Part shown: positions 1-64,000 of the stretch, one piece after another
Position numbering within the stretch: position 1 is the stretch's first letter
How the letters are laid out: each line of letters starts with the position of its first letter
IMG/VR virus record: IMGVR_UViG_3300008117_000046
Strand: one strand, 5' to 3'
DNA from: an uncultured virus (IMG/VR IMGVR_UViG_3300008117_000046)
Lineage: Duplodnaviria; Heunggongvirae; Uroviricota; Caudoviricetes
Length of the DNA stretch: 64,000 bases
Translations under genes and position numbers: made by a program
The notes under the pieces: model-generated
Databases searched by the model: none
What the model was told of the DNA's origin: nothing
What the model saw: the letters and a program-made list of their open reading frames with translations, nothing else

Positions 1-1
1 G

Positions 2-1267
2 GGGTAATTGATTTAAGACCAAACTATATAACTCTCGCCAACGTTGCCAATCAGCTTTTGGTAAATCCATATTTTCAAGAATTAGAGAACTATTTTCTCG
101 CCAACCGTAATTAAATTGTTCACTTAATTGATAGAAAAATTCGTGATAACCGAGGCCAGTTTCTTGGAGAACTTCCACAGTTTTGCTGACCAGTAAAGCG
201 GATTCGGGAGTAAAAATATCCTCAAAACCTAACTTTTTAAGCATCATTTTTTGATAATAAAAATTGTAGTGCTGGTCATAGTTAGCCAAGGCCATATCTA
301 ACTCTAACAAGGAGACAACCATGGCCAGGGGAGATTGCAGTAACTCTAGATTTAAACGACAGATAAAAGGCTGATTACCGTAACTATAGCGACCACCGTA
401 GTCGAAATAGGCCGCCGTAAATTGGGGGTTATAGTAAGGAATAAAAGCGTAGGGACCATAATCAAAACTTTCCCCAGTAATTGACATATTATCGGTATTG
501 AGAACCCCATGACAAAAACCTGCGGCCATCCATTGGGCTGCTAATTTAGCGGTTCTTTCGATTAAAGCGGCGTAAAATTTTAAATAGCGATCGCTATCTT
601 GGGGATCGATTTCAGGATAATAATAAATAATCACATGATCGAGGAGTCTTTTAATTAAATCGGCACGTTTAATATGAAATAAACGCTCAAAAGTCCCGAA
701 ACGAATATGAGAATTACTAACTCGAATCATCACCGAAGATCGCGTCGGGGAAGGTTCATCACCACGCCAGAGGGGTTCCCCCGTTTCCACCAAACTCAAA
801 CAGCGAGAGGTATTCACCCCTAAACCGCGTAAAGCTTCCCCGGCTAAGACTTCTCTAACTCCACCCTTGAGAGTTAACCTACCGTCCGCATGACGGGAAT
901 AGGGGGTCCGTCCCGATCCTTTCGTACCAAAATCGTATAATTTGCCATCAATACCCCTAACTTGACCGTAGAGAAAACCGCGACCATCTCCCAAAAAAGG
1001 ATTATACTCGCCAAATTGATAACCGTGGTAACGCAGGGCTAAAAAGGGGGTAAGGGCTTGAAATTTACCAAAAGCCTCGATAAAATGCTCATCTAAGGTT
1101 AATTCTGGCTGAATTCCCACCAAAGGTAATAAAGCATCATTGCGAAAACGAAGGATATGACGGGGAAAATCCGCAGCCGCAACTTGATCATAGTATTGGC
1201 CCCCCAAATCCTGCATGGCGCTTTCGTAAGGGAGACTGAGAAAGAGATTGGTGAGATGGTCTGTCAT
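2..1267 (-). CDS. selO: Protein adenylyltransferase SelO/YdiU, host gene; 3' end lies outside the window
   Basis: Manual translation from ATG at 1267 ([15 protein letters not shown]...) gives [42 protein letters not shown] and DYGP, all SelO motifs. HIP1 octamer GCGATCGC at 587-594. Confidence 0.95.
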
Positions 1268-1497
1268 AGTGGTGGTGTCGATAGAGCTTTGAGACGATAA
1301 AGTGATAAAGAGGGTTAATACTAAATCCGTTGAGTATGCGCTACATATCAGGCCGCTGCTCTCAGGGTTATGATTAAATATGGGGTACTCTAATATTAGA
1401 ATATATAGTGTAGGAGAAAAAAGTCATCCTACAAGTTAGAGTCCAGAGGCGTCTAATATGACTCTTAACATTTAATCCTTACTACAACGCAAATTAT

Positions 1498-3234
1498 ATG
1501 ACTATTCAAGAGACTGCACTAGCATTACCACTACTCCCCAGCATAATAACTGGAGACTCAATGGTAATGGTGCTAATTCGTAATGGAACAGTAACACCAT
1601 ACCGCATTAATCTGAGTACCCTATTACCTGGGCCCGCTACAGCCAGCGTACTAGGTACTATCAGGCTAACCGGCGACTTAGGTGGTACAGCAACAGCGCC
1701 TACCGTACCCGGCCTGGCAACACGAGCCCCTATCAATAACGCAGCACTAACCGGGGCCCCCACTGCTCCCACACCTCCTAGTGGCGACAATAATACGCGG
1801 TTGGCCACTACTGCTTGGGTACGCACGCATATAAATAGCACTGGTATTAATACGCTGAGTGATGTGACTATAACTACTCCTGTTATAGGGCAAAACCTAA
1901 CATGGAATGGCACTAACTGGGTTAATGCTACAGCATCTGGTGGGGGGGATTTACTAGCGCTCAATAATTTAAATGATGTAAATAACAGACAGACTGCGCT
2001 CAATAATCTAATAGATGGTGATAATAATATCCACACTACAGGCACTATTAGGTGGAGCACCAATATAGCTAATATAGGTGGCCTACCACCAGCTAATACC
2101 TACCGAGGTATGTTTGCTGCAGTCAATGACGCGGGGGGTGCCTATTATTCTAATGGTACTGAGTGGCTACGGCTAGATAGAGCGCTGCTCAATGACCTCA
2201 ATGATGTTAATACTGCAGGCGTAACTAATGGTCAGGTTCTAGCATATCAGAGTGGTAACTGGATACCTACTACTCTGGCGGCGGGTCCAGCCACTACTAC
2301 TAATCTACCTGAGGGCGCTAACCTCTATCATACAAGCGCTCGAGTAGATGCGCGTATCGAGCTGGCGGAATTATCTGATCTACTGAATGTCAGCAATACA
2401 GCAGCTACTAATGGGCAGTACCTAGCGTGGAATAGCGCAACTAGTAACTGGGTTCCTACCACACCAACTGGTTCTACTTTCACTAGCCCTCTTACTACTA
2501 AGGGCGATCTACATACATATAGTACTACCAATGCTCGTCTGCCCATAGGGGCTAATGGCACCTTCTTAGTAGCTGACTCTACAACGACGACGGGGCTACG
2601 GTGGCAGGCCCCCGCTGATACTGATGATATAGCTGAGGGTACAACTAATCTCTACTACACTGATGCACGTGTAACTACTAGATTCAATACTCTAATTCCT
2701 GCAGTAGCTAAGGGGGATCTATTGGTACAGGGTGCCACAGTACTAAGTCGGCTCCCTGTAGGCAGCAACGACCAGGTACTACTGGCCGATAGCACTACAG
2801 CCACTGGTTTGCGCTGGGGTACAGTTAATAGTGGAGGCGGCGCTCTGGCAGGTCTATCTGATGTAGCTATTACTAGCCCTGCGCAGGGACAGGTATTGAC
2901 GTGGAATGCCACTACCAGTAGATGGAACGCAGCCAACCTCAGTAATCAGGTATCACTGAATAGGCAGTCTCTCACTGAGGCGCTGACTCTCACACTATCC
3001 AGCGCTGGTACACAACACCTGGACCCTGGTGGTACGAACAGAGATGTATTATTACCGCCTAACCCTACGGTGGGTACGCGTTTCCGTATACTGAATCTGG
3101 CGCCCGCGTTTAATATTCTAGTTAAGAATCCCAATACTAGCGCTACCGTACTGACGCTGGGTAATACCAGCACGAGTATACAGGCAGAGTTCACATGGGA
3201 TGGCGTAGATTGGTACTCTTGGGAACCTGCCTAA
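1498..3234 (+). CDS. Tail fibre protein
   Basis: Thr/Gly/Asn-rich; GAPTAPTP...TRLATTAWV fibre motif; repeated LxDV-x(6)-GQxLx(W/Y) units; duplicated KGDL...RLP(I/V)GxN...ADSTTxTGLRW and EGxxNLY(H/Y)TxARV modules. Confidence 0.8.
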   Translation: MTIQETALALPLLPSIITGDSMVMVLIRNGTVTPYRINLSTLLPGPATASVLGTIRLTGDLGGTATAPTVPGLATRAPINNAALTGAPTAPTPPSGDNNTRLATTAWVRTHINSTGINTLSDVTITTPVIGQNLTWNGTNWVNATASGGGDLLALNNLNDVNNRQTALNNLIDGDNNIHTTGTIRWSTNIANIGGLPPANTYRGMFAAVNDAGGAYYSNGTEWLRLDRALLNDLNDVNTAGVTNGQVLAYQSGNWIPTTLAAGPATTTNLPEGANLYHTSARVDARIELAELSDLLNVSNTAATNGQYLAWNSATSNWVPTTPTGSTFTSPLTTKGDLHTYSTTNARLPIGANGTFLVADSTTTTGLRWQAPADTDDIAEGTTNLYYTDARVTTRFNTLIPAVAKGDLLVQGATVLSRLPVGSNDQVLLADSTTATGLRWGTVNSGGGALAGLSDVAITSPAQGQVLTWNATTSRWNAANLSNQVSLNRQSLTEALTLTLSSAGTQHLDPGGTNRDVLLPPNPTVGTRFRILNLAPAFNILVKNPNTSATVLTLGNTSTSIQAEFTWDGVDWYSWEPA

Positions 3235-3368
3235 CATTCAGGTTAATAGCAGGCGCAGCGTATAGTATAGAGTAGGTAATACTAGCGATACTGCGCTGTC
3301 ACTAGGTACAATAGATCAAACGGTACGGTTAAGCACCGGCGTATGGTATATAACGGGGACTATAATTT

Positions 3369-4382
3369 GTGATTGTAAATATAATGGGACTAGGCCCGCG
3401 CGGCCTATCAGTAGCGTTAGAAGCACTTAATCAAGGTCTATCTGTACGTGCATGGGACCCGAGGCCCCTGAGCAGCTGGAGTAAAGATGAAGTAGTACCC
3501 AATCTACAGATGAGGAGTCCTATCTCCTTTGACCTATGTACTAATATAGAGGGCGCTGATTACAGCCTCTGTCACTACCTACAACGAGAGCCTATACTGG
3601 GGAGCCAGCGTGAGATAGAGGCAGTGCAGGAACGATGCAACAGGGATGTATTCGAGGGCTACTTACAGTGGGCCTTACAACGAGCACTGAGCATGGGTCT
3701 AGAGATAGGCCCCCTAGAGGAGGGCCCCCTGGTTATAGCTACAGGACAACGAGAGCAGCGCGTGCCTGATTGGACAGTGGGTTACGATACTCATACGCTC
3801 AGTCACTACCTGAAGCACCCGGCACTTAATAAACGCCTCCTAGTATTAGGTAGCGGTCAGGGCGCGGCAGAGGCAGTAGCGCACCTAGCGCAGAACAATG
3901 AAGTTACCTGGAGTCACGGGGGGTACCGTATAGATAATTACCCCGCTCCATCCTACGCGCACTGGTATAATAAGACAGCGCTGGGCGGATACTATAGAAC
4001 CCTCCCATTAAATAAACGTGCTGAGTACCTATCTCGTGTTAAGAGATGGGGGCCCAGCATCACGCCATATATAGCCAATGAGCTAGCCCAGTATAATTAC
4101 AAGGAGATACCCCGCATAACTAATAGTAGAGAGATACCGGATGTGGATTCTATTGTATTAGCGACTGGCTTCTACCCATCGTGGCCAATGAATTATCCTG
4201 CTGATCCAATATTAGTTAGATTTCCACTAGTTAAGCCCGGCTTTCGTCTAATAAAGAATGTATATATAACGGGAATAGGGGCTACAGCATACGATGGGCC
4301 TCGTCAGAACTCATTGATTAGCGCTGGTATAACCAGTCGTGAGATAGTCAATGCCATAATAGAAGACGCCATAGTGAGATAA
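3369..4382 (+). CDS. FAD/NAD(P)-dependent oxidoreductase, lysine/ornithine N-monooxygenase-like
   Basis: GLGPRG FAD motif, MRSP, second dinucleotide motif LGSGQGAAE, VLATGF. Confidence 0.8.
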   Translation: MIVNIMGLGPRGLSVALEALNQGLSVRAWDPRPLSSWSKDEVVPNLQMRSPISFDLCTNIEGADYSLCHYLQREPILGSQREIEAVQERCNRDVFEGYLQWALQRALSMGLEIGPLEEGPLVIATGQREQRVPDWTVGYDTHTLSHYLKHPALNKRLLVLGSGQGAAEAVAHLAQNNEVTWSHGGYRIDNYPAPSYAHWYNKTALGGYYRTLPLNKRAEYLSRVKRWGPSITPYIANELAQYNYKEIPRITNSREIPDVDSIVLATGFYPSWPMNYPADPILVRFPLVKPGFRLIKNVYITGIGATAYDGPRQNSLISAGITSREIVNAIIEDAIVR

Positions 4383-4939
4383 TGAGTACTACCATCATAA
4401 GTAAGACTACACCAGAAGGGCGGGTATATCGTCTGATACAGATGAGAGACACACTGCCCTTACGTGTGGGAATAGGCCGCTATACGACATGGGCCCCCGA
4501 TAACCCACTAGATATAGATGAGCCGCCGGATAGACCTATACCGCAGGACCCTGCATTCCTGAGCACACAGGTTATACTACGCCCTCACCGAGTATCACTG
4601 GCCTATAGAGTAGAGAGCGGCGGTGATATTATACAGGGGGACCAGCGCTGGAACATAATACCTAACGATAGAGCTAACCTTATATCACTCCTAGGCTTAT
4701 TACCCCAGGCGTTATACGTAGAAGCAATAGTATCAGGTGAGCAGGTACCCGGGGCCTTCCGTTCTGCATCACTGCTAACTGATGTAGTATTACAAACAGG
4801 CGCGAATACTAATGCTGACTTCTGGCTACCCGGCGAATGGCTCGACACGGGCCCTGCGCAGATGGCACTCCTATTCACCCCCGTGACTCACGCAACCCCT
4901 ACTGACCGCACACGCGTTAAATTCATATTACCTATTTAA
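4382..4939 (+). CDS. Putative baseplate/virion protein
   Basis: Coupled ORF directly upstream of the DUF4815-like gene; call rests on context. Confidence 0.45.
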   Translation: MSTTIISKTTPEGRVYRLIQMRDTLPLRVGIGRYTTWAPDNPLDIDEPPDRPIPQDPAFLSTQVILRPHRVSLAYRVESGGDIIQGDQRWNIIPNDRANLISLLGLLPQALYVEAIVSGEQVPGAFRSASLLTDVVLQTGANTNADFWLPGEWLDTGPAQMALLFTPVTHATPTDRTRVKFILPI

Positions 4940-4942
4940 TCG

Positions 4943-7900
4943 ATGTCTATATTACAAAGACCAGAATACCCCGAGAATTATACCCTCGATAGTAATTGGG
5001 TGAAAGTACTACCAGAGGACGGCCAACCCTTAGTGGCGCAGGACCTCCTAGAGATGCAATCAATAGTGCATGGCCAGTTCCAGACCGGTATGGATACGCT
5101 CTATAGAGATGGTACTATACTCTCGGGTGTAGAGTTAGTCGTCGTAGGTGATGACGGTACGACCATGGATATTCTTATAACTGAAGGCCGTGTATATGCT
5201 GCGGGTGTAGTAGTCAAGACTAAGCCCACGCGCTTTCAGGTATCACGAGAAGGAGAGACTACATTTTATCTCGAGGTCACCACTACCGTACTCGAGGATG
5301 AGAGTATGCGGGCCGGCAATCAATACGGGCCCCGGGGGGCATCTCGATTAGTAGTTAATAGTAGTATAGTCCTTACGGGGCGAGGGTATCCCCTCTACTC
5401 TATACGCAATGGATTACCTATTAATAGAGCGAGGGACCTACCTGGTGGTATTGAGGAGACACTAGCAGAGAGAGTATTTGAGAGACACGGTAACTTCTGC
5501 GTGCGAGGGCTGGACCTAGCGCTACTGGACCGCCCCCGCACTCTAGCTGATACCAGTCTAGTGACGCTCAATGAAAATTACTCTACACTAGAGGCGCGGG
5601 CTACTGAATCACGTAGCCTATATCTAGAGAGTAAGAGTAGACTAGATGGATTACTACTGCGATTAGATGATGCACGGGATATAAGTAGTGTCAGCCCCAC
5701 GCCCGCTAACCTGACTATACTCGCTGATCTTGAGACGCGTGTAGTGGAAGAAGAGGCCCTGGTAGCTACACTAGAGGCTACCTACAGAGAGAGACAGACG
5801 GCAGCACTGGGCGGGCTAGCAGAATTAGAGGAGGCCCGACGTAGGTCAGAGTCTTCACTTGGTATGTCACTGGCACCTGGAGTAGCCTACGTCGTGGGGC
5901 GTAGAGTAGTTATTGATACACCAATAAATCTAGCACTACAGCGTACCACAGATAGTCAGGTAGTAACGGCGGCTACATTTACTTATGCAGGTATAACTGC
6001 TATAGCCAACCGCACCATATCGCTGCAGGGTACCTCCACGTGGGCTAATGTACTAGCACAGGGTACCCAAGTAAGCATAAGCTTTGCTCCTATCAATAAC
6101 TTGACTATAACTGTGACGGCTAATACTTCAGCAGCCACCTCAGTAGAAACCTTCATAGACTACGTAATAGCTCGCATAGCTACTGGTACTGATAGTAATA
6201 GTACTATTACTGGTACCAACATTACTACGGATGCGGCCCGTAATCTACTCCGAGATGCCATAGCCTTCCGCCGTAATGGACTGACACTCGTCATGGAGTC
6301 CATAGGTATAGGTACCACGTCTAACCTAGTGAACATTACCATAGGTATCACTATCACAGGAGGGGCCCCCAGTAATTTACTAGGCGTCGACGTGCCCATC
6401 GGACCCATTGGAGGTGCAGCCAGTACTAATGAGTTTATGTTAACTCGCCGACCCGTCAAGGAGGTAACGCGACTAGTAGCTACGCTCCAGGAGAATACGG
6501 CTGCCATAGTGCGCGGGCCTACACCCGGCACTAGTGACTACCTAGGGCGAGATACTGTATCTAGTGTGAAATCTGTATTCCAGGGCTCTATTAATTACAT
6601 AGAGGGCCGGGACTTCCAGGTTCTCGATGGTGGTAGACTGGAGTGGGCTCCTAATGGCACAGGGGCTATAGAGCCGGCACCTGGTACTACCTATTTTGTG
6701 ACGTATACGTACTCTAGTCAATTAACACTAGGAGTAGATTTCAATCTCCTGACGGCTACTGACACTATAGTATTTACTGGTACACGGAGCCCCGCACCTA
6801 ATACTACATTCCAGGTAGACTATAGTTATTTCCTCAGCCGCATAGCTATAGTGACGCTAGATAAGGAGGGGCAGCCCGCTGTCATATATGGTGAGGTAGG
6901 AGTTAATCCACAGCCTCCTGCTGTTAGTGGTTCAGTACTACCATTAGCACGTGTGCTTATAAGTAATAATAGCGCCATCATTGAGCCTATCGACTGTCGT
7001 CCTGTCAATTACGATAGTATACGGCAGCTAGCCAGCGCTGTATCGTCATTATCAGATGATATAGATAGACTACGACTCACAACTAGAGCAGAGGGGCTGG
7101 CTTTCACTAATACAGGAGCCGTACCTAACTTTACATCTATAGATGCCCTAGTGGATAGTAACGGCATTAACCTAACGGAGAGTACAGGTATGCTCTCACC
7201 TCTAACTAATAGTCTGACATCCAATAGAGTATATAGCGATGTCAGAGCAACGGCTCCCTCGGCTAGACCTAATAACGCAGGAGACCCCTACATTGTAGTA
7301 CCTACATATACAGAGAGTATCTTCCTCGAGCAAACTAAGCTGACGAAAGAGAGAAGTATACAGCAAACTACAGCCCCGCGGTTATTCTGCCGCAGAGTCA
7401 TCATGGCTAATAGCGATCTAGGGCGGATTAACCCCTGCGACGAGCTGGCCGTCCGAGGAGCTGCTCTATTCAGCTCCACTAGTAATCCCCTCTATCGATT
7501 TATCAATGAGGGCAATAGAGCGGAGTTCACGCGGCTATCTCGTCGTGTACGAGAGGCTATATCAGCAGGTGAGGCTATACCAGCTATAGGTGCTAATCTA
7601 ATGGGGAGCGAGGAGATAGATAAGGCGCGGGCCCAGAATATACGATACACTATACGAGGAGAGGGGCTCCCTCAGGCCAGCTATCAACTACTGATAGCTG
7701 ACACTATCATGACTACTGCAGTACCAATTAATAACACACCAATATCGGGCACCCTACCATTCGCGTTCCGGCCCCGATCTAATGGCATACTCGAGATCGA
7801 GTTATTCCTGCCCGCGCTACCCCCCGGTGTCCATGCCGTAGTGCTACAGTCTGATACACTGAGTGTAAGTAATACGATATCGATATTTAATAATAACCTG

Positions 7901-9022
7901 ACCCACGTGGCGCTAGGCGGGGCGGCCTCCTGGGGGTTACCATCATCCTCAATAGATACCCAGCCCCTACCCCTGATGCCGAGGGTAGGCTTCGACCCAC
8001 TGATGCAGACATTTCAGGCACCCTCTGATATGTACCTGAGCAGTCTTGAGATAAGAATAGCATCGGCGCCGGCATCAGGAGCCTTAGTTATATCATTGCG
8101 GGATGGCACAGCTACTACACCGGGGCAGATACTACTAGGAGAGGCTCTTGTCAGTGGAGCGGTATTACCTGATATACAGGGGCGGCTCTGGACTAAATAC
8201 GTATTCCCTACTCCCATCTATCTCAAGGAGGATCAGTATTATACACTAGGCTTCCGCAGTACAGAGGGAGACTGGAGCGTATTCACTAGTGAGATAGGAG
8301 AGGCCGATATACTAGATGCGGGGCTTCTAATAGGACAGCAGCTAGGCATAAATGGTAACATCTGGTCCAGTGACGGTACTATCATCTCTAATCACGAGAG
8401 AGAAGATATTAGTATGCGGCTCTACCGCGCTGTATTCCCGACGACTCCGATTAGTATAGATCTAGGTAGCTACTCTTACAGTATGACGGCCTTCGCCCTC
8501 AATGTACGAGACATAGTACCAGCAGGCTGCACAATAGATTATCAGTACAAGGCGGGCGAAAATCCTAACTGGATATCTATAGCGCCTAATACACCTATAT
8601 GTCTAGATAGAGTAGAGTCTACACTCCTCCTACGTGCAGTATCCACAGGTACAGCAGCCCTAACTCCCATCATAGAAATAGGGACAGTATCCCTCTATCG
8701 TAACCTGTCACCCACGCAGCATATATCTAACTGGCAGCCTATTCTCCAGACGAGTACGAAATTTACAATAGCCATAACAGCACTAATGCCGCCATCGAGT
8801 ACGCTACAAGTAAGGATACAGTTCAGCACAGGGGGCTGGTACGTTCTAAACAACCCAACCACAGTCATACTAGATGCAGGACTAGGACTATCTCGCCTAA
8901 CTTATGAATATGTATCTCCTGGCCCGCGTAGTGGAGAGCTGAAGTGGTCTATAGACGCATTTGGAATTTCGACAACAGACGTGCCATCTATAATGGAGGT
9001 AGTAGTATATGGAACGAACTAA
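4943..9022 (+). CDS. DUF4815-like baseplate/tail structural protein
   Basis: N-terminal KVLPEDGQPLVAQDLLEMQSI, GNFCVRGL, APGVAYVVG, EPAPGTTYFVTYTY and DPLMQTF, typical of this family. Confidence 0.7.
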   Translation: MSILQRPEYPENYTLDSNWVKVLPEDGQPLVAQDLLEMQSIVHGQFQTGMDTLYRDGTILSGVELVVVGDDGTTMDILITEGRVYAAGVVVKTKPTRFQVSREGETTFYLEVTTTVLEDESMRAGNQYGPRGASRLVVNSSIVLTGRGYPLYSIRNGLPINRARDLPGGIEETLAERVFERHGNFCVRGLDLALLDRPRTLADTSLVTLNENYSTLEARATESRSLYLESKSRLDGLLLRLDDARDISSVSPTPANLTILADLETRVVEEEALVATLEATYRERQTAALGGLAELEEARRRSESSLGMSLAPGVAYVVGRRVVIDTPINLALQRTTDSQVVTAATFTYAGITAIANRTISLQGTSTWANVLAQGTQVSISFAPINNLTITVTANTSAATSVETFIDYVIARIATGTDSNSTITGTNITTDAARNLLRDAIAFRRNGLTLVMESIGIGTTSNLVNITIGITITGGAPSNLLGVDVPIGPIGGAASTNEFMLTRRPVKEVTRLVATLQENTAAIVRGPTPGTSDYLGRDTVSSVKSVFQGSINYIEGRDFQVLDGGRLEWAPNGTGAIEPAPGTTYFVTYTYSSQLTLGVDFNLLTATDTIVFTGTRSPAPNTTFQVDYSYFLSRIAIVTLDKEGQPAVIYGEVGVNPQPPAVSGSVLPLARVLISNNSAIIEPIDCRPVNYDSIRQLASAVSSLSDDIDRLRLTTRAEGLAFTNTGAVPNFTSIDALVDSNGINLTESTGMLSPLTNSLTSNRVYSDVRATAPSARPNNAGDPYIVVPTYTESIFLEQTKLTKERSIQQTTAPRLFCRRVIMANSDLGRINPCDELAVRGAALFSSTSNPLYRFINEGNRAEFTRLSRRVREAISAGEAIPAIGANLMGSEEIDKARAQNIRYTIRGEGLPQASYQLLIADTIMTTAVPINNTPISGTLPFAFRPRSNGILEIELFLPALPPGVHAVVLQSDTLSVSNTISIFNNNLTHVALGGAASWGLPSSSIDTQPLPLMPRVGFDPLMQTFQAPSDMYLSSLEIRIASAPASGALVISLRDGTATTPGQILLGEALVSGAVLPDIQGRLWTKYVFPTPIYLKEDQYYTLGFRSTEGDWSVFTSEIGEADILDAGLLIGQQLGINGNIWSSDGTIISNHEREDISMRLYRAVFPTTPISIDLGSYSYSMTAFALNVRDIVPAGCTIDYQYKAGENPNWISIAPNTPICLDRVESTLLLRAVSTGTAALTPIIEIGTVSLYRNLSPTQHISNWQPILQTSTKFTIAITALMPPSSTLQVRIQFSTGGWYVLNNPTTVILDAGLGLSRLTYEYVSPGPRSGELKWSIDAFGISTTDVPSIMEVVVYGTN

Positions 9023-11531
9023 GCTACTATTCACGGATGGCCGGCCCCTACAAGCGCGAGAGCTCATAGAGATGCAGGATCTCTTACACTTGCATGTAGA
9101 GGAAATGAGCCGCAGTCTATACGATGTCTATTACCTAGCGGAGGTAGATATAATATGGGCGCCCCCCAGTCTAACAATACAAGGTGGTCTGATATATATA
9201 GAGGAGGAGGGCTGGTATCGCATTAGCCCAGCCCAGCTAACTATAACCAGTGACGCCAACGTTACACTCCGCATATACCGGATAGATTATGATGGGCGCA
9301 GTATCCTATTTCCTGAACCAGTAGTAGGGCAGGACGGTTACCCATTCCTGCAGATATCGGAGGGCCAGATACTCATATACGATGGTAAGCGATTCAGTCG
9401 GGCCCCGCGCAGTAAAGTAGCATCACTCGAGGAGGCCATAGAGTTAGTAGACAAAGAGGTATACGGCAACTACATACAGCGAGGCCTAGAGGTACTAGGC
9501 CTGCGTTTCGATAATGCGCTAGAGATAGACCTAACACAGAATCAACCTATTCAACGTCTGGCCGTCCAGCCCGGCCGGGCCTTCATAGATGGTAAGATAG
9601 TGGATCTATACGAGCCTGTCTATCTGCCCATGGTGGTTAGTGGTGAGATCGTCATAGATAAGAAAGGTGAGGTGAGAATAGGTACGGGGCCCCTCACGCT
9701 AGCACGTATAAGCAATAGTGAACTAATAGCCAGCGATAATAGATGGGTAGAGCCCGGCCTACTGCGAGATCTACAGGTTAAGTTGAACACACTACGAGAG
9801 GAGGCTATAGATATAGCTCTAGAACGACTTAACTTCTACTCGGGAGCCCCGCGTATTCTAGAGAGCGGCTTTGTAGAATCCTTCCAGAATACACTGGGAA
9901 CTGACATCACAGCTCCTGGTTTTGACTGTGCTATGACAGGTTACATGACATTACCTAGCTCGTACAACACAATCAGGCCCGATAACCTAACTATAGGCGG
10001 TAGTAGTAATGTAACCATAACGGAGTCTGGAGGGAGTCTACAGACGGCATATCTACGGCCTGCCCCTGATCTCATAATTGATCAACGACGTGCTACAGGC
10101 AGTCTGGGATTAGCAGCCCAGACACGAGACGTACGTATGACGCTCAACCCACCAGTAGTAGCACCCGATGCAAGGCGCATCGAGTACCAGCTAGGCCATC
10201 TCACTATAGCCACCGAGGCAGTGCAAGTCACAATCACTATAGAGGGTCTGTTATCTCTAGAGAGTGGTATAGTATTACAAATAGATGGACGGACTCCCCA
10301 GGCTACAGTAACCCGTGGCTCTATAGAAGACGGGCGCTATAGGGCTGATGTCAGTGGCATACTAGTAGCAAATATAGCAGTCCCCTCTAGTAGCGCAGTA
10401 CCATCTATAACAGCAACAGGAAATGGATGGACAATAGGACAGTGTCTGGAGTTTGGTTCCACTGGAGCCCCCGCACCAGCTGTAGTACAGGTCAGGGAGG
10501 GCATGGCACAACTGTTTACTCTATCAACAGCCAATACTATAACGGGTATACGCGTATATCCTGCGGGGGCCATAAGCGCTTGGGTGAGTCTAGTAGCAGC
10601 ACCCAATAATATACCAGAGGAGAGGGAGCTAGGACGGGTCCGCCTGCAGGTAACGAGCGGTAGCCCTGATACACCAGTAGAGTTGACCTTCGACCCGCCC
10701 ATCAATCTAGTGGCAGGTAGTTACTGTGTGGTCATTAGTGCCACTAGCCCGGGCTCTATGCACATCAATACAAACGCACAGCCTGCTATATCACGATACC
10801 AAGAGGGGCCAGACATACCCGGCTACCTCCTGACACGCAGTGGTAGTAACTGGCAGTCACAGACCAATAGTGATCTAACATACCAACTAATAGGAGGGAG
10901 TCTAGGTTCGACAGGTTATATAGACTTCACCTATAGCCCGGCGCCTGAGGCGGATACTCAGGTAGACCTAACACAGCTCAATAGCCTCTGGAGTTATAAC
11001 CTAGGTCAGGGGGGCTCATTCTCTACCTTCTATAAGGAAGGGCAGGAGCTAGTGTCCTTACCAGAGCGAACTACGGAGCTGCCGGATAATCTAGAGATGA
11101 GACTAGTGCTCTTCACTACAGGCACGACACCCATAGTTTACCTCAACAGGAGTATGCTGATTATAGGGCGGGCCCGTTCTAGAGCTACCTGGATCAGCAT
11201 AGATTATCCTACGCGTGACTACACTAATGTCAAGGTTATATACCGCGCCTTCCTACCGCAGGGTAGTAGTGTAGTAGCCAGTGCCAGCTCCAATGGGGGC
11301 CAGACCTGGACTGAAATGCCTACTCCTACCTCTACGCTGGTAGATGGTAATATACCCCTCATTGAGAATGAGACTACATTGTCTGGGCTCACTCCCACTG
11401 TATTAGTGCGTCAGGGTGATAATGATGTACCATTGGTTAGAAATCGCATACGCATTAGATTACAAATAATCGTAAGCGGCACCATAACTATATTACCCTA
11501 TGTCTCGAGCCTACAGTGTCTGACATATTAG
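9009..11531 (+). CDS. Second DUF4815-like structural protein (paralog)
   Basis: LLFTDGRPLQARELIEMQ, GNYIQRGL and PGRAFIDG parallel the upstream gene. Confidence 0.65.
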   Translation: MERTKLLFTDGRPLQARELIEMQDLLHLHVEEMSRSLYDVYYLAEVDIIWAPPSLTIQGGLIYIEEEGWYRISPAQLTITSDANVTLRIYRIDYDGRSILFPEPVVGQDGYPFLQISEGQILIYDGKRFSRAPRSKVASLEEAIELVDKEVYGNYIQRGLEVLGLRFDNALEIDLTQNQPIQRLAVQPGRAFIDGKIVDLYEPVYLPMVVSGEIVIDKKGEVRIGTGPLTLARISNSELIASDNRWVEPGLLRDLQVKLNTLREEAIDIALERLNFYSGAPRILESGFVESFQNTLGTDITAPGFDCAMTGYMTLPSSYNTIRPDNLTIGGSSNVTITESGGSLQTAYLRPAPDLIIDQRRATGSLGLAAQTRDVRMTLNPPVVAPDARRIEYQLGHLTIATEAVQVTITIEGLLSLESGIVLQIDGRTPQATVTRGSIEDGRYRADVSGILVANIAVPSSSAVPSITATGNGWTIGQCLEFGSTGAPAPAVVQVREGMAQLFTLSTANTITGIRVYPAGAISAWVSLVAAPNNIPEERELGRVRLQVTSGSPDTPVELTFDPPINLVAGSYCVVISATSPGSMHINTNAQPAISRYQEGPDIPGYLLTRSGSNWQSQTNSDLTYQLIGGSLGSTGYIDFTYSPAPEADTQVDLTQLNSLWSYNLGQGGSFSTFYKEGQELVSLPERTTELPDNLEMRLVLFTTGTTPIVYLNRSMLIIGRARSRATWISIDYPTRDYTNVKVIYRAFLPQGSSVVASASSNGGQTWTEMPTPTSTLVDGNIPLIENETTLSGLTPTVLVRQGDNDVPLVRNRIRIRLQIIVSGTITILPYVSSLQCLTY

Positions 11532-11851
11532 AAAGTATAGTAGCGCGTATACCAATTAATCACGCTGTGCCCCTCATCGCAGGGGCACTATATCGTCGTA
11601 CCGTACCGCAGCTGGCAGCGCGGGGCTACGATAATAGACTGGCCCTATTATTACAGGGCCTCCCTATAGCTGACTTCACAGATGAGGAGCTCGATTACCT
11701 AACAACGCTACCACTAGGCCTCCTAACGGCAGGTACGACTAATACGTATAGAGAGCTGTATTACCGCGGGCAGTATATTCATATACCCTCTTATCTATCT
11801 GACCACACCATAGCCCAATTCCTAGTAATAGTGGAGAGCCTGCGTGAGTAA
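11516..11851 (+). CDS. Hypothetical protein
   Basis: ORF overlapping both neighbours in the structural operon. Confidence 0.6.
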   Translation: MSDILESIVARIPINHAVPLIAGALYRRTVPQLAARGYDNRLALLLQGLPIADFTDEELDYLTTLPLGLLTAGTTNTYRELYYRGQYIHIPSYLSDHTIAQFLVIVESLRE

Positions 11852-13151
11852 TACCAATACTACCCCACGAGTACCGGCCGCCGCACCTAACACAACAGTT
11901 GGCACTAAGCTGGGGTTGAATGATATAGTAACAGGTAAGGAGTATCCCGTTAACTTCTATCTTAGTCCTCCTACCTACGATAGCGATATAGATCTTATTG
12001 TAGAACTACTAGATAGTGACCAATTAAATAATGAAGCCAGAACAGAAGCTATAAAGTACCTCAGAGAAGTTTCTACATTGCCTCTTACTGAAGACTTCAC
12101 CGAGGCAGGAAGAGATAAGGCCAGTGAGTATGTAGCAGAACTTGCCACTCCGGGTAGTATAGGTATACCTACAGGTAATGAAGTAGATCCTTCTAAGGGA
12201 GATTCCAGCAAATTAACAACTAAGCAGGAGCCGACTATAACGTATCCACCTGCGGCAGACTGGGGTATGAGAGTTACACAAGTAGACACTAATAAGAGTT
12301 ATTTCTTCAGTCTATTGCCGGCTATGGACTCAGTCATACCTATGACAGCGAGTAAGGATGTACCCAACGCACTGCCGGGATTACACATACGAGTTAAGGC
12401 TAATATTGCTAAGTTGCGGGTACCAGGCAGCACACCTATCTACCAGCACATGGGGATAGATAGTGTAATGATAACTGTAGTAGGGATGTTCACTGGAGTA
12501 GATGGCGATAAACCGAGCCCGGCTACCTATCTATCTCATGCTACTGGTAAGGATAAGGTCGGGACTCTTATGGCTAAGCTAGATACTTATGGCGCTATGC
12601 AAAGCTTCTACGAGCACGCATACCTGAGTGGGGCTGATCTAGACGTAGAGATTAACATGGCACGCTACCAGGCCTTCGATGTAGAGGAGGGAGTGATACG
12701 CTCAGCTAAAACAGGTAATCCCCGCTTCCGCGGACACCTATCACTACTCGAGGTAGCACATGCGCGTAGCGATAGAACATACTATACGCTACAATTCGAG
12801 ACACGCTCTCTAACGGAGGATAAGTGTGAGATAACTAAGATAGAACATATACCTGCCAGTCTCAAAGAGGCTATAAGCCGGACTACAGTAGAAGAGCAGG
12901 CCAATGCGGTGGATAGCGCCCTGGCTATAATTGAGGATATTGAGATGGCTAAGCGGGGAATCGATGGCAAAACGCTCTCTCAATGGGAGAGCAGGGATCC
13001 TGACCCCATCACCGGCCAGCGCCTTAGCGTGCATGAGGTATGTGATAGGGGTGGGGCGTGCAGATATTACGTCGTCTCTATAGGACAAGTATTTGAAGTA
13101 ACTGGTGAAGATGCAATAAATAAACTTAAGGATGAAAAATATACATACTGA
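11844..13151 (+). CDS. Hypothetical virion-associated protein
   Basis: 435-aa ORF in the structural operon. Confidence 0.55.
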   Translation: MSNTNTTPRVPAAAPNTTVGTKLGLNDIVTGKEYPVNFYLSPPTYDSDIDLIVELLDSDQLNNEARTEAIKYLREVSTLPLTEDFTEAGRDKASEYVAELATPGSIGIPTGNEVDPSKGDSSKLTTKQEPTITYPPAADWGMRVTQVDTNKSYFFSLLPAMDSVIPMTASKDVPNALPGLHIRVKANIAKLRVPGSTPIYQHMGIDSVMITVVGMFTGVDGDKPSPATYLSHATGKDKVGTLMAKLDTYGAMQSFYEHAYLSGADLDVEINMARYQAFDVEEGVIRSAKTGNPRFRGHLSLLEVAHARSDRTYYTLQFETRSLTEDKCEITKIEHIPASLKEAISRTTVEEQANAVDSALAIIEDIEMAKRGIDGKTLSQWESRDPDPITGQRLSVHEVCDRGGACRYYVVSIGQVFEVTGEDAINKLKDEKYTY

Positions 13152-15072
13152 AGCAAGTATTGAGGCTACGGTGCAGGCCGTTACTGTAGCCACAGGCTCT
13201 GTACCTACGACTATTAGTATTGTAGGGGGAGTAGTAACAGCATCCACCGCAGGGGCTGCTGCGGGCGATGTAATTAATACAGTTGCTAATGGAGATAGCA
13301 GGCAATACACACCTATTGAGGCAGCCAGGGACGCAGTAACTATACTGGCTCCTACTAAAATAGAAACTGCAGCGCTTGGCAAGGTAGTTGGTGTTGGTAC
13401 TAAGGTTGCATCTGTACCAGCAAGACTCGCGGGTAAGGTTATATCAAAGACTGGTATATTAAATACTGGGCCAGGTGCTAAGATAACTGGTAGTCTGGCT
13501 CAGTCTACTCAAGGCGTTCGTAGTGCCATTCTCTCTACTGCTAATAAGGCTAAGAGTAGCGCAGTGAACTTCACACAGCGCGCCACTCCCGGCATACTAC
13601 AACCTCCCTCGAATTATCTCAGTAGTAGTAACGTCGCGGCTAGGTTCACTAGGTTTATAACTCCTGGGGCCAGTAATGTAGCTAGCGCTTCTCCTAATAA
13701 TGTTGTTAATAATGCAAACGCCCTAACAAGAAGGGATATTCCTAATATAAATAAGGTAAGTCAAGAAAGTGGCGACATAGCCATCCAAATGCGTAATGAG
13801 AATGTATCTATAGATAATGCGTCTAGATGGATAGCTGATAACTATCCAAGTGCTGATGTTGAAGAAGTACTACGTGCTAGACAAATTATACGTAATAATG
13901 TTGATTTTCCAGTAGAAGATGATCCTGCTTCGTTAACCACTATTCTGTACAGAGAAGGTTATAGACCACAGGACATGAACCCGGCCGAATTAGTTAATTA
14001 TATTAAGAATGTTAGGCCCGGCGTATCTGACAGCGTTGCGACTAGTTTAAGGTATCAGGTACTCAGTGAATATAATGAGAAGTATCCCAGAGCTATAACT
14101 GATGAGGGTGTATATAATAACATTATAAAAATTGCTAACACTCTACGCCCAGGCGCCACTGAGACCCAGAAGCTCAAGGCTCTTGAAGATATCTCTGATA
14201 AAAAGAGAGCTCTCAGAATACTTAACGAGATACTAGATAAACGATTAATTAGTAATATAAGAGTTACTTTAGTAAAACCTCCAGAAGGGGAAGTACCTCT
14301 TCCACTTAATCCTGACGGTACCCCAATTATCTCAACCCCTACTGTAGACTCTATTGATGATGAACCTATTATTATTATAGACTATACATTCGATACTATT
14401 GATTCTATAGTACCTATACCTACGAATACATTAACCGCGCCAGCTGTACCAGTAGGATCACCCCACAATACATTACAAACTAATACAGGTACGCTACCAG
14501 CATCTGTATCTGCGCCGGCCTCTCCAGCTAATAAGGTTATTTCTATTATGGGAGGGGGCGCCATATCAGAAGAAGCAGTTGCTAACCAGCTTACTGCAGA
14601 GATAGGAGGCCCCCCAATAACGGATTCAGTACTTAGAGAGACAGTAAGGGTCAATCTAGAGAATAAACAGGCAATAGTTGAAGATAGTCAGATAGAAAGT
14701 ATATTAAATCTAGTCAAGCAAAAGATTAATCCCGGGTCTCTAGTAGTACCTAGAGTAGCTAATACAGGTGATATACAGGATATAGTAGAGCAATTACCTG
14801 ATGAGCTGGGTACGCCTACTAATCAAGTAGTAGGACAGGCCCCAGATGCTACAACTGGCCGAGCTATTATTAACCATTCTACTTCGTCTATACAAGTAGA
14901 ACAAATAGCAAAGAATCAGGCACAAGCAATATTAAATACTAATCCCGACATAAATCCTGATACGCTATCTAATAATCAGATACTTGCTCTTGTTGACGTA
15001 GCCTTTGCGGTAGATTTTAACAGAGATCCATTTACTACTTCTATACGTAATTATATAAAAGTTCTGAAATAA
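13132..15072 (+). CDS. Hypothetical protein with Ala/Thr/Val-rich N-terminus
   Basis: 646-aa ORF overlapping the previous gene. Confidence 0.6.
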   Translation: MKNIHTEASIEATVQAVTVATGSVPTTISIVGGVVTASTAGAAAGDVINTVANGDSRQYTPIEAARDAVTILAPTKIETAALGKVVGVGTKVASVPARLAGKVISKTGILNTGPGAKITGSLAQSTQGVRSAILSTANKAKSSAVNFTQRATPGILQPPSNYLSSSNVAARFTRFITPGASNVASASPNNVVNNANALTRRDIPNINKVSQESGDIAIQMRNENVSIDNASRWIADNYPSADVEEVLRARQIIRNNVDFPVEDDPASLTTILYREGYRPQDMNPAELVNYIKNVRPGVSDSVATSLRYQVLSEYNEKYPRAITDEGVYNNIIKIANTLRPGATETQKLKALEDISDKKRALRILNEILDKRLISNIRVTLVKPPEGEVPLPLNPDGTPIISTPTVDSIDDEPIIIIDYTFDTIDSIVPIPTNTLTAPAVPVGSPHNTLQTNTGTLPASVSAPASPANKVISIMGGGAISEEAVANQLTAEIGGPPITDSVLRETVRVNLENKQAIVEDSQIESILNLVKQKINPGSLVVPRVANTGDIQDIVEQLPDELGTPTNQVVGQAPDATTGRAIINHSTSSIQVEQIAKNQAQAILNTNPDINPDTLSNNQILALVDVAFAVDFNRDPFTTSIRNYIKVLK

Positions 15073-15083
15073 GGGAGAGTCTA

Positions 15084-16232
15084 ATGAGATTACTGATATA
15101 CATAGGTCAGTCTGTAACTATGAGATATCTAGTAGGTAAGATAGAGTCTGAGGTGACGGGTACTCTATCTATCACTGATAAGATAGTGACAGTGGGGCCC
15201 GCCCGTTCTAATCTACGAGATGTACTGACTATAATACAAGACAATAATACTATCTACACTAGGCCAGATGGCACGCCGACCTATAATGCCCCAGTGGCGC
15301 AGACGCTAACACGTCCGTTTAGTTGGGCCGCTGACGCAGAGGCGGCTGTGGTAGAGTACCTAGAGCAGGGTATAGCGCCAGAGGTACAGCTTATACGTCG
15401 CACTGCGCTAGTCACATACATAGATAGCCTCATAGTAGAGGCAGTCAGATTAATTGATAATGACCTCATATTAGAAACAGCAGCAGGAGACGTAAGAACG
15501 CCAGTCAACGAAGTACTCCAGATTACTACTGGGGTTCCATCTCGATGGAGTGATAGTATAATAGACCTGGAGGTATGGTTAGAATCTCTGGGCTCAGGTC
15601 GTTTCTACATAGATAGAATAGGAGACGCTACAACGATAGAGGCAGATATAGTCTATACTAGTCGGGGCCGTCAGATAGTAGGTAGACTAGGGGATATAAC
15701 TGTAACGATGCCAATAGAGACAGTAGAGAGCGTAAGACAAGGCGATAAGACGTGGTTTAATACCCGGCCGCCGCGGGGGCCCATAATTCCTAACCTAGGT
15801 CTACTCCGCGCTGCTACTAGATTTATACGAAATTACACAATAAATGAGACTATAGGCGCAGAGTTATACGAGACGTATCTAATAGATGGTACTCGTATAA
15901 ACAGCCGGGCCATGTATTTACAGGATGGCTGCATAGTATTGGCAAATGGGCCAGAGAGCTGGTGGGTCAGTGTAAGAGATGTAAGGTTACTGACGGCTAC
16001 TATGTTCTCTGGTCTATCAGTTAATACGCTTATACCGTTAGGCAGGTCTATCCCGCAGGCTCGCACTGTGCCTATACAATCATCTATAGGCGTAATATAT
16101 AGAGAAGGTGACTATAAGCCCATATTCTTCTTATCTATAAGAGAATGGAGTAATATATTCATTCTTGCTACATACGAGAATGATAATTACCTAGTAGCTA
16201 AAGAGGAGATTGGCCGAATTGAGTACTATTAA
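15084..16232 (+). CDS. Hypothetical protein
   Basis: 382-aa ORF with SD-like GGGAG upstream. Confidence 0.65.
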   Translation: MRLLIYIGQSVTMRYLVGKIESEVTGTLSITDKIVTVGPARSNLRDVLTIIQDNNTIYTRPDGTPTYNAPVAQTLTRPFSWAADAEAAVVEYLEQGIAPEVQLIRRTALVTYIDSLIVEAVRLIDNDLILETAAGDVRTPVNEVLQITTGVPSRWSDSIIDLEVWLESLGSGRFYIDRIGDATTIEADIVYTSRGRQIVGRLGDITVTMPIETVESVRQGDKTWFNTRPPRGPIIPNLGLLRAATRFIRNYTINETIGAELYETYLIDGTRINSRAMYLQDGCIVLANGPESWWVSVRDVRLLTATMFSGLSVNTLIPLGRSIPQARTVPIQSSIGVIYREGDYKPIFFLSIREWSNIFILATYENDNYLVAKEEIGRIEYY

Positions 16233-17055
16233 ACCATGGCAAGAACTAGTAGCAGAACAACGGCGGCTCAACCCCGCGCGGCCTTATCAGCCGCAGGCAG
16301 GTCTATTTGAATATAAGGGCCTAGATGCACTAGTCATAGAGGCAGAGAGTTATACATGGGTAGGAATCCAGTGGCTGGGCGGCGATTTATGGGGCCGTCG
16401 CGGCTGGCAGGAGATAGCCGTATTTGTAAGAATAGATGGCCAGAGCTGGGCCAATAGGCGATATATCTACTTACCAGTAGATTTAGTAGAGCATCTCCTG
16501 CCATATATACCAATGGTAGATAATGGTTATACACTACGTTATCCCTCAGCGGATGATCTAGTACCTATATTCAGTGGTAGGCTGGTGTTGTTAAGTAGTC
16601 AGGGTATACACCCCCTATTACCCGGCTGGTTATGGACTGGACGAGTGATATGGCCTTACTATGAATATCAACACGTATCAGGTAATATAGCGCCGCCTAA
16701 TACTCTCCAGTGGAGTAAGTTAAGACCTACTAATCTACTAGATCCCCTTGGTCCACCAAGCGTAGAGCAGATGACGCGTACACTACCTAATCTAGTAGGT
16801 GAGTTACCCACTAGGTTAGAGGAACCCTGGATAGGAACGTATACGGGCTGGTCTACTATTAATTATGGTGAGGAGACTACGCTATATCAATATAGAGCCC
16901 AGACTCAGGAATTATTCCTACTAGATAGCCCTCCATTATTAGATAGTATTTTATACAAACAGCAGTGGTTAATTGATAAGGTGCGCCTCAGTCATAGTAT
17001 TGTACAGGGCGTAGTTATACAGCAGACAGTAACAGCAACATTGAGATTATGGTAA
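16210..17055 (+). CDS. Hypothetical protein
   Basis: 281-aa ORF coupled to its neighbours. Confidence 0.6.
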   Translation: MAELSTIKPWQELVAEQRRLNPARPYQPQAGLFEYKGLDALVIEAESYTWVGIQWLGGDLWGRRGWQEIAVFVRIDGQSWANRRYIYLPVDLVEHLLPYIPMVDNGYTLRYPSADDLVPIFSGRLVLLSSQGIHPLLPGWLWTGRVIWPYYEYQHVSGNIAPPNTLQWSKLRPTNLLDPLGPPSVEQMTRTLPNLVGELPTRLEEPWIGTYTGWSTINYGEETTLYQYRAQTQELFLLDSPPLLDSILYKQQWLIDKVRLSHSIVQGVVIQQTVTATLRLW

Positions 17056-17417
17056 CTAAGCTAGATCTAGTTAAGGATAGAGCTATTATACGAGGGGCCC
17101 TCTGGGATCTACTGACTATACTACGTCAGGGAGACCTAACAGCACTGCAGTGCCGGGGCCAGATACGAGATGGAGAGGATGGTGAGTTATTTGCTAACTT
17201 TGAGTTTGAGCCTCTAACTACAGTAGATAGAGATGGAGTGATCTACACACGTATTAAACCCTATCTAGGTGCCACACGTACTAAGCAGATACCTACTACA
17301 GCACCGCGTCAGACATGGTTCTATGATATAGAGTTATATGATCCCCTCGATGATGATATAGTGTATAGAATCATCGACGGCGCTGTAGAGAGCCGTCTAA
17401 ACATAACATTACCTTAA
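17049..17417 (+). CDS. Small tail/baseplate-associated beta-sandwich protein
   Basis: DLT..RGQIR...YDIEL.D...RIIDG.VE pattern of phage tail-associated domains. Confidence 0.5.
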   Translation: MVTKLDLVKDRAIIRGALWDLLTILRQGDLTALQCRGQIRDGEDGELFANFEFEPLTTVDRDGVIYTRIKPYLGATRTKQIPTTAPRQTWFYDIELYDPLDDDIVYRIIDGAVESRLNITLP

Positions 17418-17418
17418 C

Positions 17419-17889
17419 ATGTACACAAGAGCACTATACTCCTTCCTACTATCTCAGATTAATACTAATCTAGTAGTCATTCTAATCAATCGGCCCGAGC
17501 TAGGTATAGGTACTGTATTAACCCCCACTGAGATAGATGCCCGCCTGAATATCACCATGGCTGAAGCAGCCCTCTGGGAGATTAGTGGTTATAGTAGATT
17601 CATCGTCACTACCCCAATCATCACTATCCCAACACGTACAGCACCCACTGCTAGTTTGGTTGCTACTGCTACATTCACGCCATCAGGGGGGCCGATAGGG
17701 CCCTTCACTCATGCACTGGTAGTACGGGGGGCTAACCTAACTGGTGCCAGTCCAGCTAATGGTAATAACCGCGGTAGTAACGTGGGTACTGTAGTGCACA
17801 TAGAAACCGTAGTTAGCGCACCACTCTCGGTAGCACCACCTGCAGTATACAATTGCACTATCAATTTACTGCTCAACGAGCAGACATGA
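17419..17889 (+). CDS. Putative tail protein
   Basis: SGYSR...ATFTPSGG..GPFTHA pattern and operon context. Confidence 0.45.
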   Translation: MYTRALYSFLLSQINTNLVVILINRPELGIGTVLTPTEIDARLNITMAEAALWEISGYSRFIVTTPIITIPTRTAPTASLVATATFTPSGGPIGPFTHALVVRGANLTGASPANGNNRGSNVGTVVHIETVVSAPLSVAPPAVYNCTINLLLNEQT

Positions 17890-18063
17890 CTCCTATAGCT
17901 GCGACTTAGTAGAGAGGCCAGCAGGGTATAGTTCTGTGGCCTCCTCGACTGTTAGTTTTATTCATTCGCATATAATAAAATTCCACCACCTCAATACTAA
18001 GCATAGTGCCAATTACTACACGAGCCGTGCTATAAACTTCCAAATCTAGAGTCAAGTACATGC

Positions 18064-18855
18064 GTGGTGCCTGCTATTAACCACATAGTGAGGGGCATAC
18101 TACTAAAGCGTCGCTGTCTAAACTCATTATTCATTGTGATTAACCTCGAGTCATTAATTAGAACACGGGCCCCTGCGCTATTAGGCGCTCTGCCACTATT
18201 AGATTGGTGGATAATACAATTACTCAGTAGTACTGATTACCCTGTCGTAGTTCTCAATAGGGATATACATTCTGTTAGAGTGCCCGGCCCCTACGACATG
18301 ATAGATAGTAGGGGTAATTTTATCATGCGCTCAGAATTAGATAGCTGGGGTCTAGAACCACTGCAGAGAGCCATCCTCTCTACTAAGGCGGAGGGCAGTA
18401 TAAGCGCATACGTACTGCGGTCAGGCAGCTCTAGTACTATTATAATCTACACTGCATTCTCTCGAGACAATAGTCTAGATCAAGAGGTACAATTAGAGGT
18501 CCCGCAGAATACAACGGTAGTAACTATCCGCTTCAATTCAACTGTGCCCTGGACACTACGCTATATAGAATCGCCCCCCCGCTTAGATGTACCAATACCA
18601 GATGAGTACATAGAGCTAGAGATAGACGCGGGCACTCATATTATGAGTACCATATCGTCTATATATCTGAATCCATCACTACCAGTAAACACAATATCGG
18701 GCCCTGCAGCAATACACATGATACCCCAAGGTGACGTATTCTATGTCGCTATAAATGAGGATCCTAATTTAGTCAAGGCTATACAACCTGACATAGACAT
18801 AATAGAATACACAGAGACTAAGAATATGTGTATGGAGGTGACACTTGGCGCGTAA
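18064..18855 (+). CDS. Hypothetical protein (start uncertain)
   Basis: ORF overlapping the terL start. Confidence 0.55.
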   Translation: MVPAINHIVRGILLKRRCLNSLFIVINLESLIRTRAPALLGALPLLDWWIIQLLSSTDYPVVVLNRDIHSVRVPGPYDMIDSRGNFIMRSELDSWGLEPLQRAILSTKAEGSISAYVLRSGSSSTIIIYTAFSRDNSLDQEVQLEVPQNTTVVTIRFNSTVPWTLRYIESPPRLDVPIPDEYIELEIDAGTHIMSTISSIYLNPSLPVNTISGPAAIHMIPQGDVFYVAINEDPNLVKAIQPDIDIIEYTETKNMCMEVTLGA

Positions 18856-20623
18856 ACGTAAGCTGGATCCAATAGAACTATTCGATGAGTTAGCGTATGA
18901 AGGCCTAGCTCAGGTTAAGACTGGGCACGTTATAGGTATAGTTGAATTTGCAGAGCAGTATCTACTGGCCCCCGGTGATACATTATTCCCGCCTCAGAGA
19001 GCTATACTGCGCGCTCTCTATAATGAGCCTCTACTAGAGGATGAGCTAGCTATACTACAACGATGGGCTGAGCAAGACGTAACCACCTGGGTACCAGACC
19101 GCTCCTACGTCAACATGGTACTAGAGTGTGGGCGACGAGGAGGTAAGAGCGTGCTAGCAAGTATATGCGTGCTCTACGAGTTCTATTGCCTTATTAACCT
19201 AGATAACCCAGCTAAGCACTATGGTCTCCTGAGTGGATCCCCTATAGCTATATTTGTTATAGCGCGAAGCGGGGCCCAGGTCAATGAGACGCTATTCGGC
19301 GCAATCAGGGGCTACGCTAGCCAGAGCGGGTACTTCAAGGGGCTAGTGAACAGTGGTCAGATAGAGATACTCACGCAGGAGATACGTTGCCCGGCTAAAA
19401 ATATAGCCATCTACGCTAAACACACTAACTCGCAGTCCCTAGTAGGTTACTCCCTTAAGATGTTGGTTCTAGATGAGGCGGCCCGCTTCGAGTATAACGA
19501 GCTAGGGGAATCGAAGGCAGATGATATATGGAGTAACGTAGCTAAGGGGCTGAGTACCTTCGGGGATAAAGGTAAGAAGATAGCCATCAGTTCTGCTTGG
19601 GGTGAGGGGGACTACATACAGAATCTCTATAAGGTAGCGACACGCGATGCGCGCATGGTGGCATTCCGCCTACGCACCTGGGATATCAATCTACGACCAG
19701 AGGTCAGTGAGTATAGCCTCAAGAATAGTGAGGACTACATACGCGATCCCGTGACAGCAGCTCTGGAGTATGAGGGCATACGCTCTAGTAAGCACGGCTC
19801 CTTCTTCCAGAAGGAGTATATAGAGGAGGCAGTTAAGGGTCTCTCTTGTCTGGATGCACGTTCTATACCACTGGATATAGCCAATGGGGATGATACACGC
19901 TATTACGTATCACTGCAGATAACTAGGCTAGAGAGACTCAGTGAGGGCCGCTCCTATCTACACGTAGACTACGGACTCAAGAAGGATAGTGCCGCTATTG
20001 CCTTCGTAAGGAGCACTAAGCTAGAGGATGGTAGATGGGGCGTCATAGTAGATGGTCTACTAGTGTGGAAGCCCTATAGTGATAGAGATGGTAGAGGGAG
20101 GGGCATACAGCGTATAGTCTCCTACCTAGATATAGAGGAGAAGTTAGTGCAGATATGTCAGGCCCGCCATATTAGTCTCTGCTCATTTGACTCGTATCAA
20201 TCTCAGTCCACTATACAACGACTACACGCCCACGGCATACGCTCTACTGAGATGAGTACCACTAATACAGCGCAGCTGAGTTACTATAACCTAACGCGAC
20301 AACTACTCAATGAGGGGCGACTGATACTACCTCGCGATAGTACCTGGACGCATAGTCTGATGGCCGAGATGGGCGGTATATTACAACTGGCTAGTGGTAA
20401 GATAACTCACAACGAGCGGGCCAGCGGTAAGGACATAATAGATGCTGTAGTCAACGCTGTATTTAACTGCGTTAAGGAGGGCAGTACTCTCATGGGATTC
20501 AGTATGAGTTCTAGTGGCATCAAGAGTATCAGTAGCAAGACACTCAAGAAGAATAGAGAACTAACTACAGCTCGCGGTAAGGGGTTACTATTAGCAGCGC
20601 GTAAGCGGCGGCCCTCAATCTAA
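18845..20623 (+). CDS. terL: Terminase large subunit
   Basis: Q motif FPPQ, Walker A GRRGGKS, Walker B LVLDEAA, ISS motif III, nuclease motifs HVDYG, FDSYQS and KDIIDA. Confidence 0.9.
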   Translation: MARKRKLDPIELFDELAYEGLAQVKTGHVIGIVEFAEQYLLAPGDTLFPPQRAILRALYNEPLLEDELAILQRWAEQDVTTWVPDRSYVNMVLECGRRGGKSVLASICVLYEFYCLINLDNPAKHYGLLSGSPIAIFVIARSGAQVNETLFGAIRGYASQSGYFKGLVNSGQIEILTQEIRCPAKNIAIYAKHTNSQSLVGYSLKMLVLDEAARFEYNELGESKADDIWSNVAKGLSTFGDKGKKIAISSAWGEGDYIQNLYKVATRDARMVAFRLRTWDINLRPEVSEYSLKNSEDYIRDPVTAALEYEGIRSSKHGSFFQKEYIEEAVKGLSCLDARSIPLDIANGDDTRYYVSLQITRLERLSEGRSYLHVDYGLKKDSAAIAFVRSTKLEDGRWGVIVDGLLVWKPYSDRDGRGRGIQRIVSYLDIEEKLVQICQARHISLCSFDSYQSQSTIQRLHAHGIRSTEMSTTNTAQLSYYNLTRQLLNEGRLILPRDSTWTHSLMAEMGGILQLASGKITHNERASGKDIIDAVVNAVFNCVKEGSTLMGFSMSSSGIKSISSKTLKKNRELTTARGKGLLLAARKRRPSI

Positions 20624-20696
20624 TCATGTCCACAATAGATAAGCTCATCTCATCCATGATGTATTAAAAACTGTCCCCAGGCGCGCCATAACCATA

Positions 20697-21326
20697 ATGA
20701 AATTATCTCCAGTTATATTTGAGTTCCAGGAATTATTCAGCTCGTGGCGATACTACCTGTATATCACACCGCCGCGTTCTCTTCGTGGGGTCACGCCTGG
20801 CACCAGTCAAAGAATACATCTCCAGTCGACTATACCCCTACGTTTATTGCTGGCCCCCTGCGAGCCAGAGTATATACCACTGGCCTATCCCCAGTACAGC
20901 ACACCGCGAGCCAGTGAGGCATTCAGGCTAGAGAATGCCTATAAGATAGAGATCTGGAGATGGAGGCAACAATCTAAGGTACCAGGGCGCGTAGTCCAGG
21001 ATTATCAGGAGTCATTAGTAGACACACGATACTGGTGGATAGGTATGTCTACCAGTCGCGAGCGTATAGAGATAACACCAGTAAACAATATAATTAGTTT
21101 ATTCGATTACCCCGATATACTAGCAGGCATCGTTGTTAAAGATGCACTGGGTGCTATTGTAGATTACACCGTCAAGGACCAGAGCACTAGCCGAGCAGAG
21201 CGCTTCAAGGCGGAGATAGAATTACCTAATAATGATCCCGTAGTAGTAGAATACGATACACCGGTAGTGCCGATAGAGGTCTCCTATACAGATAAGGTCA
21301 GTGAACAGTGGAATCGGATCTACTAA
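20697..21326 (+). CDS. Hypothetical protein
   Basis: 209-aa ORF overlapping the giant gene start. Confidence 0.6.
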   Translation: MKLSPVIFEFQELFSSWRYYLYITPPRSLRGVTPGTSQRIHLQSTIPLRLLLAPCEPEYIPLAYPQYSTPRASEAFRLENAYKIEIWRWRQQSKVPGRVVQDYQESLVDTRYWWIGMSTSRERIEITPVNNIISLFDYPDILAGIVVKDALGAIVDYTVKDQSTSRAERFKAEIELPNNDPVVVEYDTPVVPIEVSYTDKVSEQWNRIY

Positions 21327-24300
21327 AACAAATAGAGGCGGCTAGTAAATACCCATCGGCTGGTGTTGGTTCACTAGAGGGCTCCTCTAGCCGATTCGGC
21401 GTGTCATCTCTTAGTGAGACTCAGCGTTTTCTAAGAGATGCGCGCCCGAATAGTCTAGAGGCGGCCTTGTTCTCACACAATAGGTTCCACTCGGATTTTA
21501 CCCTAGAGTTATTACACGATACTTTTAATAAAGAGAGCTTCAGAGCAATAGGCCAAGAAAGACAGGATAAATTCTATCAGAGTATGAAGCCATATATAAA
21601 AATGGCAGAGGGTATATTTACTAATGAGATAGATCTATACGATGAGGTAGGTGGTACTGTCGTAGTCGACATGACTATATCTAAGAGAGAGTCACAGGCA
21701 TTAAAGGCAGCATCTAATAATCTAAATGTCATACCCTATACCGCTAATAAGGGCCAGGGGACTACGCTGATGCACTCTAAGCTCGAGTTGATAACCAGAG
21801 AGGACGGTACTGATGTAGGTAGAGTACACACGGCCCCTTATATAACCGAGTACGGAACTAATGCCCTCGAGGTAGGAGCGGTAGTATCAGGTATCGCAGG
21901 AGCCGGCGCTATAATATCAGGCAGGGCCCCGCGACTAGGTATAGTAGGAGCTATAGCCGCCCCTCTACTCATGGGCGCTGGCGTAATGCTCAGGAATACT
22001 AATAGTAGTCTTCTTGATATAGGCCTTAAGTCTAATAAAAAGGATGTATTCTACGAAACCAGTAACCCTAAGTTTGTTACTGAACTCCGCACTTATATGC
22101 GTTCCCTAGCAGAGGGCAGGGAGCTAGATACTTCTCGCAATAGATTCATCTTAGGTGAGTCAGAGGCTATATTAGCCATGACCCGCGACGCGCAGAAGGC
22201 TAATGGCATAGTACTGAGCCCAGCAAGCTGGAGCCTAGCTCAAGCAAGAGATGATGATGGAAATATCATCAGCCGAGATAATAATTTAGATAGGAATCAC
22301 TACGCCAGACTAGAGAACTTTGAGAACACTATAGTAGAGCGGGCCTCTGACATACCAATACTAATGGCTACTAGTGGCCAGGTAGATTCCAATGTACACC
22401 ATCGTCTACATCAGGCCGGCGTTATAGCGGGCTCTAACGTAGGTACTCATTATAATAAACACCTATTTGAGAATATAGACGAGAAGGGCACCGATGCGCT
22501 TTATATGGGCACTCGACGTTTCAGTGCTCAACACAATAGGGAGATCATGATACGATTGACTAGCGAGGATGACCCCGCTGCCTTCGCGTATTATAAGGGC
22601 ATGTTATTGTCTGATAATAAGTTCAACGTCTCCGATATAGAGATGACGCAGATGGGTTATACCAATAAGTCATTTATACGTGCTACTACTGGTACTACTA
22701 TATCTCAGCTACCCAGCTTCCTGGGAGCCTCTCATTTCTATGAGGTGGCTATCAATAACGCAGCGCGCGCTCGAGTAAGCGGACACCTAGACTGGAGAGA
22801 ATCATTAGAGTCTTATACCAATAGGCCGGGCATAGCCACACAGAACTACCTAGCGCGCGCTGCGCTAAATGGGGCCCCCAGTGTTGTGCCAGACCAGGTC
22901 CGCGATTACGATAGAGCTCTATTATCGCCAGGCCTAGGCTCTCTCATTAATGAATACACTATCATGGCCGGTTTTGGCAGGCTATATAAAGATGAGGTGG
23001 GGGCCCTACCTAGTATAGCGGGGGCCTTCGGTGCAGTACTAGATAGAACACTGACATACTACGGCACGTTCTTCGACTATGATGAGACGCGCGATAGTAT
23101 GGTACCAGTGGCTGGTGTATACGAGAATGCGCTTACATTTGCTAGTAGCTTTGTAATGACTACAGCGGCCAGTATGGGGCTATACTTCAGTATAGGTATA
23201 CCCCTAGGTTACATAACTGCAGAACTAAATAAGTCGATGGTCCAGGGTACTATCGACAGCGCTGTACAGAAGACAGCAGGAAAAAGATATCCTCAGCACT
23301 TACCTATACTAGACATTGCCCCCGTCGATAATTTCGAGTTAGCTAAATACATGCAAGAAGTTCAGGGGCTTAGCGGAGGCACCCTCGACAACTATTACAC
23401 TAATCGTATAAATACACTGCCCGCTCTCAATAACCTATTTTATAGAGAGAGGGGGGCCACCTTCTTCGAGTATATAACTAAGCCCTTCATACTAGATGTC
23501 ATGAATCCCTATGAGAGAGGGAGTGCAGAGGACATTAAGCTAAGGCGCTCTGCGGATGCCTTCCATGATTCACTACGGCGCCCTATTGGTCTAGAGACCA
23601 CCTTTGAAGAGAGGTATAACCCAGTCTCGCGTGAGATGGAGCCATTCCTAGTGTCTCTCAGGGCTACTAACATAGGCTTTGAGAGACAACGAGAATTAGC
23701 AATACTAATTGACGAGGTAGGGGCTAGTCTACCTGCTGCACCCTGGCGCTGGGGATGGGGAGAGGGTAAGGAAGACAGCCGCTCCTTCGTGAGTATGGCA
23801 GAGGTATTCAGCTTTAGTGAGATGGCAGAATCCTTCCATAGAATCTTAGGTACTGGAAGCCAGAGCCTCAACTACATAGTCAGTAGTAGCGAGAATAACA
23901 CTAGCGGTATGAAGGGCCTCCTCATGCGAGGGGGCGCTATGCTAGGAGGAGTGATGCGTTCTACTAAGGCGCGCCTCCAGGGCAATAACTTATTTATGGG
24001 TATAGGGCCCATAGCAACTACTAATCTAGCTGCAGAGTATAAGGAACTCATGAAGTTAGAGAGACAGATGTTAGTAGAGAACCTACTGACATGGGAGGTA
24101 GGCATTAACGGACAAGGTAGCCGTCAGATAGGTAATGTACAAACTCTGGAGCAGCGCCAGTTAGTTGCTAAGTTTGTAGATCAGCTGATAGTCTACAATC
24201 AGGCCATACAGAGTAGTCCCTACTATCAGCAGGCAGTACAACGGGCAGCGGGGGCCACGGCAGCTCAAGAGGATCTATTCAGATTAATATCAGGGCGTAA

Positions 24301-27300
24301 TAGTCGCTTCCTAACCTCATCGTTCTTCCGCAATAAGGGTATTATAGGTGCCTCTGTATTGGCTCTTATGAATGTACAGACTGGCCTAGCTAATATACTA
24401 GATGCCAGTGGGCCTAGTTTCCTGCGTTCTATTAACCTACAGTTCGGTGATGTCGACGTAGAGGAGGTACGCTACAATAACCGCAATCTAATACTCGAAG
24501 GGCCCGTCATGGGGGCCGCTTATACAGCATTAGCAGTAGCCGGGGGTTATGTAGGTAGTGAGGTATTCGGCAGTATGGCTATTAACCGGTATAGTCTCAG
24601 CGATGAGTTGTATGCCAGTGGTAACAGTCGTCTAATATCCGCAGAGGCAGAAGGAGTACTGAAGCGAGGCACTCTAGTCAAGAAGGGTAATAGATTTATG
24701 ACGTGGGGTCTAACTACAGCAGCGCTACTATGGGCCCCCCGCGTCATCACTGGTGTAGGTAACTTTATAATGAATATCTTCAACCGTATAACAGGGCAAG
24801 AGGGGCAGGTACTAGACGAGAACTACGCAACAGTAGGTAGTCTCCAGGCATGGAAACAATCAGTACTCAATAGGGTCAATACAGGCGGGCTAGTTGGCAA
24901 TAGAACTGAGAGGACTTTAGAGGCATGGTCTGCATTCGTAGCAGGACGTATTAGTGCACACACACCAGTAGCAGCTATAAGTCAACGGGCCAAAACTATA
25001 GAGGTCTACGCGAGTCAGGCCCCCACGTCCTACATACAGTTCTTCATAGCGGAGTCACGGCGCCGTGGTTCTGAGATGGATAAGGGCGTATACAGTTATA
25101 GTATGGGGGTACAATCAGCACCTGTACTGGGTATCTCTATGAGCGTGTCAGCCCCGCTGGCCTTTGACGCTAATAAGCCCTTCGCTGAGGCCTTCATATA
25201 TAACCAGGAGAAGGATAACGTTATCAATTACATACAGAGCGCTGGTAATGTATCATTAGCAGTATCGTTAACGGCTGGGCTAGTTAGTCTGTCTGCTCTG
25301 TTACCAGAGTACGCGCGCTCTAAGATACTACGCGATCCTACGATAGGTGCGGGTGCGAAGGATCTCAGCAATAAGATGACTAACTTAGCAGCACTAGTAG
25401 ATGACTGGGGCGGCCGGGCTATGAATGTACCCATAGCAGGTGCACGAACTGCGGTTGGTTCCTTCTGGCATTACTCAGGTAAGGTAGTAGACACAATGGC
25501 GGGGTTCAGCTACGGGGCACTACAGGGATTCGACAAGCTAGATAGAAGACTAGCTAAGGTCATAGCTCTGAGTAACTTTATTGTACCCCCTGTGCTAGGC
25601 GCACTATTTGGACTAACGGGCACGAGTCCACTAACAAGTTCCCTACTTGTAGGTACCTCTCTGGCCTTCGCATATTCCTTCGCTATGAAGCACGATCCAT
25701 GGCGTAAGAAGGTAGCGGCTCTACAATCTCGTGTAGCGAGAATAACAGGTATGGAGGATATTAGGATAAGCCGCGGTATGCATACGGGTCTACGCAGATG
25801 GCGGGCCTATCGTATGCCACTACTTCTTGGCACTATAGCGGCCCTATTCCAAACTAAGACTGGGTGGAACGTAAGTGAGGGCATGGACGACAATGTCATG
25901 ACTCGACTAGCTACAGTAGGGCTCTATGCCGGCGTAAACGCTATGGCAGTAGTGGAACTAGGAGACCTCGGGCTAGACCCAGGCGCTACTATAGAGCGGT
26001 ATCGTAGAATGAGGGCCAAGGTAGGTAAGATGCACCCACTGAACCCACTAGGTATGTGGCGTAAGCTACGTCTAGCTTCTCTTGAGAGAGACATACGGTC
26101 TGACTTTAATACTGTAGAGACCTACCTATCAGACTACCGTAATAATCGACGGGGCTACCATAGCTTCGATTTACTAGATGAACACCTGAAGACAGTTCAC
26201 GGCACAGCATACCATAATGCTATGAATGAACACGGCCGGCGCCCGTCTAACTTCCAGGTACGGGACATTATAGACGAGGCAGGTAACTATAGACTAACAG
26301 ATTACAGTGAGAACCTACGCACCCTAGTAGATAGCCGAGACTACCTCAAGTATAGAAACGCCAGAATACTGGGGCCCGGCGGTAGTAGACTATTGCGTTC
26401 TGCAGCGGCACTAGGCGCCGTGAACATAGCCGCTACTGCTCTTCTATTAGGTGTGGGTGCTATATTATCTAGTTCAGGTAATCAGGAGGAAGCAACAGCG
26501 GGCTTCTATAACGCTATGGATGACACGCCACTGGAGTTCGTGTCTAATGCATTCCGTCTAGTCACACGACGGGATATAGCTGTGGCACAGGATCCCCTGG
26601 AGCCTCTGGTTGTAATGGCAGATGGCGCCTATAAGCGTAAGCGCGGCGTGCGCTTAATCAACCCCATAGAGAGCAGCGTAGGGCGTATGAGTACTGCAAT
26701 AGATAACCTACGCAACAGCTTTGTATTAAATGCCAGTAACCCATTTATGAGTGTCCTAGTATTTGGTACTAGTGTACGAGAGGGAGAGCTAGGCTCGCGT
26801 CAGACCTTCTACATGCAGCTACAGTCTACTAACCAGGACATCAGTACGGCAGTATATTCTACAGCGCCAGCCTATATGTTCAAGATGGTCAAGGCAGGGG
26901 CCATGGGCCAGCTATACGCGCGCGACTACCGTAAGGCTAATATAACTGATGCCTCGATGAATAACTTATCAGAGGATCAGCGCAAGTTTATGGCCATCAG
27001 CGTAGTCAGTCTAACAGCACGATTAGACCCATTGACTGATAAGAACCGCCGGCGCGTAACTAGCCCATTCAATAGAGCCAGCCTGGCCCTCTATAGAGCG
27101 GATCCGTTGATGAACATAGCGTTGAGTAGTCGCCTGCAGGTAATACGCAACTTCGCATATCAGCGGCCTGAGTCATTAGTATCTGAGATGACTAATCTAG
27201 GTAATCCTGATGGTATGAATCCCCGGGATAGTAAAAAACCCAAGTCATATCTAGACACGCTAATTGCATCGCTGAGTAAGGGAGACATGCGACTGTTAGC

Positions 27301-30004
27301 AGAAACTGCATTCCCTAGTCTGGCATCCAGAGTGGCTAACCCCCTCAACTTCGTACAGTACGAGAACTTCATTAAGTACTCGTCGGAACGGCGTACAGGA
27401 GGTAGACGGGTAGATATATATGCTGCAGATGGAGACTGGCTGGAGATGGGCGCGCCTAGATCAATGAGGACAGAGGAGAGCAATATCCTGGGTATGATAG
27501 GGTCCTTCTTAGTTAACTTCTGGGGTAAGATACCACTAATCAACACACCCATTATGACGAGTCTAGCTGGGGGCGTTGCAGCCACTATGATTGCGGGCGC
27601 GATAGGCGCGATGATGAGTTTATTTGGCGTACTAGAGGGAGGGAGGCAGGCACGAGCCATAGATAACGTTATGACTGAGCTGCGTGTTCTATGGGCCGGT
27701 GAGAGGGCGGAATACTTTGTTATAACGGCACCTCAGGCTAAGAGTCCCCTAGGAGAGAACCGTATGAAGTATGAGGTGAAGCGCGGCCGCTTCACTTATA
27801 CGCTACACGCTAGTCCACCTGATGGCATGGGCGGAGAGGTAGGGAAGAGAATAGGTTATTTCCTCAATAGTTTTATGAGTATGACTGCAAATGACGAGAT
27901 GGATACTCTAATGGCACGCGTATACGATGCCCCTATTATAAACGAGAGCACTGTGCGCAGTATAACTGATAGGGATGATCTAGTACGTAGATTAGTAGAT
28001 AGTCTAGATGACACTATAAGCCGCGGGCCCGATAGCTTCCTAACTAAGATACTAAACCTACTAGATAGCGATATATCAATTAATAATGGGCCCGCCCCGT
28101 TCTCACAGAAGGCCTACTCACTACTAGGATTAAGCGAGGAGACATTCAAGATACAGTATGGAGATGCTGACTCATTCCTAAGACGTCGTATACGCGAGGT
28201 CATCAAGGAGACGATAGAGCGCGAGGTTATACGTAAGATATCTCTTAACCCCGACCCTGGTGATGCCTTCATGATATCATCACGCTTCCGTGGTCTGACA
28301 TCAGACGAACAGATACGCATCATAAGCGCTAACGTACTAAATGAACTAGGCTTCCTATTTAAGGATATCAAGGAGAAGGCGCTGATAATGGCTGGGGCCA
28401 CTACTGATATAGAAGTATTACGTAGTCGCAATCAGAGAGTAGAGGACTGGGCCAATAAGCAGGGTGGCATTATAGATATAGAGCGGAAGAAGGCACCTCA
28501 ATGGAAGCGCATATTTCACTGGGATAGCGGTAAGGCCCCCATAGCTGACCCTTCAGAGATAAAGGTCTACCCATTTTTTAAGGCGCGGCTCAGCGCACGG
28601 GGATCGCTTCAGGCATTAGGCGGCGGCATTATGACAGCCTGGGGTGGCATAGAGAGTCTAGATGTAGGTAGCGCATTCATGAGACTCGGCCGATCTCAAC
28701 GGGATGAGCTATACACTGAGGCAGAGAAACAGCTACTTGAGGAGCATGCCGGTATGACAGTGCGTAACTCCATAACTGGTATAGTCACAGGTCTAGTGGC
28801 CGCTAAAGCAATAGGAGCTATAGGCGCGGCAGTCATAGGCGCCCCTCTAATAGCAGCAATAGGAGTGGTAGCAATAGGTGTAGGTATAGCAACAGGACTA
28901 TTTGCGTGGGGCTATAAACACCTAGAGGCAGTCACCAAGGGCGATGCCTGGCAGGACTTCAGTCAAGCTAGTGAGAGATTCTGGACCGGCGTAGATAGAG
29001 CTATAGGCGACATAATCGGAGATAAGATACCCGGCTTTCTATCACTAGGTAATGATCAGGTAAAGGGCGTCATTACATCAGCTATAGGTACGGCACTAGG
29101 TGTAATGTCACTAGTCGGGGCGGCTGCAAGCTGGTTCAAAGGCGCGGGCTGGGGTCTAATAGCTAAATCAGGCCTGGGGGGCCTCCTAGGAGGAACGGCC
29201 ATATCTGCTGTCCCAGGCGTACACGAGACACTGGCTCGTGGTAGTAGTGCCGCAGTAGAGGGTATGGGTAAGATAACAGGGCTGAACATGTTTGTCACGC
29301 CAACAGATTATCTACTAGCGCGTTATAAAGAAGGGCCAGGCGGTATGACACTAGCTATGCCGGGGCGGGCCTTTCAATACAACGCGGATAGATGGGCCGA
29401 AGCTAGCAATGACTCTGCTGGTAATAGGACGGCAGCCATGCTGCTACCGACGCCTGCTGGAGGAGATAGTAACATACAATTACTAGATCCATTCACAGAG
29501 AGAGAGATAGCACGACGGGCCCGTCTCTTCAACGTAGAGATATTCGGACAGACCAGCTGGGTCAAGTCAGCGCGGGCCAGTAGTGATTGGGGCTCCATAA
29601 AAATATACGCTAGGCAGCAGATGCTAGGCCAGTATAAGAACAACATAGCGGCTATTCGCGCTACTGTATCAGACACTATGAATAAGCTAGCCCAGTCAGC
29701 TACTCCTTATAGTGCAGAGGTGGCCCGTCTAGCCATAGCTGTCAGTAAGACAGTAGGCAGGCCTGCACCAGCTACTCAATCTCGAGCCATTATAAGCAAT
29801 AATGGTAACTTCAATCCCGAGCTCAAGGAGATAGCAGAGGAGGCAACACGGCGGGGCCATATAGCACTAATATCTCAGGAGACCAGCGCCGAGCAGAATG
29901 GTAATACAGTAACAGTCACAACAAGACCCAGTGACGATAATAGTCTCTGGGTCAATAGGTTAGATGGTAAACTTGATAGAGAGGCAATGCTACGCATGGG
30001 CTAG
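21308..30004 (+). CDS. Giant 2898-aa virion protein (tape-measure or ejection-protein-like) with multiple hydrophobic segments
   Basis: Uninterrupted 8.7-kb ORF; many Gly/Ala-rich hydrophobic helices, e.g. IGAIGAAVIGAPLIAAIGVVAIGVGIATG; last gene of the structural arm. Confidence 0.6.
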   Translation: MESDLLKQIEAASKYPSAGVGSLEGSSSRFGVSSLSETQRFLRDARPNSLEAALFSHNRFHSDFTLELLHDTFNKESFRAIGQERQDKFYQSMKPYIKMAEGIFTNEIDLYDEVGGTVVVDMTISKRESQALKAASNNLNVIPYTANKGQGTTLMHSKLELITREDGTDVGRVHTAPYITEYGTNALEVGAVVSGIAGAGAIISGRAPRLGIVGAIAAPLLMGAGVMLRNTNSSLLDIGLKSNKKDVFYETSNPKFVTELRTYMRSLAEGRELDTSRNRFILGESEAILAMTRDAQKANGIVLSPASWSLAQARDDDGNIISRDNNLDRNHYARLENFENTIVERASDIPILMATSGQVDSNVHHRLHQAGVIAGSNVGTHYNKHLFENIDEKGTDALYMGTRRFSAQHNREIMIRLTSEDDPAAFAYYKGMLLSDNKFNVSDIEMTQMGYTNKSFIRATTGTTISQLPSFLGASHFYEVAINNAARARVSGHLDWRESLESYTNRPGIATQNYLARAALNGAPSVVPDQVRDYDRALLSPGLGSLINEYTIMAGFGRLYKDEVGALPSIAGAFGAVLDRTLTYYGTFFDYDETRDSMVPVAGVYENALTFASSFVMTTAASMGLYFSIGIPLGYITAELNKSMVQGTIDSAVQKTAGKRYPQHLPILDIAPVDNFELAKYMQEVQGLSGGTLDNYYTNRINTLPALNNLFYRERGATFFEYITKPFILDVMNPYERGSAEDIKLRRSADAFHDSLRRPIGLETTFEERYNPVSREMEPFLVSLRATNIGFERQRELAILIDEVGASLPAAPWRWGWGEGKEDSRSFVSMAEVFSFSEMAESFHRILGTGSQSLNYIVSSSENNTSGMKGLLMRGGAMLGGVMRSTKARLQGNNLFMGIGPIATTNLAAEYKELMKLERQMLVENLLTWEVGINGQGSRQIGNVQTLEQRQLVAKFVDQLIVYNQAIQSSPYYQQAVQRAAGATAAQEDLFRLISGRNSRFLTSSFFRNKGIIGASVLALMNVQTGLANILDASGPSFLRSINLQFGDVDVEEVRYNNRNLILEGPVMGAAYTALAVAGGYVGSEVFGSMAINRYSLSDELYASGNSRLISAEAEGVLKRGTLVKKGNRFMTWGLTTAALLWAPRVITGVGNFIMNIFNRITGQEGQVLDENYATVGSLQAWKQSVLNRVNTGGLVGNRTERTLEAWSAFVAGRISAHTPVAAISQRAKTIEVYASQAPTSYIQFFIAESRRRGSEMDKGVYSYSMGVQSAPVLGISMSVSAPLAFDANKPFAEAFIYNQEKDNVINYIQSAGNVSLAVSLTAGLVSLSALLPEYARSKILRDPTIGAGAKDLSNKMTNLAALVDDWGGRAMNVPIAGARTAVGSFWHYSGKVVDTMAGFSYGALQGFDKLDRRLAKVIALSNFIVPPVLGALFGLTGTSPLTSSLLVGTSLAFAYSFAMKHDPWRKKVAALQSRVARITGMEDIRISRGMHTGLRRWRAYRMPLLLGTIAALFQTKTGWNVSEGMDDNVMTRLATVGLYAGVNAMAVVELGDLGLDPGATIERYRRMRAKVGKMHPLNPLGMWRKLRLASLERDIRSDFNTVETYLSDYRNNRRGYHSFDLLDEHLKTVHGTAYHNAMNEHGRRPSNFQVRDIIDEAGNYRLTDYSENLRTLVDSRDYLKYRNARILGPGGSRLLRSAAALGAVNIAATALLLGVGAILSSSGNQEEATAGFYNAMDDTPLEFVSNAFRLVTRRDIAVAQDPLEPLVVMADGAYKRKRGVRLINPIESSVGRMSTAIDNLRNSFVLNASNPFMSVLVFGTSVREGELGSRQTFYMQLQSTNQDISTAVYSTAPAYMFKMVKAGAMGQLYARDYRKANITDASMNNLSEDQRKFMAISVVSLTARLDPLTDKNRRRVTSPFNRASLALYRADPLMNIALSSRLQVIRNFAYQRPESLVSEMTNLGNPDGMNPRDSKKPKSYLDTLIASLSKGDMRLLAETAFPSLASRVANPLNFVQYENFIKYSSERRTGGRRVDIYAADGDWLEMGAPRSMRTEESNILGMIGSFLVNFWGKIPLINTPIMTSLAGGVAATMIAGAIGAMMSLFGVLEGGRQARAIDNVMTELRVLWAGERAEYFVITAPQAKSPLGENRMKYEVKRGRFTYTLHASPPDGMGGEVGKRIGYFLNSFMSMTANDEMDTLMARVYDAPIINESTVRSITDRDDLVRRLVDSLDDTISRGPDSFLTKILNLLDSDISINNGPAPFSQKAYSLLGLSEETFKIQYGDADSFLRRRIREVIKETIEREVIRKISLNPDPGDAFMISSRFRGLTSDEQIRIISANVLNELGFLFKDIKEKALIMAGATTDIEVLRSRNQRVEDWANKQGGIIDIERKKAPQWKRIFHWDSGKAPIADPSEIKVYPFFKARLSARGSLQALGGGIMTAWGGIESLDVGSAFMRLGRSQRDELYTEAEKQLLEEHAGMTVRNSITGIVTGLVAAKAIGAIGAAVIGAPLIAAIGVVAIGVGIATGLFAWGYKHLEAVTKGDAWQDFSQASERFWTGVDRAIGDIIGDKIPGFLSLGNDQVKGVITSAIGTALGVMSLVGAAASWFKGAGWGLIAKSGLGGLLGGTAISAVPGVHETLARGSSAAVEGMGKITGLNMFVTPTDYLLARYKEGPGGMTLAMPGRAFQYNADRWAEASNDSAGNRTAAMLLPTPAGGDSNIQLLDPFTEREIARRARLFNVEIFGQTSWVKSARASSDWGSIKIYARQQMLGQYKNNIAAIRATVSDTMNKLAQSATPYSAEVARLAIAVSKTVGRPAPATQSRAIISNNGNFNPELKEIAEEATRRGHIALISQETSAEQNGNTVTVTTRPSDDNSLWVNRLDGKLDREAMLRMG

Positions 30005-30085
30005 GCCCTCGTGTCAGGAATCCCCAGCATTATTAGCTTGACTCAATCTACCCTAATAAGCTAAGATGGAGGGATGGACAAGCAT

Positions 30086-30118
30086 AGAGCCAGTACCCTT
30101 GCGGGTGCTGGCTCTTTT
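30086..30118 (+). terminator. Intrinsic terminator after the structural arm
   Basis: Hairpin agagccagtaccc-ttgc-gggtgctggctct followed by a T run. Confidence 0.75.
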
Positions 30119-30302
30119 CTAGCTTTGCATTATCGAGATTAGCCCTTTGCTTACGGCGTAGCTGTCGGGAAGATTCATCCCTATGACTACGTTTTTATCT
30201 ACACCATCAACGAACTAGCAAAACGTCAGGGGGGAGATAATCAAGACGGGAAGCGATAGGTAGAACGTTTAATGTCAAGCTGGGCAGTGTGACAACACTC
30301 AA

Positions 30303-30497
30303 CTAGCTTTTTGTAAACGTTATTTGAGATTCAGACACTTCTAACGTATTTAGAGGAATTAACCCCTCTAAACTATAACCATCTTCTCCTTCAGGATTGG
30401 AATAATGTTCAACAATAGTACCCAAATCACTCTGACTTAAACCATACTCAGGTAAATCTTCAATTAAACGAACTTGGGTAAATAAACTAAATTTCAT
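30303..30497 (-). CDS. DUF4926-like small protein
   Basis: V.LIEDLPEYGL...DLGTIVEHY....GYSLE; SD AGGAGG; host-like codon usage. Confidence 0.7.
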   Translation of the reverse strand: MKFSLFTQVRLIEDLPEYGLSQSDLGTIVEHYSNPEGEDGYSLEGLIPLNTLEVSESQITFTKS

Positions 30498-30578
30498 GCT
30501 CTAACCTCCTTAGCAGTAGCGAATAAACTATGTTTATAGTGCTTCCGCACACCATCGCCATCGTCTACCTCAAGCATT

Positions 30579-30842
30579 CTATTGTTCCATCTGAGATACC
30601 TCCCGCCGTGATAGTTCGTTTTCAATGAGCTTACCTCTAATTTTCAGATGAAATGGGCGATGACTAGACCAGATAATAGCGCAATAGATAAAGCCTATTC
30701 GAATGTCCTGATAGAAGGTATAACCGCATCTATCATAATTAATGGAACCACCTAGGCCAAATATAAATGTACTGATGAATACATTGAGGCTATTATAAAG
30801 AAAGTATTCATCTAATATATGCGTGCTATATTGTGATGCCAC
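30579..30842 (-). CDS. Hypothetical protein
   Basis: Likely GTG start overlapping the upstream TAG (TAGTG); the longer track ORF overlaps the next gene. Confidence 0.4.
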   Translation of the reverse strand: MASQYSTHILDEYFLYNSLNVFISTFIFGLGGSINYDRCGYTFYQDIRIGFIYCAIIWSSHRPFHLKIRGKLIENELSRREVSQMEQ

Positions 30843-31552
30843 TATGCGAGGGGCTCCAACGTATTGAGGAGTGTCTTGGCCATCTGTATACGCCGGTAGA
30901 TACGACTCGCTATAGCTGGATTCTCCTTGTTCACCTCCTCTATTACAATTTGCTTGAATCGGTCTATGGCCTCGAATTGCTTGACAGTCTCCATCAGTGC
31001 GCGCGCATCCTTCAGTAGTTGGCGCTGTTCCTGCAACATAGTTACCCATATTTCCTCCTTGACTTTCCTAGCCTTAATAAATGGCTCATCATCAGCCGAC
31101 TCGAGAGCTATAATACCTGCTTTAAGATCATTGAATATAGTCTGTAGCTGCGTCTGAGTATCAAATACAGAGCCATATGGATAGTTCACCCTTTCCATTA
31201 TAGGCGCGCTTCTATAAGCGGTTATCCATTCACCTACCTCGCGCGCTGTAAGATCAACCCCGTGCATAGATAAGGCGCGGGATATATCGCTCTCACTGGA
31301 GCCCTTCTCTATTAACTGCACGACAAATTCTGTCATCCCACAAGCATCAATAGGATGGCGGAGAGCCACCTTATAGTTATCCAGTGGTTCAGATATTACA
31401 GGGTCATTGAATAATCTCTCTAGAGCTACTAACCGCTCCCAGAGGGGCTGCCATTCAATAGTCCCTATAAGCTGCTTACTATCAAGTAGACTACCAAAGT
31501 CATCCTTCCAGTCCCGCAGTTCCTGCAGTATATTAGTGTAGTCTGCCATCAT
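30842..31552 (-). CDS. Hypothetical helical protein, possible HTH
   Basis: 236-aa ORF; KGSSESDISRAL segment. Confidence 0.55.
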   Translation of the reverse strand: MMADYTNILQELRDWKDDFGSLLDSKQLIGTIEWQPLWERLVALERLFNDPVISEPLDNYKVALRHPIDACGMTEFVVQLIEKGSSESDISRALSMHGVDLTAREVGEWITAYRSAPIMERVNYPYGSVFDTQTQLQTIFNDLKAGIIALESADDEPFIKARKVKEEIWVTMLQEQRQLLKDARALMETVKQFEAIDRFKQIVIEEVNKENPAIASRIYRRIQMAKTLLNTLEPLA

Positions 31553-31979
31553 CTACCACGCTATTCAAGTAATCAGCGGCTGTATAGACATTACCCTCGA
31601 CGATCTCAGGGATCTCGATGCGCTTATCCTCTTCCTCCATCTGCATACGAATATCAATGGGGCCTAATACAGGCATGATATCAGGATTAATCAGATAATT
31701 AAGTAATTGGATAGCAAAAGCATCAAACTTACGCTTAATGGTACTACTATCTACATTAAGACCGCCCGCAATGTCATTGCGACTGCGCTGCGTAGCCCAG
31801 AGCCAGGCAGCATGCCTGTATATGTCCGGGCTAGTTCTCATAATTAAATACATGCACTTACGCACTGTCTCATATGAGAATGTTCGATTGTAACAAGCAG
31901 ACTCGAAATCAATCTGCTGATAGAACTTCTTACGCAGATAATTCTTTACTTCATCAAGCCAGGGGTTAGGTTTGGGCAT
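31533..31979 (-). CDS. Putative HTH DNA-binding protein
   Basis: SRNDIAGGLNVDSSTIKRK is an HTH-like segment. Confidence 0.55.
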   Translation of the reverse strand: MPKPNPWLDEVKNYLRKKFYQQIDFESACYNRTFSYETVRKCMYLIMRTSPDIYRHAAWLWATQRSRNDIAGGLNVDSSTIKRKFDAFAIQLLNYLINPDIMPVLGPIDIRMQMEEEDKRIEIPEIVEGNVYTAADYLNSVVDDGRLH

Positions 31980-32028
31980 ACATATCCTCTATATACCCAT
32001 TAATCTTATCGTACTAAATACCAGTATG

Positions 32029-33171
32029 TCAATTTAATAATCTATAGAGATCAAGTAGACTCTGATCCTCTGCGAGCTCAGGGTAACAATCATGGAGATA
32101 GGGACAAGGCTTACCAAAGGAATCGAGACAGGGACTATAATTATCCTCAGGGTAATGGTGAGGGTAGAAACCTGCTGTGATTAATTTGTGCGTGCCAAAG
32201 AATGAGGTTAATACGCGATCCATGATGCTGCGGTCAATAGGCGTTAGTACCAGACTACCCTCCCTGACGTTATAGATACCCATAGCATCAACGCGAGTGC
32301 CTGTCAATTTCTCATAGGCATAGGCATAGGCACAGAGCTGAGGGTTATACGCCAGCTTATCTGTAGTATAGGCAGACTTACTGGTCTTATAATCAACTAT
32401 AGTTAGGCCATGAGAGGTGATTCCCACCCAGTCAATGAAGCCCAGGAGGTTGATACCGGCATCACCGCCGCAATCAGTCGGCATGGGCACCTCATTTATA
32501 ATAGTGCCGTCATTATATCCACTGATAGGTAACTCAACATAGATAGTGCGCTTAAACTCCTTAGGAGGAATAAAGGCCCGGCACAGGTTAAACGCGTCAG
32601 TCAGTGCACCAATAACATCAAGCTCAACATCCAATTCAGGATTAAGCATAAGCATATATTCATTAGCTGCATGCCGTAGAGCGAGGAGGGGCTCCTCTGC
32701 CTGTTTCCATGCAGTAGTAGACTGATAAGCGCTACTCACCTTACCGGCAGCGGTGCGTATGGCATCGGGACCCTTATAGTCAGCGCGGGCTCTGTTATGC
32801 AACACTGCATAACCATCTACTAGGCCCATTAAGTAACTAGAGATAGTGGTCTGGTCCGACGCAGGCGTATTAGATACAATGACACCAGCGGCCATAAGCG
32901 CGCTTATGTAGGTCTCCTCGAGGCACTGCTCTAGATTATAATCATGTTCTACTTCAGGATCATAGTATAACTCGAGGGCCCCATGCACTAGGTTACCCAA
33001 TAGAGTAGAGCGCGTAGCCCCACTCTTCCTATTGAGGTCAACGTATTTATGATAGAACTCCATCCCACAGCGGCGATATACGCGCAGTGCACTAACAGAG
33101 TAGTAGGGCGGGCGTTCTGCTACAGATCGACTAGTAATAATATTAGAGGTCATCGCTAACCTCTGCGCCAT
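32029..33171 (-). CDS. PD-(D/E)xK RecB/Cas4-like exonuclease
   Basis: SVSALRVYRRCG, GNLVH, GFIDWV, IVDYKT, QLCAYA and C-terminal C-x6-CPY-x3-C (Fe-S-type cysteines). Confidence 0.85.
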   Translation of the reverse strand: MAQRLAMTSNIITSRSVAERPPYYSVSALRVYRRCGMEFYHKYVDLNRKSGATRSTLLGNLVHGALELYYDPEVEHDYNLEQCLEETYISALMAAGVIVSNTPASDQTTISSYLMGLVDGYAVLHNRARADYKGPDAIRTAAGKVSSAYQSTTAWKQAEEPLLALRHAANEYMLMLNPELDVELDVIGALTDAFNLCRAFIPPKEFKRTIYVELPISGYNDGTIINEVPMPTDCGGDAGINLLGFIDWVGITSHGLTIVDYKTSKSAYTTDKLAYNPQLCAYAYAYEKLTGTRVDAMGIYNVREGSLVLTPIDRSIMDRVLTSFFGTHKLITAGFYPHHYPEDNYSPCLDSFGKPCPYLHDCYPELAEDQSLLDLYRLLN

Positions 33172-33694
33172 AATGAGCTAATAATACTGCCTCAGCCATA
33201 CCATCATGGGGCTTGTGACAGAGAGAAGTCCTGAATAAATTAACAGCAGGATAGAGATTCACAGCAATAGATACACTGCGTGTCTTAGTAGGTTTATTAT
33301 AGGTCCATTTGATAGGCGGGGTCATATCGGCATAGTGCGATTGCCACTCACGGGAATCTACTATTACATAATTCAGACCTATACCCTCCAATAGGCCAAC
33401 TAGTCTCCCATAGTTAAACATAGTCTTAGCAGCAGAACCCAGACCCTGGCGCTGCTCCTTTCCCTCAACCATCTTGGGCCGGACTACTATCTGACGCTCA
33501 ATAATAGTAAGATGAGGTTTATAATGAGACAGGTAATTCTTAATTACCCCCATGTTTATATCCTTATCAGACGTAGAGATTGGCATGATTCTAACATCAA
33601 CTACATTATGGGTATCACCCTTTTGTAGTATACAAAGCCCCCCAGCTAAACCTGGGTCTATCCCACATATAAATTTAATCAAGATAATCACCAA
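33143..33694 (-). CDS. RuvC-like Holliday junction resolvase
   Basis: GIDPGLAGG, IIERQ and HDGMAEAVLLA. Confidence 0.85.
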   Translation of the reverse strand: MVIILIKFICGIDPGLAGGLCILQKGDTHNVVDVRIMPISTSDKDINMGVIKNYLSHYKPHLTIIERQIVVRPKMVEGKEQRQGLGSAAKTMFNYGRLVGLLEGIGLNYVIVDSREWQSHYADMTPPIKWTYNKPTKTRSVSIAVNLYPAVNLFRTSLCHKPHDGMAEAVLLAHYGAEVSDDL

Positions 33695-33742
33695 CTAATA
33701 TATTATCATTATAGCACATAACGCCTGCTACACTGAGAATAA

Positions 33743-33940
33743 TTAATTGAATTGAAACAACCAGGGATTCCAAGTTAGTTCAGTATTATCATCTAACGTG
33801 ACAACCACTTTGTTCTTATGATTAACGTAGGGGTTACCCTTCGTGTTATAACTATAACCCGCTGACTTAGGATACGTTGATTGATATGCTATATTAGTAA
33901 CTACTTTATTATTAATCTCATCACCTAGCTTGATGTGCAT
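33743..33940 (-). CDS. Hypothetical protein
   Basis: 65-aa ORF overlapping the end of the radical SAM gene. Confidence 0.55.
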   Translation of the reverse strand: MHIKLGDEINNKVVTNIAYQSTYPKSAGYSYNTKGNPYVNHKNKVVVTLDDNTELTWNPWLFQFN

Positions 33941-34842
33941 GAGAAGCCTGCCTGGAAGTAATCGATTAGTGAAGTAGAGTCGAATGACGTGCGGTTATAA
34001 CTACGACTAGTAGGAGCATACTGCTGCTTAACCGCATCAATATACATAGTGAACTGGAAGTCATCGCCCATATAGAAGCGGGCCCACCCCTCATCAGTGA
34101 ATAAACGTCTGAGCTCTAACTGTTCGATAGCCAGGTTATCAAAGGAGAGATTACACCTGCCTATAAGAAAGGGTAGAGAACGCCGCCACTGCGCTATGCC
34201 TGCATCTACCTCAGGGCTATGATAATCTATACCGAAGCCGAAGTTCTTATAGCCTAGTACGAGTACCTTACTGGTTGCAGCACTGAGATTAACCAACTCA
34301 TCGATTATACTAACGGGATGGATACCAGCGATTATGTGATACACGATGTTATCTGAGAGACGCAGTACTGATATCAGACTGCTATAGTTACTACTAGTAA
34401 TTGAGATGCCGAGGCCCCGCACTAACTCCCGGCTTACGATATCCTCTATTAGAGTATCGTAGCGATGTAGATGACCTTGGTTAACAGTAATGTTAGCTAT
34501 AAGCCCGCGGGCCTTAAGTTCTACTAGGTAATCCACTATATTAGGATGAGATAGTGGGTTACCACCTCCGTTTGCTAACTCGACCCCAGCAGGTATATCA
34601 CTAAGGACATCGAGTAACCGTGTTAGGTCAGCGTGTTTACCATTACGAGTAGAACTCTCATGACAATATTTACATCCCATATCACAGTAGTCAGTGATCT
34701 TAATATCTATAGAGCAGGGATAGGCGGGGCGGGCCCCAACCACACTTGTAGTACGAACCAGGGTACCATCAGCATATAGAGTACACTCATAGTCACCATT
34801 GGTATAATGCGCTAAAGTTGTCGTTTCATTAAACTTATTCAT
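33925..34842 (-). CDS. Radical SAM protein
   Basis: CDMGCKYCHE (CxxxCxxC), GGGNP, ANITVN. Confidence 0.9.
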   Translation of the reverse strand: MNKFNETTTLAHYTNGDYECTLYADGTLVRTTSVVGARPAYPCSIDIKITDYCDMGCKYCHESSTRNGKHADLTRLLDVLSDIPAGVELANGGGNPLSHPNIVDYLVELKARGLIANITVNQGHLHRYDTLIEDIVSRELVRGLGISITSSNYSSLISVLRLSDNIVYHIIAGIHPVSIIDELVNLSAATSKVLVLGYKNFGFGIDYHSPEVDAGIAQWRRSLPFLIGRCNLSFDNLAIEQLELRRLFTDEGWARFYMGDDFQFTMYIDAVKQQYAPTSRSYNRTSFDSTSLIDYFQAGFSCTSS

Positions 34843-34846
34843 AGAA

Positions 34847-35182
34847 TTACGGATAATCAGTATTAATCCCCATGATCTCGCAGGCTTCGATTAATTTATC
34901 TATCCCCCCGAACCATCCGGCGGTAACATTAGAATGGCTCAACGTGCATCGGAGCTCTTCGATGAGGCATTCACCTCTACGCTCTTCTGTGTAGGCTTCT
35001 GGAGAAGGATATAATTCGCATTCCCAATCTCCTACTTGACGGTGAGTATCAATATCAAACTTTTTGTTATCAACCACTATATACTTTCGCCCGACTGATT
35101 TAATAGTTCCCCATGTACCATCCTCGTGGGGAATTACTGCCCATACCCTGGCCCCCTTTTTAATAAAGTCTTTTGGCAACAT
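34847..35182 (-). CDS. Hypothetical beta-barrel phage protein
   Basis: TIKSVGRKYIVV motif; host-like composition. Confidence 0.6.
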   Translation of the reverse strand: MLPKDFIKKGARVWAVIPHEDGTWGTIKSVGRKYIVVDNKKFDIDTHRQVGDWECELYPSPEAYTEERRGECLIEELRCTLSHSNVTAGWFGGIDKLIEACEIMGINTDYP

Positions 35183-35231
35183 TTGATTTTCCTCTGGTAA
35201 ATTAGTTTAGACGAGCTTTAGCTAGTGATAT

Positions 35232-35726
35232 CTAATTGCCCTTGTAAAAGAAGTCGCTAGCATACTCCATAACTGCTTTATTATCAATCACATAACTGTA
35301 GTCATTATCACTACCGGTTAGGATAAAGCTATAGGGCGAGAATAGATAACGCATCATCATATTTTTATTAGCTACAATAGCATCGAGGAAGCCGTTCAAC
35401 TCATTGGCATGATCCATGTAGCCGTCATTAAGACTTTCGTATTCGTCATATACTACATCCTCGGCAGTTACAGCAATACCCTCTGATAGCAGGTAGAGTA
35501 TCATGTCATAGGCGTCTTTCATCCTATCGTTAGCGGCGAAGCCCGTGTATAAATAACTGGCCTTGGCTGCTATAGAACTCAGGATAATAGTATCAGAACC
35601 AAATTCGCCAATCTCGAAATGTATTAATTCAGGGATAGTAAGGCTAGTCTGACAGGGAATAGATATACTATGGGTGCTCGAACTATTAGTTTCAAATACA
35701 CCCTGACGGACTTGAATGCTAAGCAT
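35232..35726 (-). CDS. Phage protein with N-terminal RxGVFETNSSS motif
   Basis: VRQGVFETNSSSTHSI and GYMDH; SD GAGG. Confidence 0.7.
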   Translation of the reverse strand: MLSIQVRQGVFETNSSSTHSISIPCQTSLTIPELIHFEIGEFGSDTIILSSIAAKASYLYTGFAANDRMKDAYDMILYLLSEGIAVTAEDVVYDEYESLNDGYMDHANELNGFLDAIVANKNMMMRYLFSPYSFILTGSDNDYSYVIDNKAVMEYASDFFYKGN

Positions 35727-35807
35727 AGAAACCTCTTAAGAAATTGTAGATCTACTTACGACGGGTTGACACTAGTCTCGACAACAGAGGCACGACAGTG
35801 AGGGCTA

Positions 35808-35888
35808 TCAGGTTAAGTCATTAAACAATAAGCCAATTATTGTAATAAGAGCGAGAGCCAGCCCTATAACTAACGGTGCATTATCCAT
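35808..35888 (-). CDS. 26-aa single-pass membrane peptide
   Basis: MDNAPLVIGLALALITIIGLLFNDLT with SD GGAGG 5 nt before the ATG. Confidence 0.5.
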   Translation of the reverse strand: MDNAPLVIGLALALITIIGLLFNDLT

Positions 35889-35947
35889 CTTAACCTCCCA
35901 GGATTATTAATAGTGATTTGACATTAACTCTAGTGGAATGGGGAGCG

Positions 35948-36749
35948 CTATCGTTTATCTGCGGCGAAGGCGCGTTGTGTTAGCTTAGCCATATCCCTAA
36001 TAGCATCCCATCCTGCCTCACCATATTGAGATACAGCATATTGCTCAACAGCGAGTAGTATATCAGCTAACTCGCACTGCCTCAATAACGAATTAGTGGC
36101 CTCGCGACACTCGAGCAACTCCTCGTATATCTTATCCAGCGTATTAACAAAATATTTAGGGATAGGACTAGAGTGATAGCCCGGCTGGAAGGAGTCATTA
36201 ACTGCTATACTAAAGCGGGGCTCAGCTATACCAGTGCCATAGTACCACCAGTGGTCCTCATAAGAGCGCTTACCATAAGAACCCAGCTCTAGATTCAATG
36301 GGGTATAAATTATATCTGTCTCATTGTCACAACGCACAAACTTGAGATTATGTGGATTAATGTAATGTAGCATCCACTGGTATGCATCACGACAGATAGT
36401 ATCTTCAGTCATACCAGGCATACCCTTATACACGAATAACTCTAGTTTCATGAAGTAAGGGCGGCTATAATCATCATTATCCAGTGGACGAAAGCACGGC
36501 GTAATAGCTTGCAGTGCGTCACCTGCCTGATAATGTCCATTTATCGCATTATAGATGAAGGTCTGTTCTGCGCTACCTACCAGCACAAAAGAGTCGTAAC
36601 AGCTATAGGAGGCCTGACTGTTAGGCTCTGGTGAGGTTATAGAGCCGATATCGCGAGGGCACGACCCATTTTAGATCGACTATTCTATAGCCCTTCTGTT
36701 TATAGTACTCCTGCGCTTCTACTAAATAGCGGTAATTAATAGTAAACAT
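35948..36749 (-). pseudogene. Class II aaRS-like ligase domain fused to a MazG-like helical domain, with one frameshift
   Basis: ATG at 36749 (MFTINYRYLVEAQEYY..KWVVP) joins LVGSAEQ, TPCFR, FMKLEL, ELGSYG and GTGIAEPR if one base is removed at 36657-36659; C-terminal EELLEC...ELADIL. Confidence 0.6.
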
Positions 36750-36753
36750 TTGA

Positions 36754-37095
36754 TTAGTCCTTAATTAATAGAACGTTTCTTTCTTGATAATACGCTAGGC
36801 GGCCCTCGCAAAATTGAATTACAGAGCTAGGTTGAGCCTTAAGCACCTTTTCTACCTTGGCATTGTCAAAGAAGCGCACATCCTTATTTATAAAGTTAGG
36901 AGATAATAGGTCGTTGATCTCTATGAAGATACGCGGAAGTAATTCAAGTAAAGAGGCGGGCGGCTCCTCCTCGATTACTCTCTCACATAGAGCTGCATCC
37001 ATCTGACAGAGATACACATGGAATGGCTTATTAGGGTACTCTTTCATCAGATACTCTAGATTAAGACTAATAAGCATAGATAGGTTAGCAGACAT
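36754..37095 (-). CDS. Hypothetical protein
   Basis: 113-aa coupled ORF. Confidence 0.55.
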   Translation of the reverse strand: MSANLSMLISLNLEYLMKEYPNKPFHVYLCQMDAALCERVIEEEPPASLLELLPRIFIEINDLLSPNFINKDVRFFDNAKVEKVLKAQPSSVIQFCEGRLAYYQERNVLLIKD

Positions 37096-37585
37096 TAAAT
37101 AATCTCCTGTTAATATCAGATGATAGGAAGGCCTCTAACCAGACAGGGCGGGGCTCTATAAGATAACAGGCCCGCGCTGCGATAAGAGGATGATAGAAGT
37201 AAGGTAAAAACTCTAGCTGAGCTAGTGCCTCTATATGATGAGGCGTAGCTATACCTCTATGATCTAGTATACCCAGGGTAGGGTAGCGCTCGTGATATAT
37301 ATTTAGGTTATAGTTGTGCAGATACTCAGTAGTATCTAGACAGTACCAGGCAGCGCCAGAGCGGGGCCGCTCCATATCAGATAGGTAGCCTGTTATAATC
37401 GGCGGGCCCTCACTATCCTCACATAGATACTCTATGGCACGTCTATACATACGCCACTCCTGGGCCCAACTCGACTGTAGTGTTATAGTAACAGCACTAT
37501 AGCGGCCATCAGCGTAACGCCCTACATAATAGGGGTATATCATACAATCGCGAGCTGGTATACTCACGTGATAATTAGTCATCAC
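37085..37585 (-). CDS. Hypothetical protein
   Basis: 166-aa ORF overlapping the primase stop. Confidence 0.6.
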   Translation of the reverse strand: MMTNYHVSIPARDCMIYPYYVGRYADGRYSAVTITLQSSWAQEWRMYRRAIEYLCEDSEGPPIITGYLSDMERPRSGAAWYCLDTTEYLHNYNLNIYHERYPTLGILDHRGIATPHHIEALAQLEFLPYFYHPLIAARACYLIEPRPVWLEAFLSSDINRRLFNVC

Positions 37586-38775
37586 GATCCAAATAGTAGA
37601 GAGGCATATTCAAGGGGCCCTAATTGATTATCTACATAAGGAGCCAGTAGCCCTAAGGGGGAATGAGTGGCAGTTAATACCCGCAATATATCTACGTGAT
37701 GACTAATGTCGGGCCCCCATTGAGCTAGTAAATCATCTACGAATAGTATGCGGTTAGCATTAATAGTATCAGCAGCATTAACGCGAGGCTCTGCTACCAA
37801 CCACTCATTAATATCCTTATAATCAGCAACCATATACGTCATAAGCTCAGCTAATGGTAAGTTAATCTGCAGCTGAACTAGTTGAGGTATGATACGCACC
37901 CAGCTCTTATATACGCCAGCATGAGTAGGATGATCATCGCTATACTTATCTGAGTCGAATATAAATGTGATATGACGGAAGGGCTTGAATTTACTGGTGT
38001 GACATAATAGATACTCCAGACCCAATAACCCCACTACAGGTAAACCACGACCTACTAGTGATGTGGCATCAGGCGGGCCCTCAACTATATATAGCTCGCG
38101 AGCTGGGTGCTTACTATACTCCTTAAGACAATGTTCTAGATAGAGATAGCGCTTACTATTAATAGCGGCCCGCGTATCCTTATAACGGGGGGCCCTCTCA
38201 CTACTACCTATATAGCGACCAACCATATGGACTAGATGACCTCGTGTATCTCGTATAGGGAATATAATGCGTTCCCTATAGTAATCCTCGCCGTCCTCCT
38301 TAATCAGACCCTCGCGGGCTAATGCCTCATGATCTATATCGAATTGACGTAGACCACCAGGAGGAGCATACCCTATACCAATACTACGAGCTAGATCGAG
38401 AGACCAGCCCCGCCGTAGTATATAATCCTGAGCAGCAGGCGTAGTATCAAGATAATAGTGATAGGCCTCTAGCGCGCTCTCTAGTACTATACTGCGAGCA
38501 TCCATAACCTCGCGGGCCTGACGTATACCGGCGCGGGCCTCTAACTGTTGCATAGCCCCAGCATAATCAAGCTTAGTATGCCAACGCCAGGCATTAACCA
38601 GGCCCATACCTGCGTTCAACTCACAACTAGTCCTCCAGCACTTCATATAGTGCGGATATACACTCAGCTTACCGCGGCCCCCACAAGCAGGACAATCATT
38701 AGTACCATGCCGTAGATTTAGTAGCTCTGGTATAGTTAGCCGCTCCATTATCAGTTGTTCATTCTCTCTCGTCAC
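37582..38775 (-). CDS. DnaG-type DNA primase
   Basis: Zn finger CPAC...CWRTSC, IGYAP, RIIFPIRD, GRY...PRYKD, TOPRIM IVEGPPD and FDSD, KDINE. Confidence 0.9.
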   Translation of the reverse strand: MTRENEQLIMERLTIPELLNLRHGTNDCPACGGRGKLSVYPHYMKCWRTSCELNAGMGLVNAWRWHTKLDYAGAMQQLEARAGIRQAREVMDARSIVLESALEAYHYYLDTTPAAQDYILRRGWSLDLARSIGIGYAPPGGLRQFDIDHEALAREGLIKEDGEDYYRERIIFPIRDTRGHLVHMVGRYIGSSERAPRYKDTRAAINSKRYLYLEHCLKEYSKHPARELYIVEGPPDATSLVGRGLPVVGLLGLEYLLCHTSKFKPFRHITFIFDSDKYSDDHPTHAGVYKSWVRIIPQLVQLQINLPLAELMTYMVADYKDINEWLVAEPRVNAADTINANRILFVDDLLAQWGPDISHHVDILRVLTATHSPLGLLAPYVDNQLGPLEYASLLFGS

Positions 38776-41700
38776 CGCTCTCCGTATATTGTATGAATGC
38801 CCTATAATAACTAAGCTTGAACTTAAACATTAATACATATTGCCTGTTAATGGCAAGATGCTCGAGATAAGTGATGTCACTTACCCGTAGCCCATTCCAT
38901 AAGAATATCTCGGTCAACATACCTCACCCACGTCATCCATACTTCCGTTCTTAAGGGATACCTTCGACATGGTTCAGGCCATATATTTATATCTCGTCTA
39001 TCGCGCCACATATCGCCCTCTAATATAAATTGCATACTTCCAGTCTGTAATAAAACAAAGCAAGTTCGAAAGAATTACAATCATAAAACTTACGCATTAA
39101 GTGATATACCTCAATGGGGGGTTCAGGCATAAACATAGAGGCCTTCAGCTTATTGTGCAGAGTCCAATCGTTATGATTAATAGTATTCATTCAAACAAAC
39201 CTTTATGATTCAATCTAGAGTAAAACGAACCGACATGATTCCTGCTCATTAAATAAGAGCGGGTTACTAAGTAATTTGCAGGCTCAATAAGTATAAAGGC
39301 CTTAAGCTTATTGTGTAGAGACCAATCATTAATCATAATCATCTTCATTGAAATCATCTTCATTGAAATAACCGCCCTTATGTATAATGTCATCCTTACT
39401 CATTCTCATCTAAAATGTGTTAGACAATTCACTTACCAGTCTATAGTAAAACTGGTCGACAGAGGTAATAAGTATAGAGGCCTTCAGCTTATTGTGCAGA
39501 ATCCAAATATTACAATTTAGTCTTCATCGAAATAATTGTATAGCAGTCTATAGTAAAATTGATCTATAAAAGTAATAAGTATAGAGGCCTTGAGCTTATT
39601 GTCGATAGTCCAGTCGTAAAGCGAACCCAATTTGAAATAATCATTATTACACAGAACCCAATTATTATATAAAATCCAATAAGTAGAAATTCTCTTCATC
39701 AAAACAAACCCTTATGATTCAATCTAGAGTAAAACGAACCGACCTTATTAAATAAGACCAGGTTACTAAGTAATTTGCCCCAACGAAAGACTCAATAAGC
39801 ATAGAGGCTTTTTATTATTTGTCTCAGTGGAAGGTTCAGTAATAAGTATAGAAGCTTTAAGCTTATTGTGTAGAGTCCAATCACACAAACTCTTATGACC
39901 CAATCTAGAATAAAACAAACCGACATAGTACCTGCTCATTAAATAAGACCAGATACCATAATTTGCCTTAACGGAAGGCTCAATAAGCATAAAGGCCTCA
40001 AAGGTCCAATCATTAATCATAATCATCTTCATCGAAATAACCGTCCTCATTTAGAATAATAAACCAATAAAACCGGGTTACTAAATAATTTGCCCCAACG
40101 GAAAACTCAAGCATAGGGGCCTTAATAAGCTTATTGTGCAGAGACCAATCATTAATCATCTTCATCGAAATAATCATCTTTATATAGAATGTCGTATATC
40201 GCAGCTCTTAGTCTATAGTAAAACCCGCCGGTAGAGATAATAAGTGTACGGGCCTTTAACTTATTGTTGAGAGTCCAGTCGTAAAACAAAGCAAGTTTAA
40301 AAACTTTACAATTAACCATCTTCATAAAATGCAACTCTTATGATTCAATCTAGAGTAAAACGAACCGACATAATACCTGCCCATTAAATAAGACTCGGTT
40401 ACTAAGTAATTTGCCCCAACGGAAAACTCAATAAGCATAGAGGCCTCAAGCTTATTGTGCAGAGACCAATAATCATTAATCATCTTCATCGAAATAACCG
40501 TCCTCATATTCATCAAATTGGCCATCCTCAAGATAATAACCGCCCTCATCTAGAATATCATCTTTATCTAGGATGTTTTCTAACATATTTATCAATCTAC
40601 AGTAAAACCGGAAGATAGAGCCGCAACACTTGCTTAGTTTAGGAGTATAAATCTCGAAACCCATCTCTTCATAATAATGAAACAAGCGCAAGGCATTGAG
40701 ATAATCATTATTCAAAATCCAAGGTAACAGACAATCGTTAGAAACATTCTTCATTGAAATAACCGTCCTTATATAAAATATCATTCTTATTCATCCTCAT
40801 CTAGAATGTTATGTATAACACACTTACCAGTCTATAATAAAACTGGTCGACAGAGATAATAAGTATAGAGGTCTTCAACTTATTGTGCAGAGTCCGAAAG
40901 TAATTTGCCCCAACGGAAGGCTCAATAAGCATAGAAGCTCTAAGCTTATTGTTTAGAGTCCACCCTTCACATATAATCATCTTCACTAGAATAACCGTCC
41001 TTATGTATAAAGTAATCCTTATTCATTCTCATCTAGAATGTGTTAGACAGTCTATAGTAAAACAGGTCTACAGAGGTAATAAGTATAAAGGCCTTCAGCT
41101 TATTGTGCATAATAAAGGCAAATTTGAAAGATTTATAGCTTACTAAATCATTTATCTCAGCGAAAGACTCAGTAGTAAGTATAAGGTTATTATGTGTAAT
41201 CCAATATTTAGAGATAGTGTTCATTAAAGTAATCATCCTCATTTAGAATATCACTCTCATCTAGAGCGTTATATATAAAAGCCACTAGTCTATAGTAAAG
41301 CCGGTTGATAGAGCACTTGCTTAATTCAGGAATATGACTCTCGAGGCCCACATCCTCATAATAATAAAACAAGTAATTAAGCTTGTTACAACTAATTGCT
41401 CTCATTGAAGTAATCGCCCCCCATTCAGAAAGCCATATATCCCAAATTCTCCCATTCTATAATAAAACCAGGCGAGTCCCCCAGGACTATAAGCAAAATA
41501 CAATTTACCTAATAATACCTGTAGGTCAACAGACGGATCAGTAATAGGTATAGGTATATTTAACCTATTACGTGGGGCCCATTTGCTACAATTAATTATC
41601 TTCATCGAAATAATCATCCTCATCTAGAATGTTATATAACACATCTCCTAATCTATGATAAAATACGTTGATAGGAACATGTAACTTGTTCAATTCAGGG

Positions 41701-44700
41701 ATATAGACCTCGATACCCATGTTTTCATAGTAGTAACGATAAGACCATAGATGGTATTTTCTATTACGAGGAGCCCAATTATTACAACTAATCATCTTCA
41801 TCGAAATAATCGTCCTTATCTAGAGCGCTATATAATCTAGAGTAGAACGAACGGACGTAGAACCTGCTTATTAAATAAAACCTAGGTACTAAGCCGGTTG
41901 TTCTAACGGAAGGCTCAATAAGCATAGAGGCTCTAAGCTTATTGTGTAGAGTCAACTCATCACATATAATAGTCTTCATAAAAACATACTCCTACCCAGT
42001 CTGAAGTAAAACAAAGATGTCGAAGCAGACACCCCCACCCAAAAAATACTGTAATGCGTAGCGAGGTTGAAATAATTATGATTATAATACTTTCTTACAT
42101 TTATATCAGTGGAAGGCTCTCTACTAGATATAGATACCCTAAGTTTGTTATTAAGCATAGGCCAATAACTAATCATCTTCATCGAAATAATTATCCTCAT
42201 ATAGAATGTCGTATATCGTAGCTTTTAGTCTATAGTAAAACCCGCCGGTAGATAATAACTTTAGCTTATTCTTGGGAGTCCAGTCGTAAAACAAAGCAAG
42301 TTTGAAAACGTTACAATTAATCATCTTTATAGAATATATACTTATTTACTATGTCACATACCAGTCTATAATAAAATCGGTCGACAGCATAAAACCTTAA
42401 TTCAGGAGTATAGGTATCGATATCCATACGCTCACAATAATAAAAGAAGTAATTAAGCTTGTTATAACTAATTGCCCTCATTGAGGTAACCGCCCCCCAT
42501 AAAGGCCATATAACCCAAATCCTCCCAGCCTATAATAAAACCAGGCGAGTCTCCCAGGACTACAAGCAAAATACAATTTACCTAATAATCCTTGTAGGTC
42601 AACAGACGGATCAGTAATAGGTATAGGTATATTCAAGTTATTACGTGGGGCCCAATTGTTACAATTAATCATCTTCATTAAAGTAATTGTCCTCATATAG
42701 AATGCTATACAACACTACTCCCGCTAGTCTATGGTAAAACCTGGCAGGCCCCCCAGCGTTATAAGTATGAAAGTTATAGTTATAGAAACTGTAGTATAAA
42801 CTATCACTGTCTACTAAAATCGACGGGTCAGTGATATATGTATTTAGTTTACTACGTGAAGGCCAACCATTAATCATCTTCATCGAAATATAACAATCTA
42901 TGGTAAAATCAAACAGTCCCTCCTCTAGAATCATCAAGATAGAAGTTATAGAATAACTTATTATCTGCTATCAGAGGGTTAGTAATGGGTACAGGTGCAT
43001 TCCATGCATACGAAACCCATTCAATATCACGCGGAGCCCAACCGTTAGAATTAATTATCTTCATAGAAATAATGATAGGTTACGGTAAACGCAAGCGACT
43101 CCTCCGGCACTATAAGTGTGAAATTTATAGTATAAATAATTACGGTTTGCTATCAACGGGTTGGTAATAGGTACAGGTATATCCCGTATATGCGCAGCCC
43201 TTCTATTACGAGAGGCCCAATTGTTACAATTAATCATCTTCATCGAAATAATCATCCTCATTCAAAGGTAACACTACTGCTCCTGCCAGTCTATAATAAA
43301 ACATAGTGAGCCCCCAATAAACTCTAATAGGCATAGATATATTCAACTTATGACGTGGGACCCATTTGTTACTACCAACTATCTTCATAGAAATCGTCCT
43401 TAGCGAACAGTGTCAGTCTATAATAAAATAACATGATAGAAGTTTTGTAGTGGTAACGATAAAAGCTATAGTATAAACTATCACTGTTTGCTAAAACCGA
43501 CGGGTCAGCAGCAAGTATATTCAACTCATTACGTAAAGGCCAATTGTTAATAATCTTCATCGAAATATAACAATCTATAGTAAAACCAAGCAGGCCCTCC
43601 ACCATGATAAAGATAGAAGTTATAGAATAACTTATTATTATCTGCTACTGGAGGAACAATAATAGGTACAGGTGCATTCCATTCATACGGAGCCCATTTA
43701 ATAGTACGCGGAGCCCAATCATTACAATCAATCATCTTCATAGAAATAATCCCCCTCCCCTAGAAAGTCATATAACAAACATGCTAGTTTATAATAAAAC
43801 AAGTCGATAGGAACATGTAACTTGTCTAATTCAGGGATATAGGCCCCGAGACCCATGCTTTCATAGTAGTAACGATAGAACCATAGATAGTATAGATTAT
43901 CACCATTTGGTAAAATCGGTGGGTCAGTAATAGGTATCGGTATACTCAACTTATTACGTGCAGTCCAACAATCGTTATTACTATGAGGCGCCCAATTGTT
44001 ACAATTAATCATCTTCATAGAAGTAATAATAGGTTGTAGTTATCTTCATCTAGAAAGCTATACAACACTACTCCTACTAGTCTATTGTAAAATTTGGCGG
44101 GCCCTCCATCATGATAAAAATAGAAGTTATAGAATAACTTATTATCTGCTATTGGAGGGACAGCAGTAGGTACATATGCCCCCCATCCAGACGGAGCCCA
44201 TTTAATATTACGCAGAGCCCAATTATTACAATTAATCTTCTTCATAAAAATAATGATAGGTTATATTACGGTAAACGCAAGCGACTCCTCCGGCACTATA
44301 AGTGTGAAAGTTATAGTATAAATAATTATGGTTTACTATTAACGGGTTAGTAATAGGTATGGGTGCGGCCTCTTCATACGGAACCGGCTTATTACGAGGA
44401 GCCCAATCGTTACAATTAATCTTCTTCATAGAAGTAATATTCTGCCCCTGTCAGTATATAATAAAACATATCAAGCCCCCCAGTATCATTATAAACATAA
44501 AAACTATCGTATAAATTATCAATGCTCATTAGAGGCGGATTAGTGGTAGGTATGTATGGAGTCCACGCATAACGAGGAGCCCAATTGTTAGAATTAATCT
44601 TCTTCATCGAAATAAGTGTCCTCATATAGAATGTTGTATAGCACACTGAAATAACCACCCTCATTTAGAATGTTATATAACATATATGACAGTCTATGAT

Positions 44701-46120
44701 AAAACCAGACGAGTCTCTCAGGATTATAAGCAAAAAAGCATAATCCCTGTAGGCCAACAGGCGGGTTAGTAATAGGTATAAGTATACTCGACTGATTACG
44801 TGGGGCCCAATTGTTAGAATTAATCTTCTTCATCGAAATAATTGTCCTTATATAGAATATATAATACTATTCCCGACAGTCTATAGTAAAATATAGCAAG
44901 TCCTCTAGAATTATAAAGATAGAAGCTATAGTATAAATTATTGATATTTGCTACTGGCGGGGCAGTGATAGGTATAGGTGCAATCCATTCACTACACGGG
45001 GCCCAGCAATTTGGATTAATTGTTTTCATAGAGATAGTTATCCTCAGCTAAAATATCAATATCCTGTCTGTAGTAAAACGCCTTGAAATAAAAGAAGTTG
45101 ATAGAGACATATAACTTGTGTAATTCAAGGGTATAGGCCCCATATATACTTATCTGCCATGTGTATACACAGTCTATAGTAAAATCGGTCGACAGCATAA
45201 AACCTTAATTCAGGAGTATAGGTATCGAGACCCTCAACAAAATAAAAAAAGTAATTAAGCCTGTTACATCTAATCGCTCTCATTGAAGTAATCACCCCCC
45301 AAGCTTAAGGTCTCATTCAGAAAGTGATATATCACAAATTCTCCCAGTCTATAATAAAACCAGGCGAGTCTTCCAGGACTATAAGCAAAATACAATTTGC
45401 CTAATAACCCCTGTAGGTCAATAGGCGGGTCAGTAATAGGTATAGGTATATTCAAGTGATTACGTGGGGCCCAGTCATTACAATTAATTATCTTCATCGA
45501 AATAATCATCCTCACCTAAAATATCAATATACCAGTCTATGTTAAAGAGCGCTGATAAAAACGCAGGTTATAATAAAACAAGTCGATAGAAAAATATAAC
45601 TTGTCTAATTCAAGAGTATAGGCCCCAATTATAATTTCATAGAACCATGTATAATATAAATTATCGCCGTTTGCTAGAATCGCTGGGTCAGTAATGGATT
45701 TAGATATAGACATATGTGGACCCCAATTACTACTAAGCCAACCATTACAATTAATAATCTTCATAGAGATAATCATCCTCATCTAATGATAGTTTACGGT
45801 AAAACCAAGCAAGCCCTTGATTATTATAAGTATGAAACTTATAGTATAAATTATGACCACTTGTTATCAGAGGATCAGTAATAGGTACAAGTTCACCCCA
45901 ATATGGAGCCCATCTAGTATTACGAGGAGCCCAATCATTAGAATTAATAATCTTCATCGAAATAGTCCCCCTCATCTAGAATGTTATATAATACATTTCC
46001 TGCCAGTCTATAGTAAAACTTGGCGGGCCCCCCAGCATTAACGTAGTAGTAGACCCATTCGCGATACGGCGCCCATTTCTCATTATGGGGCGCCCAACAG
46101 TTTGTATTAATCTCTTTCAT
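38759..46120 (-). repeat. Tandem array of about 35 paralogous mini-ORFs (about 200-bp units) joined by a conserved junction repeat
   Basis: Recurrent + strand motif aatcatcttcatcgaaataatc near 39340, 39520, 40020, 40155, 40480, 41595, 41790, 42170, 42670, 42870, 43230, 43550, 43730, 44010, 44235, 44420, 44600, 44820, 45485, 45750, 45945 and others. Units encode MKxI(N)..W..(R/H)N..P..(F/Y)YxRL..DEDDYFDEDD. Confidence 0.9.
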
Positions 46121-46523
46121 CAAATGCCTCCTTTTTTACTGGACGTAAAACCGACTTTTTCTTATAAGCAACCACCATTAAATACACCTCTAACAAAGCC
46201 TCAATAAGAGACTCCTGCCGAGAACCAAAACAGCGTGAAGTCTTGGAAGGATCAGGATTCACGCTGACCTGCACAGTATAACTATTAGGTAATCGTTGGA
46301 TGACCCAACCATAGCCAAAGCTATCTAGACGCATTTGGAAAAAATAGATCAACTTAGCAAGCGACCCCCGATCTAACAAAAAGGGATCAGGATCAGAGGT
46401 AGAGATAGAAATCCAATCACCCCAAGATAGTTGGATAAAAAAGGTATTCCGAAAAGTACCCACTCCATACCCACAAATGTGAGGCTCAGACTTGACCCAA
46501 TCGTGCAAAAATTCAGTAAGCAT
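46107..46523 (-). CDS. Hypothetical protein leading the mini-gene array
   Basis: 138 aa, SD GGAGG; its end (FDERD*) overlaps the first array ORF (MKEINTNCWAP, ATG at 46120). Confidence 0.65.
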   Translation of the reverse strand: MLTEFLHDWVKSEPHICGYGVGTFRNTFFIQLSWGDWISISTSDPDPFLLDRGSLAKLIYFFQMRLDSFGYGWVIQRLPNSYTVQVSVNPDPSKTSRCFGSRQESLIEALLEVYLMVVAYKKKSVLRPVKKEAFDERD

Positions 46524-46560
46524 TTATACCCTCCGTATAGATGACAATATGTTGTACCAC

Positions 46561-46595
46561 ATACTGTTATTTCAGTTGTCCTGAAATAACAGTAT
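46561..46595. other. Perfect 15-bp inverted repeat
   Basis: atactgttatttcag-ttgtc-ctgaaataacagtat. Confidence 0.8.
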
Positions 46596-46677
46596 AACTA
46601 ATTATTCTTATCATCAATAAGAATAGACTAACTAGCAAAAGAATACTCGTTAAGATACTTTATGTCTAATTAATTAA

Positions 46678-47004
46678 TTAAAATTGTTGAATAATAACGC
46701 CCCCCTCAAATTTAATTACTGTTGTTCTGTCTTCTAGATAAGTAATAGCAGATGACTCTACATCATTCTCATCCTCATCATCTTCTGGTATAAAGCCATA
46801 ATGTTCGGCCGCTTCTAGTGCGCTAGAGTATTCTGAATATTCACACTGCATAGCGACTCTATCAAATTCGATAGATTTATCAAGGTCATCCTCTAAATCT
46901 TCTAGATACCCAACTAAAGCCTCAGCGCCCGACCATGACCAATCAGCATTACCATCTTCTTTGAGTAGCTTGATTGCCTTATCGGTGCTTATATTTTGGT
47001 GCAT
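46678..47004 (-). CDS. Hypothetical acidic phage protein
   Basis: EFDRVAMQCEYSEY motif; 108 aa. Confidence 0.65.
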   Translation of the reverse strand: MHQNISTDKAIKLLKEDGNADWSWSGAEALVGYLEDLEDDLDKSIEFDRVAMQCEYSEYSSALEAAEHYGFIPEDDEDENDVESSAITYLEDRTTVIKFEGGVIIQQF

Positions 47005-47055
47005 TTTATTTTTCTCTTAAATTAACAATAGCGAATAACCAAAGTATATCTACTG

Positions 47056-47090
47056 AAAAATAGCCCCCCTGCACTTTGGCAGGGGGGCTA
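47056..47090 (-). terminator. Intrinsic terminator
   Basis: Hairpin tagcccccctgc-actttg-gcaggggggcta next to A5 (U tract on the - strand). Confidence 0.8.
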
Positions 47091-47125
47091 CTAATAATAG
47101 ATGAAAGGTTTTACCTCACAGTAGT

Positions 47126-47410
47126 TCACCCATTGTTATCAAATAGGTTTCTATAGGCCTGGTATACGGCATCAGGTGCCTCCTCGTCATTGTATTGTTG
47201 AGCCAACTTGTATATAGATAAGAAGCTCAATAGATTAGGGCGGTAGTTAGGGATAATACAATAACCACCCTTAATCCATTTAACACACGCGAGACGGCGA
47301 GTACCATAAAACCAGCAGAAGATCTCGTCGCCAAGAGTCGTACGAGATTGATATGGTTCGCGAAAGTCAGATATACGCCCCCGCAAGTATCTAAGTAAAT
47401 CGAACATCAT
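47126..47410 (-). CDS. Hypothetical protein
   Basis: 94-aa ORF with ATGA overlap with the helicase stop. Confidence 0.55.
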   Translation of the reverse strand: MMFDLLRYLRGRISDFREPYQSRTTLGDEIFCWFYGTRRLACVKWIKGGYCIIPNYRPNLLSFLSIYKLAQQYNDEEAPDAVYQAYRNLFDNNG

Positions 47411-48585
47411 AATTTAGTACCTAACTGATTATAGAATTTAAGGATAGAAGGCTCTATATAGCAACTATCACAGAAGGTAGATCGTGTACCTATCAGGCGG
47501 AGGCCGCTATAATGACGTACACGACTAAGAATAGTATAGAGGCCCCCGCTGAGCCAACGTAAATTACTGAGACGAGCCTGTACGTTATTAAGCGTAAGCC
47601 CCTGACTACGATGAACAGTGAGGGCGTAGCCCAGTCTAACGGGTAAGTAGTGGCAGCGGCCCAGTAGCTTGTTAGTGCCGAGCTCTTTATTATCTCGTGT
47701 TACGTATTCAATGATAGTCTCCTGACCGGTACGTTCTACTGTCACCAGTATAGTGTTAGTCATGAGCTCCTTGACTATAGCGATATCGCCATTAGCATAC
47801 GCAGGTAGTCTGTTACGAAGTAGAATAACGCGCGCGCCCTTCCTCAGCTCTACTGATTCGGGTATTTGGCTCCACTCAGGAGCGGCCCTACACCCCTTCG
47901 GTATAACGTAGTTCTTAGTGTAGAGGCGACTAGGCCCTTCTAGTTGTGCTAAGTGCACGGCGTTATATCTATCTACACTATCATTAGTAGTCAGGATAGT
48001 AGTGCCCGCGTAGTTATCATCGATCTGATTGACAAACTCTACATTATCCATGAACCAATCTACTGCTTCCTGAGGCCGCCCTTCTCTTACGCTAGTCAGT
48101 GCCTGTATAAAGCCGGGGTCACTCTGGCGCCTGACCTCTCGTAAGTACTGTATATCGAAGCTCTGCAGGCAGTCTGTTTGATAGACTGGCGTGCTAGTGA
48201 CCTTCTTATCTGGTACTAGTGGTAACTGACAGAAGTCCCCCACGAGTAGGAGATTCATATTTATGTTACTCTTCTCCATTACGTGATGGATAATAGTTAG
48301 TTGCGGGCCATGTAACATACTGATCTCGTCTATGACTAGGGTATCGAAAAGATTAGATATAGCCCGTAGCTTAGTGGCCAGCGCTCCACTGGAAGCAGCG
48401 CGTAATAGGCTAGTAGTGTCGAAAAACTGGAGGGCCGCGTGAACAGTAGTACCGCCTGCATTAATAGCGCTCACGCCGGTACTACTAGTGATGAGGGCCT
48501 TACTCAAACTCTGTATGTATGTTGTTTTACCACTCCCTGCTGGACCCAGCAGCATCTGATAGGGGCCGTTGAACGTTATCTGCAT
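47407..48585 (-). CDS. Pif1/RecD-like SF1B helicase
   Basis: GPAGSGKT, STGVSA, DEISM, GDFCQLP, RRQSD and YALTVHRSQGLTL. Confidence 0.9.
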   Translation of the reverse strand: MQITFNGPYQMLLGPAGSGKTTYIQSLSKALITSSTGVSAINAGGTTVHAALQFFDTTSLLRAASSGALATKLRAISNLFDTLVIDEISMLHGPQLTIIHHVMEKSNINMNLLLVGDFCQLPLVPDKKVTSTPVYQTDCLQSFDIQYLREVRRQSDPGFIQALTSVREGRPQEAVDWFMDNVEFVNQIDDNYAGTTILTTNDSVDRYNAVHLAQLEGPSRLYTKNYVIPKGCRAAPEWSQIPESVELRKGARVILLRNRLPAYANGDIAIVKELMTNTILVTVERTGQETIIEYVTRDNKELGTNKLLGRCHYLPVRLGYALTVHRSQGLTLNNVQARLSNLRWLSGGLYTILSRVRHYSGLRLIGTRSTFCDSCYIEPSILKFYNQLGTKL

Positions 48586-48982
48586 CTAATCTCCGTATAG
48601 TCCTAATTGTTTTACTCCATCGGTCCATCTCGCATTCGAGATAGGTAATCAACTCGGCCCGCGCGGATTTCAAATGCTTATGACTATGAGGAGTACTAAC
48701 ATCACACCGCTCAATAACTGATAGGTGTCCCTTCTGTCTTACTAGATAGTTACCATAACCTGTTACACTGGCGGGCCTAATAGCGCGGGCTACGCGGATA
48801 CTAGCCTTATAATCTGCGCGCCCCTTCTTCAGGTAATTAAGTAATCTACTCTGCTGCGTCATAAAACTTAGACTAGACTGCCTATCATGCGCCACGGCCG
48901 CGAGATAATCAGTCACACCTATATAAGAATCGGGGCCCTTATATATAACGTAGTACCACGGTCTATTATCTAGAATTGACAT
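48527..48982 (-). CDS. Hypothetical protein
   Basis: 151-aa ORF overlapping its neighbours. Confidence 0.55.
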   Translation of the reverse strand: MSILDNRPWYYVIYKGPDSYIGVTDYLAAVAHDRQSSLSFMTQQSRLLNYLKKGRADYKASIRVARAIRPASVTGYGNYLVRQKGHLSVIERCDVSTPHSHKHLKSARAELITYLECEMDRWSKTIRTIRRLDADNVQRPLSDAAGSSREW

Positions 48983-49553
48983 AAATCTTAAGCAATCTCT
49001 CTAGTGCCCTCTTCAAGTCTGATACTCTGCGGTAGTCATTAACTATGTCTATATAATGAACGCCCGCCCCATTAAGGCGAGCCAGACGGTCTTTAATAGC
49101 CTGATAGTTAACATCACTACTCAGTACCTGCTCAGACGAGCGGCTTATATTGATTACTATACAACATCTATTAATCAATGTAGATAGCATACTCTCTATT
49201 ACCTCTACCTCCTCCAGGTTGCGTAGGGACAATAGAACAGTAGGTATACCCTCGCTGATATGGTGCTGTATCTCAGTCCGCATCATACGACTAGAGAAGT
49301 AGGGGTCATTCTCTCTCATGAAGTGATAGAGATTAACCATGAACTGATTCATGGTTATATTCATACCATTGGGCGTATACTCTTTGTATACTGTTGTATC
49401 GAGGGCCCCCTCTGGCAATCCATAGTATTTCTCTGTGAAGCGCTTCCATGGAGCTATAGGATGAATCTCCTCTACCCCCAGTAACTTAGATAAACATTTA
49501 GAGGCTTCAGTCTTACCTGAACCACTTAGACCATGAATAATAATAAAGAACAT
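48966..49553 (-). CDS. P-loop nucleotide (dNMP) kinase-like protein
   Basis: N-terminal IIHGLSGSGKT, APWK and LRNLEE. Confidence 0.7.
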   Translation of the reverse strand: MFFIIIHGLSGSGKTEASKCLSKLLGVEEIHPIAPWKRFTEKYYGLPEGALDTTVYKEYTPNGMNITMNQFMVNLYHFMRENDPYFSSRMMRTEIQHHISEGIPTVLLSLRNLEEVEVIESMLSTLINRCCIVINISRSSEQVLSSDVNYQAIKDRLARLNGAGVHYIDIVNDYRRVSDLKRALERLLKIYVNSR

Positions 49554-49570
49554 AAGTAGTCATGCAAGGA

Positions 49571-49599
49571 TTGACAATTTTAGAAGTCTCTGATAAAAT
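49571..49599 (+). promoter_or_regulatory. Sigma70-type promoter for the tRNA-like RNA
   Basis: TTGACA, 17-nt spacer, TAAAAT, with extended -10 TG. Confidence 0.8.
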
Positions 49600-49605
49600 T
49601 GAAAT

Positions 49606-49803
49606 GCTAGAGTAGCTTGGTAGCTAAAGGCTGAAACGGAGCCTTCAACCGAAAAGGGACTTAATACAAAAAATACCTTTGTTTTTTGTTTCAAAACTGA
49701 AATTTGCGAATCCACCGAACTTGGCAAAGATTGAGTGAGGGAAGGGCGTTTCGTCAGGAGTAGATTTAATTAAGTTTTGCGGGTTCAATTCCCGTCTCTA
49801 GTA
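49606..49803 (+). ncRNA. tRNA-like RNA with an expanded variable region of about 130 nt
   Basis: Acceptor GCTAGAG/CTCTAGT plus A; mini D arm GCT-TGGT-AGC; stem-loop AAGGCT-GAAACGG-AGCCTT; T arm GCGGG-TTCAATT-CCCGT. Confidence 0.65.
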
Positions 49804-49844
49804 CCTATTAAATTATGCCACCAGTCACGAGTTAATAAATTCAT

Positions 49845-50117
49845 TTAATACTCATTGAGTCGCATTTTTAGATTCTTCAGTTTTTCAAGTTTTCTTTCAG
49901 TTTGTTTAATTGCTTTAAGTCTCTTTTCTTCAAAGACTTTTTGAGCTTCTGTTTCCGTTAGCACATACTCTTTTGAGGTAAATCCGTCTAGCATTAACAT
50001 ATTAAATTTACGGGGATTATCCGGGGAAAATACCCCATGGCAGATTTTTCCATTGCACTTTATAATGCCACTTGTCAAAGCGTATTTTGTGACATAAACT
50101 GTAATTGTTTCGTCCAT
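49845..50117 (-). CDS. Hypothetical phage protein
   Basis: VYVTKYALTSGI motif; SD AGGAG. Confidence 0.7.
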   Translation of the reverse strand: MDETITVYVTKYALTSGIIKCNGKICHGVFSPDNPRKFNMLMLDGFTSKEYVLTETEAQKVFEEKRLKAIKQTERKLEKLKNLKMRLNEY

Positions 50118-50146
50118 TGATTTACTCCTATGGTTATTATTTTTAG

Positions 50147-50228
50147 TGGGTTAGGCTGGGTTTGCACCAGCGTGGAATTACTCTACAGATTTACAGTCTG
50201 TCGCCTTCGACTACTCGGCCACTAACCC
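50147..50228 (-). tRNA. tRNA-Tyr(GTA)
   Basis: Acceptor GGGTTAG/CTAACCC, anticodon arm ACAGA-CTGTAAA-TCTGT, long variable arm, T arm GCTGG-TGCAAAC-CCAGC; CCA not encoded. Confidence 0.9.
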
Positions 50229-50240
50229 TTGTTTAGATTT

Positions 50241-50269
50241 ATCTTACCATAATTCTTAATGCCTGTCAA
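50241..50269 (-). promoter_or_regulatory. Sigma70-type promoter for tRNA-Tyr
   Basis: TTGACA, 17-nt spacer, TAAGAT on the - strand. Confidence 0.75.
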
Positions 50270-50731
50270 TCATGGTTTTTGATTTTCTTGATTCTTTTGA
50301 GATTCTTGCAAATTGAGAAGTTGAAGCACAGCTTCATCTGCGTCTTTACGCGCCATACTACAAGTCCATAGTCTTTGTTCATTGCGCTTAATAATGATAA
50401 TTTCTGTATCAGAAACTGAACAAACTAAATCATTTTTCTGTTTTATTAGTTGATTAAGAGATTCTATTCGTTGCTTTTGTTCTAATTCAGAAACGGGTTG
50501 AGGTTTTTCTCCGTACTCTTGTGTAGAGAAAACAATAGCTAACATAAAACTTTTTGTTTCTTTAAACTGAAACCGAATAATCTGCCAACTAAATTCACCA
50601 TCAGGTTCTAATTCTCGATTCCAAATATTTAGAAAGGTCTGTAAATAACCTTCTAATCCTTTTTGAGTTTGACGGTTTTTATTAATATCACTGACTAAAA
50701 ATCCCGTATCTAACAGAATATTTGACTTCAT
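50270..50731 (-). CDS. Protein resembling the C-terminal domain of cyanobacterial N6-MTase/type IIG R-M enzymes
   Basis: IIIIKRNEQRLWTCSMARKDA motif; no catalytic MTase motifs. Confidence 0.45.
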   Translation of the reverse strand: MKSNILLDTGFLVSDINKNRQTQKGLEGYLQTFLNIWNRELEPDGEFSWQIIRFQFKETKSFMLAIVFSTQEYGEKPQPVSELEQKQRIESLNQLIKQKNDLVCSVSDTEIIIIKRNEQRLWTCSMARKDADEAVLQLLNLQESQKNQENQKP

Positions 50732-50973
50732 TTGCTGCCAATACCTCGAAGATAGTCTTTATTAGTGGCTAAGTCCCCCGGTCCGCCATCGACACAACCA
50801 ATATATTCTTTGGCTGCTTCATAGAATGAAATCGTTTTTTCTTCAGTGAGTTCTTTCTTCTCTGCCTTAAATTGCAAGAATTTAATAAAGTCGATTACTT
50901 CTTGCTGTTGTTGGGGAGTGAGGGCGTTTAGTTTTTCTAAGATGGTTTGTGAGTGAGTGGTTGCTGATATCAT
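50728..50973 (-). CDS. DUF2281-like putative antitoxin
   Basis: ILEKLNALTPQQQQEVIDFIKFL and C-terminal GPGDLATNKDYLRG. Confidence 0.65.
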   Translation of the reverse strand: MISATTHSQTILEKLNALTPQQQQEVIDFIKFLQFKAEKKELTEEKTISFYEAAKEYIGCVDGGPGDLATNKDYLRGIGSK

Positions 50974-51104
50974 GGGTTAATTCTCTTGGGGGTTCTTCTG
51001 ACTGACTGTCTTGAATAGAGTAAGAGTAAGAATATCAAGGATTTAACAGTTCTACATAAAACATATTGTGACTCCGATTAATTTTACATATAAAGTTTTA
51101 ATGT

Positions 51105-51410
51105 TTATTCATTGCCAAGATACCATTGCTTATCACTAAGAAACCAGAAAAACATTCCTTTGCAAGAATTAGTACAGTCTTTCTCAGATATTAATTCTTG
51201 CCATAAACGAAAACATTCAAAAAATTGCTCCCATCCATAAGGAACATCTTCTTTAAGATTAGTCCAAATAATAGATAGATACCTTTCGATAAGATTGCGT
51301 ATTGTTAAGATTAAAGAGTGTGGTTTTATTCCCATCTCTTTTAGTTCTGCTTTGGTTAATTTCTTTCTTAGAAATTGATCGATCTTTTTATCTAGTTGCG
51401 TTTGATTCAT
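51105..51410 (-). CDS. Hypothetical protein
   Basis: 101-aa ORF starting 12 nt downstream of a CRISPR-like repeat. Confidence 0.55.
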   Translation of the reverse strand: MNQTQLDKKIDQFLRKKLTKAELKEMGIKPHSLILTIRNLIERYLSIIWTNLKEDVPYGWEQFFECFRLWQELISEKDCTNSCKGMFFWFLSDKQWYLGNE

Positions 51411-51422
51411 TGTTTAGTATCA

Positions 51423-51925
51423 GTTTCAATCCCTAATAAAGCTTAAACTTAATTGTTTCTTTTTCCTTAATATTTAATCTTCTCCCCAATCTGGGTAGTA
51501 TTGTAAATAGACAGCTTGTCGCTCGATAGCTTCCTTCTCAAGCTTTTCAATTTCTTCGTCATCGAAGTCGTGGTCCCAAATTAGAGAATCAAGAAACTGG
51601 TCTTCTTTCTCTATAAACAATTCCTTCTTAACCATAAAATCTTGGCAACCATAAGACATCCCTCCGCTTTTCCCTATAAAAATAAGCGCATTGTCTTCAA
51701 CGGTCGCCAAAAACTCTTTTAATTGTTTTGCAGTAATCACTTTGTGTCTCCTAAATAAAAAGTTATCTTATCAATATTCGGATTGGGAATCTACCATAAT
51801 TCAATCAGTTTCAATCTCTAGTAGGGTTTAAAACTAATACACAATAACACCTACTATTAACCAATTACGTTGAGTATGATAATGGTGAATCTCAAACCCT
51901 ACTAGGGATTGAGATTAATTCTAAC
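51423..51925 (-). CRISPR. Three degenerate type I-D-like repeats (51423-51459, 51808-51844, 51889-51925); no cas genes
   Basis: Each matches 28-29 of 37 nt by my manual alignment to the Microcystis repeat as I recall it (GTTCCAATTAATCTTAAACCCTATTAGGGATTGAAAC); all three in the same orientation. Confidence 0.65.
51474..51740 (-). CDS. Small acidic hypothetical protein between CRISPR-like repeats
   Basis: 88 aa, D/E-rich, SD AGGAG, GTG start. Confidence 0.65.
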   Translation of the reverse strand: MITAKQLKEFLATVEDNALIFIGKSGGMSYGCQDFMVKKELFIEKEDQFLDSLIWDHDFDDEEIEKLEKEAIERQAVYLQYYPDWGED

Positions 51926-51951
51926 ACAATTTCTAATGTCTGTTAATAACT

Positions 51952-52215
51952 ATGGCTAAGAAGAAGAGCTTCACTTTTAAGAAAGAGCACAAGGATCCGG
52001 ACGGAGGGCTAACAGCTAAGGGCCGCGCTGATTACAATCGCGCTACTGGCTCTAACCTGAAGCCCCCTGCCCCTAATCCCAAGAACAAGACGGATGCGGC
52101 CCGCCGTAAGAGCTTCTGTGCGCGTAGCGCAGGCCAGGCGGATATGCACGATATAGACTGTCGCAAGACACCTAACAAGCGCTTATGCAAGGCCCGCAAG
52201 GCATGGGCATGCTAG
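51952..52215 (+). CDS. DUF6321-like basic phage protein
   Basis: KDPDGGLTAKGR..YN...GSNLKPP...RRKSFCARS...W.C. Confidence 0.8.
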   Translation: MAKKKSFTFKKEHKDPDGGLTAKGRADYNRATGSNLKPPAPNPKNKTDAARRKSFCARSAGQADMHDIDCRKTPNKRLCKARKAWAC

Positions 52216-52228
52216 GACAGCGCTAGTG

Positions 52229-53671
52229 TCAAGTAGTGAATACAGTGACGTGATCACCACCGTATGTATCAGTGGCTATCCTAATGCGCGCCTCACTCTG
52301 AGAGTGGAACCAGCCCTGTGGATCCACGAAGTCAATTATAGGTGGGTTACGCTTACCCTCTTTAACGCGTAAGGCCCGGCCCACCTTTTGAATCATAGAT
52401 ACACCGTCTACTCCTCCCTTACCGCCGGCGGCCATTATAATACTACCAATAGAGCGTATGCTTACACCTAGGCTCAAGATACCCTCACTGGCTATAGCGC
52501 CAGATATAGAGCCCGCTGACAGCTGGTCCAGTACATTGGTTATGTTAGTACTCTTACCATGAATAATGGGTAGAGATGTGCCCAGCGCCTCTAGCTCAGT
52601 CAGTACGTTAAGGGCCTGACTGGCAGGATTCTTCTTCTTACTACTAGTACCTACCTTACGTACTAGGATGAGCACAGGCCCATAGCCGTCTTTTATCAGT
52701 CGGCATGCGTGCCTTGCTATAAGGGCATTGCGGGCTCTATTATTAACTATGACGCTATCGTATAGCTGATTATAGAGATATGGTGTGAAGGGCTTATTGA
52801 ATGAGCTGTGCGTTACTGCACCGGGAGGAGCTGGATAGAACTCGAACTTAGGTTGCATAATGACACCGCTCTCGATGAGAGTAGTCTCTTGATACTCTGC
52901 GAGAAGAGGGCCGAATATAGCCTCCATCATCTTAGGGCGAGTAGGTGTAGCAGTCATGCCAATCTTATAACACGCGTTGACTAATGACAGAGCAGTAGTG
53001 ATACCACTTACATTCATATAGGTATGCGCCTCATCGAACACAGCGACCTCAATACCAGAGAGCCACTCTATATAGCGTCTATCGCCCCGTTTAATACGCT
53101 CATAGAGAGTATCTACGGTAGCGATAGTCATAGCTCCAATATCATCATTACCATCTCCTACTAGCCCAGGAGAGAGGCCCGCCCACTCCTGCACATCCTC
53201 TGCCATCTGGTAGAGTAGACGTACGGTAGGTACTACTATGAGTCGGCGGGCCTCGAAGTACTTCATCAGCGTAGCAATAACAGCGCTCTTCCCATAACCA
53301 GTAGCAGCCCGCACGTAGCCCCGGTAGCCCCGTAATATGCTAGTTATTGCCTCTCGTTGGTCGAGACGTAGTCTAGCGTCTATAACGGGATCGAGTAGAG
53401 TTGGTCGGGGGGGCAATTCTAGAGTAGCGGTATGGCCAGCCCGTCGTAGTAACTCCATATAAAGAGGGAGGAGGCCCGCCAATAAGCGATAGCCTCCTTG
53501 CCCATCTGGATAATAGAGAGGGTAATGAGCGGGTATAGCTAGGAGTTCAATAGGAAGAATACCCGCTATAGAGCGGGCTTCCTCTACGTCTAGCACTGCA
53601 CAGAGATGTCTATGACAGTCTGGCAGTAGTTCTGGTATATAGGCCCAGTTACCATCTACTCGTATTATCAT
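52229..53671 (-). CDS. UvsW-like SF2 DNA helicase
   Basis: ATGYGKS, DEAH, GMTATP and QKVGRALR. Confidence 0.9.
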   Translation of the reverse strand: MIIRVDGNWAYIPELLPDCHRHLCAVLDVEEARSIAGILPIELLAIPAHYPLYYPDGQGGYRLLAGLLPLYMELLRRAGHTATLELPPRPTLLDPVIDARLRLDQREAITSILRGYRGYVRAATGYGKSAVIATLMKYFEARRLIVVPTVRLLYQMAEDVQEWAGLSPGLVGDGNDDIGAMTIATVDTLYERIKRGDRRYIEWLSGIEVAVFDEAHTYMNVSGITTALSLVNACYKIGMTATPTRPKMMEAIFGPLLAEYQETTLIESGVIMQPKFEFYPAPPGAVTHSSFNKPFTPYLYNQLYDSVIVNNRARNALIARHACRLIKDGYGPVLILVRKVGTSSKKKNPASQALNVLTELEALGTSLPIIHGKSTNITNVLDQLSAGSISGAIASEGILSLGVSIRSIGSIIMAAGGKGGVDGVSMIQKVGRALRVKEGKRNPPIIDFVDPQGWFHSQSEARIRIATDTYGGDHVTVFTT

Positions 53672-54834
53672 TCGGCCCAGGGGTTCCCATTAATCTCAAT
53701 TGTCTCTTCTTCTACAATTTCCGCAGGACACGGGCCAGCACTCTTTGTGTTACTAAAGTCACCCTCATTGAGAACATTAATCTCACCAGTAGGATTAATC
53801 TGCTGCCAGTACTTGCGTGCCGTCTTAATAGCCCCTAAGTCAGGAATCTCCTTAACTGCGAAGTTTAGTGATGCCTTGGGGTTCTTATCTTCTGGATTAG
53901 GCGGTACGATACTAATGATAATAGTCTGAAAATAAGGGCTCATCTTCATTGCAATAGTATCGCGTTTGCCAACAGGGGCATTATTGAAGTCCTTGCTGTG
54001 CTTGTAGATGAGATTATTGACCATGGCTTCATAACCAACACTAGTCCACTGTTTAGTTGAGGCATCCCAGATACCACGACGAGTAGACTTTGCCTTGAGG
54101 GGAATAATTAGGATGAAGCCAGTATCATCCATGAGTTCTTTCACTGTATAGTCATTGAAGGTAGATGTGACCTTGCCTCCCTTATTGGACAATACTCGAG
54201 TGGTGAAGCCTGTAACATAGAAGATAATCTGGCCCGTCGGGCTACAGGTAACAGGGCGGTCCTTACCTTCTACCTCTTGACTATGTAGGCCTGCGCGAAT
54301 ACATTCACTACAGGTCATGCCCTTCTTACCAACTAGACCTAGCTTATCGACAATAGGTAGAGGGCGATTGGGTGGATCTCCATATTCAGTTACGCCCTTG
54401 AGACATACGTTCTCAGGGAGGGCCTGGATTAGTTTAATACTACCATCAGGATAGGTACGCTTATATCCCACACTATTACAGAAGCGCACATATTTACTAT
54501 TAGCTTCATCCCAATAGCTGTGGTCTAACTGCGCCTGGTGCTGTAGTATTACGCCCTGTAACCGTACAATCACACCATTCACGCCCTCGAATTGTTCGAA
54601 TAACTTCTGGTCATCCTGGCCTGGGTAGGCCCAGCGCATCTCTTGGCTATCTTGATAACTAGCGCTATTAAGACGGCGGACGACAATATCCTTAGGCAGC
54701 GAGGTAAAGAATGTATTGGGACTACTCTTCGATGTATTGATATCAATAGTATCAGTGATGGTATTGATATCAATGTTCAGTTCAGTAGCTAAACTAAGAT
54801 AATCGTTATCGACATTAAGTAATAAATCAGACAT
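53668..54834 (-). CDS. Hypothetical protein, possible ssDNA-binding protein
   Basis: Replication-module context; Cys motifs; acidic tail ending NPWAE. Confidence 0.45.
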   Translation of the reverse strand: MSDLLLNVDNDYLSLATELNIDINTITDTIDINTSKSSPNTFFTSLPKDIVVRRLNSASYQDSQEMRWAYPGQDDQKLFEQFEGVNGVIVRLQGVILQHQAQLDHSYWDEANSKYVRFCNSVGYKRTYPDGSIKLIQALPENVCLKGVTEYGDPPNRPLPIVDKLGLVGKKGMTCSECIRAGLHSQEVEGKDRPVTCSPTGQIIFYVTGFTTRVLSNKGGKVTSTFNDYTVKELMDDTGFILIIPLKAKSTRRGIWDASTKQWTSVGYEAMVNNLIYKHSKDFNNAPVGKRDTIAMKMSPYFQTIIISIVPPNPEDKNPKASLNFAVKEIPDLGAIKTARKYWQQINPTGEINVLNEGDFSNTKSAGPCPAEIVEEETIEINGNPWAE

Positions 54835-54945
54835 ATTCGTGTAATTGTATGTGGTGTATATCTGGTTTAGGTGAACCAGTAACCTTATAGACGCGACTAA
54901 TCAATGCGATAGCCGTAGTTATGCGGCAGGAGCCAGCACTCGGTC

Positions 54946-55632
54946 CTAGTTCAGAAGTGTATCAAGAAAGGCGAGGTCGTCTTCTGATGGGGTGGGCCCC
55001 ACTCTAGCTATCCACTCCTCTAGCGCTAGTACCAGCCAGCTAGAGCGTGGGCCACCTGCTCTAACACAGGCAGCTACTCTCTCTATAGCAACACCTATAC
55101 TATCAGTGCGGCTATTAGACATCAATGCTACATATACCTCACTATCTAGGTTAAGTATGTGGCGGGCCCCGCGACCCAGGCGTACTCGGTTACTCCGAGT
55201 GCTAGGCTCGACCCAATCTGCTGGCTTACCAGTCTCCTTATAGAGCAGGCTAAGTATTAATAGCTCTGCTCCCAGGCGACGAGGGGCCATATGATAGGCT
55301 CGCCATAGATTAAGGCGCCCCTGCTGCGTGAGTACGCCCCCTACCTTATTCAGGATAGCCTGATACTGATTGGGGTCTACCTCATAACTTGTACCGCGAG
55401 CGGCCCATGCAACTGGTATCCTATCGAAGACGAGATAGGCGGTGTTACCCTCTACCTGTGTTACATGATCGATAGCAGGGGGCCCCTCCCATATAACCAC
55501 CACTGGCTCTAGGAAGTTACCCCACTCGAGACAGGTCGCATCGTGTCCTACTAGAGGAGTAATACCCTGCTGCCGCAAGTGATAGTTGAGTAGAGTGACA
55601 GGTGTAGTAGTCAGGTATATCACTGCAGCCAC
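54946..55632 (-). CDS. Hypothetical protein, possible clamp-loader delta-like subunit
   Basis: Coupled to the gamma/tau-like gene; RRLGAELLILSL helix. Weak evidence. Confidence 0.35.
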   Translation of the reverse strand: MAAVIYLTTTPVTLLNYHLRQQGITPLVGHDATCLEWGNFLEPVVVIWEGPPAIDHVTQVEGNTAYLVFDRIPVAWAARGTSYEVDPNQYQAILNKVGGVLTQQGRLNLWRAYHMAPRRLGAELLILSLLYKETGKPADWVEPSTRSNRVRLGRGARHILNLDSEVYVALMSNSRTDSIGVAIERVAACVRAGGPRSSWLVLALEEWIARVGPTPSEDDLAFLDTLLN

Positions 55633-56723
55633 CTCAGTCCCGTACCTCGAGTTAATAGCAGGGGTACGGGGGGCACCACACTAGTACCCAGATGGGCTAG
55701 TAGAACAGCCTCTAGTGGGTACGACTTATTACCCCACCAGCGAGCCAGGTCAGCAAGTAATCGTTCTATAGAGGGATTAGGTCCAGTAATTCTATTAATG
55801 ATATCCTCCACTAGAAGGCCCGCGATTACCTCCCCATTAACGTCGAGTCGCCACATCTTGATATAAGCGCGGACGGTTCTCACATCACTAAGGGCCAGGG
55901 CGCTCCAGAATGCAGCTCGGCCCTCTACAGTAGCGCCACCTGCTAGTTCATCATAAACTAGGTCATAGGTGATATCCTCTACTGTATTAACTAGTAATAG
56001 TCGCTCTAGAAGAGACCATGCTCTACCAGCGCTACCGGCCAGTTTAACGAGGGCCTGAGCTGCCTCCAGCTCTATGTTCATTATATCACAAATACGCCCT
56101 GCCATATCATCAATGGGAGGATTAGATAGCGGTACCTCTAAGCAGCGGCGCTCTATGGCCTGGCTCGTCACCTTATTAGTCATTAGCTTCTGCTTATCCA
56201 TAGTGCACAGGATCCAACTGGTATGATTGGGTCCGAACTCAATGGCCTCTAGTAATAGAGATGCCAGCTCAGGGCTGATACGTTGAAATTCATCGAGGAT
56301 GATGAACTGGCGATACTGATCTTCTCTATCCCCTACTATTATAGGACTCGCATAGGCTATTTCCAAGTAGCGCTCTATATGAGGCCGGGCCTCAGTAGGG
56401 CTACTGATAGTATAGTGATAAATATTAGTGGTATCGGTACCCAGACATACGGGGCACTCACCGCAGCCCTCCCAGCTACCGGGCTCACGATTAGGACAGA
56501 GAGTGCTACGAGCATATAGTAGGGCTAGTGTAGTCTTACCGCAACCAGGCGGGCCCCACATTAACATATTCCCTGCTGAGTAAACATTATTACCTGCCGA
56601 GCTATGTAGATTTCTGCTGATAAGAGCCTTAACTAGCGAGATGGCCAATCCGCCACCTACATAGTCAGCTAGTCGGCGGGGCCTATGTTCATTAGATAGG
56701 CTATTAGTCATGGGGACGCACAC
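55620..56723 (-). CDS. DNA polymerase III gamma/tau-like clamp-loader ATPase
   Basis: HRPRRLADYVG, GPPGCGKTT, C..CGECPVC Zn motif, ILDEFQ and IERRC. Confidence 0.85.
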   Translation of the reverse strand: MCVPMTNSLSNEHRPRRLADYVGGGLAISLVKALISRNLHSSAGNNVYSAGNMLMWGPPGCGKTTLALLYARSTLCPNREPGSWEGCGECPVCLGTDTTNIYHYTISSPTEARPHIERYLEIAYASPIIVGDREDQYRQFIILDEFQRISPELASLLLEAIEFGPNHTSWILCTMDKQKLMTNKVTSQAIERRCLEVPLSNPPIDDMAGRICDIMNIELEAAQALVKLAGSAGRAWSLLERLLLVNTVEDITYDLVYDELAGGATVEGRAAFWSALALSDVRTVRAYIKMWRLDVNGEVIAGLLVEDIINRITGPNPSIERLLADLARWWGNKSYPLEAVLLAHLGTSVVPPVPLLLTRGTGLRWLQ

Positions 56724-56879
56724 AGATAATACATACTAGGGTGAAAACTATGACGATAATTGTACCTATCTCCAGAAGAGTGAACCCCTGTTTAGCAACG
56801 TCAATAGTACGTTCAGTAAGACCATAGATGGCCCCAATTAATAGATACCAGTACGCTAGATTCTTAGTATTCATATAAA

Positions 56880-57143
56880 CTAAACAATAATAGTGATGTG
56901 TCCTTCTTGATTATCATGGGGCAGTAGATTGCGCGCAATACTCCAGATCAACTTAGTCTCCTCGATATTAAAATTAGCGGATATCATGTACGTGTCAGTA
57001 ACGTCAGAGTTATAGAGAGGCGCTAGGAGACAGGGTTGATTATTATCATGCCAATAGTAGACGACGATACTCTTGATACCCAGAGAGCGCAACTTATTGA
57101 ATAAGGCAGCCCGCTCTGTGACATGTTTATTTTGTGTTTGCAT
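56880..57143 (-). CDS. Hypothetical protein
   Basis: 87-aa ORF overlapping the UDG end. Confidence 0.5.
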   Translation of the reverse strand: MQTQNKHVTERAALFNKLRSLGIKSIVVYYWHDNNQPCLLAPLYNSDVTDTYMISANFNIEETKLIWSIARNLLPHDNQEGHITIIV

Positions 57144-57882
57144 AGTTCAGTATCTCTTGCTTAATGATATTTATATCCTTCCTGAAGTACCACATCATAC
57201 TACCTACAGGGACGGGGTTCCACATACGAGTCTTAACTACCTTATCGATGTCACTATCTCGCAGGGCTTTCTTACTGCGAAGTAGGGCCTCGAGGTCACG
57301 TTTAACATCCTCTTCATCTATAGTAGTCTTATAGAAGACACCTCTCTCTACCTCTATTGGATTAAACGTAGTTACAGTAGGATGGCCCCGCCAGTTATAG
57401 ACAGCCCCTCTGTAATTGGCTATAGTGGCGTCGAGACCGTGTATGGCCTTAACTGCTTCGCTACCTGCTAGTAATAGAGGTACGCCAGTTGGTAGTGCTG
57501 TGAGCTCAGGGAGTAGCCAGGTATCCCGACAGCGGGAGCGATGAATATCTTTAACTGTCTTGTCTCGAGGGGAGCACTTTATAGCATTAGTGAAATACAC
57601 TAACTTATTAATGGGGGGCCCATCCCACGTGGGGTCACACTCTATAGCCCAATATAAGCAACGCCGGAGGAAGGCCCCGGCGCCACTAGTATCTTCACTG
57701 TTAGTGCCGGGAGCGAGGCTCATCTTAGTGGCCTCCTCACGTTTACCAGGATAGGCTGAGATAGCTACTAGTATTACATCTTCAATAGGTTTCTCAGACT
57801 GACCACTCACTGCCTGCCTAGTAGATAGACTACATACAGTACACTGCGGGTTGAATTGTACGGCTTGGTATAACGCTGTCAT
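57127..57882 (-). CDS. Uracil-DNA glycosylase family 4-like protein
   Basis: CTVCSL, AYPGKRE, AGAFL, YFTNAIKCSP and TFNP. Confidence 0.8.
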   Translation of the reverse strand: MTALYQAVQFNPQCTVCSLSTRQAVSGQSEKPIEDVILVAISAYPGKREEATKMSLAPGTNSEDTSGAGAFLRRCLYWAIECDPTWDGPPINKLVYFTNAIKCSPRDKTVKDIHRSRCRDTWLLPELTALPTGVPLLLAGSEAVKAIHGLDATIANYRGAVYNWRGHPTVTTFNPIEVERGVFYKTTIDEEDVKRDLEALLRSKKALRDSDIDKVVKTRMWNPVPVGSMMWYFRKDINIIKQEILNYANTK

Positions 57883-57941
57883 TGAAAAACTGGGCCTGAA
57901 ACCCCGCCCTCCGCTATCGCTAAAGGGCGGCTTTATACAAG

Positions 57942-58937
57942 TTAGTGAGAAACAATTAAACCGTTAGAACGACGAATTAACTGAATCTTGCTAACAACTA
58001 TTTGTCCCAATCGTTTCCAACTGGTATCGCTTACAGATAGCTGTTTTTCGGTATCTCCACTAACATAACCAATCCCTTTGGGAGAAGAAACTAAATCTCC
58101 TTTACGGAACCCAAAGGGAGCGTTTGTTACTTTAACAGAACCCTTCCAATCATGTCCATGTCCATTATAAGTATGGAATGGCAAATAATCTAAAAAGTGA
58201 AAACAGGCAAGAGCAATTCCATCGTTAGCATGACTTTCGGGTGATTGTTCTGCTTTATTTTTAGACTTTTCTAGTCGCAAATGTTTTCTGAGATTAGAAG
58301 TTTGCCAACCAAAGCGAGTATGGACTGTTGCAAACTGAGACAGTTGCTCAATAGTCCATTTCTGTCCAACCATAACCGGCGAAAAACCTTTTCCAGACTT
58401 AGCTCCTTTCCTGCCCGAAGTTAAATCAACATCAGCTTTAACGTACTCAAAATAAATATCGGTAATTGGATAGATTTTGGTTAGTTCGGAAACGACTCGA
58501 AGTTCAAGTTGACGATTAGCTCTGATTGAAGGGGCCAACTTAGATTTTCTTCTGTTGGAGAATCGTTTTTGTCTATGCGCCCGTGACTTAAAAGGAATGT
58601 GGCGGTTGATACGCCGTCCCCTTCTACCCCGTCGCATTAATCGCCGATTATCCATGCGTTCTCTTACTCGCTTAAAGGGAAGTTCTAAGTGAGCTTTCCA
58701 GAGAGTGAAAAGAGAGGATTGAACGCCAATTCCAGAGAATAATTTACCCGGGTCAATACCAATGGCAATCGGTTGGGTTTTACTATCGGAAGGCTCGGTG
58801 ATTAACTGGACATAGAAAATATCTAAGTCGTTGAATTTACCGATAGCTTTTCCTTCCTTAATCCACCGTCTAGCCCGACTAGGTTTAGTCGGCATTAACG
58901 GTTTTCCGTCTTTTGAGATTACAGGTACTCTTTGCAT
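57942..58937 (-). CDS. isrB: IsrB (RRXRR/PLMP RNA-guided nickase), probably with an in-frame C-terminal deletion
   Basis: PLMP motif, RuvC-I GIDPG, bridge helix RRLMRRGRRGRR, RuvC-II FEYV, RuvC-III SHANDG; no HNH domain. Confidence 0.85.
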   Translation of the reverse strand: MQRVPVISKDGKPLMPTKPSRARRWIKEGKAIGKFNDLDIFYVQLITEPSDSKTQPIAIGIDPGKLFSGIGVQSSLFTLWKAHLELPFKRVRERMDNRRLMRRGRRGRRINRHIPFKSRAHRQKRFSNRRKSKLAPSIRANRQLELRVVSELTKIYPITDIYFEYVKADVDLTSGRKGAKSGKGFSPVMVGQKWTIEQLSQFATVHTRFGWQTSNLRKHLRLEKSKNKAEQSPESHANDGIALACFHFLDYLPFHTYNGHGHDWKGSVKVTNAPFGFRKGDLVSSPKGIGYVSGDTEKQLSVSDTSWKRLGQIVVSKIQLIRRSNGLIVSH

Positions 58938-58940
58938 GGG

Positions 58941-59153
58941 AGATAATCCTTAAGAGTAAAGTTTAAGTCCCTTAGCCCACCAAACAAACTATGTCTTGTC
59001 TTACAACGTCTCACCAATGAGACTTAGAGGGAATCCGAACTAGGGAAGTATTCAGAGGTCTGTAAGATTGTTCGGCTCAACGGGCTAGTCTCTACTTGCG
59101 TTGCCTAAATTGGTCTAGGCAAGCCCCGTCTCTTTTAGGGTGGGGTTAGTGAC
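58941..59153 (-). ncRNA. omegaRNA/HEARO scaffold 1
   Basis: Starts GTCACTAACCCC-hairpin-GGGGCTTG, contains TACTTCCCTAGTTC, and lies directly upstream of isrB. Confidence 0.85.
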
Positions 59154-59292
59154 CAGTTAGCTGGACATAGAAAATATCTAAGTCGTTGAATTTGCCGATA
59201 GCTTTTCCTTCCTTAATCCACCGTCTGGCCCGACTGGGTTTGGTGGGCATTAACGGCTTTCCGTCTTTTGAGATAACAGGAACTCTTGCCAT
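59154..59292 (-). pseudogene. isrB: Truncated isrB (PLMP domain only)
   Basis: MARVPVISKDGKPLMP...FYVQLT, cut exactly at the 5' end of scaffold 1. Confidence 0.9.
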
Positions 59293-59294
59293 GG

Positions 59295-59507
59295 AGATAA
59301 TCCTTAAGAGTAAAGTTAAAGTCCCTTTCCGCAACACAATCAAGATGTCTTGTCTAACAACGTCTCACCAATGAGACTTAGAGGGAATCCGAACTAGGGA
59401 AGTATTCGGAAGTCTGTGCCAGATTGTGTCTCGATGCGGTAGTCTCTACTTGCGTCGCCTAAATTGGTCTAGGCAAGCCCTACCCTAAAAAGGACGGGGT
59501 TAGTGAC
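59295..59507 (-). ncRNA. omegaRNA/HEARO scaffold 2
   Basis: Homologous to scaffold 1 with a variant central segment. Confidence 0.85.
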
Positions 59508-59674
59508 ACTCCAGATATAGGGTAGGGCTACAGACAATCCCAGAGATAGAGTAGGGTTAATGACCATTATCAGCCCTGTCCTTTTAGGGTAGAGTTAGTG
59601 ACAGATCTTGCTCCTGTCTTTTTAGGGCGGGGTTAGTGACATTTACTCCTGTCGCCCTAAGGCGGGATTAGTGA

Positions 59675-60757
59675 CTAAGTCTGAATTTCGAAGCTTTCGG
59701 GATCTATGCCTTTATTGAATTCGATTACAGCTTCGCGGGCTGAGGTGTGCTTGGGATCAACACGTACTGCATGGTAGTCATTAGTGCTGGGGCAACGCAT
59801 GGTTAGGATATGCGCGTCCTCGCCACCGAAGTCACCACGGATGATGTGTAACTCGTACTCATTACCGTAACCTACGTAGCTAGTAGTATTATAGGTGCTG
59901 ATGATCTCACTATCCAGGCGCGATAGAATATTCTCGTAGCCCAGCGCCTCAATGAGAATACGGCGATGCTCAGAGTTCATGCCCTTCTCATCATCAAGTA
60001 ACCATTTGGGATCCCAGGTGGAGCTATGACACTGCATGAAGGCCGGTAACGGGGTACCGTGCCATAACCACAATTCAACGCCATCAGAGAACTTAATTGC
60101 GGGCTCACCATCGCAATGAATATCGCCGTCCAGAGTATAATGTACCTTGGGCCGCTCACATACAATACATAACTCCTCATAGGTGTATACCCACGATAAG
60201 TTTTCAGCAATGAGCATGTACTTATCGTAATCCTCCATAGTCACGCCGAGTACCTCGACGCTGAAGTTAGCGAATGCAGCAAAGCTCATACGGCACTCGT
60301 AAGAGAAGTGACCATTAGCAATATAATTGCTACACTCCTTATCCTTAATAGGATCAATGGGGCCCCGCTCTGCAACGTAAGCATCGACGAGTTTCTGGAG
60401 TACAGCCTCGTTCTTAGGAGTAGCGGGCTTACGCTTAAAGAACTCCTTGATTAATGTGAGTTCAGTCTTAGTAAACTTAGTTTTAGTCTTATTACCCTTA
60501 ACGATACTCTGCTCTTCCTTCTCAGCTTTATTGAGAAGAGCAATAATACTGGCCGCCATGATGGGCGAGCTAGTGAAGATAGTACGCGGACAGTCGAGAT
60601 CTCCTAAGTCACAGTGTTTCTTGAGTAGGGCATATAGTTCAGTAACTGCTTGGCGGGCTAGCACTTTATCGAAGGGGCGATCCACCATACGGATCCAGCG
60701 CTCCTTGTAGGTAGGAATTAGCTTTTCATGTTCCGGAGTTAATTCAAGATAAGTCAT
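59675..60757 (-). CDS. DUF6745-like protein
   Basis: CIVCERP...IHCDGEPAIKFSDG..LWHG, N.EHRRILIEALGYE and MRCPST...VRVDP. Confidence 0.8.
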   Translation of the reverse strand: MTYLELTPEHEKLIPTYKERWIRMVDRPFDKVLARQAVTELYALLKKHCDLGDLDCPRTIFTSSPIMAASIIALLNKAEKEEQSIVKGNKTKTKFTKTELTLIKEFFKRKPATPKNEAVLQKLVDAYVAERGPIDPIKDKECSNYIANGHFSYECRMSFAAFANFSVEVLGVTMEDYDKYMLIAENLSWVYTYEELCIVCERPKVHYTLDGDIHCDGEPAIKFSDGVELWLWHGTPLPAFMQCHSSTWDPKWLLDDEKGMNSEHRRILIEALGYENILSRLDSEIISTYNTTSYVGYGNEYELHIIRGDFGGEDAHILTMRCPSTNDYHAVRVDPKHTSAREAVIEFNKGIDPESFEIQT

Positions 60758-60943
60758 TGAAAAATTAGGTTTGAAATCCCGCCCCTTAGCGATAGTGGAG
60801 GGCGGCTTTACATAAATTAATAAGAAACAATTAAAACGCTAGAACGACGAATTAACTGAATCTTGCTAACAGTTATCTATTCCAATTGTCTCCAACTGGT
60901 ATCGCTTACAGATAGCTGTTTTTCCATTAACATAACCAAGTCT

Positions 60944-61300
60944 TTACTTGTCTTTTGCCCCTGTCCAAAATTTCTGCTTCCACACAGATATTTCAGCCTT
61001 TTTGATGGCAATTTCCCATTCTAAGTCGACTATTTCTCGCTCGAGTTCAACAATTTTACTATTAACTCGCTTTAAATCGGCGATAATTTCTTGTTTATTG
61101 CGTCTATCGTAGATAGTCAGTTCATCCTTTTGTAATTTCTCAAGAATAGAGTCTAGGAAAGCGGTTAAATTGGCCGAGGGATTGTCTATATTACCTAGAC
61201 GCATCAATACCTGTACCGCTTTGACAACGTCTTGCTCATAAGCTTCTCTAGAGGGGTAATCTTGGGGTTTTTTGAGATTTAAATCGTCAATGATATTCAT
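60944..61300 (-). CDS. Hypothetical coiled-coil protein (cargo in the OMEGA element)
   Basis: 118 aa; starts at the position normally used by isrB. Confidence 0.65.
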   Translation of the reverse strand: MNIIDDLNLKKPQDYPSREAYEQDVVKAVQVLMRLGNIDNPSANLTAFLDSILEKLQKDELTIYDRRNKQEIIADLKRVNSKIVELEREIVDLEWEIAIKKAEISVWKQKFWTGAKDK

Positions 61301-61301
61301 A

Positions 61302-61516
61302 GGAGATAATCCTTAAAAGTAAAGTTAATGTCCCTTCCCGCAACACAATCAAGATGTCTTGTCTAACAACGCTTTACCAATAAAGCTTAGAGGGAATCCG
61401 AACTAGGGAAGTATTCAGAGGTCTGTGCCAGATTATGTCTCAATGCGGTAGTCTCTACTTGCGTTGCCTAAATTGGTCTAGGTAAGCCCTACCCTAAAAA
61501 GGACGGGGTTAGTGAC
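61302..61516 (-). ncRNA. omegaRNA/HEARO scaffold 3
   Basis: Close to scaffold 2 along its whole length. Confidence 0.85.
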
Positions 61517-61527
61517 ACTCATTCGCC

Positions 61528-61551
61528 AAAAAGGCCGGCACTAGGCCGGCC
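61528..61551 (-). terminator. Intrinsic terminator
   Basis: On the - strand, ggccggc-ctagt-gccggcc followed by T5. Confidence 0.75.
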
Positions 61552-61576
61552 ACGGTAGAGGTTGCGGTAATTAGTA

Positions 61577-61951
61577 CTAGTCAGCTACAGAGCGAAAACC
61601 AGAAGGAGTATACTCTTGCTGAATACCGATCTTGTAGAGCCCCTGCTTAAAGATAATGGGACCGTGTTCTTCGTGCTGAAGACGGGCCGTACTAGCATTT
61701 ACGCGGAGGTACAGAGTACCACTATCATCAATACGGAAGAGTTCAGCAGCCTTATTTTCACCGATGATTGCATTGTTGTTGCCCGTTTCAATAGGAACAA
61801 CCTGATGTTTATGGCCAGTGACTTCACCGTATGCTAAGACAGTATTATCAACACGAGTAGCTTTCGATAAGTCGATGCTGTCTTCTGGAATACGTTGAAT
61901 AAGTACGTCACCTTGACGAGCGAATTTACTGAAAGTAGGAATAGTAGACAT
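61577..61951 (-). CDS. His-rich small protein, usual partner of DUF6745 proteins
   Basis: RQGDVLI, LAYGEVTGHKH, HEEH and QQEYTP...VAD. Confidence 0.8.
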   Translation of the reverse strand: MSTIPTFSKFARQGDVLIQRIPEDSIDLSKATRVDNTVLAYGEVTGHKHQVVPIETGNNNAIIGENKAAELFRIDDSGTLYLRVNASTARLQHEEHGPIIFKQGLYKIGIQQEYTPSGFRSVAD

Positions 61952-62046
61952 TGATTATAACTCCGAGAATTTACTGACCCCACGGACTGGGGATATTGAC
62001 ATTAACCTAGTTTTTATTAAACCGGGTTGACTAGAAACCCGGGCTG

Positions 62047-63135
62047 TTACCTTACTACGGTAACATTCTCAGTGAGTAGAGCTCTAGTAGATAAACCATT
62101 AACCTCCTTCTCTAGGAGAAGTATAGATATAGTCTTATCTCCTATTATAAAGGCTCTAACAGTAAGTTGGATAGGTCCCTCCCCTCGTAGGACTGCTGTA
62201 AGATCACAGGCCCGCAGATTAATAGAGGCCTCACCAGTAATAGTGCACGGTATAGAGGCGGGCTCCCCTGCACCCTTCACTAATAGATTATTATTATTAG
62301 TGAAGTGCAGTTGTATGGCCTGCCCCACACTGGCTCCTGTACTCTGCCAATTGATAGCACCCAATAGTAATCGAGTATCAACTGTAGTTGATGCACGGAA
62401 CTCAGCATCAGGTGCTCTATCGAAGTGGGGTATCTTATCTGCTTCCTTACCGGTGAGTATAGAGAGGGAGCCCCGCGCGCTATCTAATATTAGTCGACGA
62501 GGAGCGCGGCCCACTGATAAGGTGAGGGGACTCTCTAGATAAGATACTAACTGAAGCTGACGGGAGGTCAGGTTAGCAGACCAACGAGCAATTGGGTTAT
62601 CAGCCCACGATACCTGTACATAGGCACTAGCCGCTACACGACGAGTAAGAGAACAGCCATCAGGCGTGATATCCAGACGTATGTAATTCTCCTTACTCTT
62701 ATAGTCAGTTATAAGACGCATAGCCCCGGCTATCAGATTACTCTCTAGTATGCCCTCACTCTCTAGTACCACAGGAGTAGCAGGGGAGCCATTATAGATA
62801 GGAGTAGAGTTAGTACCATATGCACCTAGTCTATAGACTATTTTATCCTCTTCTATATCGATAACAAGCGAGGTGGGTGTACCCATACGACAAGTTAGAT
62901 TAAGGAGGGGCCCGCCAGGTACTAGGATATCTGCATCATCTGCCTGCACTGGTAGTTTGAGTACTAGGCTATGAGAGCCCAGGTGATTACCACTCAGTTG
63001 CATTTGTCCTTTACTTATAGTCATACGCACACAAGATGCGTCAGCTCGCGGGCTGTCTTTATCTAGGCAGGACACTACTGCCTTTAATGCGGCTACGTAC
63101 TGAGGTACATTAATTTGGGCTACCGATACTGTCAT
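62047..63135 (-). CDS. Divergent DNA polymerase III beta-clamp-like protein
   Basis: 362 aa (clamp-sized); N-terminal pattern ALKAV...MQLSGN...DILVPGGPLLNL; clamp-loader gene nearby. Confidence 0.55.
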   Translation of the reverse strand: MTVSVAQINVPQYVAALKAVVSCLDKDSPRADASCVRMTISKGQMQLSGNHLGSHSLVLKLPVQADDADILVPGGPLLNLTCRMGTPTSLVIDIEEDKIVYRLGAYGTNSTPIYNGSPATPVVLESEGILESNLIAGAMRLITDYKSKENYIRLDITPDGCSLTRRVAASAYVQVSWADNPIARWSANLTSRQLQLVSYLESPLTLSVGRAPRRLILDSARGSLSILTGKEADKIPHFDRAPDAEFRASTTVDTRLLLGAINWQSTGASVGQAIQLHFTNNNNLLVKGAGEPASIPCTITGEASINLRACDLTAVLRGEGPIQLTVRAFIIGDKTISILLLEKEVNGLSTRALLTENVTVVR

Positions 63136-63676
63136 TGCCGTCGTTATCAGGATCTATATTGAATGAAGAGAAGTCCATGATATCCATATTATCACCGTCG
63201 AGGGTAATGCCCTGATTGATTAGAGCTTCTATGGCCTCTCTTCTCTTATCCTTTGCGTAGCTTTCAGTATAGCTATTGAGTACATGCACAGCACGCCACA
63301 CTCGACTTAGGAACTTATCCATCTTCTCCTTATTTAACGTAGCGTAGTTAAAGGCGGCCCTGTACTCTAACACTATAGCTACATCATTTGGGTCATGTTT
63401 TATATAAGCATAGAGATAACCAAAGTCCAGCACTAGGGCCATATGGTCAGACATAACCAACATATCCACATGACTCATTGGATTAAACTGTACCCATTCG
63501 TAACGAAACTCACCTATACCGGTATCACTTACGATATCCAGATAACTCCTATCATTAATAGCTACCTGCTGGGCAAAATCATCTGTTAGTGGGAAGTTAC
63601 TTAATGAAGCCTCGATGGCCTTCATGGGGTTATATAGCCCCAGTAATCGTAATATTTTATCCATTAATGTGACCAA
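63110..63676 (-). CDS. Hypothetical protein
   Basis: 188-aa coupled ORF. Confidence 0.6.
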   Translation of the reverse strand: MVTLMDKILRLLGLYNPMKAIEASLSNFPLTDDFAQQVAINDRSYLDIVSDTGIGEFRYEWVQFNPMSHVDMLVMSDHMALVLDFGYLYAYIKHDPNDVAIVLEYRAAFNYATLNKEKMDKFLSRVWRAVHVLNSYTESYAKDKRREAIEALINQGITLDGDNMDIMDFSSFNIDPDNDGNDSIGSPN

Positions 63677-63999
63677 TAGCGGTGTATATTTGGCTTAGCC
63701 CGGCATGGTATATCGGAGCCCAGCACATCCTTAAGTATATAGTTACCTGCGCTCTCCATCTGATATAATGCAGCAGCGGCATAACGTTGTGCCAGCATAA
63801 ACTCATCGAGCTGCTGACCAGTATAGTAGTCCTGATCCAAGATAGGTACTACTCGAGAGTTAACTACCTGCCATGCTACATAGCCCGGCACTAGTAGATT
63901 GATTTCATCGTGAGTAGCGTTGATAATACTAGCCCGCCGTTCTCCTGCATCTATAGTCTCTATAGCCTGCCTTACTCGCGGTAGTGAGATCTTCAGCAT
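63664..63999 (-). CDS. Hypothetical protein (5' end may lie outside the window)
   Basis: ORF reaching the window edge. Confidence 0.5.
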   Translation of the reverse strand: MLKISLPRVRQAIETIDAGERRASIINATHDEINLLVPGYVAWQVVNSRVVPILDQDYYTGQQLDEFMLAQRYAAAALYQMESAGNYILKDVLGSDIPCRAKPNIHRYWSH

Positions 64000-64000
64000 C

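Follow-up and report, generated by a model that had tools for sequence, protein, structure and literature searches.

What is the long run of very small open reading frames that separates a 138-aa gene of no recognised family (46107..46523) from the DnaG-type DNA primase (37582..38775) in this Ma-LMM01-like (Fukuivirus) Microcystis phage? The window, the whole 64-kb stretch of DNA analysed, has at this locus 38 chained minus-strand ORFs running from 46123 down to 38759, and the primase, the 138-aa gene and a RecD/PIF1-like helicase lying further upstream (47407..48585) are on the same strand. By blastp at E ≤ 1e-3, 36 of the 38 ORFs (U01 to U36, 39020..46120) are paralogues, each with 2–26 relatives within the array. 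A profile built from these 36 units gave 38 domain hits, exclusively on the minus strand at 39023–46135, with no match on either strand in the rest of the 64 kb. What the locus holds is a tandem multigene family, specific to the lineage of Fukuivirus-type Microcystis phages and made up of small protein-coding genes. The initial annotation had described about 35 tandem paralogous mini-genes of about 200 bp, and this description holds: the units, 50–96 aa long when counted from the family-type start, follow each other with a mean start-to-start spacing of 198 bp (median 184 bp). The GC content is 0.34–0.37, compared with 0.44–0.47 in the neighbouring kilobases. Tandem Repeats Finder did not detect a long-period repeat in the array because the units are too diverged in DNA. 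The length of 7.4 kb originally given, on the other hand, needs some trimming. The last two chained ORFs, of 52 aa (38877..39035) and 53 aa (38759..38920), have no paralogue in the array at the same blastp threshold, and the latter matches no PHROG. The 53-aa ORF, which is 93% identical in DNA to MaMV-DC, had been taken for a divergent member of the array overlapping the primase start; it does overlap the primase, but alignment to the family profile with hhalign gave only a 6-column YYR match with a probability of 0.2%. As its membership is not demonstrable, the demonstrable array measures 7.1 kb.

The array opens with U01 (58 aa, 45944..46120), which is preceded by a strong AAGGAGG and overlaps, as had been noted, the end of the 138-aa gene (14 nt); the last codons of this gene, which heads the array in all relatives, form the first junction. 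A 14-nt overlap with the upstream ORF is also seen for U02 (68 aa, 45751..45957), U07 (69 aa, 44820..45029), U08 (79 aa, 44594..44833), U09 (63 aa, 44416..44607), U10 (65 aa, 44232..44429), U13 (64 aa, 43547..43741), U14 (62 aa, 43372..43560), U22 (68 aa, 41976..42182), U30 (55 aa, 40322..40489) and U32 (50 aa, 40013..40165), as well as for U03 (75 aa, 45537..45764), a mosaic of another type's head and a YTLEL-type body, U24 (69 aa, 41592..41801), a head/body composite, and the MRAI-type U05 (52 aa, 45125..45283), which is matched by the HMM and by no PHROG. The overlap is 4 nt for U12 (96 aa, 43728..44018), in which an A-type head is joined to a YIPEL-type body, for U17 (51 aa, 42909..43064), truncated ahead of the FYYRL motif, for the MRAI-type units U20 (54 aa, 42317..42481) and U26 (65 aa, 41208..41405), for U23 of the LHNKL/IEPS type (63 aa, 41788..41979) and for U31 (57 aa, 40152..40325), while U15 (52 aa, 43230..43388) overlaps by 17 nt. 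U04 (75 aa, 45270..45497), separated from U03 by a 39-nt gap, makes up the best-conserved subtype together with U19 (66 aa, 42478..42678) and U25 (67 aa, 41402..41605), the tails of the latter two being frameshifted. Frameshifted tails are also found in U11 (76 aa, 44015..44245), which ends in LLLLL with its stop at the ATGA of U12, and, relative to the U10 type, in U16 (60 aa, 43061..43243). U06 (60 aa, 45016..45198; HMM E 1e-7) has an atypical, fragment-like N-terminus, U21 (51 aa, 42169..42324) is of the FKLALFYDW type, and U18 (72 aa) and U27 (69 aa) occupy 42665..42883 and 41033..41242. Closer to the primase, U28 (61 aa, 40801..40986) has a GTG start and an upstream gap of 46 nt, U29 (92 aa, 40476..40754) a long acidic tail, and U33 (88 aa, 39766..40032) is one frame fusing two unit remnants. 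Gaps of 66 nt and 168 nt precede U34 (60 aa, 39517..39699) and U35 (53 aa, 39187..39348), the latter gap containing unit debris (HMM match 39413–39523), and U36 (56 aa, 39020..39190) is the final demonstrable member.

At the junctions stops and starts overlap tightly, as would fit the translational coupling proposed. Eighteen units share 14 nt with the ORF preceding them, seven share 4 nt, all as plain ATGA overlaps, and five have another positive overlap, with a gap at the remaining 6 of the 36. An SD-like 4-mer is found upstream of 23 of the 35 starts, in 17 cases exactly at −15, as against 24 of 158 other ATGs and 5.6 of 35 random positions, and 24 of the 35 junctions have stops in all three frames (4.9 expected). 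A reusable cassette of ~45 nt, comprising the purine-rich SD-like motif at −15, the ATG and the three-frame stops, delimits each unit in the sequence. Because of these stops an upstream unit, whatever its frame, ends 4 or 14 nt past the next start; U11, U16, U19 and U25 still terminate at the junction despite their frameshifted tails. The next unit would then be translated either by termination-reinitiation or from its own SD. The acidic tail, which had been described as part of the scaffold, is present in only 16 of the 36 units. Tail and MKxIN start largely share one stretch of bases, read in two frames, and the tail is mostly the next unit's translation signals in another frame. In translationally coupled genes ATGA-type overlaps place the stop inside or just past the next start, as at the seven plain ATGA junctions seen here; in this array, however, the 14-nt overlap is the commonest and one conserved cassette recurs ~30 times consecutively.

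On the minus strand of the array, 96.8% of the sequence lies in open frames of at least 45 codons, compared with 35% on average and at most 50.7% in 200 dinucleotide shuffles. Y129 is kept in all 34 rows of the alignment despite a change of codon (TAC in 20, TAT in 14), and L132 and P78 are each kept via four codons. With tiled open frames and anchors kept through synonymous codon changes, the units are, as judged from sequence, protein-coding. Selection on them is weak and purifying selection is confined to the anchors: dN/dS is 0.37 in the scaffold columns and 0.79 in the core (623 non-redundant pairs, mutually non-independent), whereas the primase and helicase give 0.03–0.10. The conserved scaffold and variable middle of the initial annotation are, therefore, seen in these values, with the anchors constrained and the core near neutral, but not the diversification of the cores that had been proposed; with a core dN/dS below 1 drift suffices, and diversifying selection is without support.

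The family had been thought to resemble none that was recognised. However, 21 of the 23 units tested match PHROG 4393, a catalogue entry with no assigned function; its counterparts in GenBank are 'hypothetical proteins' of the Ma-LMM01 and MaMV phages. No similarity to the units was found in Pfam, PADLOC or the PDB. The range of the family is narrow: there are 76 matches among 1.84 billion representatives, and the three long ones (343–1162 aa) are repeat proteins unrelated to it; 5.8 billion proteins contain 212 clusters, and 185,579 species genomes a single marginal match. Ma-LMM01 gp137–gp157 and the ORF runs of MaMV-DC, -DH01, -DL01/02 and -CH01/02 share the family, the locus and the style of junction. 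In 12 of 12 site-spanning loci the array lies between the 138-aa gene and the primase, and the comparison of unit number suggested at the outset shows copy number to vary, from 22 to 38 units (4.0–8.4 kb), while the primase remains 94–100% identical. The array here, with 36 units in 7.1 kb, is larger than those of the isolates (22–27 units, 4.0–5.5 kb) and shares with them only 2–3 of its 31 types, defined at ≥80% identity. At this threshold 299 units fall into 112 types, 54 of them confined to one genome. For 34 of the 36 window units, and likewise for 258 of 272 units across nine arrays, the nearest relative is in a different array, so that the repertoire is an old, exchanged one rather than the product of recent amplification. 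No window unit has a relative within the array at ≥90% identity, a level at which only 1 of 181 types occurs twice in one genome, and the median identity is 86% across genomes and 63% within the array. The unit types are old, and are gained, lost and swapped between genomes with breakpoints enriched at junctions and without amplification in place. The U36 type terminates 7 of the 10 arrays compared, L002 and L005 being identical. Of 27 ends of homology blocks, 13 fall no more than 30 nt from a junction compared with 7.9 expected (p about 0.02), a modest enrichment that conservation of the junctions may itself inflate.

In Ma-LMM01 the 21 orthologous genes gp137–gp157 are all of the 'middle' class B5, as are the primase and helicase, with log2 FPKM at 3 h of 7.55–9.82 compared with 10.85 for the primase and 9.94 for the helicase (PMC5780444 Table S3). 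The early host-takeover class of this phage is gp054–gp063, and the array genes lie outside it. Transcripts of the array stay level from 3 h to 6 h, gp140 for example going from 9.04 to 9.30, while the head and sheath genes climb from about 7–8 to 13–14 (PMC5780444). As to the present phage, its array is covered by contigs of ≥99% identity that come from four metatranscriptome runs, all in one study; these contigs of RNA libraries give neither strand nor level and may stem from DNA carry-over. The array is, therefore, probably co-transcribed with replication genes, as had been suggested, within a middle replication-gene block for which the relatives provide data and with which this phage is consistent.

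The explanation we favour, with a probability of roughly 0.55, is of an exchanged, anchor-constrained family of small genes with cassette junctions and middle expression, encoding host-directed binders. The products may be small, abundant and dispensable binders that engage host components in the replication phase via their anchor motifs. The likeliest targets would be the highly variable defence or toxin-antitoxin repertoire of the host. Among large DNA viruses, multigene families and 'genomic accordions' are represented by the MGFs of African swine fever virus and the amplification of poxvirus K3L. The tandem paralogues, variable region, strain-dependent copy number and presumed role in host interaction are similar. 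MGF and accordion genes, on the other hand, are larger and have their own promoters, whereas the present units are of ~65 aa and linked through stop/start cassettes that overlap, and accordions contain recent near-identical copies where the copies here are old.

Conceivably, though with a good deal less probability, each unit does an identical job, with the total product or copy number being what matters and the middle drifting neutrally. The near-neutral core with constraint on short anchors alone, and the variation in copy number among close relatives, would be consistent with such a dosage array, as would an AT-rich codon bias of the kind that relaxed sequence predicts, seen in the GC content and in the residues FYIMNK, which make up 41% of the units compared with 25% of reference phage proteins. 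The lack of recent in-place duplicates and the persistence of distinct types across genomes argue against it. It is unlikely that the frames have no function of their own, serving only as ribosome coverage of a long AT-rich transcript for the primase block, or that the repeats work as DNA, for instance as a site of recombination or replication. The AT-rich array does sit between helicase and primase with the chain unbroken up to the primase start. Moreover, dN/dS comes to 0.61 overall, third positions show no excess (differences 1551/1191/1370), and the values in shifted frames are 0.56 and 0.80, so that the frame is not picked out by substitution patterns alone. The anchors surviving synonymous changes and the constraint on the scaffold, however, argue against this reading, and the cumulative GC skew has no local turn at the array. 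In addition, an IS element in Ma-LMM01, and three other genes in the CH/DH/DL phages, part the array from the primase, so coupling to the primase is not required.

The products are predicted to have a basic N-terminal MKxINCNxW..N, a Pro-rich stretch, a drifting Tyr-rich middle and a conserved FYYRL helix. Structure prediction, which had been proposed as a check, produced no confident fold: two AlphaFold runs, one on U07, gave pLDDT of 59 and 64 with pTM of 0.25, making the fold unusable for functional reasoning. Prochlorosins and cyanobactin E-peptides are RiPP precursor families with many paralogues, and the units, also numbering dozens, have similar recognition-like conserved ends around a hypervariable middle and as a whole are rich in aromatics (19%, Tyr 10.2%). 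It is, nevertheless, improbable that they are precursors of modified peptides, with the ends recognised and the core modified by host enzymes or by the radical SAM protein (PHROG 16999, 33925..34842) encoded 4 kb downstream on the same strand in all relatives. This protein matches generic core models only, far under every NCBIfam cut-off and without SPASM, so its candidacy as a peptide maturase has no support, and the primase and four further genes separate it from the array. No SPASM, YcaO or ATP-grasp maturase domain (ATP-grasp_4 included) was found in four complete relatives, and no unit reached a Pfam family cut-off, those of known precursor families included. The conserved C-terminal part is also a predicted helix rather than a short follower sequence.

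T4-type phages package internal proteins in the head, and these, like the present units, combine a short shared N-terminal motif with variable bodies. The T4-type hyperplastic regions likewise group small genes that change fast and set apart relatives which are collinear elsewhere; to our knowledge, neither these nor the internal-protein loci are arrays of 20–40 paralogues. Least probable of all is that the conserved N-terminal motif of ~13 residues on these otherwise variable small proteins targets them to the head, for injection along with the DNA so as to weaken host defences at entry. Although the locus is hypervariable among close relatives, the motif is in part dictated by the overlap with the stop upstream, and the array transcripts of Ma-LMM01 stay flat as head and sheath genes rise (PMC5780444). 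No virion proteome was found in the literature for the Ma-LMM01/MaMV group, and the MaMV-DH01 paper describes mass spectrometry as still required. In contrast to the T4-type internal proteins, expression of the array tracks the replication genes and not the head genes.

Thirty-eight small open reading frames are chained on the minus strand from 46123 down to 38759, and 36 of them (U01 to U36, the units of the array) each have 2–26 paralogues within the array in an all-against-all blastp comparison. The other two, at 38877–39035 and 38759–38920, have none there by the same comparison. The latter, a 53-aa frame overlapping the start of the primase gene (37582–38775, minus strand), had been proposed in the initial annotation as a divergent terminal member of the array; its only match to the unit profile is a six-column one at YYR (hhalign probability 0.2%), so that the demonstrable array runs from 39020 to 46120. 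The profile of the 36 units finds matches from 39023 to 46135 on the minus strand and none elsewhere in the 64 kb. Each unit encodes 50–96 aa when counted from its family-type start, the mean spacing being 198 bp, and the GC content of the array is 0.34–0.37 against 0.44–0.47 in the adjoining kilobases. Tandem Repeats Finder gave only short-period rows for the array, the DNA of the units having diverged too far.

The consensus of the units begins with MKxINCNxWAPRN and a PIPITDP-like stretch; a variable tyrosine-rich middle is followed by FYYRL and a few hydrophobic residues, with an acidic tail that is optional. Tyrosine makes up 10.2% of residues, compared with 3.7% in reference phage proteins, and residues with AT-rich codons 41% compared with 25%; the median net charge is +2 over the first 20 residues and −3 over the last 12. 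AlphaFold models from two alignments are of low confidence (pLDDT 59 and 64, pTM 0.25), with the N-terminal part extended and a helix across the FYYRL region. A four-copy complex prediction of one unit scored 0.00, which is evidence neither way.

The HMM of PHROG 4393 matches 21 of the 23 units tested at E ≤ 0.01 (best 1.5e-27; the exceptions are U05 and U06), with no match for the 138-aa gene that heads the array (46107–46523, minus strand) nor for the frames at 38877–39035 and 38759–38920. These profile matches place the array in a family already catalogued as of unknown function, of which it is another, larger instance. Genes of the family have long been publicly available, annotated as ‘hypothetical protein’ in every record, and the members of the protein clusters carry this name only. 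None of 22 proteins reached the Pfam cut-off, two units had no match in NCBIfam and none of 27 units matched a PADLOC model at E ≤ 1; the best E-value in a PDB profile search was 1.2, and the best feature scores in the ESM Atlas (0.80) were at the level reached by shuffled proteins. The family accounts for 212 clusters among 5.8 billion public proteins and 76 matches among 1.84 billion representatives. The three long ones among these 76 (343–1162 aa) were rejected as members, being unrelated repetitive proteins. A search of 185,579 species genomes with U04 gave no credible match, a single 26-residue match in an unrelated MAG being ascribed to chance. No description of the array was found in the accessible parts of the literature on Ma-LMM01, a related Microcystis phage, and MaMV-DH01, though the family may be described in the report of the Ma-LMM01 genome by Yoshida et al (2008).

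On its minus strand the array is 96.8% covered by open frames of 45 codons or more, compared with a mean of 35% and a maximum of 50.7% in 200 dinucleotide shuffles. By themselves the substitution patterns of the units are ambiguous as evidence of coding: a dN/dS of 0.61 was obtained from 241 close pairs of units, with 1551, 1191 and 1370 differences at codon positions 1, 2 and 3, and reading the pairs in the two shifted frames yields 0.56 and 0.80. The same method gives 0.03–0.10 with a clear third-position excess for the primase and the helicase (47407–48585, minus strand), and 0.09–0.41 for the small flanking genes. The coding status of the units is settled by residues that old paralogues have in common and have kept despite synonymous changes. 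Tyr129 is present in 34 of 34 aligned rows, as TAC in 20 and TAT in 14, Leu132 is encoded by CTG, CTA, TTG and TTA, and Pro78 by four codons. The alignment was partitioned for 623 close, non-redundant pairs from the 299 units of ten arrays (those of loci L002 and L005 being identical); dN/dS was 0.37 over the 37 scaffold columns and 0.79 over the remainder. Together with the codon evidence this describes genes in which a few anchors are constrained and the middle drifts near-neutrally; the partitioned values do not demonstrate positive selection.

Neighbouring units are joined by a cassette of about 45 nt in which the same bases are used in two reading frames, encoding both the acidic tail of one unit (…DYFDEDD-stop) and the MKMIN start of the next. 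The family-type ATG has a TGA at +2 (the ATGA form) and a TAA at +12. As in translationally coupled gene chains, where a stop lies within a few nucleotides of the next start, 30 of the 36 units overlap the frame upstream, by 14 nt in 18, 4 nt in seven and other lengths in five; the remaining six junctions have gaps. At 24 of 35 junctions, where 4.9 would be expected, all three frames have a stop inside the window examined. A Shine–Dalgarno-like purine 4-mer precedes 23 of 35 unit starts, lying at exactly −15 in 17 of these, compared with 24 of 158 other ATGs in the array. The same cassette, including a strong AAGGAGG, closes the 138-aa gene. Translational dependence of each unit on the one upstream is putative. 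In U11, U16, U19 and U25 the tails are frameshifted and termination still occurs at the cassette, and only 16 of the 36 units have at least four Asp or Glu among their last ten residues. Given this and the double use of the bases, we conclude that the acidic tail is largely a by-product of the translation signals of the downstream unit. Some constraint at the protein level may nevertheless act on it, since GAT and GAC are used equally for the Asp at the tail position ahead of the 14-nt overlap. A single frameshifted polyprotein was ruled out, as every junction has its own start and stops in all frames.

On the opposite strand, open frames span 52.8% of 39020–46123 (shuffle maximum 50.7%); these frames repeat the junction in reverse complement and seem to be a by-product. 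U19 and U25 contain an identical G+C-rich hairpin followed by a T-run within their coding sequence (42541–42557 and 41468–41484), which falls on the codons of the conserved PG(R/G)LAWFYY stretch.

The window derives from a phage related to Ma-LMM01 (genus Fukuivirus). A 12.6-kb query around the array matched nine phage records, all of Microcystis phages or cyanophages, with 34–46% coverage at 90–92% identity that is essentially confined to the flanks. The nearest record, a contig of 78 kb from an uncultured virus, has all sampled words in common with the window, and its family matches are confined to this one locus. Relatives' loci were collected with the primase as query, giving 12 that span the site; seven come from viral contigs, two of these being identical to the window, and five from isolates, with primase identities of 94–100%. 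In all 12 the array lies between the 138-aa gene and the primase, the same position as the Ma-LMM01 members, and it contains 22–38 units over 4.0–8.4 kb. The 299 units of ten arrays fall into 181 types at ≥ 90% identity and 112 at ≥ 80%, and of the latter 54 are confined to one genome and none is common to all ten. The window has 31 types, sharing two or three with cultured isolates and 6–14 with metagenomic relatives, and unit order is partly kept between arrays, as at the end nearest the primase. Of the 36 window units, 34 have their closest relative in another genome, as do 258 of 272 units over nine arrays. None of the 36 has a relative within its own array at ≥ 90% identity, and among the nine arrays only that of locus L011 has any such units (four). 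The median identity of window units is 63% within the array and 86% between arrays. Of 27 ends of homology blocks at ≥ 90%, 13 lie no more than 30 nt from a junction, where 7.9 would be expected (p about 0.02). Taken as a whole the comparison describes an old repertoire that is maintained and exchanged across the population, neither recently amplified in place nor homogenised by concerted evolution.

The gap between array and primase (38759–39035 in the window; 6824–8582 and 6905–8206 in the relatives' loci L001 and L002) is an insertion hot spot, holding two transposase genes in Ma-LMM01, three other genes in the CH, DH and DL phages and, here, the two small non-family frames, one of which is common to MaMV-DC at 93% identity.

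In the part of the published Ma-LMM01 infection transcriptome available (PMC5780444, Table S3), all 21 array genes (gp137–gp157) are in the ‘middle’ subclass B5, the early class being gp054–gp063 (PMC5780444). Their log2 FPKM values are 7.55–9.82 at 3 h and 7.29–9.65 at 6 h, those of the primase 10.85 and 10.90 and of the helicase 9.94 and 10.19. Between the two times the array genes are flat, while the head and sheath genes rise by 5–6 log2 units to 13–14 at 6 h. In four metatranscriptome runs of one study 76–91% of the sampled words of the array are present, and contigs from these RNA libraries span it at ≥ 99% identity, though they carry no information on strand or level and DNA carry-over is possible. 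Contig depth, which is not a measure of expression, is 3–4 times lower over the array than over its flanks, and repeats break contigs. Promoter-like sites are somewhat enriched in the array (62 against 41.9 ± 6.3) and terminator-like sites are not (8 against 6.7).

The array resembles viral multigene families or genomic accordions, in which the copy number of tandem paralogues varies between close strains, as it does here (22–38 units). Accordions contain recent near-identical duplicates in place, however, and the window array does not. The units also share with precursors of ribosomally synthesised and post-translationally modified peptides (RiPPs) a hypervariable core between conserved leader and follower segments, a pattern that is not specific to RiPPs. 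Such precursors have a cognate maturase of the rSAM-SPASM, YcaO, ATP-grasp or LanC type. The sole candidate here, at a distance of 4 kb, is a radical SAM gene of generic type (33925–34842). Its product (PHROG 16999, annotated ‘Fe-S oxidoreductase’), conserved across all relatives, lacks a SPASM domain; SPASM, YcaO and ATP-grasp_4 were found in none of four complete Fukuivirus genomes, and a RiPP-precursor reading is accordingly weakened. Internal proteins of the T4 type are expressed with the head genes, unlike the array genes in the Ma-LMM01 data available. They are also present in the virion and undergo cleavage of an N-terminal targeting peptide; a literature search gave no virion proteome for this phage group. 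A replication origin at the array was rejected, the cumulative GC skew having no local turn.

The array is a real, protein-coding set of micro-genes separated by a three-frame stop/start cassette and exchanged as a population-level repertoire, and a role in interaction with the host would be the most plausible for its products. More specifically, the array may be one sample of a population-wide library of small binders shuffled by recombination, each type neutralising its own variant within the defence or toxin–antitoxin arsenal of Microcystis, which is exceptionally diverse, with the cassette allowing units to be swapped, frameshifted and rebuilt without silencing their neighbours. Ten arrays together hold over 100 types, and public data 212 clusters. 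We would give this reading about one chance in five; if true, the array would be a viral counterpart of an immune repertoire. Most prominent among the cultured lytic viruses of toxic Microcystis blooms are phages of the Ma-LMM01 type. The array takes up about 4% of their genome and is the most variable locus between phages with nearly identical replication genes, making it a natural candidate for the determinant of strain-level host compatibility in blooms. The cassette is an example of how dozens of indel-prone micro-genes can be kept separately translatable.

Elsewhere in the window, a second AT-rich island (49560–51900, GC 0.32–0.39) contains unrelated small minus-strand genes. Within it, a DUF2281 antitoxin-like protein (50728–50973) abuts a 153-aa frame belonging to no family (50270–50731), and the two may form a phage-borne toxin–antitoxin-like pair. 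A single 2898-aa open reading frame on the plus strand (21308–30004) lies just before the switch in gene orientation, at the peak of cumulative GC skew. Contigs from three of the four RNA-library runs skip 37 nt at 47058–47096, in the spacer separating the 108-aa gene from the 94-aa gene, which looks like a deletion variant in the population. The PHROG 4806 gene (‘histidyl tRNA synthetase’, 35948–36586) is 639 nt long here and 801 nt in the isolates; as the base at 36656 is absent from contigs of all four runs, the window may carry a 1-nt indel at this position, either real or an assembly error.

Follow-up and report, generated by a model that had tools for sequence, protein, structure and literature searches.

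The window, a stretch of 64,000 nt from an uncultured virus (IMG/VR record IMGVR_UViG_3300008117_000046), belongs to a Ma-LMM01-like Microcystis myophage (Fukuivirus) and carries a tandem array of small paralogous genes that meet at a repeated junction sequence. Our analysis confirmed that this junction repeat is real, as first described. In our view, this repeat is likely to serve as boundary module for a tandem small-gene family (phrog_4393) in Ma-LMM01-type Microcystis phages, whose members would be translated as a chain and rearranged by unequal recombination.

The array and its junction in the window

The array lies among replication genes, with helicase and primase on either side, and its median junction-to-junction spacing is 193 nt. 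The preliminary description had placed it at 39330..46125; the array is there but extends slightly further, the last unit being 39020-39190 (Table 1). All 12 units tested matched the PHROG 4393 profile at E<0.01, 8 of them at <1e-9, and the 35 matches to this profile in G001, a 78-kb record covering about 46% of a genome, all fall inside one 7.1-kb stretch. An assembly artefact is unlikely because two IMG/VR contigs (L007 and L008) share an identical 7332-nt inter-anchor stretch. A profile search of 1.84 billion representatives returned 64 proteins at E<=0.001, of which 63 are 42-97 aa long; the lone 543-aa match was rejected as a family member, being an unrelated tandem-repeat protein. A search of the ESM Atlas gave no usable match.

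Table 1 Features of the array and its junctions
Feature	Position	Strand	Remark
Tandem array, ~36 small paralogous genes (50-96 aa), one family, phrog_4393	39020..46123	-	ORFs, profile matches
138-aa ORF leading into the array, non-family	46107..46523	-	without family match
First junction: 138-aa ORF ends KKEAFDERD* over ATGAAAGAGATTAA, AAGGAGG before	46107..46120	-	
Best 33-nt junction copy (1 mismatch to consensus): tail NEDDYFDEDD*, GAGGA, next gene's ATGAAGATGATTAA start	43230..43262	-	
14-nt stop/start overlap	44232..44245	-	ORFs 44015..44245 and 44232..44429
4-nt ATGA overlap, example	43061..43064	-	upstream unit ends ...VYRNLSLFL*, acidic tail lost, junction nucleotides kept
Unit ending early, 39-nt gap to next start	45537..45764	-	intact-length relative P0092
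C-terminal-half remnant of a unit, fused behind unit 45125-45283	45016..45198	-	breakpoint not at junction
15-nt tandem duplication within a junction (MKMISMKMIMIN start)	39337..39369	-	
Unit present in window, absent in L013 and L011	45751..45957	-	crossover within junction core
Junction (ATG at 45497)	45484..45516	-	L011: 4 extra units; L022: about 950 nt more

The junction had been described as one sequence read in two frames, with consecutive ORFs overlapping by 14 nt. Both points were borne out: ORF 43230..43388 ends NEDDYFDEDD and ORF 43061..43261 begins MRMIISMKMINCNNW, and the overlap was recovered between the pair of ORFs listed in Table 1. The 33-mer consensus, allowing <=3 mismatches, was found at 8 sites on the minus strand, compared with 0 in 100 shuffles. 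With a 22-nt core and <=7 mismatches, the minus strand of 38700-46700 gave 42 matches, a count that includes 18-nt internal echoes, compared with 0 on its plus strand and 8 on both strands of the other 56 kb. Within the junction, the upstream 18 nt match the start-bearing 18 nt at 15/18 positions. A position matrix derived from 32 of the window's junctions scored each of them at >=16.3 bits (self-trained) and never exceeded -2.1 outside the array.

Of 36 window junctions called, 19 have the canonical 14-nt overlap and 17 do not. The others include a 4-nt (ATGA) overlap (n=7), overlaps of 17 nt (n=2) and 20 nt (n=1), gaps of 25 and 39 nt (n=2) and junctions with no upstream ORF of at least 35 codons (n=5). 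In the unit that stops 39 nt short of the next start, the acidic tail appears, by eye, when the same DNA is read in another frame. At the entrance to the array, the LMM01 and MaMV-DC homologue of the 138-aa ORF ends ...KEGI* and overlaps the next start by 1 nt, not 14 nt; its end is presumably read in another frame.

Junction conservation and the coding of the units

Junction statistics were compiled from 273 unique junctions in 10 arrays. The MK start (position 0) is ATG in 266 of these; TGA occupies +1 in 267 and a stop stands at +11 in 221, and therefore both non-start frames usually terminate within the junction. The overlap measures 14 nt at 183 junctions, 4 nt at 14, 1 nt at 4, and 11, 17 or 20 nt at 24. 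Some junctions have a start frame that stays open for a few upstream codons (MRMIIS), but the MR start raised earlier is not general, with ATG at -18 in only 93/273 and a stop there in 42/273. The junction pattern had 0 matches in 185,579 prokaryote genomes and, within IMG/VR, was confined to the same Fukuivirus-like contigs.

An SD-like motif was present between -19 and -9 in 190/273 junctions, compared with 6.8% of interior windows. By overlap class, it was found in 130/183 (14-nt), 41/48 (other/none), 7/18 (4/1-nt) and 12/24 (17/20/11-nt) junctions. GAGGA had been reported about 11 nt before the ATG, and GAGGA or AAGGA indeed ends 11 nt upstream in 117 and 12 nt upstream in 31 of the 205 SD-bearing junctions (273 in total). 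Among the other window genes, 18/44 carry an SD-like motif, in 15/18 cases at 4-10 nt, so the junction's modal 11 nt is longer. At junctions of the 14-nt class, the SD signal and the coding of Glu-Asp are confounded.

The suggestion that the acidic tails are a by-product of the junction holds for the last four residues, which are forced because the next gene's ATG-AAG-xxx-ATT codons (MK(M/I/K)I) overlap them. It does not hold for Tyr at -7 (150/183 junctions; TAT:TAC 112:38 compared with 125:43 in interiors), which looks to be under protein-level selection.

On sequence criteria, the units are coding. Stop-free runs of at least 45 codons cover 95.5% of the sense strand, compared with 55% of the antisense strand and at most 61% in any of 200 shuffles, and 264/283 junction starts open at least 45 codons. 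The third base varies freely in the Ala and Pro codons of WAPRN and the Leu codons of FYYRL, and 117/213 indels are multiples of 3. The interior dN/dS is 0.54, compared with 0.58 and 0.79 in the two off-frames, so protein-level constraint outside the motifs is weak. An AlphaFold2 model of unit 45270-45497 (43 sequences) showed two helices (pLDDT 62, pTM 0.29) and was too weak for a fold search.

The LMM01 array genes gp137, 145, 150 and 157 belong to middle class B5, with log2 FPKM of 7.6-9.2 at 3 h, compared with 10.9 for primase (PMC5780444, Table S3). Metatranscriptome contigs (4 runs, 1 study) cover the array, nearly all at >=99% identity, and bridge several junctions, although DNA carry-over is possible and contigs cannot prove a single transcript. 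Joints within these contigs, such as a 181-nt (one-unit) skip from 43552 to 43734, were discarded as evidence, being single low-depth contigs with short sides. Internal promoters and terminators were also set aside: the 58 promoter-like sites (38.1 +/- 6.1 in shuffles) and 6 terminator-like sites (4.4 in shuffles) are a weak signal in an AT-rich region.

Unit gain, loss and recombination

A crossover within the repeat had been predicted to regenerate a coupled stop and start. This is seen directly where one unit of the window is missing from two relatives: L013 and L011 have a single junction that agrees with the left junction of the window on the upstream side of the core and with the right one on the downstream side, and that retains both ATG and TAA. 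Checking relatives for gains and losses that break inside the repeat yielded one-unit and four-unit indels with the crossover in the junction core (Table 1).

The broader claim that the array expands, contracts and reorders at the repeat stood in part: whole-unit indels occur there and boundaries are enriched, but roughly half of them fall within units, about in proportion to the homology available. The junction zone (-30..+40) contained 173/372 mosaic boundaries, compared with a null share of 0.29. This share exceeded the null in 10/10 arrays, with p<0.05 in 8, p-values that are overstated since mosaic boundaries are not independent events. All four boundaries fell in the -30..+45 zone in 22/67 chain discontinuities. 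Per array, junctions held 36-56% of boundaries and 28-56% of intra-array repeated 16-24-mers; because these shares are about equal, the junction is the main shared homology and no special recombination site. Judged from these sequence comparisons, array change at the junction is ordinary homologous recombination and does not use a dedicated site. The FYYRL motif was rejected as a second hotspot, since it held 0-9% of boundaries compared with a null of 7-11% (10 arrays).

Complete arrays contained 18-38 called junctions. Across Ma-LMM01-type genomes, flanks are 93-95% identical and arrays share 0-34% of their length; the array is the fastest-changing part of these genomes. For most pairs of arrays, no more than 0-60% of the interiors is shared at >=93% identity. 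Blocks have also been duplicated recently: one type of unit occurs three times, in each case with an MRAI-type unit after it.

Interpretation and relation to known systems

The proposed boundary module, ~33-45 nt long, holds an SD-like purine run (GAGGA/AAGGA) and a U-rich spacer and supplies the next gene's universal ATG (the MK start, not MR). Its TGA at +1 and TAA, TGA or TAG at +11 usually end either non-start frame, and its tail frame encodes the previous gene's C-terminal ...YF[DYN]E[DE][DNY]. The array is transcribed within the middle (replication) class, and the chain is most likely translated by termination-reinitiation, aided by the SD-like run. Because it is the only sequence common to all unit subtypes, the junction is where unequal homologous recombination most often finds its substrate, and a crossover there adds, removes or swaps whole units, recreating an intact start and stop. 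A bolder version, which we regard as unlikely, makes the junction a selected frame-proof and recombination-proof connector serving an evolvable collection of small peptides aimed at the host (decoys, for instance, or inhibitors directed against the unusually rich Microcystis defence repertoire). Modularity would then have selective value: any unit placed next to any other would stay chain-translated, and cassette turnover between co-infecting phages would be the unit of adaptation.

The same data can be read at the protein level only, with a functional conserved N-terminus (MKxIN..W.PRN) and acidic-aromatic tail, an overlap that reflects genome compaction and incidental recombination. We find this doubtful. 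The conserved Tyr at -7, encoded at the interior TAT:TAC ratio, fits it, as do the motif residues with their free wobble and the Ile at codon 4 (ATT), which persists even at junctions whose upstream ORF ends at ATGA. Codon choice does not: Glu at -16 is GAG in 98 and GAA in 5 junctions (interiors, GAA 20 : GAG 29), and Phe at -4 is TTC in 144 and TTT in 17 (interiors, 19 : 64), although shared ancestry or gene conversion instead of RBS selection could have fixed GAG and TTC. Furthermore, Lys replaces Glu in 22/183 junctions of the 14-nt class with AGGA retained (AAG at -16 in 18 junctions), the 18 junctions of the 4/1-nt class, spread over several arrays, lost the tail through frameshift, and the SD-like run persists in most junctions of the other/none class. 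Quite improbable, in our estimate, is neutral concerted evolution, in which the junction is the least-diverged part of recent duplicates, maintained by gene conversion and having no selected RBS or cassette role. The block duplications are consistent with it, as is a junction boundary share (about 46%) that equals the repeated-k-mer share. It is countered by a motif kept in all unit subtypes of 10/10 arrays despite their divergent interiors, by the near-invariant ATG and TGA, and by neighbouring junctions, which showed no excess of homogenisation (3 identical adjacent 24-mers compared with 1.6 expected, P = 0.22).

Two further readings deny the units their status as separate genes. If the array were an untranslated, AT-rich DNA- or RNA-level repeat, for instance a set of iterons or an origin region flanked by primase and helicase, the ORFs would be incidental; the low GC content (34-37% compared with 39-47% in adjoining kilobases), the replication genes around it and an interior dN/dS close to that of one off-frame all suit this idea. 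We nevertheless judge it very improbable given the sense-strand ORF cover, motifs that vary by codon position and the excess of in-frame indels. Rfam returned no family matches, and no stable RNA structure was predicted at the 36 window junctions (mean z +0.43, 0/36 below -2). Programmed +1 frameshifting at each junction, which would fuse the units into polyproteins, seems barely credible: each unit comes with a conserved ATG and an SD-like run of its own, the stretch -15..0 has, by eye, no visible slippery heptamer or shifty stop context, and TAA or TAG closes the start frame at -18 in 42/273 junctions. What speaks for it is the +1 change of frame at each canonical junction, together with the MRMIIS start frame that is open upstream in some cases.

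Under the boundary-module reading, coupling plus unequal crossing-over is in itself an ordinary mechanism. If the chain is translated by reinitiation, it would provide a natural run of about 35 coupled genes with an atypically long, 14-nt dual-coded overlap, and a test bed for the backward movement of terminating ribosomes in cyanobacteria. Phages of the Ma-LMM01 type help to control toxic blooms of their host, the bloom-forming cyanobacterium Microcystis, and any host-range or counter-defence function that these phages have may reside in the array. Our search of the literature on Ma-LMM01 and MaMV-DC found no description of the array, nor did the available portion of the MaMV-DH01 paper contain one; the Ma-LMM01 genome paper (Yoshida et al. 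2008) may mention it.

The prochlorosin and cyanobactin precursors are RiPP precursor families that occur in many copies and combine conserved ends with a variable core. The array resembles such families in its many small paralogues, conserved termini and variable middle, and a radical SAM gene (33925-34842) lies 4 kb away. We rejected a RiPP precursor array because the units have no Pfam or NCBIfam match and the radical SAM gene, which is not adjacent to the array, gave generic core matches only (15-28 bits compared with family cut-offs of 131-650). A diversity-generating retroelement is not supported by G001 (78 kb, about 46% of a genome), in which no reverse transcriptase (RVT_1) matched.

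Known counterparts of the array are Ma-LMM01 gp137-gp157 and the ORF runs of MaMV-DC, -DH01, -CH01/02 and -DL01/02 (PHROG 4393, hypothetical proteins), which have the same family, place and junction. LMM01, MaMV-DC and CH01 share only 0-3% of the window array length at >=93% identity, compared with flanks that are 93-95% identical. In layout, the junctions resemble the termination-reinitiation pairs in the available text of Huber et al. (2019, PMC6728339; 2023, PMC10666635): genes are co-directional, the start lies inside the previous gene's end and an SD-like motif lies within the upstream gene, with ATGA at nearly every junction here. In cyanobacteria, the SD is used mainly for reinitiation at overlapping pairs, according to the part available (PMC6728339). 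The usual overlap is 4, 1 or 8 nt, with those of >8 nt rare among the coupled pairs covered by the accessible part of PMC10666635, whereas here it is 14 nt, one conserved dual-coded sequence recurs in about 35 consecutive copies, and coupling is putative. Finally, multigene arrays shaped by unequal crossing-over show the same copy-number change, mosaic units and breakpoints enriched in a conserved segment; in the phage array, which shows no sign of a dedicated recombinase or site, that conserved segment also bears the translation signals of both neighbours.

Phage identity and setting of the array

Large ORFs of the window match PHROGs for a tail fibre, terminase, primase, Dda-like helicase and clamp loader. 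The flanks of the array of tandem phrog_4393 genes (units) are 93–95% identical to Ma-LMM01, MaMV-DC, -DH01, -CH01/02 and -DL01/02, which are Microcystis phages of the genus Fukuivirus, while the array stretch matches these phages piecemeal, with 28–40% covered at ~84% identity. Encoded on the - strand, the array is flanked by the 138-aa ORF and the Dda-like helicase at one end and by the primase at the other; its GC content is 34–37%, as against 39–47% in the neighbouring kilobases. An identical 7,332-nt copy is present in two IMG/VR contigs, making an assembly artefact unlikely. In a genome of ~44–51% GC there are two low-GC islands, one corresponding to the array (39000-46000, 34–37%) and the other adjoining a tRNA gene (50000-52000, 32–36%).

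Gene content around the array varies among relatives. Ma-LMM01 carries two transposase genes (gp135/gp136, 3713-5471 of its sequence) between the primase and the array, which the window lacks at that place. In CH01-, DL01- and DH01-type phages the array is followed by three additional genes, of 120, 136 and 172 aa. Two of these share with the last array unit a C-terminus of the form ...NEIQE or ...DEVQE, a possible sign of a second conserved motif at gene ends. For the radical SAM protein, all NCBIfam families scored far under cut-off, a prokaryotic viperin model being one of the weak matches.

Features of the window and, for one row, of MaMV-CH01
Feature	Position	Strand	Remarks
2898-aa ORF	21308-30004	+	End-to-end match to phrog_29513 (function not assigned)
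Radical SAM protein	33925-34842	-	Present in all relatives; Pfam generic core match, 32.7 bits
Primase	37582-38775		Opposite side of the array from the helicase
Unit remnant	45016-45198		Example of a non-junction boundary
138-aa ORF	46107-46523	-	Between helicase and array; leads into the array
37-nt skip	47058-47096		Spacer between ORFs 46678-47004 and 47126-47410
Dda-like helicase	47407-48585		Helicase side of the array
tRNA-Tyr, anticodon GTA	50146-50228	-	Phage-encoded
Three additional genes in MaMV-CH01	6668-7978 (MaMV-CH01)		CDS 148L-150L, between array and primase

Units and the junctions that join them

All 12 units tested matched phrog_4393 and none of the 12 matched Pfam. The 78-kb virus record corresponding to the window holds 35 phrog_4393 matches, every one within a single 7.1-kb stretch. 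Stop-free runs of at least 45 codons cover 95.5% of the sense strand, compared with 55% of the antisense strand and a maximum of 61% in 200 shuffles. Third bases of the Ala and Pro codons vary freely in the conserved W-A-P-R-N motif (Ala: GCT 25, GCC 17, GCG 7; Pro: CCA 25, CCT 17, CCG 14, CCC 10), the Leu of the FYYRL motif is encoded by CTG, CTA, TTG or TTA, and indels that separate close units have lengths divisible by three in 117 of 213 cases. Unit-interior dN/dS counts against coding constraint, at 0.54 in frame compared with 0.58 in one off-frame and 0.79 in the other; amino acids outside the motifs are only weakly constrained. An AlphaFold2 model of a unit was weak (pLDDT 62), with a disordered N-terminus followed by two helices. 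Searched with a profile, 1.84 billion representatives yielded 63 short relatives plus a single spurious repeat protein; the junction pattern had no match among 185,579 prokaryote genomes and in IMG/VR is restricted to the same phage group. The phrog_4393 family is already public, as hypothetical proteins in genomes and as a PHROGs entry.

Consistent with the preliminary description, the junction is read in two frames: the NEDDYFDEDD end of one ORF (43230..43388) and the MRMIISMKMINCNNW start of the next (43061..43261) use the same bases shifted by one position, and the reported 14-nt overlap of consecutive ORFs is seen between 44015..44245 and 44232..44429. Allowing ≤3 mismatches, the 33-mer consensus is matched at 8 places in the window, and 100 shuffles give no match. 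Allowing ≤7, its 22-nt core is hit 42 times on the - strand over the array and never on the + strand there; the remaining 56 kb contain 8 hits. In the window itself 36 junctions were called, of which 19 overlap by 14 nt, 7 by 4 nt (ATGA), 2 by 17 nt and 1 by 20 nt; 2 have gaps (25 and 39 nt) and 5 have no long ORF before them.

We extended this to 10 arrays (six in IMG/VR contigs, three in GenBank phages and the one in the window), whose 283 junction windows include 273 unique ones. The choice between an MK start (position 0) and an MR start (−18) had been left undecided. ATG occupies position 0 in 266/273 junctions; at −18 it is found in only 93, with TAA or TAG in 42, which argues for MK, and against MR, as the general start. 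TGA at +1 (267/273) and a stop at +11 (221/273) mean that an upstream ORF in either non-start frame usually terminates within the junction, consistent with the overlaps of 14 nt (183), 4 nt (14) and 1 nt (4). Conservation is highest at ATGA, ATT (+9..+11) and TT (−4/−3). On inspection of the consensus by eye, its upstream 18 nt echo the start-bearing 18 nt at 15 of 18 positions. No conserved RNA structure was seen at the junctions.

Codon usage and the SD-like run point to an RNA-level signal carried by the junction, as read from sequence. Within GAGGA, Glu is encoded by GAG 98 times and GAA 5 times (Lys AAG stands there in 18), compared with GAA 20 and GAG 29 in unit interiors; Phe at −4 is TTC 144 times and TTT 17 times (interiors 19 and 64), biases that shared descent could also produce by fixing both codons. 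An SD-like run lies in −19..−9 at 130/183 canonical junctions, extends beyond this class (41/48 with other or no overlap) and is found in 6.8% of interior windows. The modal SD spacer is 11 nt, exceeding that at other window genes, 18/44 of which have an SD-like motif, 15 of these 18 at 4–10 nt. For cyanobacteria, Huber et al. describe SD motifs as little used de novo and amply used for reinitiation at overlapping pairs (PMC6728339), and overlaps of >8 nt as rare (PMC10666635).

The acidic tails had been proposed to be a by-product of this layout. This holds for the four overlapped residues, which codon logic fixes (ATG-AAG-(ATG/ATT/AAG)-ATT-(A/G)A gives [DNYH]-E-[DE]-[DYN]-stop), and is unproven for the YF part: Tyr at −7 is retained in 150/183 junctions at a TAT:TAC ratio of 112:38, similar to the interior 125:43, a signature of protein-level selection. 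Tails are lost at 18 junctions of the 4/1-nt class in several arrays. The leader ORF of 138 aa ends in KKEAFDERD in the window, overlapping the next start by 14 nt, and in KEGI in Ma-LMM01 and MaMV-DC, overlapping by 1 nt. Judging from such ends, tails are dispensable in some units.

Array turnover and recombination at the junction

Complete arrays span 4.2–9.0 kb between flanking anchors, with 18–38 junctions called. At ≥93% identity, the window array shares 19–34% with four IMG/VR relatives and 0–3% with Ma-LMM01, MaMV-DC and MaMV-CH01. We found 173/372 shared-segment ends inside the junction zone (−30..+40), where 29% are expected by length, with the upstream edge of the junction rich in left ends and the downstream edge rich in right ends. 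All 10 arrays were above the null, 8 at p<0.05. In 12 pairwise chains, 22/67 discontinuities had all four boundaries in −30..+45, and 148/268 single boundaries fell there too. All of these boundary counts include shared ancestry, and the p-values are overstated.

Two events were traced at single-nucleotide level. The unit at 45751-45957 is missing from two relatives, with the switch within the junction core, and one of these has four additional units at the window junction located at 45497. Both recombinant junctions kept the ATG and the stop, bearing out the proposal that a crossover in the repeat regenerates the stop and start. The accompanying expectation that unit gains and losses break at the repeat was borne out in part: these events and the excess of segment ends agree with it, but about half of all boundaries fall inside units. 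The boundary share of the junction also approximates its share of intra-array repeated 16–24-mers (28–56%). The simplest reading is ordinary homologous recombination wherever identity exists, in which the junction is prominent because it is the sole tract common to all unit subtypes. By boundary analysis the FYYRL motif is no second hotspot, and a test for homogenisation of neighbouring junctions found none.

Expression and relation to known systems

Table S3 of PMC5780444, on the transcriptome of Ma-LMM01 infection, places gp137, gp145, gp150 and gp157 in the middle class, with log2 FPKM at 3 h of 7.6–9.2 (primase, 10.9; helicase, 9.9). The exact window array is covered by contigs from four metatranscriptome runs, all of one study; nearly all of these contigs are at ≥99% identity, and they bridge several junctions, although contigs prove no single transcript and DNA carry-over is possible. 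The 37-nt skip, at full depth in contigs of 3/4 runs, is a population variant. A single low-depth RNA-library contig lacks 181 nt (43552-43734), precisely one unit, and is joined within the junction; either a genuine variant or a join made during assembly could explain it. Array proteins are rich in Tyr (10.7% versus 4.0% in 30 other window ORFs), Asn (8.6 versus 4.9) and Phe (5.6 versus 2.7), and the phage tRNA-Tyr may serve the Tyr-rich array.

On the boldest reading, the array would encode a candidate host-directed peptide library. Our literature search, whose reach did not include the Ma-LMM01 genome paper, found no account of the junction. In layout, the junctions resemble termination–reinitiation gene pairs, from which the array differs in its ~35 repeats and unusually long, dual-coded 14-nt overlap; in its evolution, it resembles tandem arrays under unequal crossing-over.

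What the first reader, a model, noticed from the sequence alone, without database searches (positions are those of the whole stretch)
49571..49805. Promoter-driven 198-nt tRNA mimic with a giant variable region
Seen: a near-consensus promoter (TTGACA-17-TAAAAT, extended TG) puts +1 at about 49605-49606. There, GCTAGAG pairs with CTCTAGT(A) at 49796-49803, right after a canonical T arm GCGGG-TTCAATT-CCCGT. Between them are a minimal D arm, a 6-bp stem with a non-canonical 7-nt loop (GAAACGG, no U33), and about 130 nt holding a hairpin (acaaaaaa/ttttttgt) and a long-range pairing (aaaact..aatc / gatt..agtttt). It is too short for a typical tmRNA, lacks G3:U70, and the insert is too short for a group I intron. 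It points toward tRNA-Tyr, against the local gene direction. Inference: a candidate new phage ncRNA, for example a decoy for tRNA-targeting defences or a tRNA-processed scaffold.
Basis: partly seen in the sequence, partly recalled or inferred. Interest (0 to 1): 0.75.

Follow-up and report, generated by a model that had tools for sequence, protein, structure and literature searches.

The report
tRNA-shaped phage RNA with pseudoknotted insert
Phages of bloom-forming cyanobacteria carry a small, self-promoted gene for a 200-base RNA that has the ends and elbow of a transfer RNA but a large conserved extra domain in place of a working anticodon arm; it belongs to no described RNA family and its job is still unknown.

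Summary
At 49606-49803 (+) lies a 198-nt RNA gene behind a TTGACA-17-TAAAAT promoter. It has a 7-bp acceptor stem, A73, a D hairpin, a T arm and a 6-bp anticodon-like stem. About 130 nt sit where the variable loop would be.

I found four lineages: Ma-LMM01-type Microcystis phages (9 GenBank records, about 47 IMG/VR contigs), a second group of uncultured phages (6 contigs), a prophage-like region in two Laspinema genomes, and one metagenome contig. All helices differ in sequence but stay paired: 32 of 52 pairs change on both sides and 99.3% of cells pair. Three unpaired blocks are invariant. The anticodon-like loop GAAACG can pair with a conserved CGUUUC 110 nt downstream.

ARAGORN and Rfam recognise nothing. 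It is not a tmRNA: position 3:70 is never G:U, it keeps an anticodon-like arm, and the tag-like frame has no stop in two lineages. Contigs of one metatranscriptome carry it at far higher depth than its neighbours.

Best reading: a stable, non-decoding tRNA mimic whose conserved insert is the working part. Its function is inferred, not shown.

This scan noted the same RNA three times before on other DNA. New here are lineages 3 and 4, the pseudoknot lead, the coding test and the RNA evidence.

The parts
49571..49599 (+). Sigma-70-type promoter: TTGACA, 17-nt spacer, TAAAAT, with an extended -10 TG. It places +1 at about 49605-49606.
   Evidence: 11 of 12 positions, TG yes. It is kept in the lineage-1 variants. 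Lineage 2 has TTGACA, 18 nt, TATAAT the same 6 nt ahead of G1 (sequence printed). The start site is not mapped.
49606..49612 (+). Acceptor stem, 5' strand (GCUAGAG).
   Evidence: Pairs with 49796-49802. 5 of 7 pairs change on both sides across lineages, and C2:G71 never varies.
49613..49626 (+). D hairpin: 5-bp stem UAGCU/AGCUA with loop UGGU (contains GG).
   Evidence: 3 of 5 pairs change on both sides, e.g. A-U to G-C.
49627..49645 (+). Anticodon-like hairpin: 6-bp stem AAGGCU/AGCCUU with 7-nt loop GAAACGG (49633-49639). No U33 and no usable anticodon.
   Evidence: 5 of 6 stem pairs change on both sides. The loop reads GAAACGG in lineages 1, 2 and 4 and AAAACGG in lineage 3. Within lineage 1 its last letter varies and some variants carry a 2-nt insertion.
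49646..49658 (+). Invariant block B1, CAACCGAAAAGGG (A-rich, directly 3' of the anticodon-like stem).
   Evidence: ACCGAAAAGG is identical in all four lineages.
49659..49665 (+). Long-range helix P2, 5' strand (ACUUAAU). It closes the inserted domain.
   Evidence: Pairs with 49769-49775. 6 of 7 pairs change on both sides.
49666..49689 (+). Hairpin H3: 10-bp A/U-rich stem with a 4-nt loop.
   Evidence: 7 of 10 pairs change on both sides. The loop varies freely within lineage 1.
49703..49716 (+). Invariant block B2, UUUGCGAAUCCACC. It resembles the resume region of a tmRNA.
   Evidence: Identical in all four lineages. Frames tested. The tmRNA of the lineage-3 host reads aaat-gcg-aac at its resume site.
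49719..49736 (+). Hairpin H4: ACUUGG / CAAAGA / UUGAGU.
   Evidence: 3 of 6 pairs change on both sides.
49739..49752 (+). Invariant block B3, GGGAAGGG (49739-49746), followed by CGUUUC (49747-49752), the proposed pseudoknot partner of loop letters 49633-49638.
   Evidence: GGGAAGGGCGUUU is identical in all lineages. In the pseudoknot, one pair is G-C in 29 sequences, A-U in 3 and unpaired in 2; the other five pairs never vary. A rival local hairpin, GGCG/CGUC, fits as well. One metatranscriptome contig runs into sequencing adapter right after 49746.
49769..49775 (+). Long-range helix P2, 3' strand (AUUAAGU).
49779..49795 (+). T arm: GCGGG / UUCAAUU / CCCGU.
   Evidence: 2 of 5 pairs change on both sides. 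The loop is UUCAAUU or UUCGAUU in all lineages. It gives a local 15-nt match to the T arm of the tmRNA model (13.3 bits, E 0.003).
49796..49803 (+). Acceptor stem, 3' strand (CUCUAGU), plus unpaired A73. No CCA is encoded.
   Evidence: A73 is present in all four lineages. The sequence after A73 is not conserved.

Best explanation
This is a free-standing gene for a stable, non-decoding, tRNA-shaped RNA of about 198 nt. It travels with its own strong host-type promoter as a module among phages and prophages of cyanobacteria.

Shown here: the RNA folds into a tRNA-like upper half (7-bp acceptor stem, unpaired A73, D hairpin with GG, canonical T arm), an anticodon-like hairpin, and a domain of about 130 nt. 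That domain is closed by a long-range helix (P2), holds two hairpins (H3, H4) and carries three invariant unpaired blocks.

Inferred:
1. The upper half makes the transcript a substrate of the tRNA maturation route (RNase P and RNase Z trimming, CCA addition). That gives it defined ends and high stability.
2. The anticodon-like loop GAAACG pairs with the conserved CGUUUC at the end of the insert, so the lower half is locked into an H-type pseudoknot. The A-rich block B1 would lie along that pseudoknot. Such an RNA cannot read codons.
3. The invariant blocks, held in place by the variable helices, are the working surface. They would bind a factor that is conserved across cyanobacteria, most likely part of the tRNA or translation machinery.
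4. The RNA would be made early by host RNA polymerase and would act as a mimic or sponge that helps the phage take over the cell or blunt a host response.
For: Structure: on 34 distinct sequences from four lineages, 99.3% of cells pair and 32 of 52 pairs change on both sides. 0 of 500 shuffles reach this. With the partners slid by 1-3 columns only 40-54% of cells pair and 5-11 pairs covary. A covariance model built from lineage 1 alone finds lineage 2 at 154 bits, lineage 4 at 127 and lineage 3 at 72.

The insert is the conserved core: ACCGAAAAGG, UUUGCGAAUCCACC and GGGAAGGGCGUUU are identical in all lineages, while every helix has changed sequence.

Pseudoknot: the loop and its partner are conserved. 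G-C becomes A-U in lineage 3 and, independently, in variant L127. This pairing was not part of the model that made the alignment.

Module: lineages 1 and 2 share only promoter plus RNA (74% identity over 213 nt) and nothing in the flanks. Their neighbouring genes differ. Each lineage has a promoter-like site directly upstream.

Expression: 17 runs recorded as RNA, among 20 runs from 10 studies in all, hold part of the stretch. In metatranscriptome X13 the contigs on the element have word depths of 573, 2598 and 235. The flanking ORFs have 40 and 3.4, and tRNA-Tyr 34-38.

Not a decoder and not a known family.
Against: - No partner has been identified, and no neighbouring gene is shared among lineages.
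- Support for the pseudoknot is thin. Only one pair covaries. Two sequences (L081, L117) have an A-C mismatch there. A local hairpin, GGCG/CGYC, fits the same changes through wobble pairs, although it is broken in lineage 4.
- 5 of 44 lineage-1 IMG/VR contigs (L088 type x4 and L109) have the 3' acceptor strand replaced, so the stem cannot form, while the rest of the RNA is intact. Either the acceptor pairing is dispensable or these copies are decaying.
- The RNA evidence comes from assembled contigs only. They cannot show the strand, the ends or a true level, and one contig includes promoter letters 49571-49605.
- The fold of the single sequence is only weakly better than shuffles (z = -1.9; 9 of 200 shuffles fold as well).
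- Within lineage 1 and between lineages 1 and 2, all changes in block B2 and the letters after it are synonymous in one frame. A pure RNA-surface reading does not predict that.
Confidence: 0.42

Rival explanations
1. A miniature tmRNA-like RNA. It would be aminoacylated on its tRNA-like half, enter stalled ribosomes, and have translation resume on GCG AAU CCA CC., adding a short tag (ANPPNLAKIE in this window).
For: - The layout parallels a tmRNA: tRNA-like ends, a long closing helix, a hairpin, a single-stranded block, then a hairpin that carries the stop.
- Block B2 (auuu-GCG-AAU) resembles the resume site of the Laspinema host tmRNA (aaau-GCG-AAC, tag ANNIV...).
- All 4 variable sites of this stretch in lineage 1 are synonymous in that frame (GCG>GCU, CCG>CCA, UUG>UUA, UGA>UAA). 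A random change is synonymous with probability 0.21, or 0.36 for transitions.
- Every one of the 44 contigs found with an ORF-blind 5' pattern also fits the amino-acid-preserving pattern.
- Lineage 2 adds three more synonymous changes and reads ANPPNL-stop.
Against: - Lineages 3 and 4 have no stop in that frame before the 3' end of the RNA.
- The block is invariant at third codon positions across lineages whose helices have all changed.
- The G/A change at the 'UGA>UAA' site recurs in lineage 2 (L189), where it is not a stop.
- The UUG>UUA change is also a G-U to A-U change in hairpin H4.
- Position 3:70 is U-A, U-A, A-U and C-G in the four lineages, never G-U.
- The RNA keeps a D stem and an anticodon-like arm, which a tmRNA lacks.
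- ARAGORN in tmRNA mode finds nothing, even at 70% thresholds.
- The Rfam tmRNA model matches only the T arm.
- In Laspinema the tmRNA model finds the true tmRNA elsewhere (118 bits) and not this element.
- No SmpB gene is present in Ma-LMM01, in the lineage-2 contig or in the window's record.
Confidence: 0.12
2. A plain tRNA decoy. Only the tRNA-like upper half would matter. It would soak up a host enzyme or defence toxin that acts on the acceptor end or elbow of tRNAs, and the insert would only prevent decoding and add stability.
For: - The acceptor, T and D features are canonical, and A73 and C2:G71 are invariant.
- The gene has a strong early-type promoter of the same kind as the neighbouring phage tRNA-Tyr gene.
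- Its contigs have high depth in an RNA library.
- From general knowledge (recalled): Microcystis is rich in toxin-antitoxin and defence systems, and phages are known to answer tRNA-targeting defences with tRNA genes of their own.
Against: - The strictest conservation lies in the insert, not in the tRNA-like half.
- The loop is no copy of any anticodon loop (no U33) and is probably paired.
- 5 of 44 lineage-1 contigs have lost acceptor pairing but keep the insert intact.
Confidence: 0.2
3. A precursor that is cut, by itself or by a nuclease, into smaller active RNAs. The tRNA-like ends would serve only as processing signals.
For: In metatranscriptome X13 one contig runs from the element into Illumina adapter directly after 49746. 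That is the border between GGGAAGGG and CGUUUC. The central piece 49683-49746 has the highest depth: 2598, against 573 and 235 for the flanking pieces.
Against: - Contig depths are means per contig, and the middle of a short RNA is always best covered in fragment libraries.
- The contig borders at 49672 and 49683 coincide with strain polymorphism in the hairpin.
- No known self-cleaving ribozyme family matches.
- Only one run shows it.
Confidence: 0.1
4. A decayed tRNA gene with a random insertion, or a DNA-level site (attachment or recombination site) with no RNA function.
For: - The locus is a hot spot for rearrangement. There is a 328-bp indel just downstream.
- Four contigs carry a 1251-bp insertion that duplicates the promoter and the first 35 nt.
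Against: - Compensatory changes occur in every helix, including those inside the insert.
- The blocks are invariant across four lineages.
- Each lineage has its own promoter.
- Depth in an RNA library is high.
- No host tRNA resembles the tRNA-like part of lineage 3.
Confidence: 0.03

Closest known systems
tmRNA (SsrA, Rfam RF00023), including short and phage-borne forms
   Same: It has tRNA-like acceptor and T-arm ends that enclose a large structured domain closed by a long helix. It has pseudoknot potential. It has a single-stranded GCG-AAY block like the resume site of a cyanobacterial tmRNA. No CCA is encoded.
   Different: Position 3:70 is never G:U. It has a D stem and an anticodon-like arm. 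It is half the usual size (187-206 nt, against 391 nt for the Laspinema tmRNA). The reading frame has no conserved stop. ARAGORN and the Rfam models do not recognise it.
Class II tRNAs (long variable arm: Leu, Ser and bacterial Tyr; family features recalled)
   Same: Cloverleaf order of the helices. The extra helix (P2) emerges between the anticodon-like stem and the T stem. A73 is present.
   Different: The 'arm' is about 130 nt with its own hairpins and invariant blocks. The loop is GAAACGG, without U33. ARAGORN at default settings and Rfam RF00005 do not call it.
Phage T4 stable RNAs, species 1 and 2 (rnaC, rnaD).
   Same: Phage-encoded, abundant, tRNA-sized or larger stable RNAs next to phage tRNA genes, with tRNA-like ends and no known function.
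   Different: No sequence or model was at hand, so homology is untested. The hosts and phage groups are unrelated.
Viral tRNA-like structures and other tRNA mimics (plant-virus TLS, mascRNA, bacterial YrlA; recalled)
   Same: They use a tRNA-like upper half to engage tRNA enzymes while the lower half is remodelled, in some cases by a pseudoknot.
   Different: Those are 3' ends of genomes, cleavage products of long RNAs, or Ro-bound RNAs. This one is a free-standing promoter-driven gene with a new conserved domain. No Rfam match was found.

Membership tests
tRNA (RF00005) | Recognised by tRNA detectors: cloverleaf with a 7-nt anticodon loop, U33 and a variable region of normal size. | tested here: not met
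   ARAGORN and Rfam at the gathering threshold call only tRNA-Tyr in the window. Only with introns allowed and thresholds cut to 80% does ARAGORN force a tRNA-Pro with a 105-nt 'intron' and a distorted D arm. The loop is GAAACGG.
tRNA (RF00005) | 7-bp acceptor stem, unpaired discriminator base, and a T arm with a UUCRAUU loop. | tested here: met
tmRNA (RF00023) | G3:U70 pair in the acceptor stem (alanine identity). | tested here: not met
   The 3:70 pair is U-A 29, A-U 2, U-G 2 and C-G 1.
tmRNA (RF00023) | Internal tag reading frame that ends in a stop codon and is conserved among relatives. | tested here: not met
   Frame 1 reads ANPPNLAKIE-stop and ANPPNL-stop in lineages 1 and 2. It has no stop before the 3' end in lineages 3 and 4.
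tmRNA (RF00023) | tRNA-like domain without an anticodon arm; recognised by the tmRNA models. | tested here: not met
   A covarying anticodon-like hairpin is present. ARAGORN in tmRNA mode finds nothing down to 70% thresholds. Rfam gives only a 15-nt T-arm match, 13.3 bits against a gathering score of 47.
tmRNA (RF00023) | Aminoacylation and dependence on SmpB. | not testable with these tools
   No SmpB gene in the three phage records searched. The host's own SmpB was not examined.
tRNA gene interrupted by a group I intron | Insertion in the anticodon loop and a group I catalytic core. | tested here: not met
   The insertion lies 3' of the anticodon-like stem and is about 130 nt. No Rfam intron family matches at E <= 10.
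Y RNA-like (YrlA) and the other curated ncRNA families of Rfam 15 | A match to the family's covariance model. | tested here: not met
   There is no match near any gathering score for the window stretch or for lineages 2-4.

The most novel reading that the evidence does not exclude
The RNA is a stripped-down trans-translation device of a new kind. It would be charged with an amino acid other than alanine. Its pseudoknotted anticodon-arm mimic would take the place that SmpB fills for tmRNA. In some phages translation would resume on GCG-AAU-CCA-CC., adding a proline-rich ANPPN... tail. In lineages without a stop it would release or trap stalled ribosomes without a defined tag.
Probability: 0.07. 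Interest if true: 0.9.

Novelty: new variant of a known kind. Interest (0 to 1): 0.62.

Why it matters
Ma-LMM01-type phages are the main known killers of toxic Microcystis blooms, yet most of their genes have no known function. This module is kept nearly letter for letter across dozens of environmental phage genomes. It has moved between unrelated phages and into prophage-like DNA of another cyanobacterial order, and in the one metatranscriptome where it can be compared its contigs have far higher depth than those of the neighbouring genes. That pattern points to a general, portable trick against something all these hosts share.

For RNA biology it adds a well-supported new fold to the small set of tRNA mimics: a tRNA upper half joined to a pseudoknot-locked domain with three invariant blocks. 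The alignment and covariance model built here can serve as the seed of a family. Finding its partner would show which step of tRNA or ribosome function these phages manipulate.

Tried and rejected
- Known families. ARAGORN at default settings, in tmRNA mode at thresholds down to 70%, and in mitochondrial and intron modes gave nothing. The only output was a forced tRNA-Pro with a 105-nt intron, which I rejected. Rfam gave nothing at the gathering threshold or at E <= 10 or 5.
- Coding. No ORF of 40 aa or more lies on the plus strand. The two minus-strand ORFs that overlap (55 and 47 aa) are broken by the indels in hairpin H3 and in the loop. The tag-frame idea was followed up and then downgraded.
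- Host origin. No Laspinema tRNA resembles the T arm and acceptor of lineage 3. The host tmRNA shares no word of 9 nt or more with the element beyond the T loop.
- Antisense target. The complement of block B2 occurs once more in the 7.4-Mb Laspinema genome, inside coding-like sequence. I take that as chance.
- CRISPR-repeat mimicry. The loop shares only UGAAAC with the 3' end of the Microcystis type I-D repeat (Table 2 of PMC11855584, passages read). Lineage 3 changes that letter together with its pairing partner, which argues for pairing rather than mimicry.
- Shared neighbouring protein. None was found.
- Cellular homologues. In a sample of 151 genomes of the phylum, only the Laspinema centre genome matched. 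Few first-look candidates were scored, so sensitivity is limited.
- More lineages in IMG/VR. Patterns built on different blocks all returned lineages 1 and 2 only.
- Literature. Searches (listings and abstracts) found no description. In PMC10690425 I read only passages; its supplementary catalogue of IMG/VR candidate RNAs was not opened and may list this motif.
- Runs X9, X16 and X17 added nothing decisive. X9 is one 12.9-kb contig over the whole region. X16 and X17 have depth below 17.

Full report
**What is there.** The window is a Ma-LMM01-type Microcystis myophage (genus Fukuivirus). The stretch 49400-50300 matches 9 GenBank records of 7 phages at 93% identity. Between a minus-strand P-loop ORF (48966-49553) and a minus-strand tRNA-Tyr gene (50146-50228) lies the feature, on the plus strand.

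It starts with a promoter: TTGACA, 17 nt, TAAAAT, with an extended TG (49571-49599). This is the best of the promoter-like sites in the region (11 of 12 positions). The number of such sites is not above chance.

Six letters after the -10 box begins GCUAGAG (49606-49612). It pairs with CUCUAGU (49796-49802), followed by an unpaired A (49803). Inside are:
- a 5-bp D hairpin with loop UGGU;
- a 6-bp stem with loop GAAACGG;
- a canonical T arm (GCGGG/UUCAAUU/CCCGU);
- about 130 nt between the anticodon-like stem and the T arm.

ARAGORN and Rfam at their normal thresholds see only tRNA-Tyr in the whole window. At E <= 10 the only related Rfam hit is a 15-nt match of the T arm to the tmRNA model. 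The element is unannotated in Ma-LMM01 and MaMV-DC, and no feature lies under it in 9 of 9 phage records.

**Relatives.** I used exact and gapped patterns taken from different parts of the element.
- Lineage 1 (this window's type) turned up in 44-47 IMG/VR contigs, in 11 of 12 metagenome hits, and in three contigs binned into bacterial MAGs.
- Lineage 2 is carried by 6 IMG/VR contigs of 26-91 kb. It shares with Fukuivirus only promoter plus RNA (74% identity over 213 nt). Its neighbours are different genes: an N6-methylase, a deoxyribosyltransferase and FGE-sulfatase-like proteins. I found no relative among isolated phages.
- Lineage 3 is a single copy in each of two Laspinema genomes. The region has strong phage-family matches: a PHROG 'DNA repair protein' at 8.6e-270, HNH endonucleases and DNA methyltransferases.
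- Lineage 4 is one 46.6-kb metagenome contig. Its wider context could not be fetched.

The RNAs are 198, 196, 206 and 187 nt long. In a sample of 151 genomes of the phylum, only the Laspinema centre genome matched the model; few first-look candidates were scored.

**Structure.** A covariance model built from lineage 1 alone recovers lineage 2 at 154 bits, lineage 4 at 127 and lineage 3 at 72. On the resulting 35-sequence alignment (34 distinct rows):
- 99.3% of cells form standard pairs;
- 32 of 52 pairs change on both sides;
- 0 of 500 shuffles reach any of the five measures;
- sliding the partners by 1-3 columns gives 40-54% pairing and 5-11 covarying pairs.

Pairs that change on both sides, by helix: acceptor 5 of 7, D 3 of 5, anticodon-like stem 5 of 6, long-range helix P2 6 of 7, hairpin H3 7 of 10, hairpin H4 3 of 6, T arm 2 of 5.

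The alignment was fitted to the model's structure, which favours it. Even so, the four acceptor stems (GCUAGAG, GCUAUUG, GCAGGAU, ACCCUGU, each with its exact complement) and the four P2 helices can be read straight from the raw sequences. C2:G71 and A73 never vary.

Within lineage 1 the variation sits in loops. The H3 loop has five forms, the last letter of the anticodon-like loop is G, U or A, and two variants carry a UG insertion there.

P2 takes their place.

**Conserved core and pseudoknot.** Three unpaired blocks are identical in all lineages:
- B1, ACCGAAAAGG, directly after the anticodon-like stem;
- B2, UUUGCGAAUCCACC;
- B3, GGGAAGGGCGUUU.

The loop letters GAAACG (49633-49638) are complementary to CGUUUC (49747-49752), which follows B3. 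Lineage 3 has AAAACG together with CGUUUU, and so does lineage-1 variant L127. Two other variants (L081, L117) have the A without the U. This pairing was not in the model, so the alignment is not biased towards it. Still, only one pair varies.

A local hairpin, GGCG/CGYC, is equally compatible through wobble pairs and fails only in lineage 4. If the pseudoknot forms, it is a classical H-type one with the A-rich B1 as its third loop. That last point is inference.

**Is it a tmRNA?** This was the most tempting reading.
- Points for it: In lineage 1 the four variable sites between B2 and B3 are all synonymous in the frame GCG AAU CCA CCG AAC UUG GCA AAG AUU GAG UGA. All 44 contigs found with a pattern blind to this region fit the amino-acid-preserving pattern. 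Lineage 2 reads ANPPNL-stop with three further synonymous changes. The Laspinema tmRNA resumes on aaau-GCG-AAC.
- Points against it: Lineages 3 and 4 have no stop in that frame before the RNA ends. The block is invariant at third codon positions across lineages in which every helix has changed. The G/A site that keeps the stop in lineage 1 varies in the same way in lineage 2, where it is not a stop. One 'synonymous' change is also a G-U to A-U change in H4. Position 3:70 is never G-U. A D stem and an anticodon-like arm are present. ARAGORN and the Rfam tmRNA models fail. In Laspinema the tmRNA model finds the real 391-nt tmRNA elsewhere and not this element. No phage SmpB gene exists.

I keep this reading as a rival at about 0.12.

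**Expression.** 20 listed runs hold part of the stretch; 17 of them are recorded as RNA, and the 20 come from 10 studies. All are kept as assembled contigs, so neither strand, ends nor true levels can be read.

In one metatranscriptome (X13) the contigs on the element have word depths of 573 (49571-49672), 2598 (49683-49746) and 235 (49718-49804, ending one base past A73). The upstream ORF has 40, the downstream ORF 3.4, and the listed tRNA-Tyr contigs 34-38. One contig runs into Illumina adapter right after 49746, so many sequenced fragments ended there. Whether that marks a processing site cannot be told. The other three runs laid were uninformative.

**What it most likely does.** Shown: it is a conserved, structured, self-promoted and apparently abundant RNA that cannot decode and is not a member of any curated family.

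Inferred: the tRNA-like half supplies maturation, CCA addition and stability. The lower half is locked to the insert. The invariant blocks are the functional surface for a factor common to cyanobacteria, probably in tRNA or ribosome function. Expression from a strong host-type promoter, of the same type as that of the neighbouring tRNA-Tyr gene, suggests an early role in takeover or counter-defence.

Against a pure decoy: the insert is more conserved than the tRNA-like half, and 5 of 44 lineage-1 contigs have lost acceptor pairing while keeping the insert. The rivals and their weights are given in their own sections.

**Novelty.** I found no description in the papers searched. The supplementary catalogue of PMC10690425 was not opened. 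This scan's earlier notes describe the same RNA on three other genomes, with the same 'function unknown' verdict. They name tmRNA and the T4 stable RNAs as the nearest relatives. I confirm their description. I add the prophage and metagenome lineages, per-helix covariation counts, the pseudoknot lead, an explicit test and downgrade of the tag-frame idea, and the metatranscriptome depth contrast. I class it as a new variant within the known kind 'tRNA mimics', not as a member of any known family.

Noticed in passing
window 49808-50137 (ORF 49845-50117, minus strand, 90 aa): A 328-bp stretch holding a 90-aa ORF lies between the RNA gene and tRNA-Tyr. It is absent from Ma-LMM01 and MaMV-DC. One metatranscriptome contig joins 49808 to 50137 without it. 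The ORF has no Pfam match.
   Followed up: partly
L084/L085 (IMGVR_UViG_3300028429_000156) and three further contigs: Four IMG/VR contigs carry a 1251-bp insertion that duplicates the promoter and the first 35 nt of the RNA gene. The upstream copy is a stump with a damaged -35 box that runs into a terminator-like hairpin. The downstream copy is intact. A 12.9-kb contig of run X9 shows the same arrangement. The 5' edge of the gene looks like a recombination hot spot.
   Followed up: partly
L088 (4 identical contigs) and L109: A lineage-1 sub-type has the 3' acceptor strand replaced (CTCTAGTACC becomes CTGGGGAC), so the acceptor stem cannot form. The rest of the RNA is intact.
   Followed up: partly
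window 50241-50269 (minus strand): The phage tRNA-Tyr gene has the same kind of promoter as the RNA gene: TTGACA, 17 nt, TAAGAT with an extended TG. The two stable-RNA genes are convergent.
   Followed up: no
window 50270-50973 (minus strand): Two small overlapping ORFs of 81 and 153 aa. The first has a weak DUF2281 match just under Pfam's cut-off (25.4 bits against 26.5), a family I recall as found in antitoxin-like proteins. The pair may be a toxin-antitoxin-like couple.
   Followed up: no
L245, L247, L248 (genome contigs): Lineage-1 phage contigs of 10-86 kb are filed inside MAGs labelled Crocinitomicaceae and Acidimicrobium. This is probably a binning error and not a sign of the host.
   Followed up: no
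L266 6800-8170 (lineage-2 contig, upstream of the RNA gene): About 1.4 kb without an ORF of 70 aa or more. At its end next to the RNA gene it holds repeated C-rich units (CCAAGAAAAAACC...CCCCCTACC), one of them just ahead of the promoter-like TTGACA (sequence printed).
   Followed up: no

Follow-up and report, generated by a model that had tools for sequence, protein, structure and literature searches.

Among the closest described systems, the mini-arrays of the viruses SPV1 and SPV2 of Sulfolobales consist of host-type repeats with one or two spacers and a promoter-bearing upstream sequence, and lack cas genes; in the accessible part of that report, their spacers match near-array regions of sister viruses, and the corresponding locus of the carrier itself is different (PMC6858448). 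Cas-less repeats have also been described in phages as Racr, or solitary repeat units (PMC10651486, as far as its accessible text goes). Among cyanophages, vB_AphaS-CL131 combines a TnpB-like C2c8 with a short array and, in the accessible portion of the source, with no other cas gene (PMC6293099), and the freshwater Nostoc cyanophage N-1 carries a regular, cas-less array, which is reported to be transcribed in infection and is presumed to depend on host Cas proteins (accessible parts of PMC4916379 and PMC6293099). Viral Cracr RNAs, as outlined in the accessible part of their description, are built of degenerate repeats, one spacer, and a promoter (bioRxiv 10.1101/2024.10.29.618823).

Here, we describe a locus in which, judging from sequence comparisons, two separate CRISPR-derived elements lie in the putatively transcribed leader and in the intergenic gaps of a leftward accessory operon. 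The window, i.e., the whole stretch of 64,000 nt that was analysed, comes from a Ma-LMM01-like (Fukuivirus) phage of Microcystis, a bloom-forming cyanobacterium; on this point, comparison with phage genomes agreed with an earlier, sequence-only reading of the same DNA. Three co-oriented 37-nt repeats, all on the - strand, were found where that reading had placed them: c3 (51889-51925), c2 (51808-51844), and c1 (51423-51459). It had likewise correctly described a 44-nt spacer (51845-51888) between c3 and c2, a whole 88-aa ORF (51474-51740, - strand) between c2 and c1, and the handle ATTGAAAC, followed by TGAT, at the end of both c1 and c2. A meaning for the TGAT was considered and rejected: relatives have TAAT or TGAC at this place, and its presence after both repeats was therefore taken as a coincidence. 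The repeats exceeded chance expectation, since two kinds of site counts surpassed those of shuffled sequences. With up to 3 mismatches allowed, an 18-nt core pattern occurred five times in the window, at all three loci and on both strands at two of them (expectation of 0.48; five matches reached in 0 out of 100 shuffles), and four window sites were at least 27/37 identical to the host repeat, versus none in each of 20 shuffles.

None of the 37 ORFs of at least 130 aa in the 64-kb window matched a Cas effector model, and the earlier description of these repeats as being without cas genes holds for Cas effectors in this set. A tblastn search for C2c8 against the window gave no match, and an Rfam search returned only a sub-threshold CRISPR-DR2 hit (21.7 bits versus a gathering score of 37). 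A weak Cas4-like nuclease domain was observed in the window, 19 kb from the repeats.

The repeats lie in or at the edge of an accessory segment (51144..51912, no strand assigned), whose junctions were taken from the alignable ends of phage comparisons. This segment was also present in MaMV-CH01, MaMV-DL01, MaMV-DL02, and MaMV-DH01, and about 110 nt were found in its place in Ma-LMM01, MaMV-DC, and MaMV-CH02. Its GC content was 0.32, versus 0.51 to its right, and LMM01-type homology picked up again at 51913. From its composition and alignments, the segment is an AT-rich mosaic accessory cassette; at least four alleles were distinguished in the interval from the 88-aa to the 101-aa gene, with several more upstream. 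The adjacent DUF6321 gene (51952..52215, + strand; gp164 homologue; Pfam DUF6321, E 5.1e-26) is divergent from the repeat-bearing operon and serves as the synteny anchor for the spacer, hereafter called spacer E.

The DR1/DR1b repeats of M. aeruginosa have been tied to subtype I-D (PMC4428289, Table 3, within its accessible text), and the same 37-mers form arrays in two host-genus genomes, in which the commonest form was present in 110 and 107 copies. When aligned to host repeats, a check that the sequence-only reading had proposed, c2 and c3 each agreed with the I-D repeat of Microcystis at 29/37 positions. That reading had also raised the case of dispersed chromosomal repeats, which did not arise, because the host-genome matches lie in arrays.

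The c3 repeat (51889..51925, - strand) is a degenerate I-D-type repeat (29/37 to DR1/DR1b) whose core hairpin is intact, reaches about 12 bp by extension, and is predicted with stem pair probabilities of 0.81-1.0, and whose 3' handle is degenerate (TTTGAGAT, 5/8 to ATTGAAAC). It is near-palindromic, its + orientation also matching at 27/37, and its core was reverse-complemented (flipped) in the relatives L150 and L152. Positions 1-13 correspond to backbone and promoter-region sequence common to phages without the insert. Outside the core, c3 differed from DR1 by T15C, A35G, and C37T; all three add Watson-Crick pairs to the long hairpin as modelled, a pattern suggesting that a plain stem-loop, and not a Cascade handle, has been under selection. 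The c2 repeat (51808..51844, - strand; 29/37 to DR1b) is degenerate in another way. Its 3' 22 nt matched at 21 positions, including an intact ATTGAAAC handle; the 5' part departs from DR1 and is similar to the -10 promoter region of repeat-free alleles, one C.A mismatch occurs in the stem, and the predicted hairpin probability in the sequence context was 0. A reading of c2 and c3 as a MITE or inverted repeat was discarded: the inverted match stems from the palindromic core, and the co-oriented alignment was as good or better. Taken with spacer E, c2 and c3 make a credible one-spacer mini-array by their sequence. This c3-E-c2 block showed 0 out of 144 differences in L151 and 7 out of 144 in L152, three of the latter being one hairpin flip, beside an 88-aa gene differing by 5.6% and 7.1%, respectively.

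Spacer E (51845..51888, - strand) was single-copy in the window at up to 3 mismatches. A BLAST search with it, also proposed in the sequence-only reading, showed that GenBank phages hold E solely at its own locus, once in each of four sister genomes; other matches among GenBank phages were to unrelated phages, with E values of at least 0.3. In IMG/VR, the 20-nt core of E was present in 13 contigs, 7 with c3/c2 flanks and 6 without repeats. In all six of these related viral contigs, the repeat-free E sits 19 nt upstream of the DUF6321 start codon, with an identity of 43/44 in five and 42/44 in one, and the spacer version carried by L152 and L178 was identical to the commonest repeat-free allele (44/44). 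The carrier has E only inside the mini-array, and sister phages have it at the syntenic place. The flank of the repeat-free E was GTT in one of the six alleles and ATT in the other five, the PAM of the M. aeruginosa I-D system being GTH (PMC7648086); the GTT-flanked allele showed seed mismatches to the window's E at spacer positions 4 and 8. At 44 nt, E is longer than the 35-36-nt spacers used by this system (PMC7648086) and stands at the upper end of the 31-45 nt given for most DR1 arrays in the accessible part of PMC4428289. At its syntenic place, E could also be native intergenic DNA bracketed by repeat insertions or duplications, and not an acquired spacer.

A promoter-like site (51918..51946, - strand; TTAACA-17 nt-TAGAAT, with TG before the -10 box) gave 10 out of 12 consensus matches. 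Its -10 hexamer corresponds to positions 3-8 of c3, and the predicted start falls a few nt ahead of the c3 hairpin. Three such sites were present in the region versus 3.4 in shuffles, so the site is to be read as a consensus match only; Ma-LMM01 has the same promoter-like element with a -35 box of TTGACA. The locus was covered by metatranscriptome contigs from four studies, which indicate presence only, with DNA carry-over possible; because these are assembled contigs, no RNA ends, strand, or level can be read from them, and stretches they leave uncovered have no significance. Two contigs from two studies ended at 51747/51748, a hint at most. The putative 536-nt transcript folded better than shuffled sequences (z -5.35), mostly by pairing between the quasi-palindromic repeats themselves.

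Mini-arrays were also found elsewhere in this phage group. MaMV-CH02 carries two perfect DR1 repeats behind a promoter, separated by a 39-nt spacer that matched Ma-LMM01 at 39/39 with a GTT PAM, and its own genome at 35/39. Ma-LMM01 in turn has a mini-array of three repeats, 36/37 identical to DR1; the first of its spacers matched MaMV-CH02 at 34/36. The Ma-LMM01 record annotates its own array as a '56 bp repeat unit', and a literature search, mostly of titles and abstracts, found no paper tying Ma-LMM01 to mini-arrays or solitary repeats.

The third repeat is of a different kind. The sequence-only reading had taken all three as copies of one I-D repeat, which stands for c2 and c3 (29/37) and fails for c1 (51423..51459, - strand), a solitary V-U2-type repeat that was 35/37 identical to the V-U2 repeat of L148 and only 28-29/37 to the host I-D repeat; since c1 is a V-U2 array repeat, the single label merges two elements. 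It is placed 14 nt past the stop codon of the 88-aa gene and 12 nt before the ATG of the 101-aa gene. In three relatives (L147-L149), the order at this place is the 88-aa gene, a 602-aa ORF, four repeats with three spacers, the last repeat being followed by 12 nt and the ATG of the 101-aa gene. The 602-aa ORF matched NCBIfam V_cas_c2c8 (458.5 bits; cut-off of 350) and PADLOC Cas12u2 (2.8e-163). Because these relatives have c2c8 and four repeats at exactly the c1 junction, c1 most likely, on this sequence comparison, once closed a type V-U2 (C2c8/Cas12u2) array carried by a phage and was orphaned by recombination or deletion. The repeat family seen beside c2c8 is therefore present in the window, the c2c8 gene is absent from it, and the conserved gap of 172-184 nt found in relatives at this junction is missing. 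No repeat was found between the 88-aa and 101-aa genes in four loci with the same phage backbone (L142, L143, L146, and L158).

Among close C2c8 homologues in viral contigs (L188-L205), 18 out of 18 were followed by 4-18 repeats of the c1 family, and the 18 phage contigs with this arrangement carried no cas6. In 3 out of the 17 host-genus genomes, c2c8 lies between cas6d and the I-D array, with a repeat variant of its own that continues, in register, as the DR1 array. The V-U2 repeats of Microcystis phages have their 3' 18 nt in common with the host I-D repeat. Variants of c1 left the handle free of changes and included one stem change from G.U to A-U; its predicted hairpin probability in context was 0.01, and V-U2 repeats themselves score 0 for the I-D hairpin. 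Near c2c8, no specific candidate for a tracr-like anti-repeat emerged from a duplex search. When 80 distinct spacers from the 18 V-U2 loci were compared with the window and six phage loci, the sole match was that of spacer S3 of L148, in Ma-LMM01 (28/30); in a separate comparison, S3 matched 27/29 typed bases in the Fukuivirus genomes CH01, LMM01, and CH02. A V-U2 spacer match of 14 nt to the window itself is at chance level. As only S3 matched, V-U2 targeting of Fukuiviruses rests on this one spacer. The whole arrays of L198 and L196 matched GenBank phages only in records with CRISPR-like repeats, where the matching part of the query may be repeat or spacer.

The two ORFs next to c1 had no family in Pfam, NCBIfam, or PADLOC. 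The 88-aa ORF (51474..51740, - strand) encodes an acidic protein (pI 4.24; 22 D+E and 9 K+R) with only 12 close relatives found and, in another search, one cluster among 1.84 billion representatives. It matched 0 out of 17 host-genus genomes, and in the ESM Atlas only unnamed viral clusters, below 0.9; the mean pLDDT of its AlphaFold model (56.8) was too low for fold comparison. The 101-aa ORF (51105..51410, - strand), which directly follows the V-U2 array in relatives, shares its C-terminus with the N-terminus of Ma-LMM01 gp163.

Taken as a whole, these sequence comparisons and the analogy to known viruses give about an even chance that the repeats, now worn, arose when viruses used CRISPR against one another by borrowing host Cas proteins. 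Under this explanation, c3-E-c2 would be a decayed one-spacer mini-array of the host I-D family, placed right behind the leftward promoter-like site, and spacer E would be a copy of the sequence at the matching place in sister phages, upstream of their DUF6321 gene. The phage would transcribe the unit from the promoter-like site, host Cas6d and the I-D complex would turn the transcript into a guide, following the model for virus-borne mini-arrays, and this guide would attack a co-infecting sister phage. As for c1, the C2c8 gene, the 172-184-nt gap, and the other repeat-spacer units would have been lost, with the last repeat remaining. In its present state, the mini-array is probably weak, because of the degenerate 5' handle that c3 would give the guide, the lack of a predicted hairpin in c2, the long spacer, and a GTH PAM in only one of the six targets. 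Cas6-1 cleavage depends on the I-D hairpin (PMC5741207). The sequence-only reading had proposed that host Cas6 could cut this transcript; the case for cleavage at the two intact handles, of c2 and c1, is weakened by modelling, since the hairpin probability was about 0 for c2 and 0.01 for c1, and c3, which has the hairpin, has the degenerate handle.

The repeats could instead be Racr-like decoys, transcribed at a high level, with c3 and c2 binding Cas6d, Cas7d, and Cas5d, and c1 binding the C2c8 of hosts and rival phages, in useless complexes that lower CRISPR interference against the phage, and with the 88-aa protein as a protein anti-CRISPR of the same operon; we consider this unlikely. According to the accessible text of PMC10651486, Racr candidates cluster with acr genes, one of them being 11 nt past an acrIC5 homologue, and were picked by sequence and structure similarity to the cognate repeat. 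The start of c3 in a promoter-like site, its predicted hairpin (0.8-1.0), and the position of c1 14 nt past a small acidic ORF (pI 4.24) would agree with such a decoy, as would the exact 8-nt handle retained in c2 and c1 and the c1 variants, which spare the handle and change the stem only from G.U to A-U. However, identity to the host repeat is 78%, hairpins of c2 and c1 are predicted to be absent, c1 is more simply explained as an array leftover, and repeat-free alleles occur in the same backbone (L142, L143, L146, and L158). Moreover, these sequences were absent from the table of solitary repeat units in supplementary file 3 of PMC10651486, as searched by fragment and sample number, and no relationship was detected for the 88-aa protein, whose model reached a pLDDT of 56.8. 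Spacer S3 of L148, from the V-U2 array of a rival phage, matches Fukuivirus genomes, and an anti-V-U2 decoy would therefore be useful. In a bolder version of this reading, C2c8, the class 2 nuclease found both in Microcystis and in its phages, would draw its guides from class 1-type repeats; if these guides have to be cut by Cas6d, the solitary c1 and the handle-bearing c2 might act as decoys that load useless RNA onto the C2c8 of rival phages or of the host as well as onto I-D proteins. This we regard as quite unlikely; if true, a single RNA anti-CRISPR would be directed at two CRISPR classes, with host, myophage, and a second phage lineage as the three parties to the conflict.

An improbable reading, too, is that the copies are inert relics, i.e., neutral debris left in a hypervariable cassette region where phages, host arrays, and V-U2 loci of phages recombined, without present function. 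Each copy is differently defective (in the handle, the stem, or the 5' part), the region is mosaic (four or more alleles from the 88-aa to the 101-aa gene, and several upstream), the whole segment is lacking in Ma-LMM01, MaMV-DC, and CH02, and indel junctions fall inside or beside repeats. Neutral decay is harder to reconcile with a c3-E-c2 block that is unchanged in L151 and differs at 7/144 in L152 beside an 88-aa gene differing by 5.6% and 7.1%, with c3 changes that form pairs and are not random, and with intact promoter-driven mini-arrays, having a PAM-correct target, in the same phage group. Very unlikely, in our view, is an exapted RNA structure, in which c3 would be a 5' stabilising stem-loop or a palindromic operator between divergent genes, and c2 and c1 would mark cistron boundaries. 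The c3 hairpin of about 12 bp does lie near the predicted transcript start and is strengthened by the differences from DR1, and solitary repeats occur 5-12 nt before start codons (c1; L151 at 1614 and 3673; L146 at 3683), but the latter is also expected from array-then-gene ancestry, and the better-than-shuffled folding of the 536-nt transcript (z -5.35) is largely repeat-repeat pairing. The least probable reading, to which we give hardly any weight, is that of a Cracr, in which host Cas proteins, guided by a pseudo-spacer between degenerate repeats, would repress host cas genes or CRISPR-guarding toxin genes. The architecture of degenerate repeats, one spacer, and a promoter is that of viral Cracr RNAs, whose targets in the accessible part of bioRxiv 10.1101/2024.10.29.618823 are V-A, I-F, I-E, I-C, and I-B, not I-D. 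On both strands of four host I-D/c2c8 loci, about 41 kb in all, E and the 44 nt after c2 and after c1 reached a PAM-proximal match of 15/20 at best, equal to shuffles, and no match in the four loci scanned had a GTH flank.

Phages shape Microcystis blooms, and type I-D CRISPR is the best-studied host defence against Ma-LMM01-like phages. The locus and its relatives indicate that Microcystis phages themselves bear CRISPR parts, both worn and intact mini-arrays made from the host repeat, as well as remnants of the compact Cas12-type (V-U2) system found complete in a second phage lineage. This fits the known viral use of borrowed CRISPR parts against other viruses. If the guides work, phage-phage exclusion via host Cas proteins would affect which genotypes coexist in blooms, and also the reading of host spacer records. 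The window's own practical value is modest, since its repeats have degenerated and may have ceased to function.

Compared with the systems described above, c3-E-c2 resembles the SPV1/SPV2 mini-arrays (PMC6858448, accessible part) in its cas-less, host-type repeats and few spacers, perhaps in an upstream promoter, and in a spacer that matches close relatives near the array position, the carrier having no target outside the array. It differs from them in having repeats of 78% identity to those of the host, each with a different defect, a 44-nt spacer, and five out of six targets without the I-D PAM, as well as in its cyanobacterial host with type I-D and in being known from sequence alone. Like the solitary repeat units in the accessible text of PMC10651486, the repeats lack cas genes, c3 follows a promoter-like site, and c1 stands alone, 14 nt past an acidic ORF; unlike them, they show lower similarity to the cognate repeat and no predicted hairpin in c1 and c2, and c1 is traceable to an array end. 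The phage's one spacer-like segment, with a degenerate repeat on either side, recalls the Cracr of bioRxiv 10.1101/2024.10.29.618823, as described in its accessible part, without complementarity to host cas loci above chance in the four loci. With cyanophage N-1 (PMC4916379 and PMC6293099, accessible parts), the locus shares a cas-less array in a freshwater cyanophage, that of N-1 being regular whereas the window holds one worn spacer unit and an orphan repeat. Finally, c1 is of the type whose source is seen in L147-L149 and L188-L205, i.e., C2c8 with an array, as in CL131; the window, unlike CL131, has one repeat and no c2c8. Moreover, the CL131 repeats are 36 nt long and, in the accessible text of PMC6293099, are reported to be unlike those of its host, whereas the 3' 18 nt of the V-U2 repeats in Microcystis phages also occur in the host I-D repeat.

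A scan of the window with the host repeat located three 37-nt CRISPR-type repeats on the - strand, c3 (51889-51925), c2 (51808-51844) and c1 (51423-51459), at the same coordinates as in the sequence-only reading. The 44-nt spacer between c3 and c2 (spacer E, 51845-51888) and the 88-aa ORF enclosed by c2 and c1 (51474-51740), which encodes an acidic protein, were likewise confirmed. A repeat search of the window returned a single family, made up of three copies in direct orientation plus an inverted pair that the palindromic cores form. At the end of c2 and of c1 stands ATTGAAAC, with TGAT after it. The core pattern was present at five sites with at most three mismatches, against 0.48 expected (five or more in 0 of 100 shuffles), and four window sites reached 27/37 identity to the host repeat, compared with none in 20 shuffles. 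In many cyanobacterial arrays (at least 122 stretches), this 18-nt pattern makes up the 3' portion of the 37-nt repeats. When the locus was searched by BLAST against 401 genomes of the order, 72 gave matches, including two genomes of 4.5-4.9 Mb with 237 and 89 matches, respectively. The arrays of these two genomes consist of a single 37-mer in two forms that differ at the loop base (110 + 19 + 2 of 132 sites in one genome and 107 + 25 of 135 in the other). These forms are DR1 and DR1b, which Table 3 of a 14-genome Microcystis aeruginosa comparison links to subtype I-D cas genes (PMC4428289). Identity to the host I-D repeat was 29/37 for c3 and c2, and 28-29/37 for c1.

The 5 kb around the repeats matched Microcystis myophages of the genus Fukuivirus: MaMV-CH01, DL01, DL02 and DH01 were 95.5% identical across 87% of the query, whereas Ma-LMM01, MaMV-DC and MaMV-CH02 were ~94% identical across just 72%. 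Every sequence word sampled was also present in a 78-kb IMG/VR record. In these alignments, the repeat-bearing segment is an indel; window positions 51144-51912 (~769 nt) are missing from Ma-LMM01 and MaMV-CH02, which carry ~110 different bases in their stead. The left junction lies within the gp163 homologue and the right junction within c3, and an LMM01-type allele in one metatranscriptome contig joins at window position 51913; positions 1-13 of c3 are therefore backbone sequence. A promoter-like site (TTAACA, 17 nt, TG-n-TAGAAT) has its -10 box within them and is also found in Ma-LMM01, there with a perfect -35 box. A transcript starting at this site would begin a few bases ahead of the c3 hairpin and would take in E, c2, the 88-aa gene, c1 and, beyond it, the 101-aa gene. 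Part of the stretch was found in 14 RNA-library runs, and contigs from four studies were compared with the locus: one 4.3-kb contig spanned all of it and shorter ones covered c2-c3. The locus is likely to be transcribed, although assembled contigs reveal neither RNA ends nor strand nor level, and DNA carry-over is possible.

Elsewhere in the window, a tRNA gene with a long variable arm was observed at 50147-50228 on the - strand (Rfam tRNA, 59.2 bits; the Ma-LMM01 homologue is annotated tRNA-Tyr). An 81-aa ORF at 50728-50973 (-), with a sub-threshold DUF2281 match (25.4 bits; cut-off 26.5), was present in the window and in three related loci (L138, L140 and L157) and not in MaMV-CH01; given this patchy presence, it is one more small cassette of the same variable region. 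Weak PADLOC matches were obtained for a Cas4-like PD-(D/E)XK nuclease domain (32029-33171, -; E 8.6e-8), a viperin-like radical-SAM protein (33925-34842, -; E 5.9e-9) and a DnaG/RT-like protein (37582-38775, -; E 7e-12), all of which are probably ordinary phage replication or nucleotide genes. The 8 kb at 39000-47000 differ from the remaining window in being AT-rich (GC 0.34-0.39) and in having a single ORF of 130 aa or more (46107-46523).

The comparison of relatives used 19 viral and eight metagenome loci that carry a homologue of the 88-aa gene, five of them close. The interval between the 88-aa and 101-aa genes had four alleles: a single c1 (the window and nine loci); an unrelated 96-nt gap without a repeat (L142, L143, L146 and L158); other inserts of 2.2 kb (L155, L156 and L159); and, in L147-L149, a 602-aa ORF followed 170 nt on by four repeats and three spacers, the last repeat meeting the 101-aa gene at the very same junction as c1. 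The 602-aa ORF has Cas12f1-like_TNB, OrfB_IS605 and HTH_OrfB_IS605 domains, scored 458.5 bits against the NCBIfam model "type V CRISPR-associated protein C2c8" (cut-off 350), and had Cas12u2 as its top PADLOC match and Cas12f and TnpB as its nearest solved relatives. Judged by its 35/37 identity to the repeat of this array, c1 is a V-U2 (C2c8/Cas12u2-type) repeat. The sequence-only reading of CRISPR-type repeats without cas genes, with a mini-array candidate, held, but not its view of three copies of one I-D repeat. In viral contigs, 18 of 18 close homologues of the 602-aa ORF were followed by 4-18 repeats of the V-U2 family after a conserved gap of 172-184 nt (118 spacers, 80 distinct); neither a c2c8 gene nor this gap was found in the window. 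Where flanks were seen, these 18 contigs (L188-L205) belonged to a phage lineage with NlpC/P60, Rha and p160 genes. The ORF lists of three loci of this backbone (L148, L153 and L156) included no cas1 or cas2. The third V-U2 spacer of L148 (5014-5049) matches NC_008562.1 27674-27702, between gp036 and gp037, with 2 mismatches in 29 and a TAAA 5' flank, at a site conserved in Ma-LMM01, CH01 and CH02.

Among 17 genomes of the host genus, three carried one c2c8 copy each, 88-90% identical to the phage protein. The gene lies directly after cas6d (Cas6d E 1.7e-142; Cas12u2 E 1.1e-172), between it and the I-D array (L171 3328-7554; L172 1-8278; L167, G217 C209), with one or two V-U2-type repeats after it; cas2d lies in between in one of the three. 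In two of them, cas4, cas1 and the leader seem to have been replaced. The V-U2-type repeats run in register into an ordinary DR1 array, which accounts for the 3' 18 nt that the two repeat families have in common. This arrangement is also the basis for a bolder but improbable reading, in which C2c8 would be a nuclease that draws its guides from class 1-type repeats.

Spacer E occurs once in the window and, among GenBank phages, was found in this same locus only, in four sister genomes. Its 20-nt core was present in 13 IMG/VR contigs, with c3/c2 flanks in seven; in the six without repeats, E lies 19 nt from the start codon of the divergent DUF6321 gene and matches at 43/44 (five contigs) or 42/44 (one contig). 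In the carrier, E thus copies sequence that sister phages have at the equivalent position, and the carrier's copy sits only inside the array. The M. aeruginosa I-D PAM is GTH (PMC7648086), and the 5' flank of the repeat-free alleles was ATT in five and GTT in one, the latter with mismatches at spacer positions 4 and 8. The case for E as a guide against sister phages is weakened by these flanks and mismatches, by a length of 44 nt, which is long for M. aeruginosa I-D, and by synteny. Given its syntenic position in sister phages, E may instead be native DNA around which repeats came to lie.

A cleaner case was found elsewhere in this phage group, where a pattern search of whole records gave six further I-D-type repeat sites in Ma-LMM01, eight in MaMV-CH01 and two in CH02. 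Ma-LMM01 carries a three-repeat mini-array (L173 764-943; NC_008562.1 35763-35942), 36/37 identical to DR1 and behind a TGnTATAAT promoter, which its record labels only "56 bp repeat unit", under the small hypothetical ORFs gp049 and gp050. Its first spacer matches CH02 at 34/36 with a GCC flank; its second also matches, inverted and imperfectly (26/33), a sequence 78 nt downstream. Two perfect DR1 repeats are present in MaMV-CH02 (L165 1497-1609; PP681322.1 about 40393-40505) and in MaMV-CH01 (PP681321.1 about 40345-40438, repeat sites alone located). The 39-nt CH02 spacer matches 39/39 in the Ma-LMM01 promoter region, where a GTT PAM is present; the copy in CH02 itself has four changes at spacer positions 7-10, in the seed region. 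The CH02 mini-array is a clean candidate for one phage targeting another by way of the host I-D system, and these sister-directed mini-arrays make such a reading of c3-E-c2 more likely a priori.

The proposal that host Cas6 could cut the three copies fared less well. Synechocystis Cas6-1 is reported to cleave 8 nt ahead of the end of a near-identical repeat and to require a stable repeat hairpin in context (PMC5741207). In thermodynamic predictions with 40-nt flanks, stem pair probability was 0.81-1.0 for c3, 0 for c2 and at most 0.01 for c1; ten host repeats in context gave 0.04-0.93 (the majority above 0.5) and four V-U2 repeats of L148 gave 0. The predictions thus pair a good hairpin with a degenerate handle in c3, and exact handles with poor hairpins in c2 and c1. 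We regard RNA anti-CRISPR decoys as unlikely. Outside the core, c3 differs from DR1 at three positions, each change adding Watson-Crick pairs. In L150 (1494-1530) and L152 (2316-2352), the 17-nt c3 core is swapped for its exact reverse complement with the hairpin kept, the - strand copy being 32/37 identical to the host repeat. In L151, no base differs from the window over the 144 nt that stretch from the promoter to c2, yet the 88-aa gene differs by 5.6%; in L152, 7 of these 144 bases differ, three through the hairpin flip, and the gene differs by 7.1%. Such conservation could arise by mosaic recombination without selection, and that the repeats are pure relics without function seems to us as improbable as the decoys. 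Related contigs had further solitary or third repeats of the family (L151 1614-1650 and 3673-3709; L146 3683-3719), each ending 5-8 nt upstream of a start codon; in L151, c3, c2 and the third repeat have an 81-nt period.

The three "spacers" showed no complementarity beyond the level of shuffles to the four host cas loci scanned. The best explanation, to which we give about an even chance, is that c3-E-c2 is a worn mini-array and c1 an orphan V-U2 repeat, reflecting virus-versus-virus use of CRISPR through host Cas proteins. The SPV1 and SPV2 mini-arrays, as described in PMC6858448, show the same pattern as E, including a target near the array, a closeness left unexplained there, and a V-U2 system has been described in cyanophage vB_AphaS-CL131 (PMC6293099). 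The locus is of a known kind, that of virus-borne mini-arrays, solitary repeats and phage V-U2 systems, of which it is a new member.
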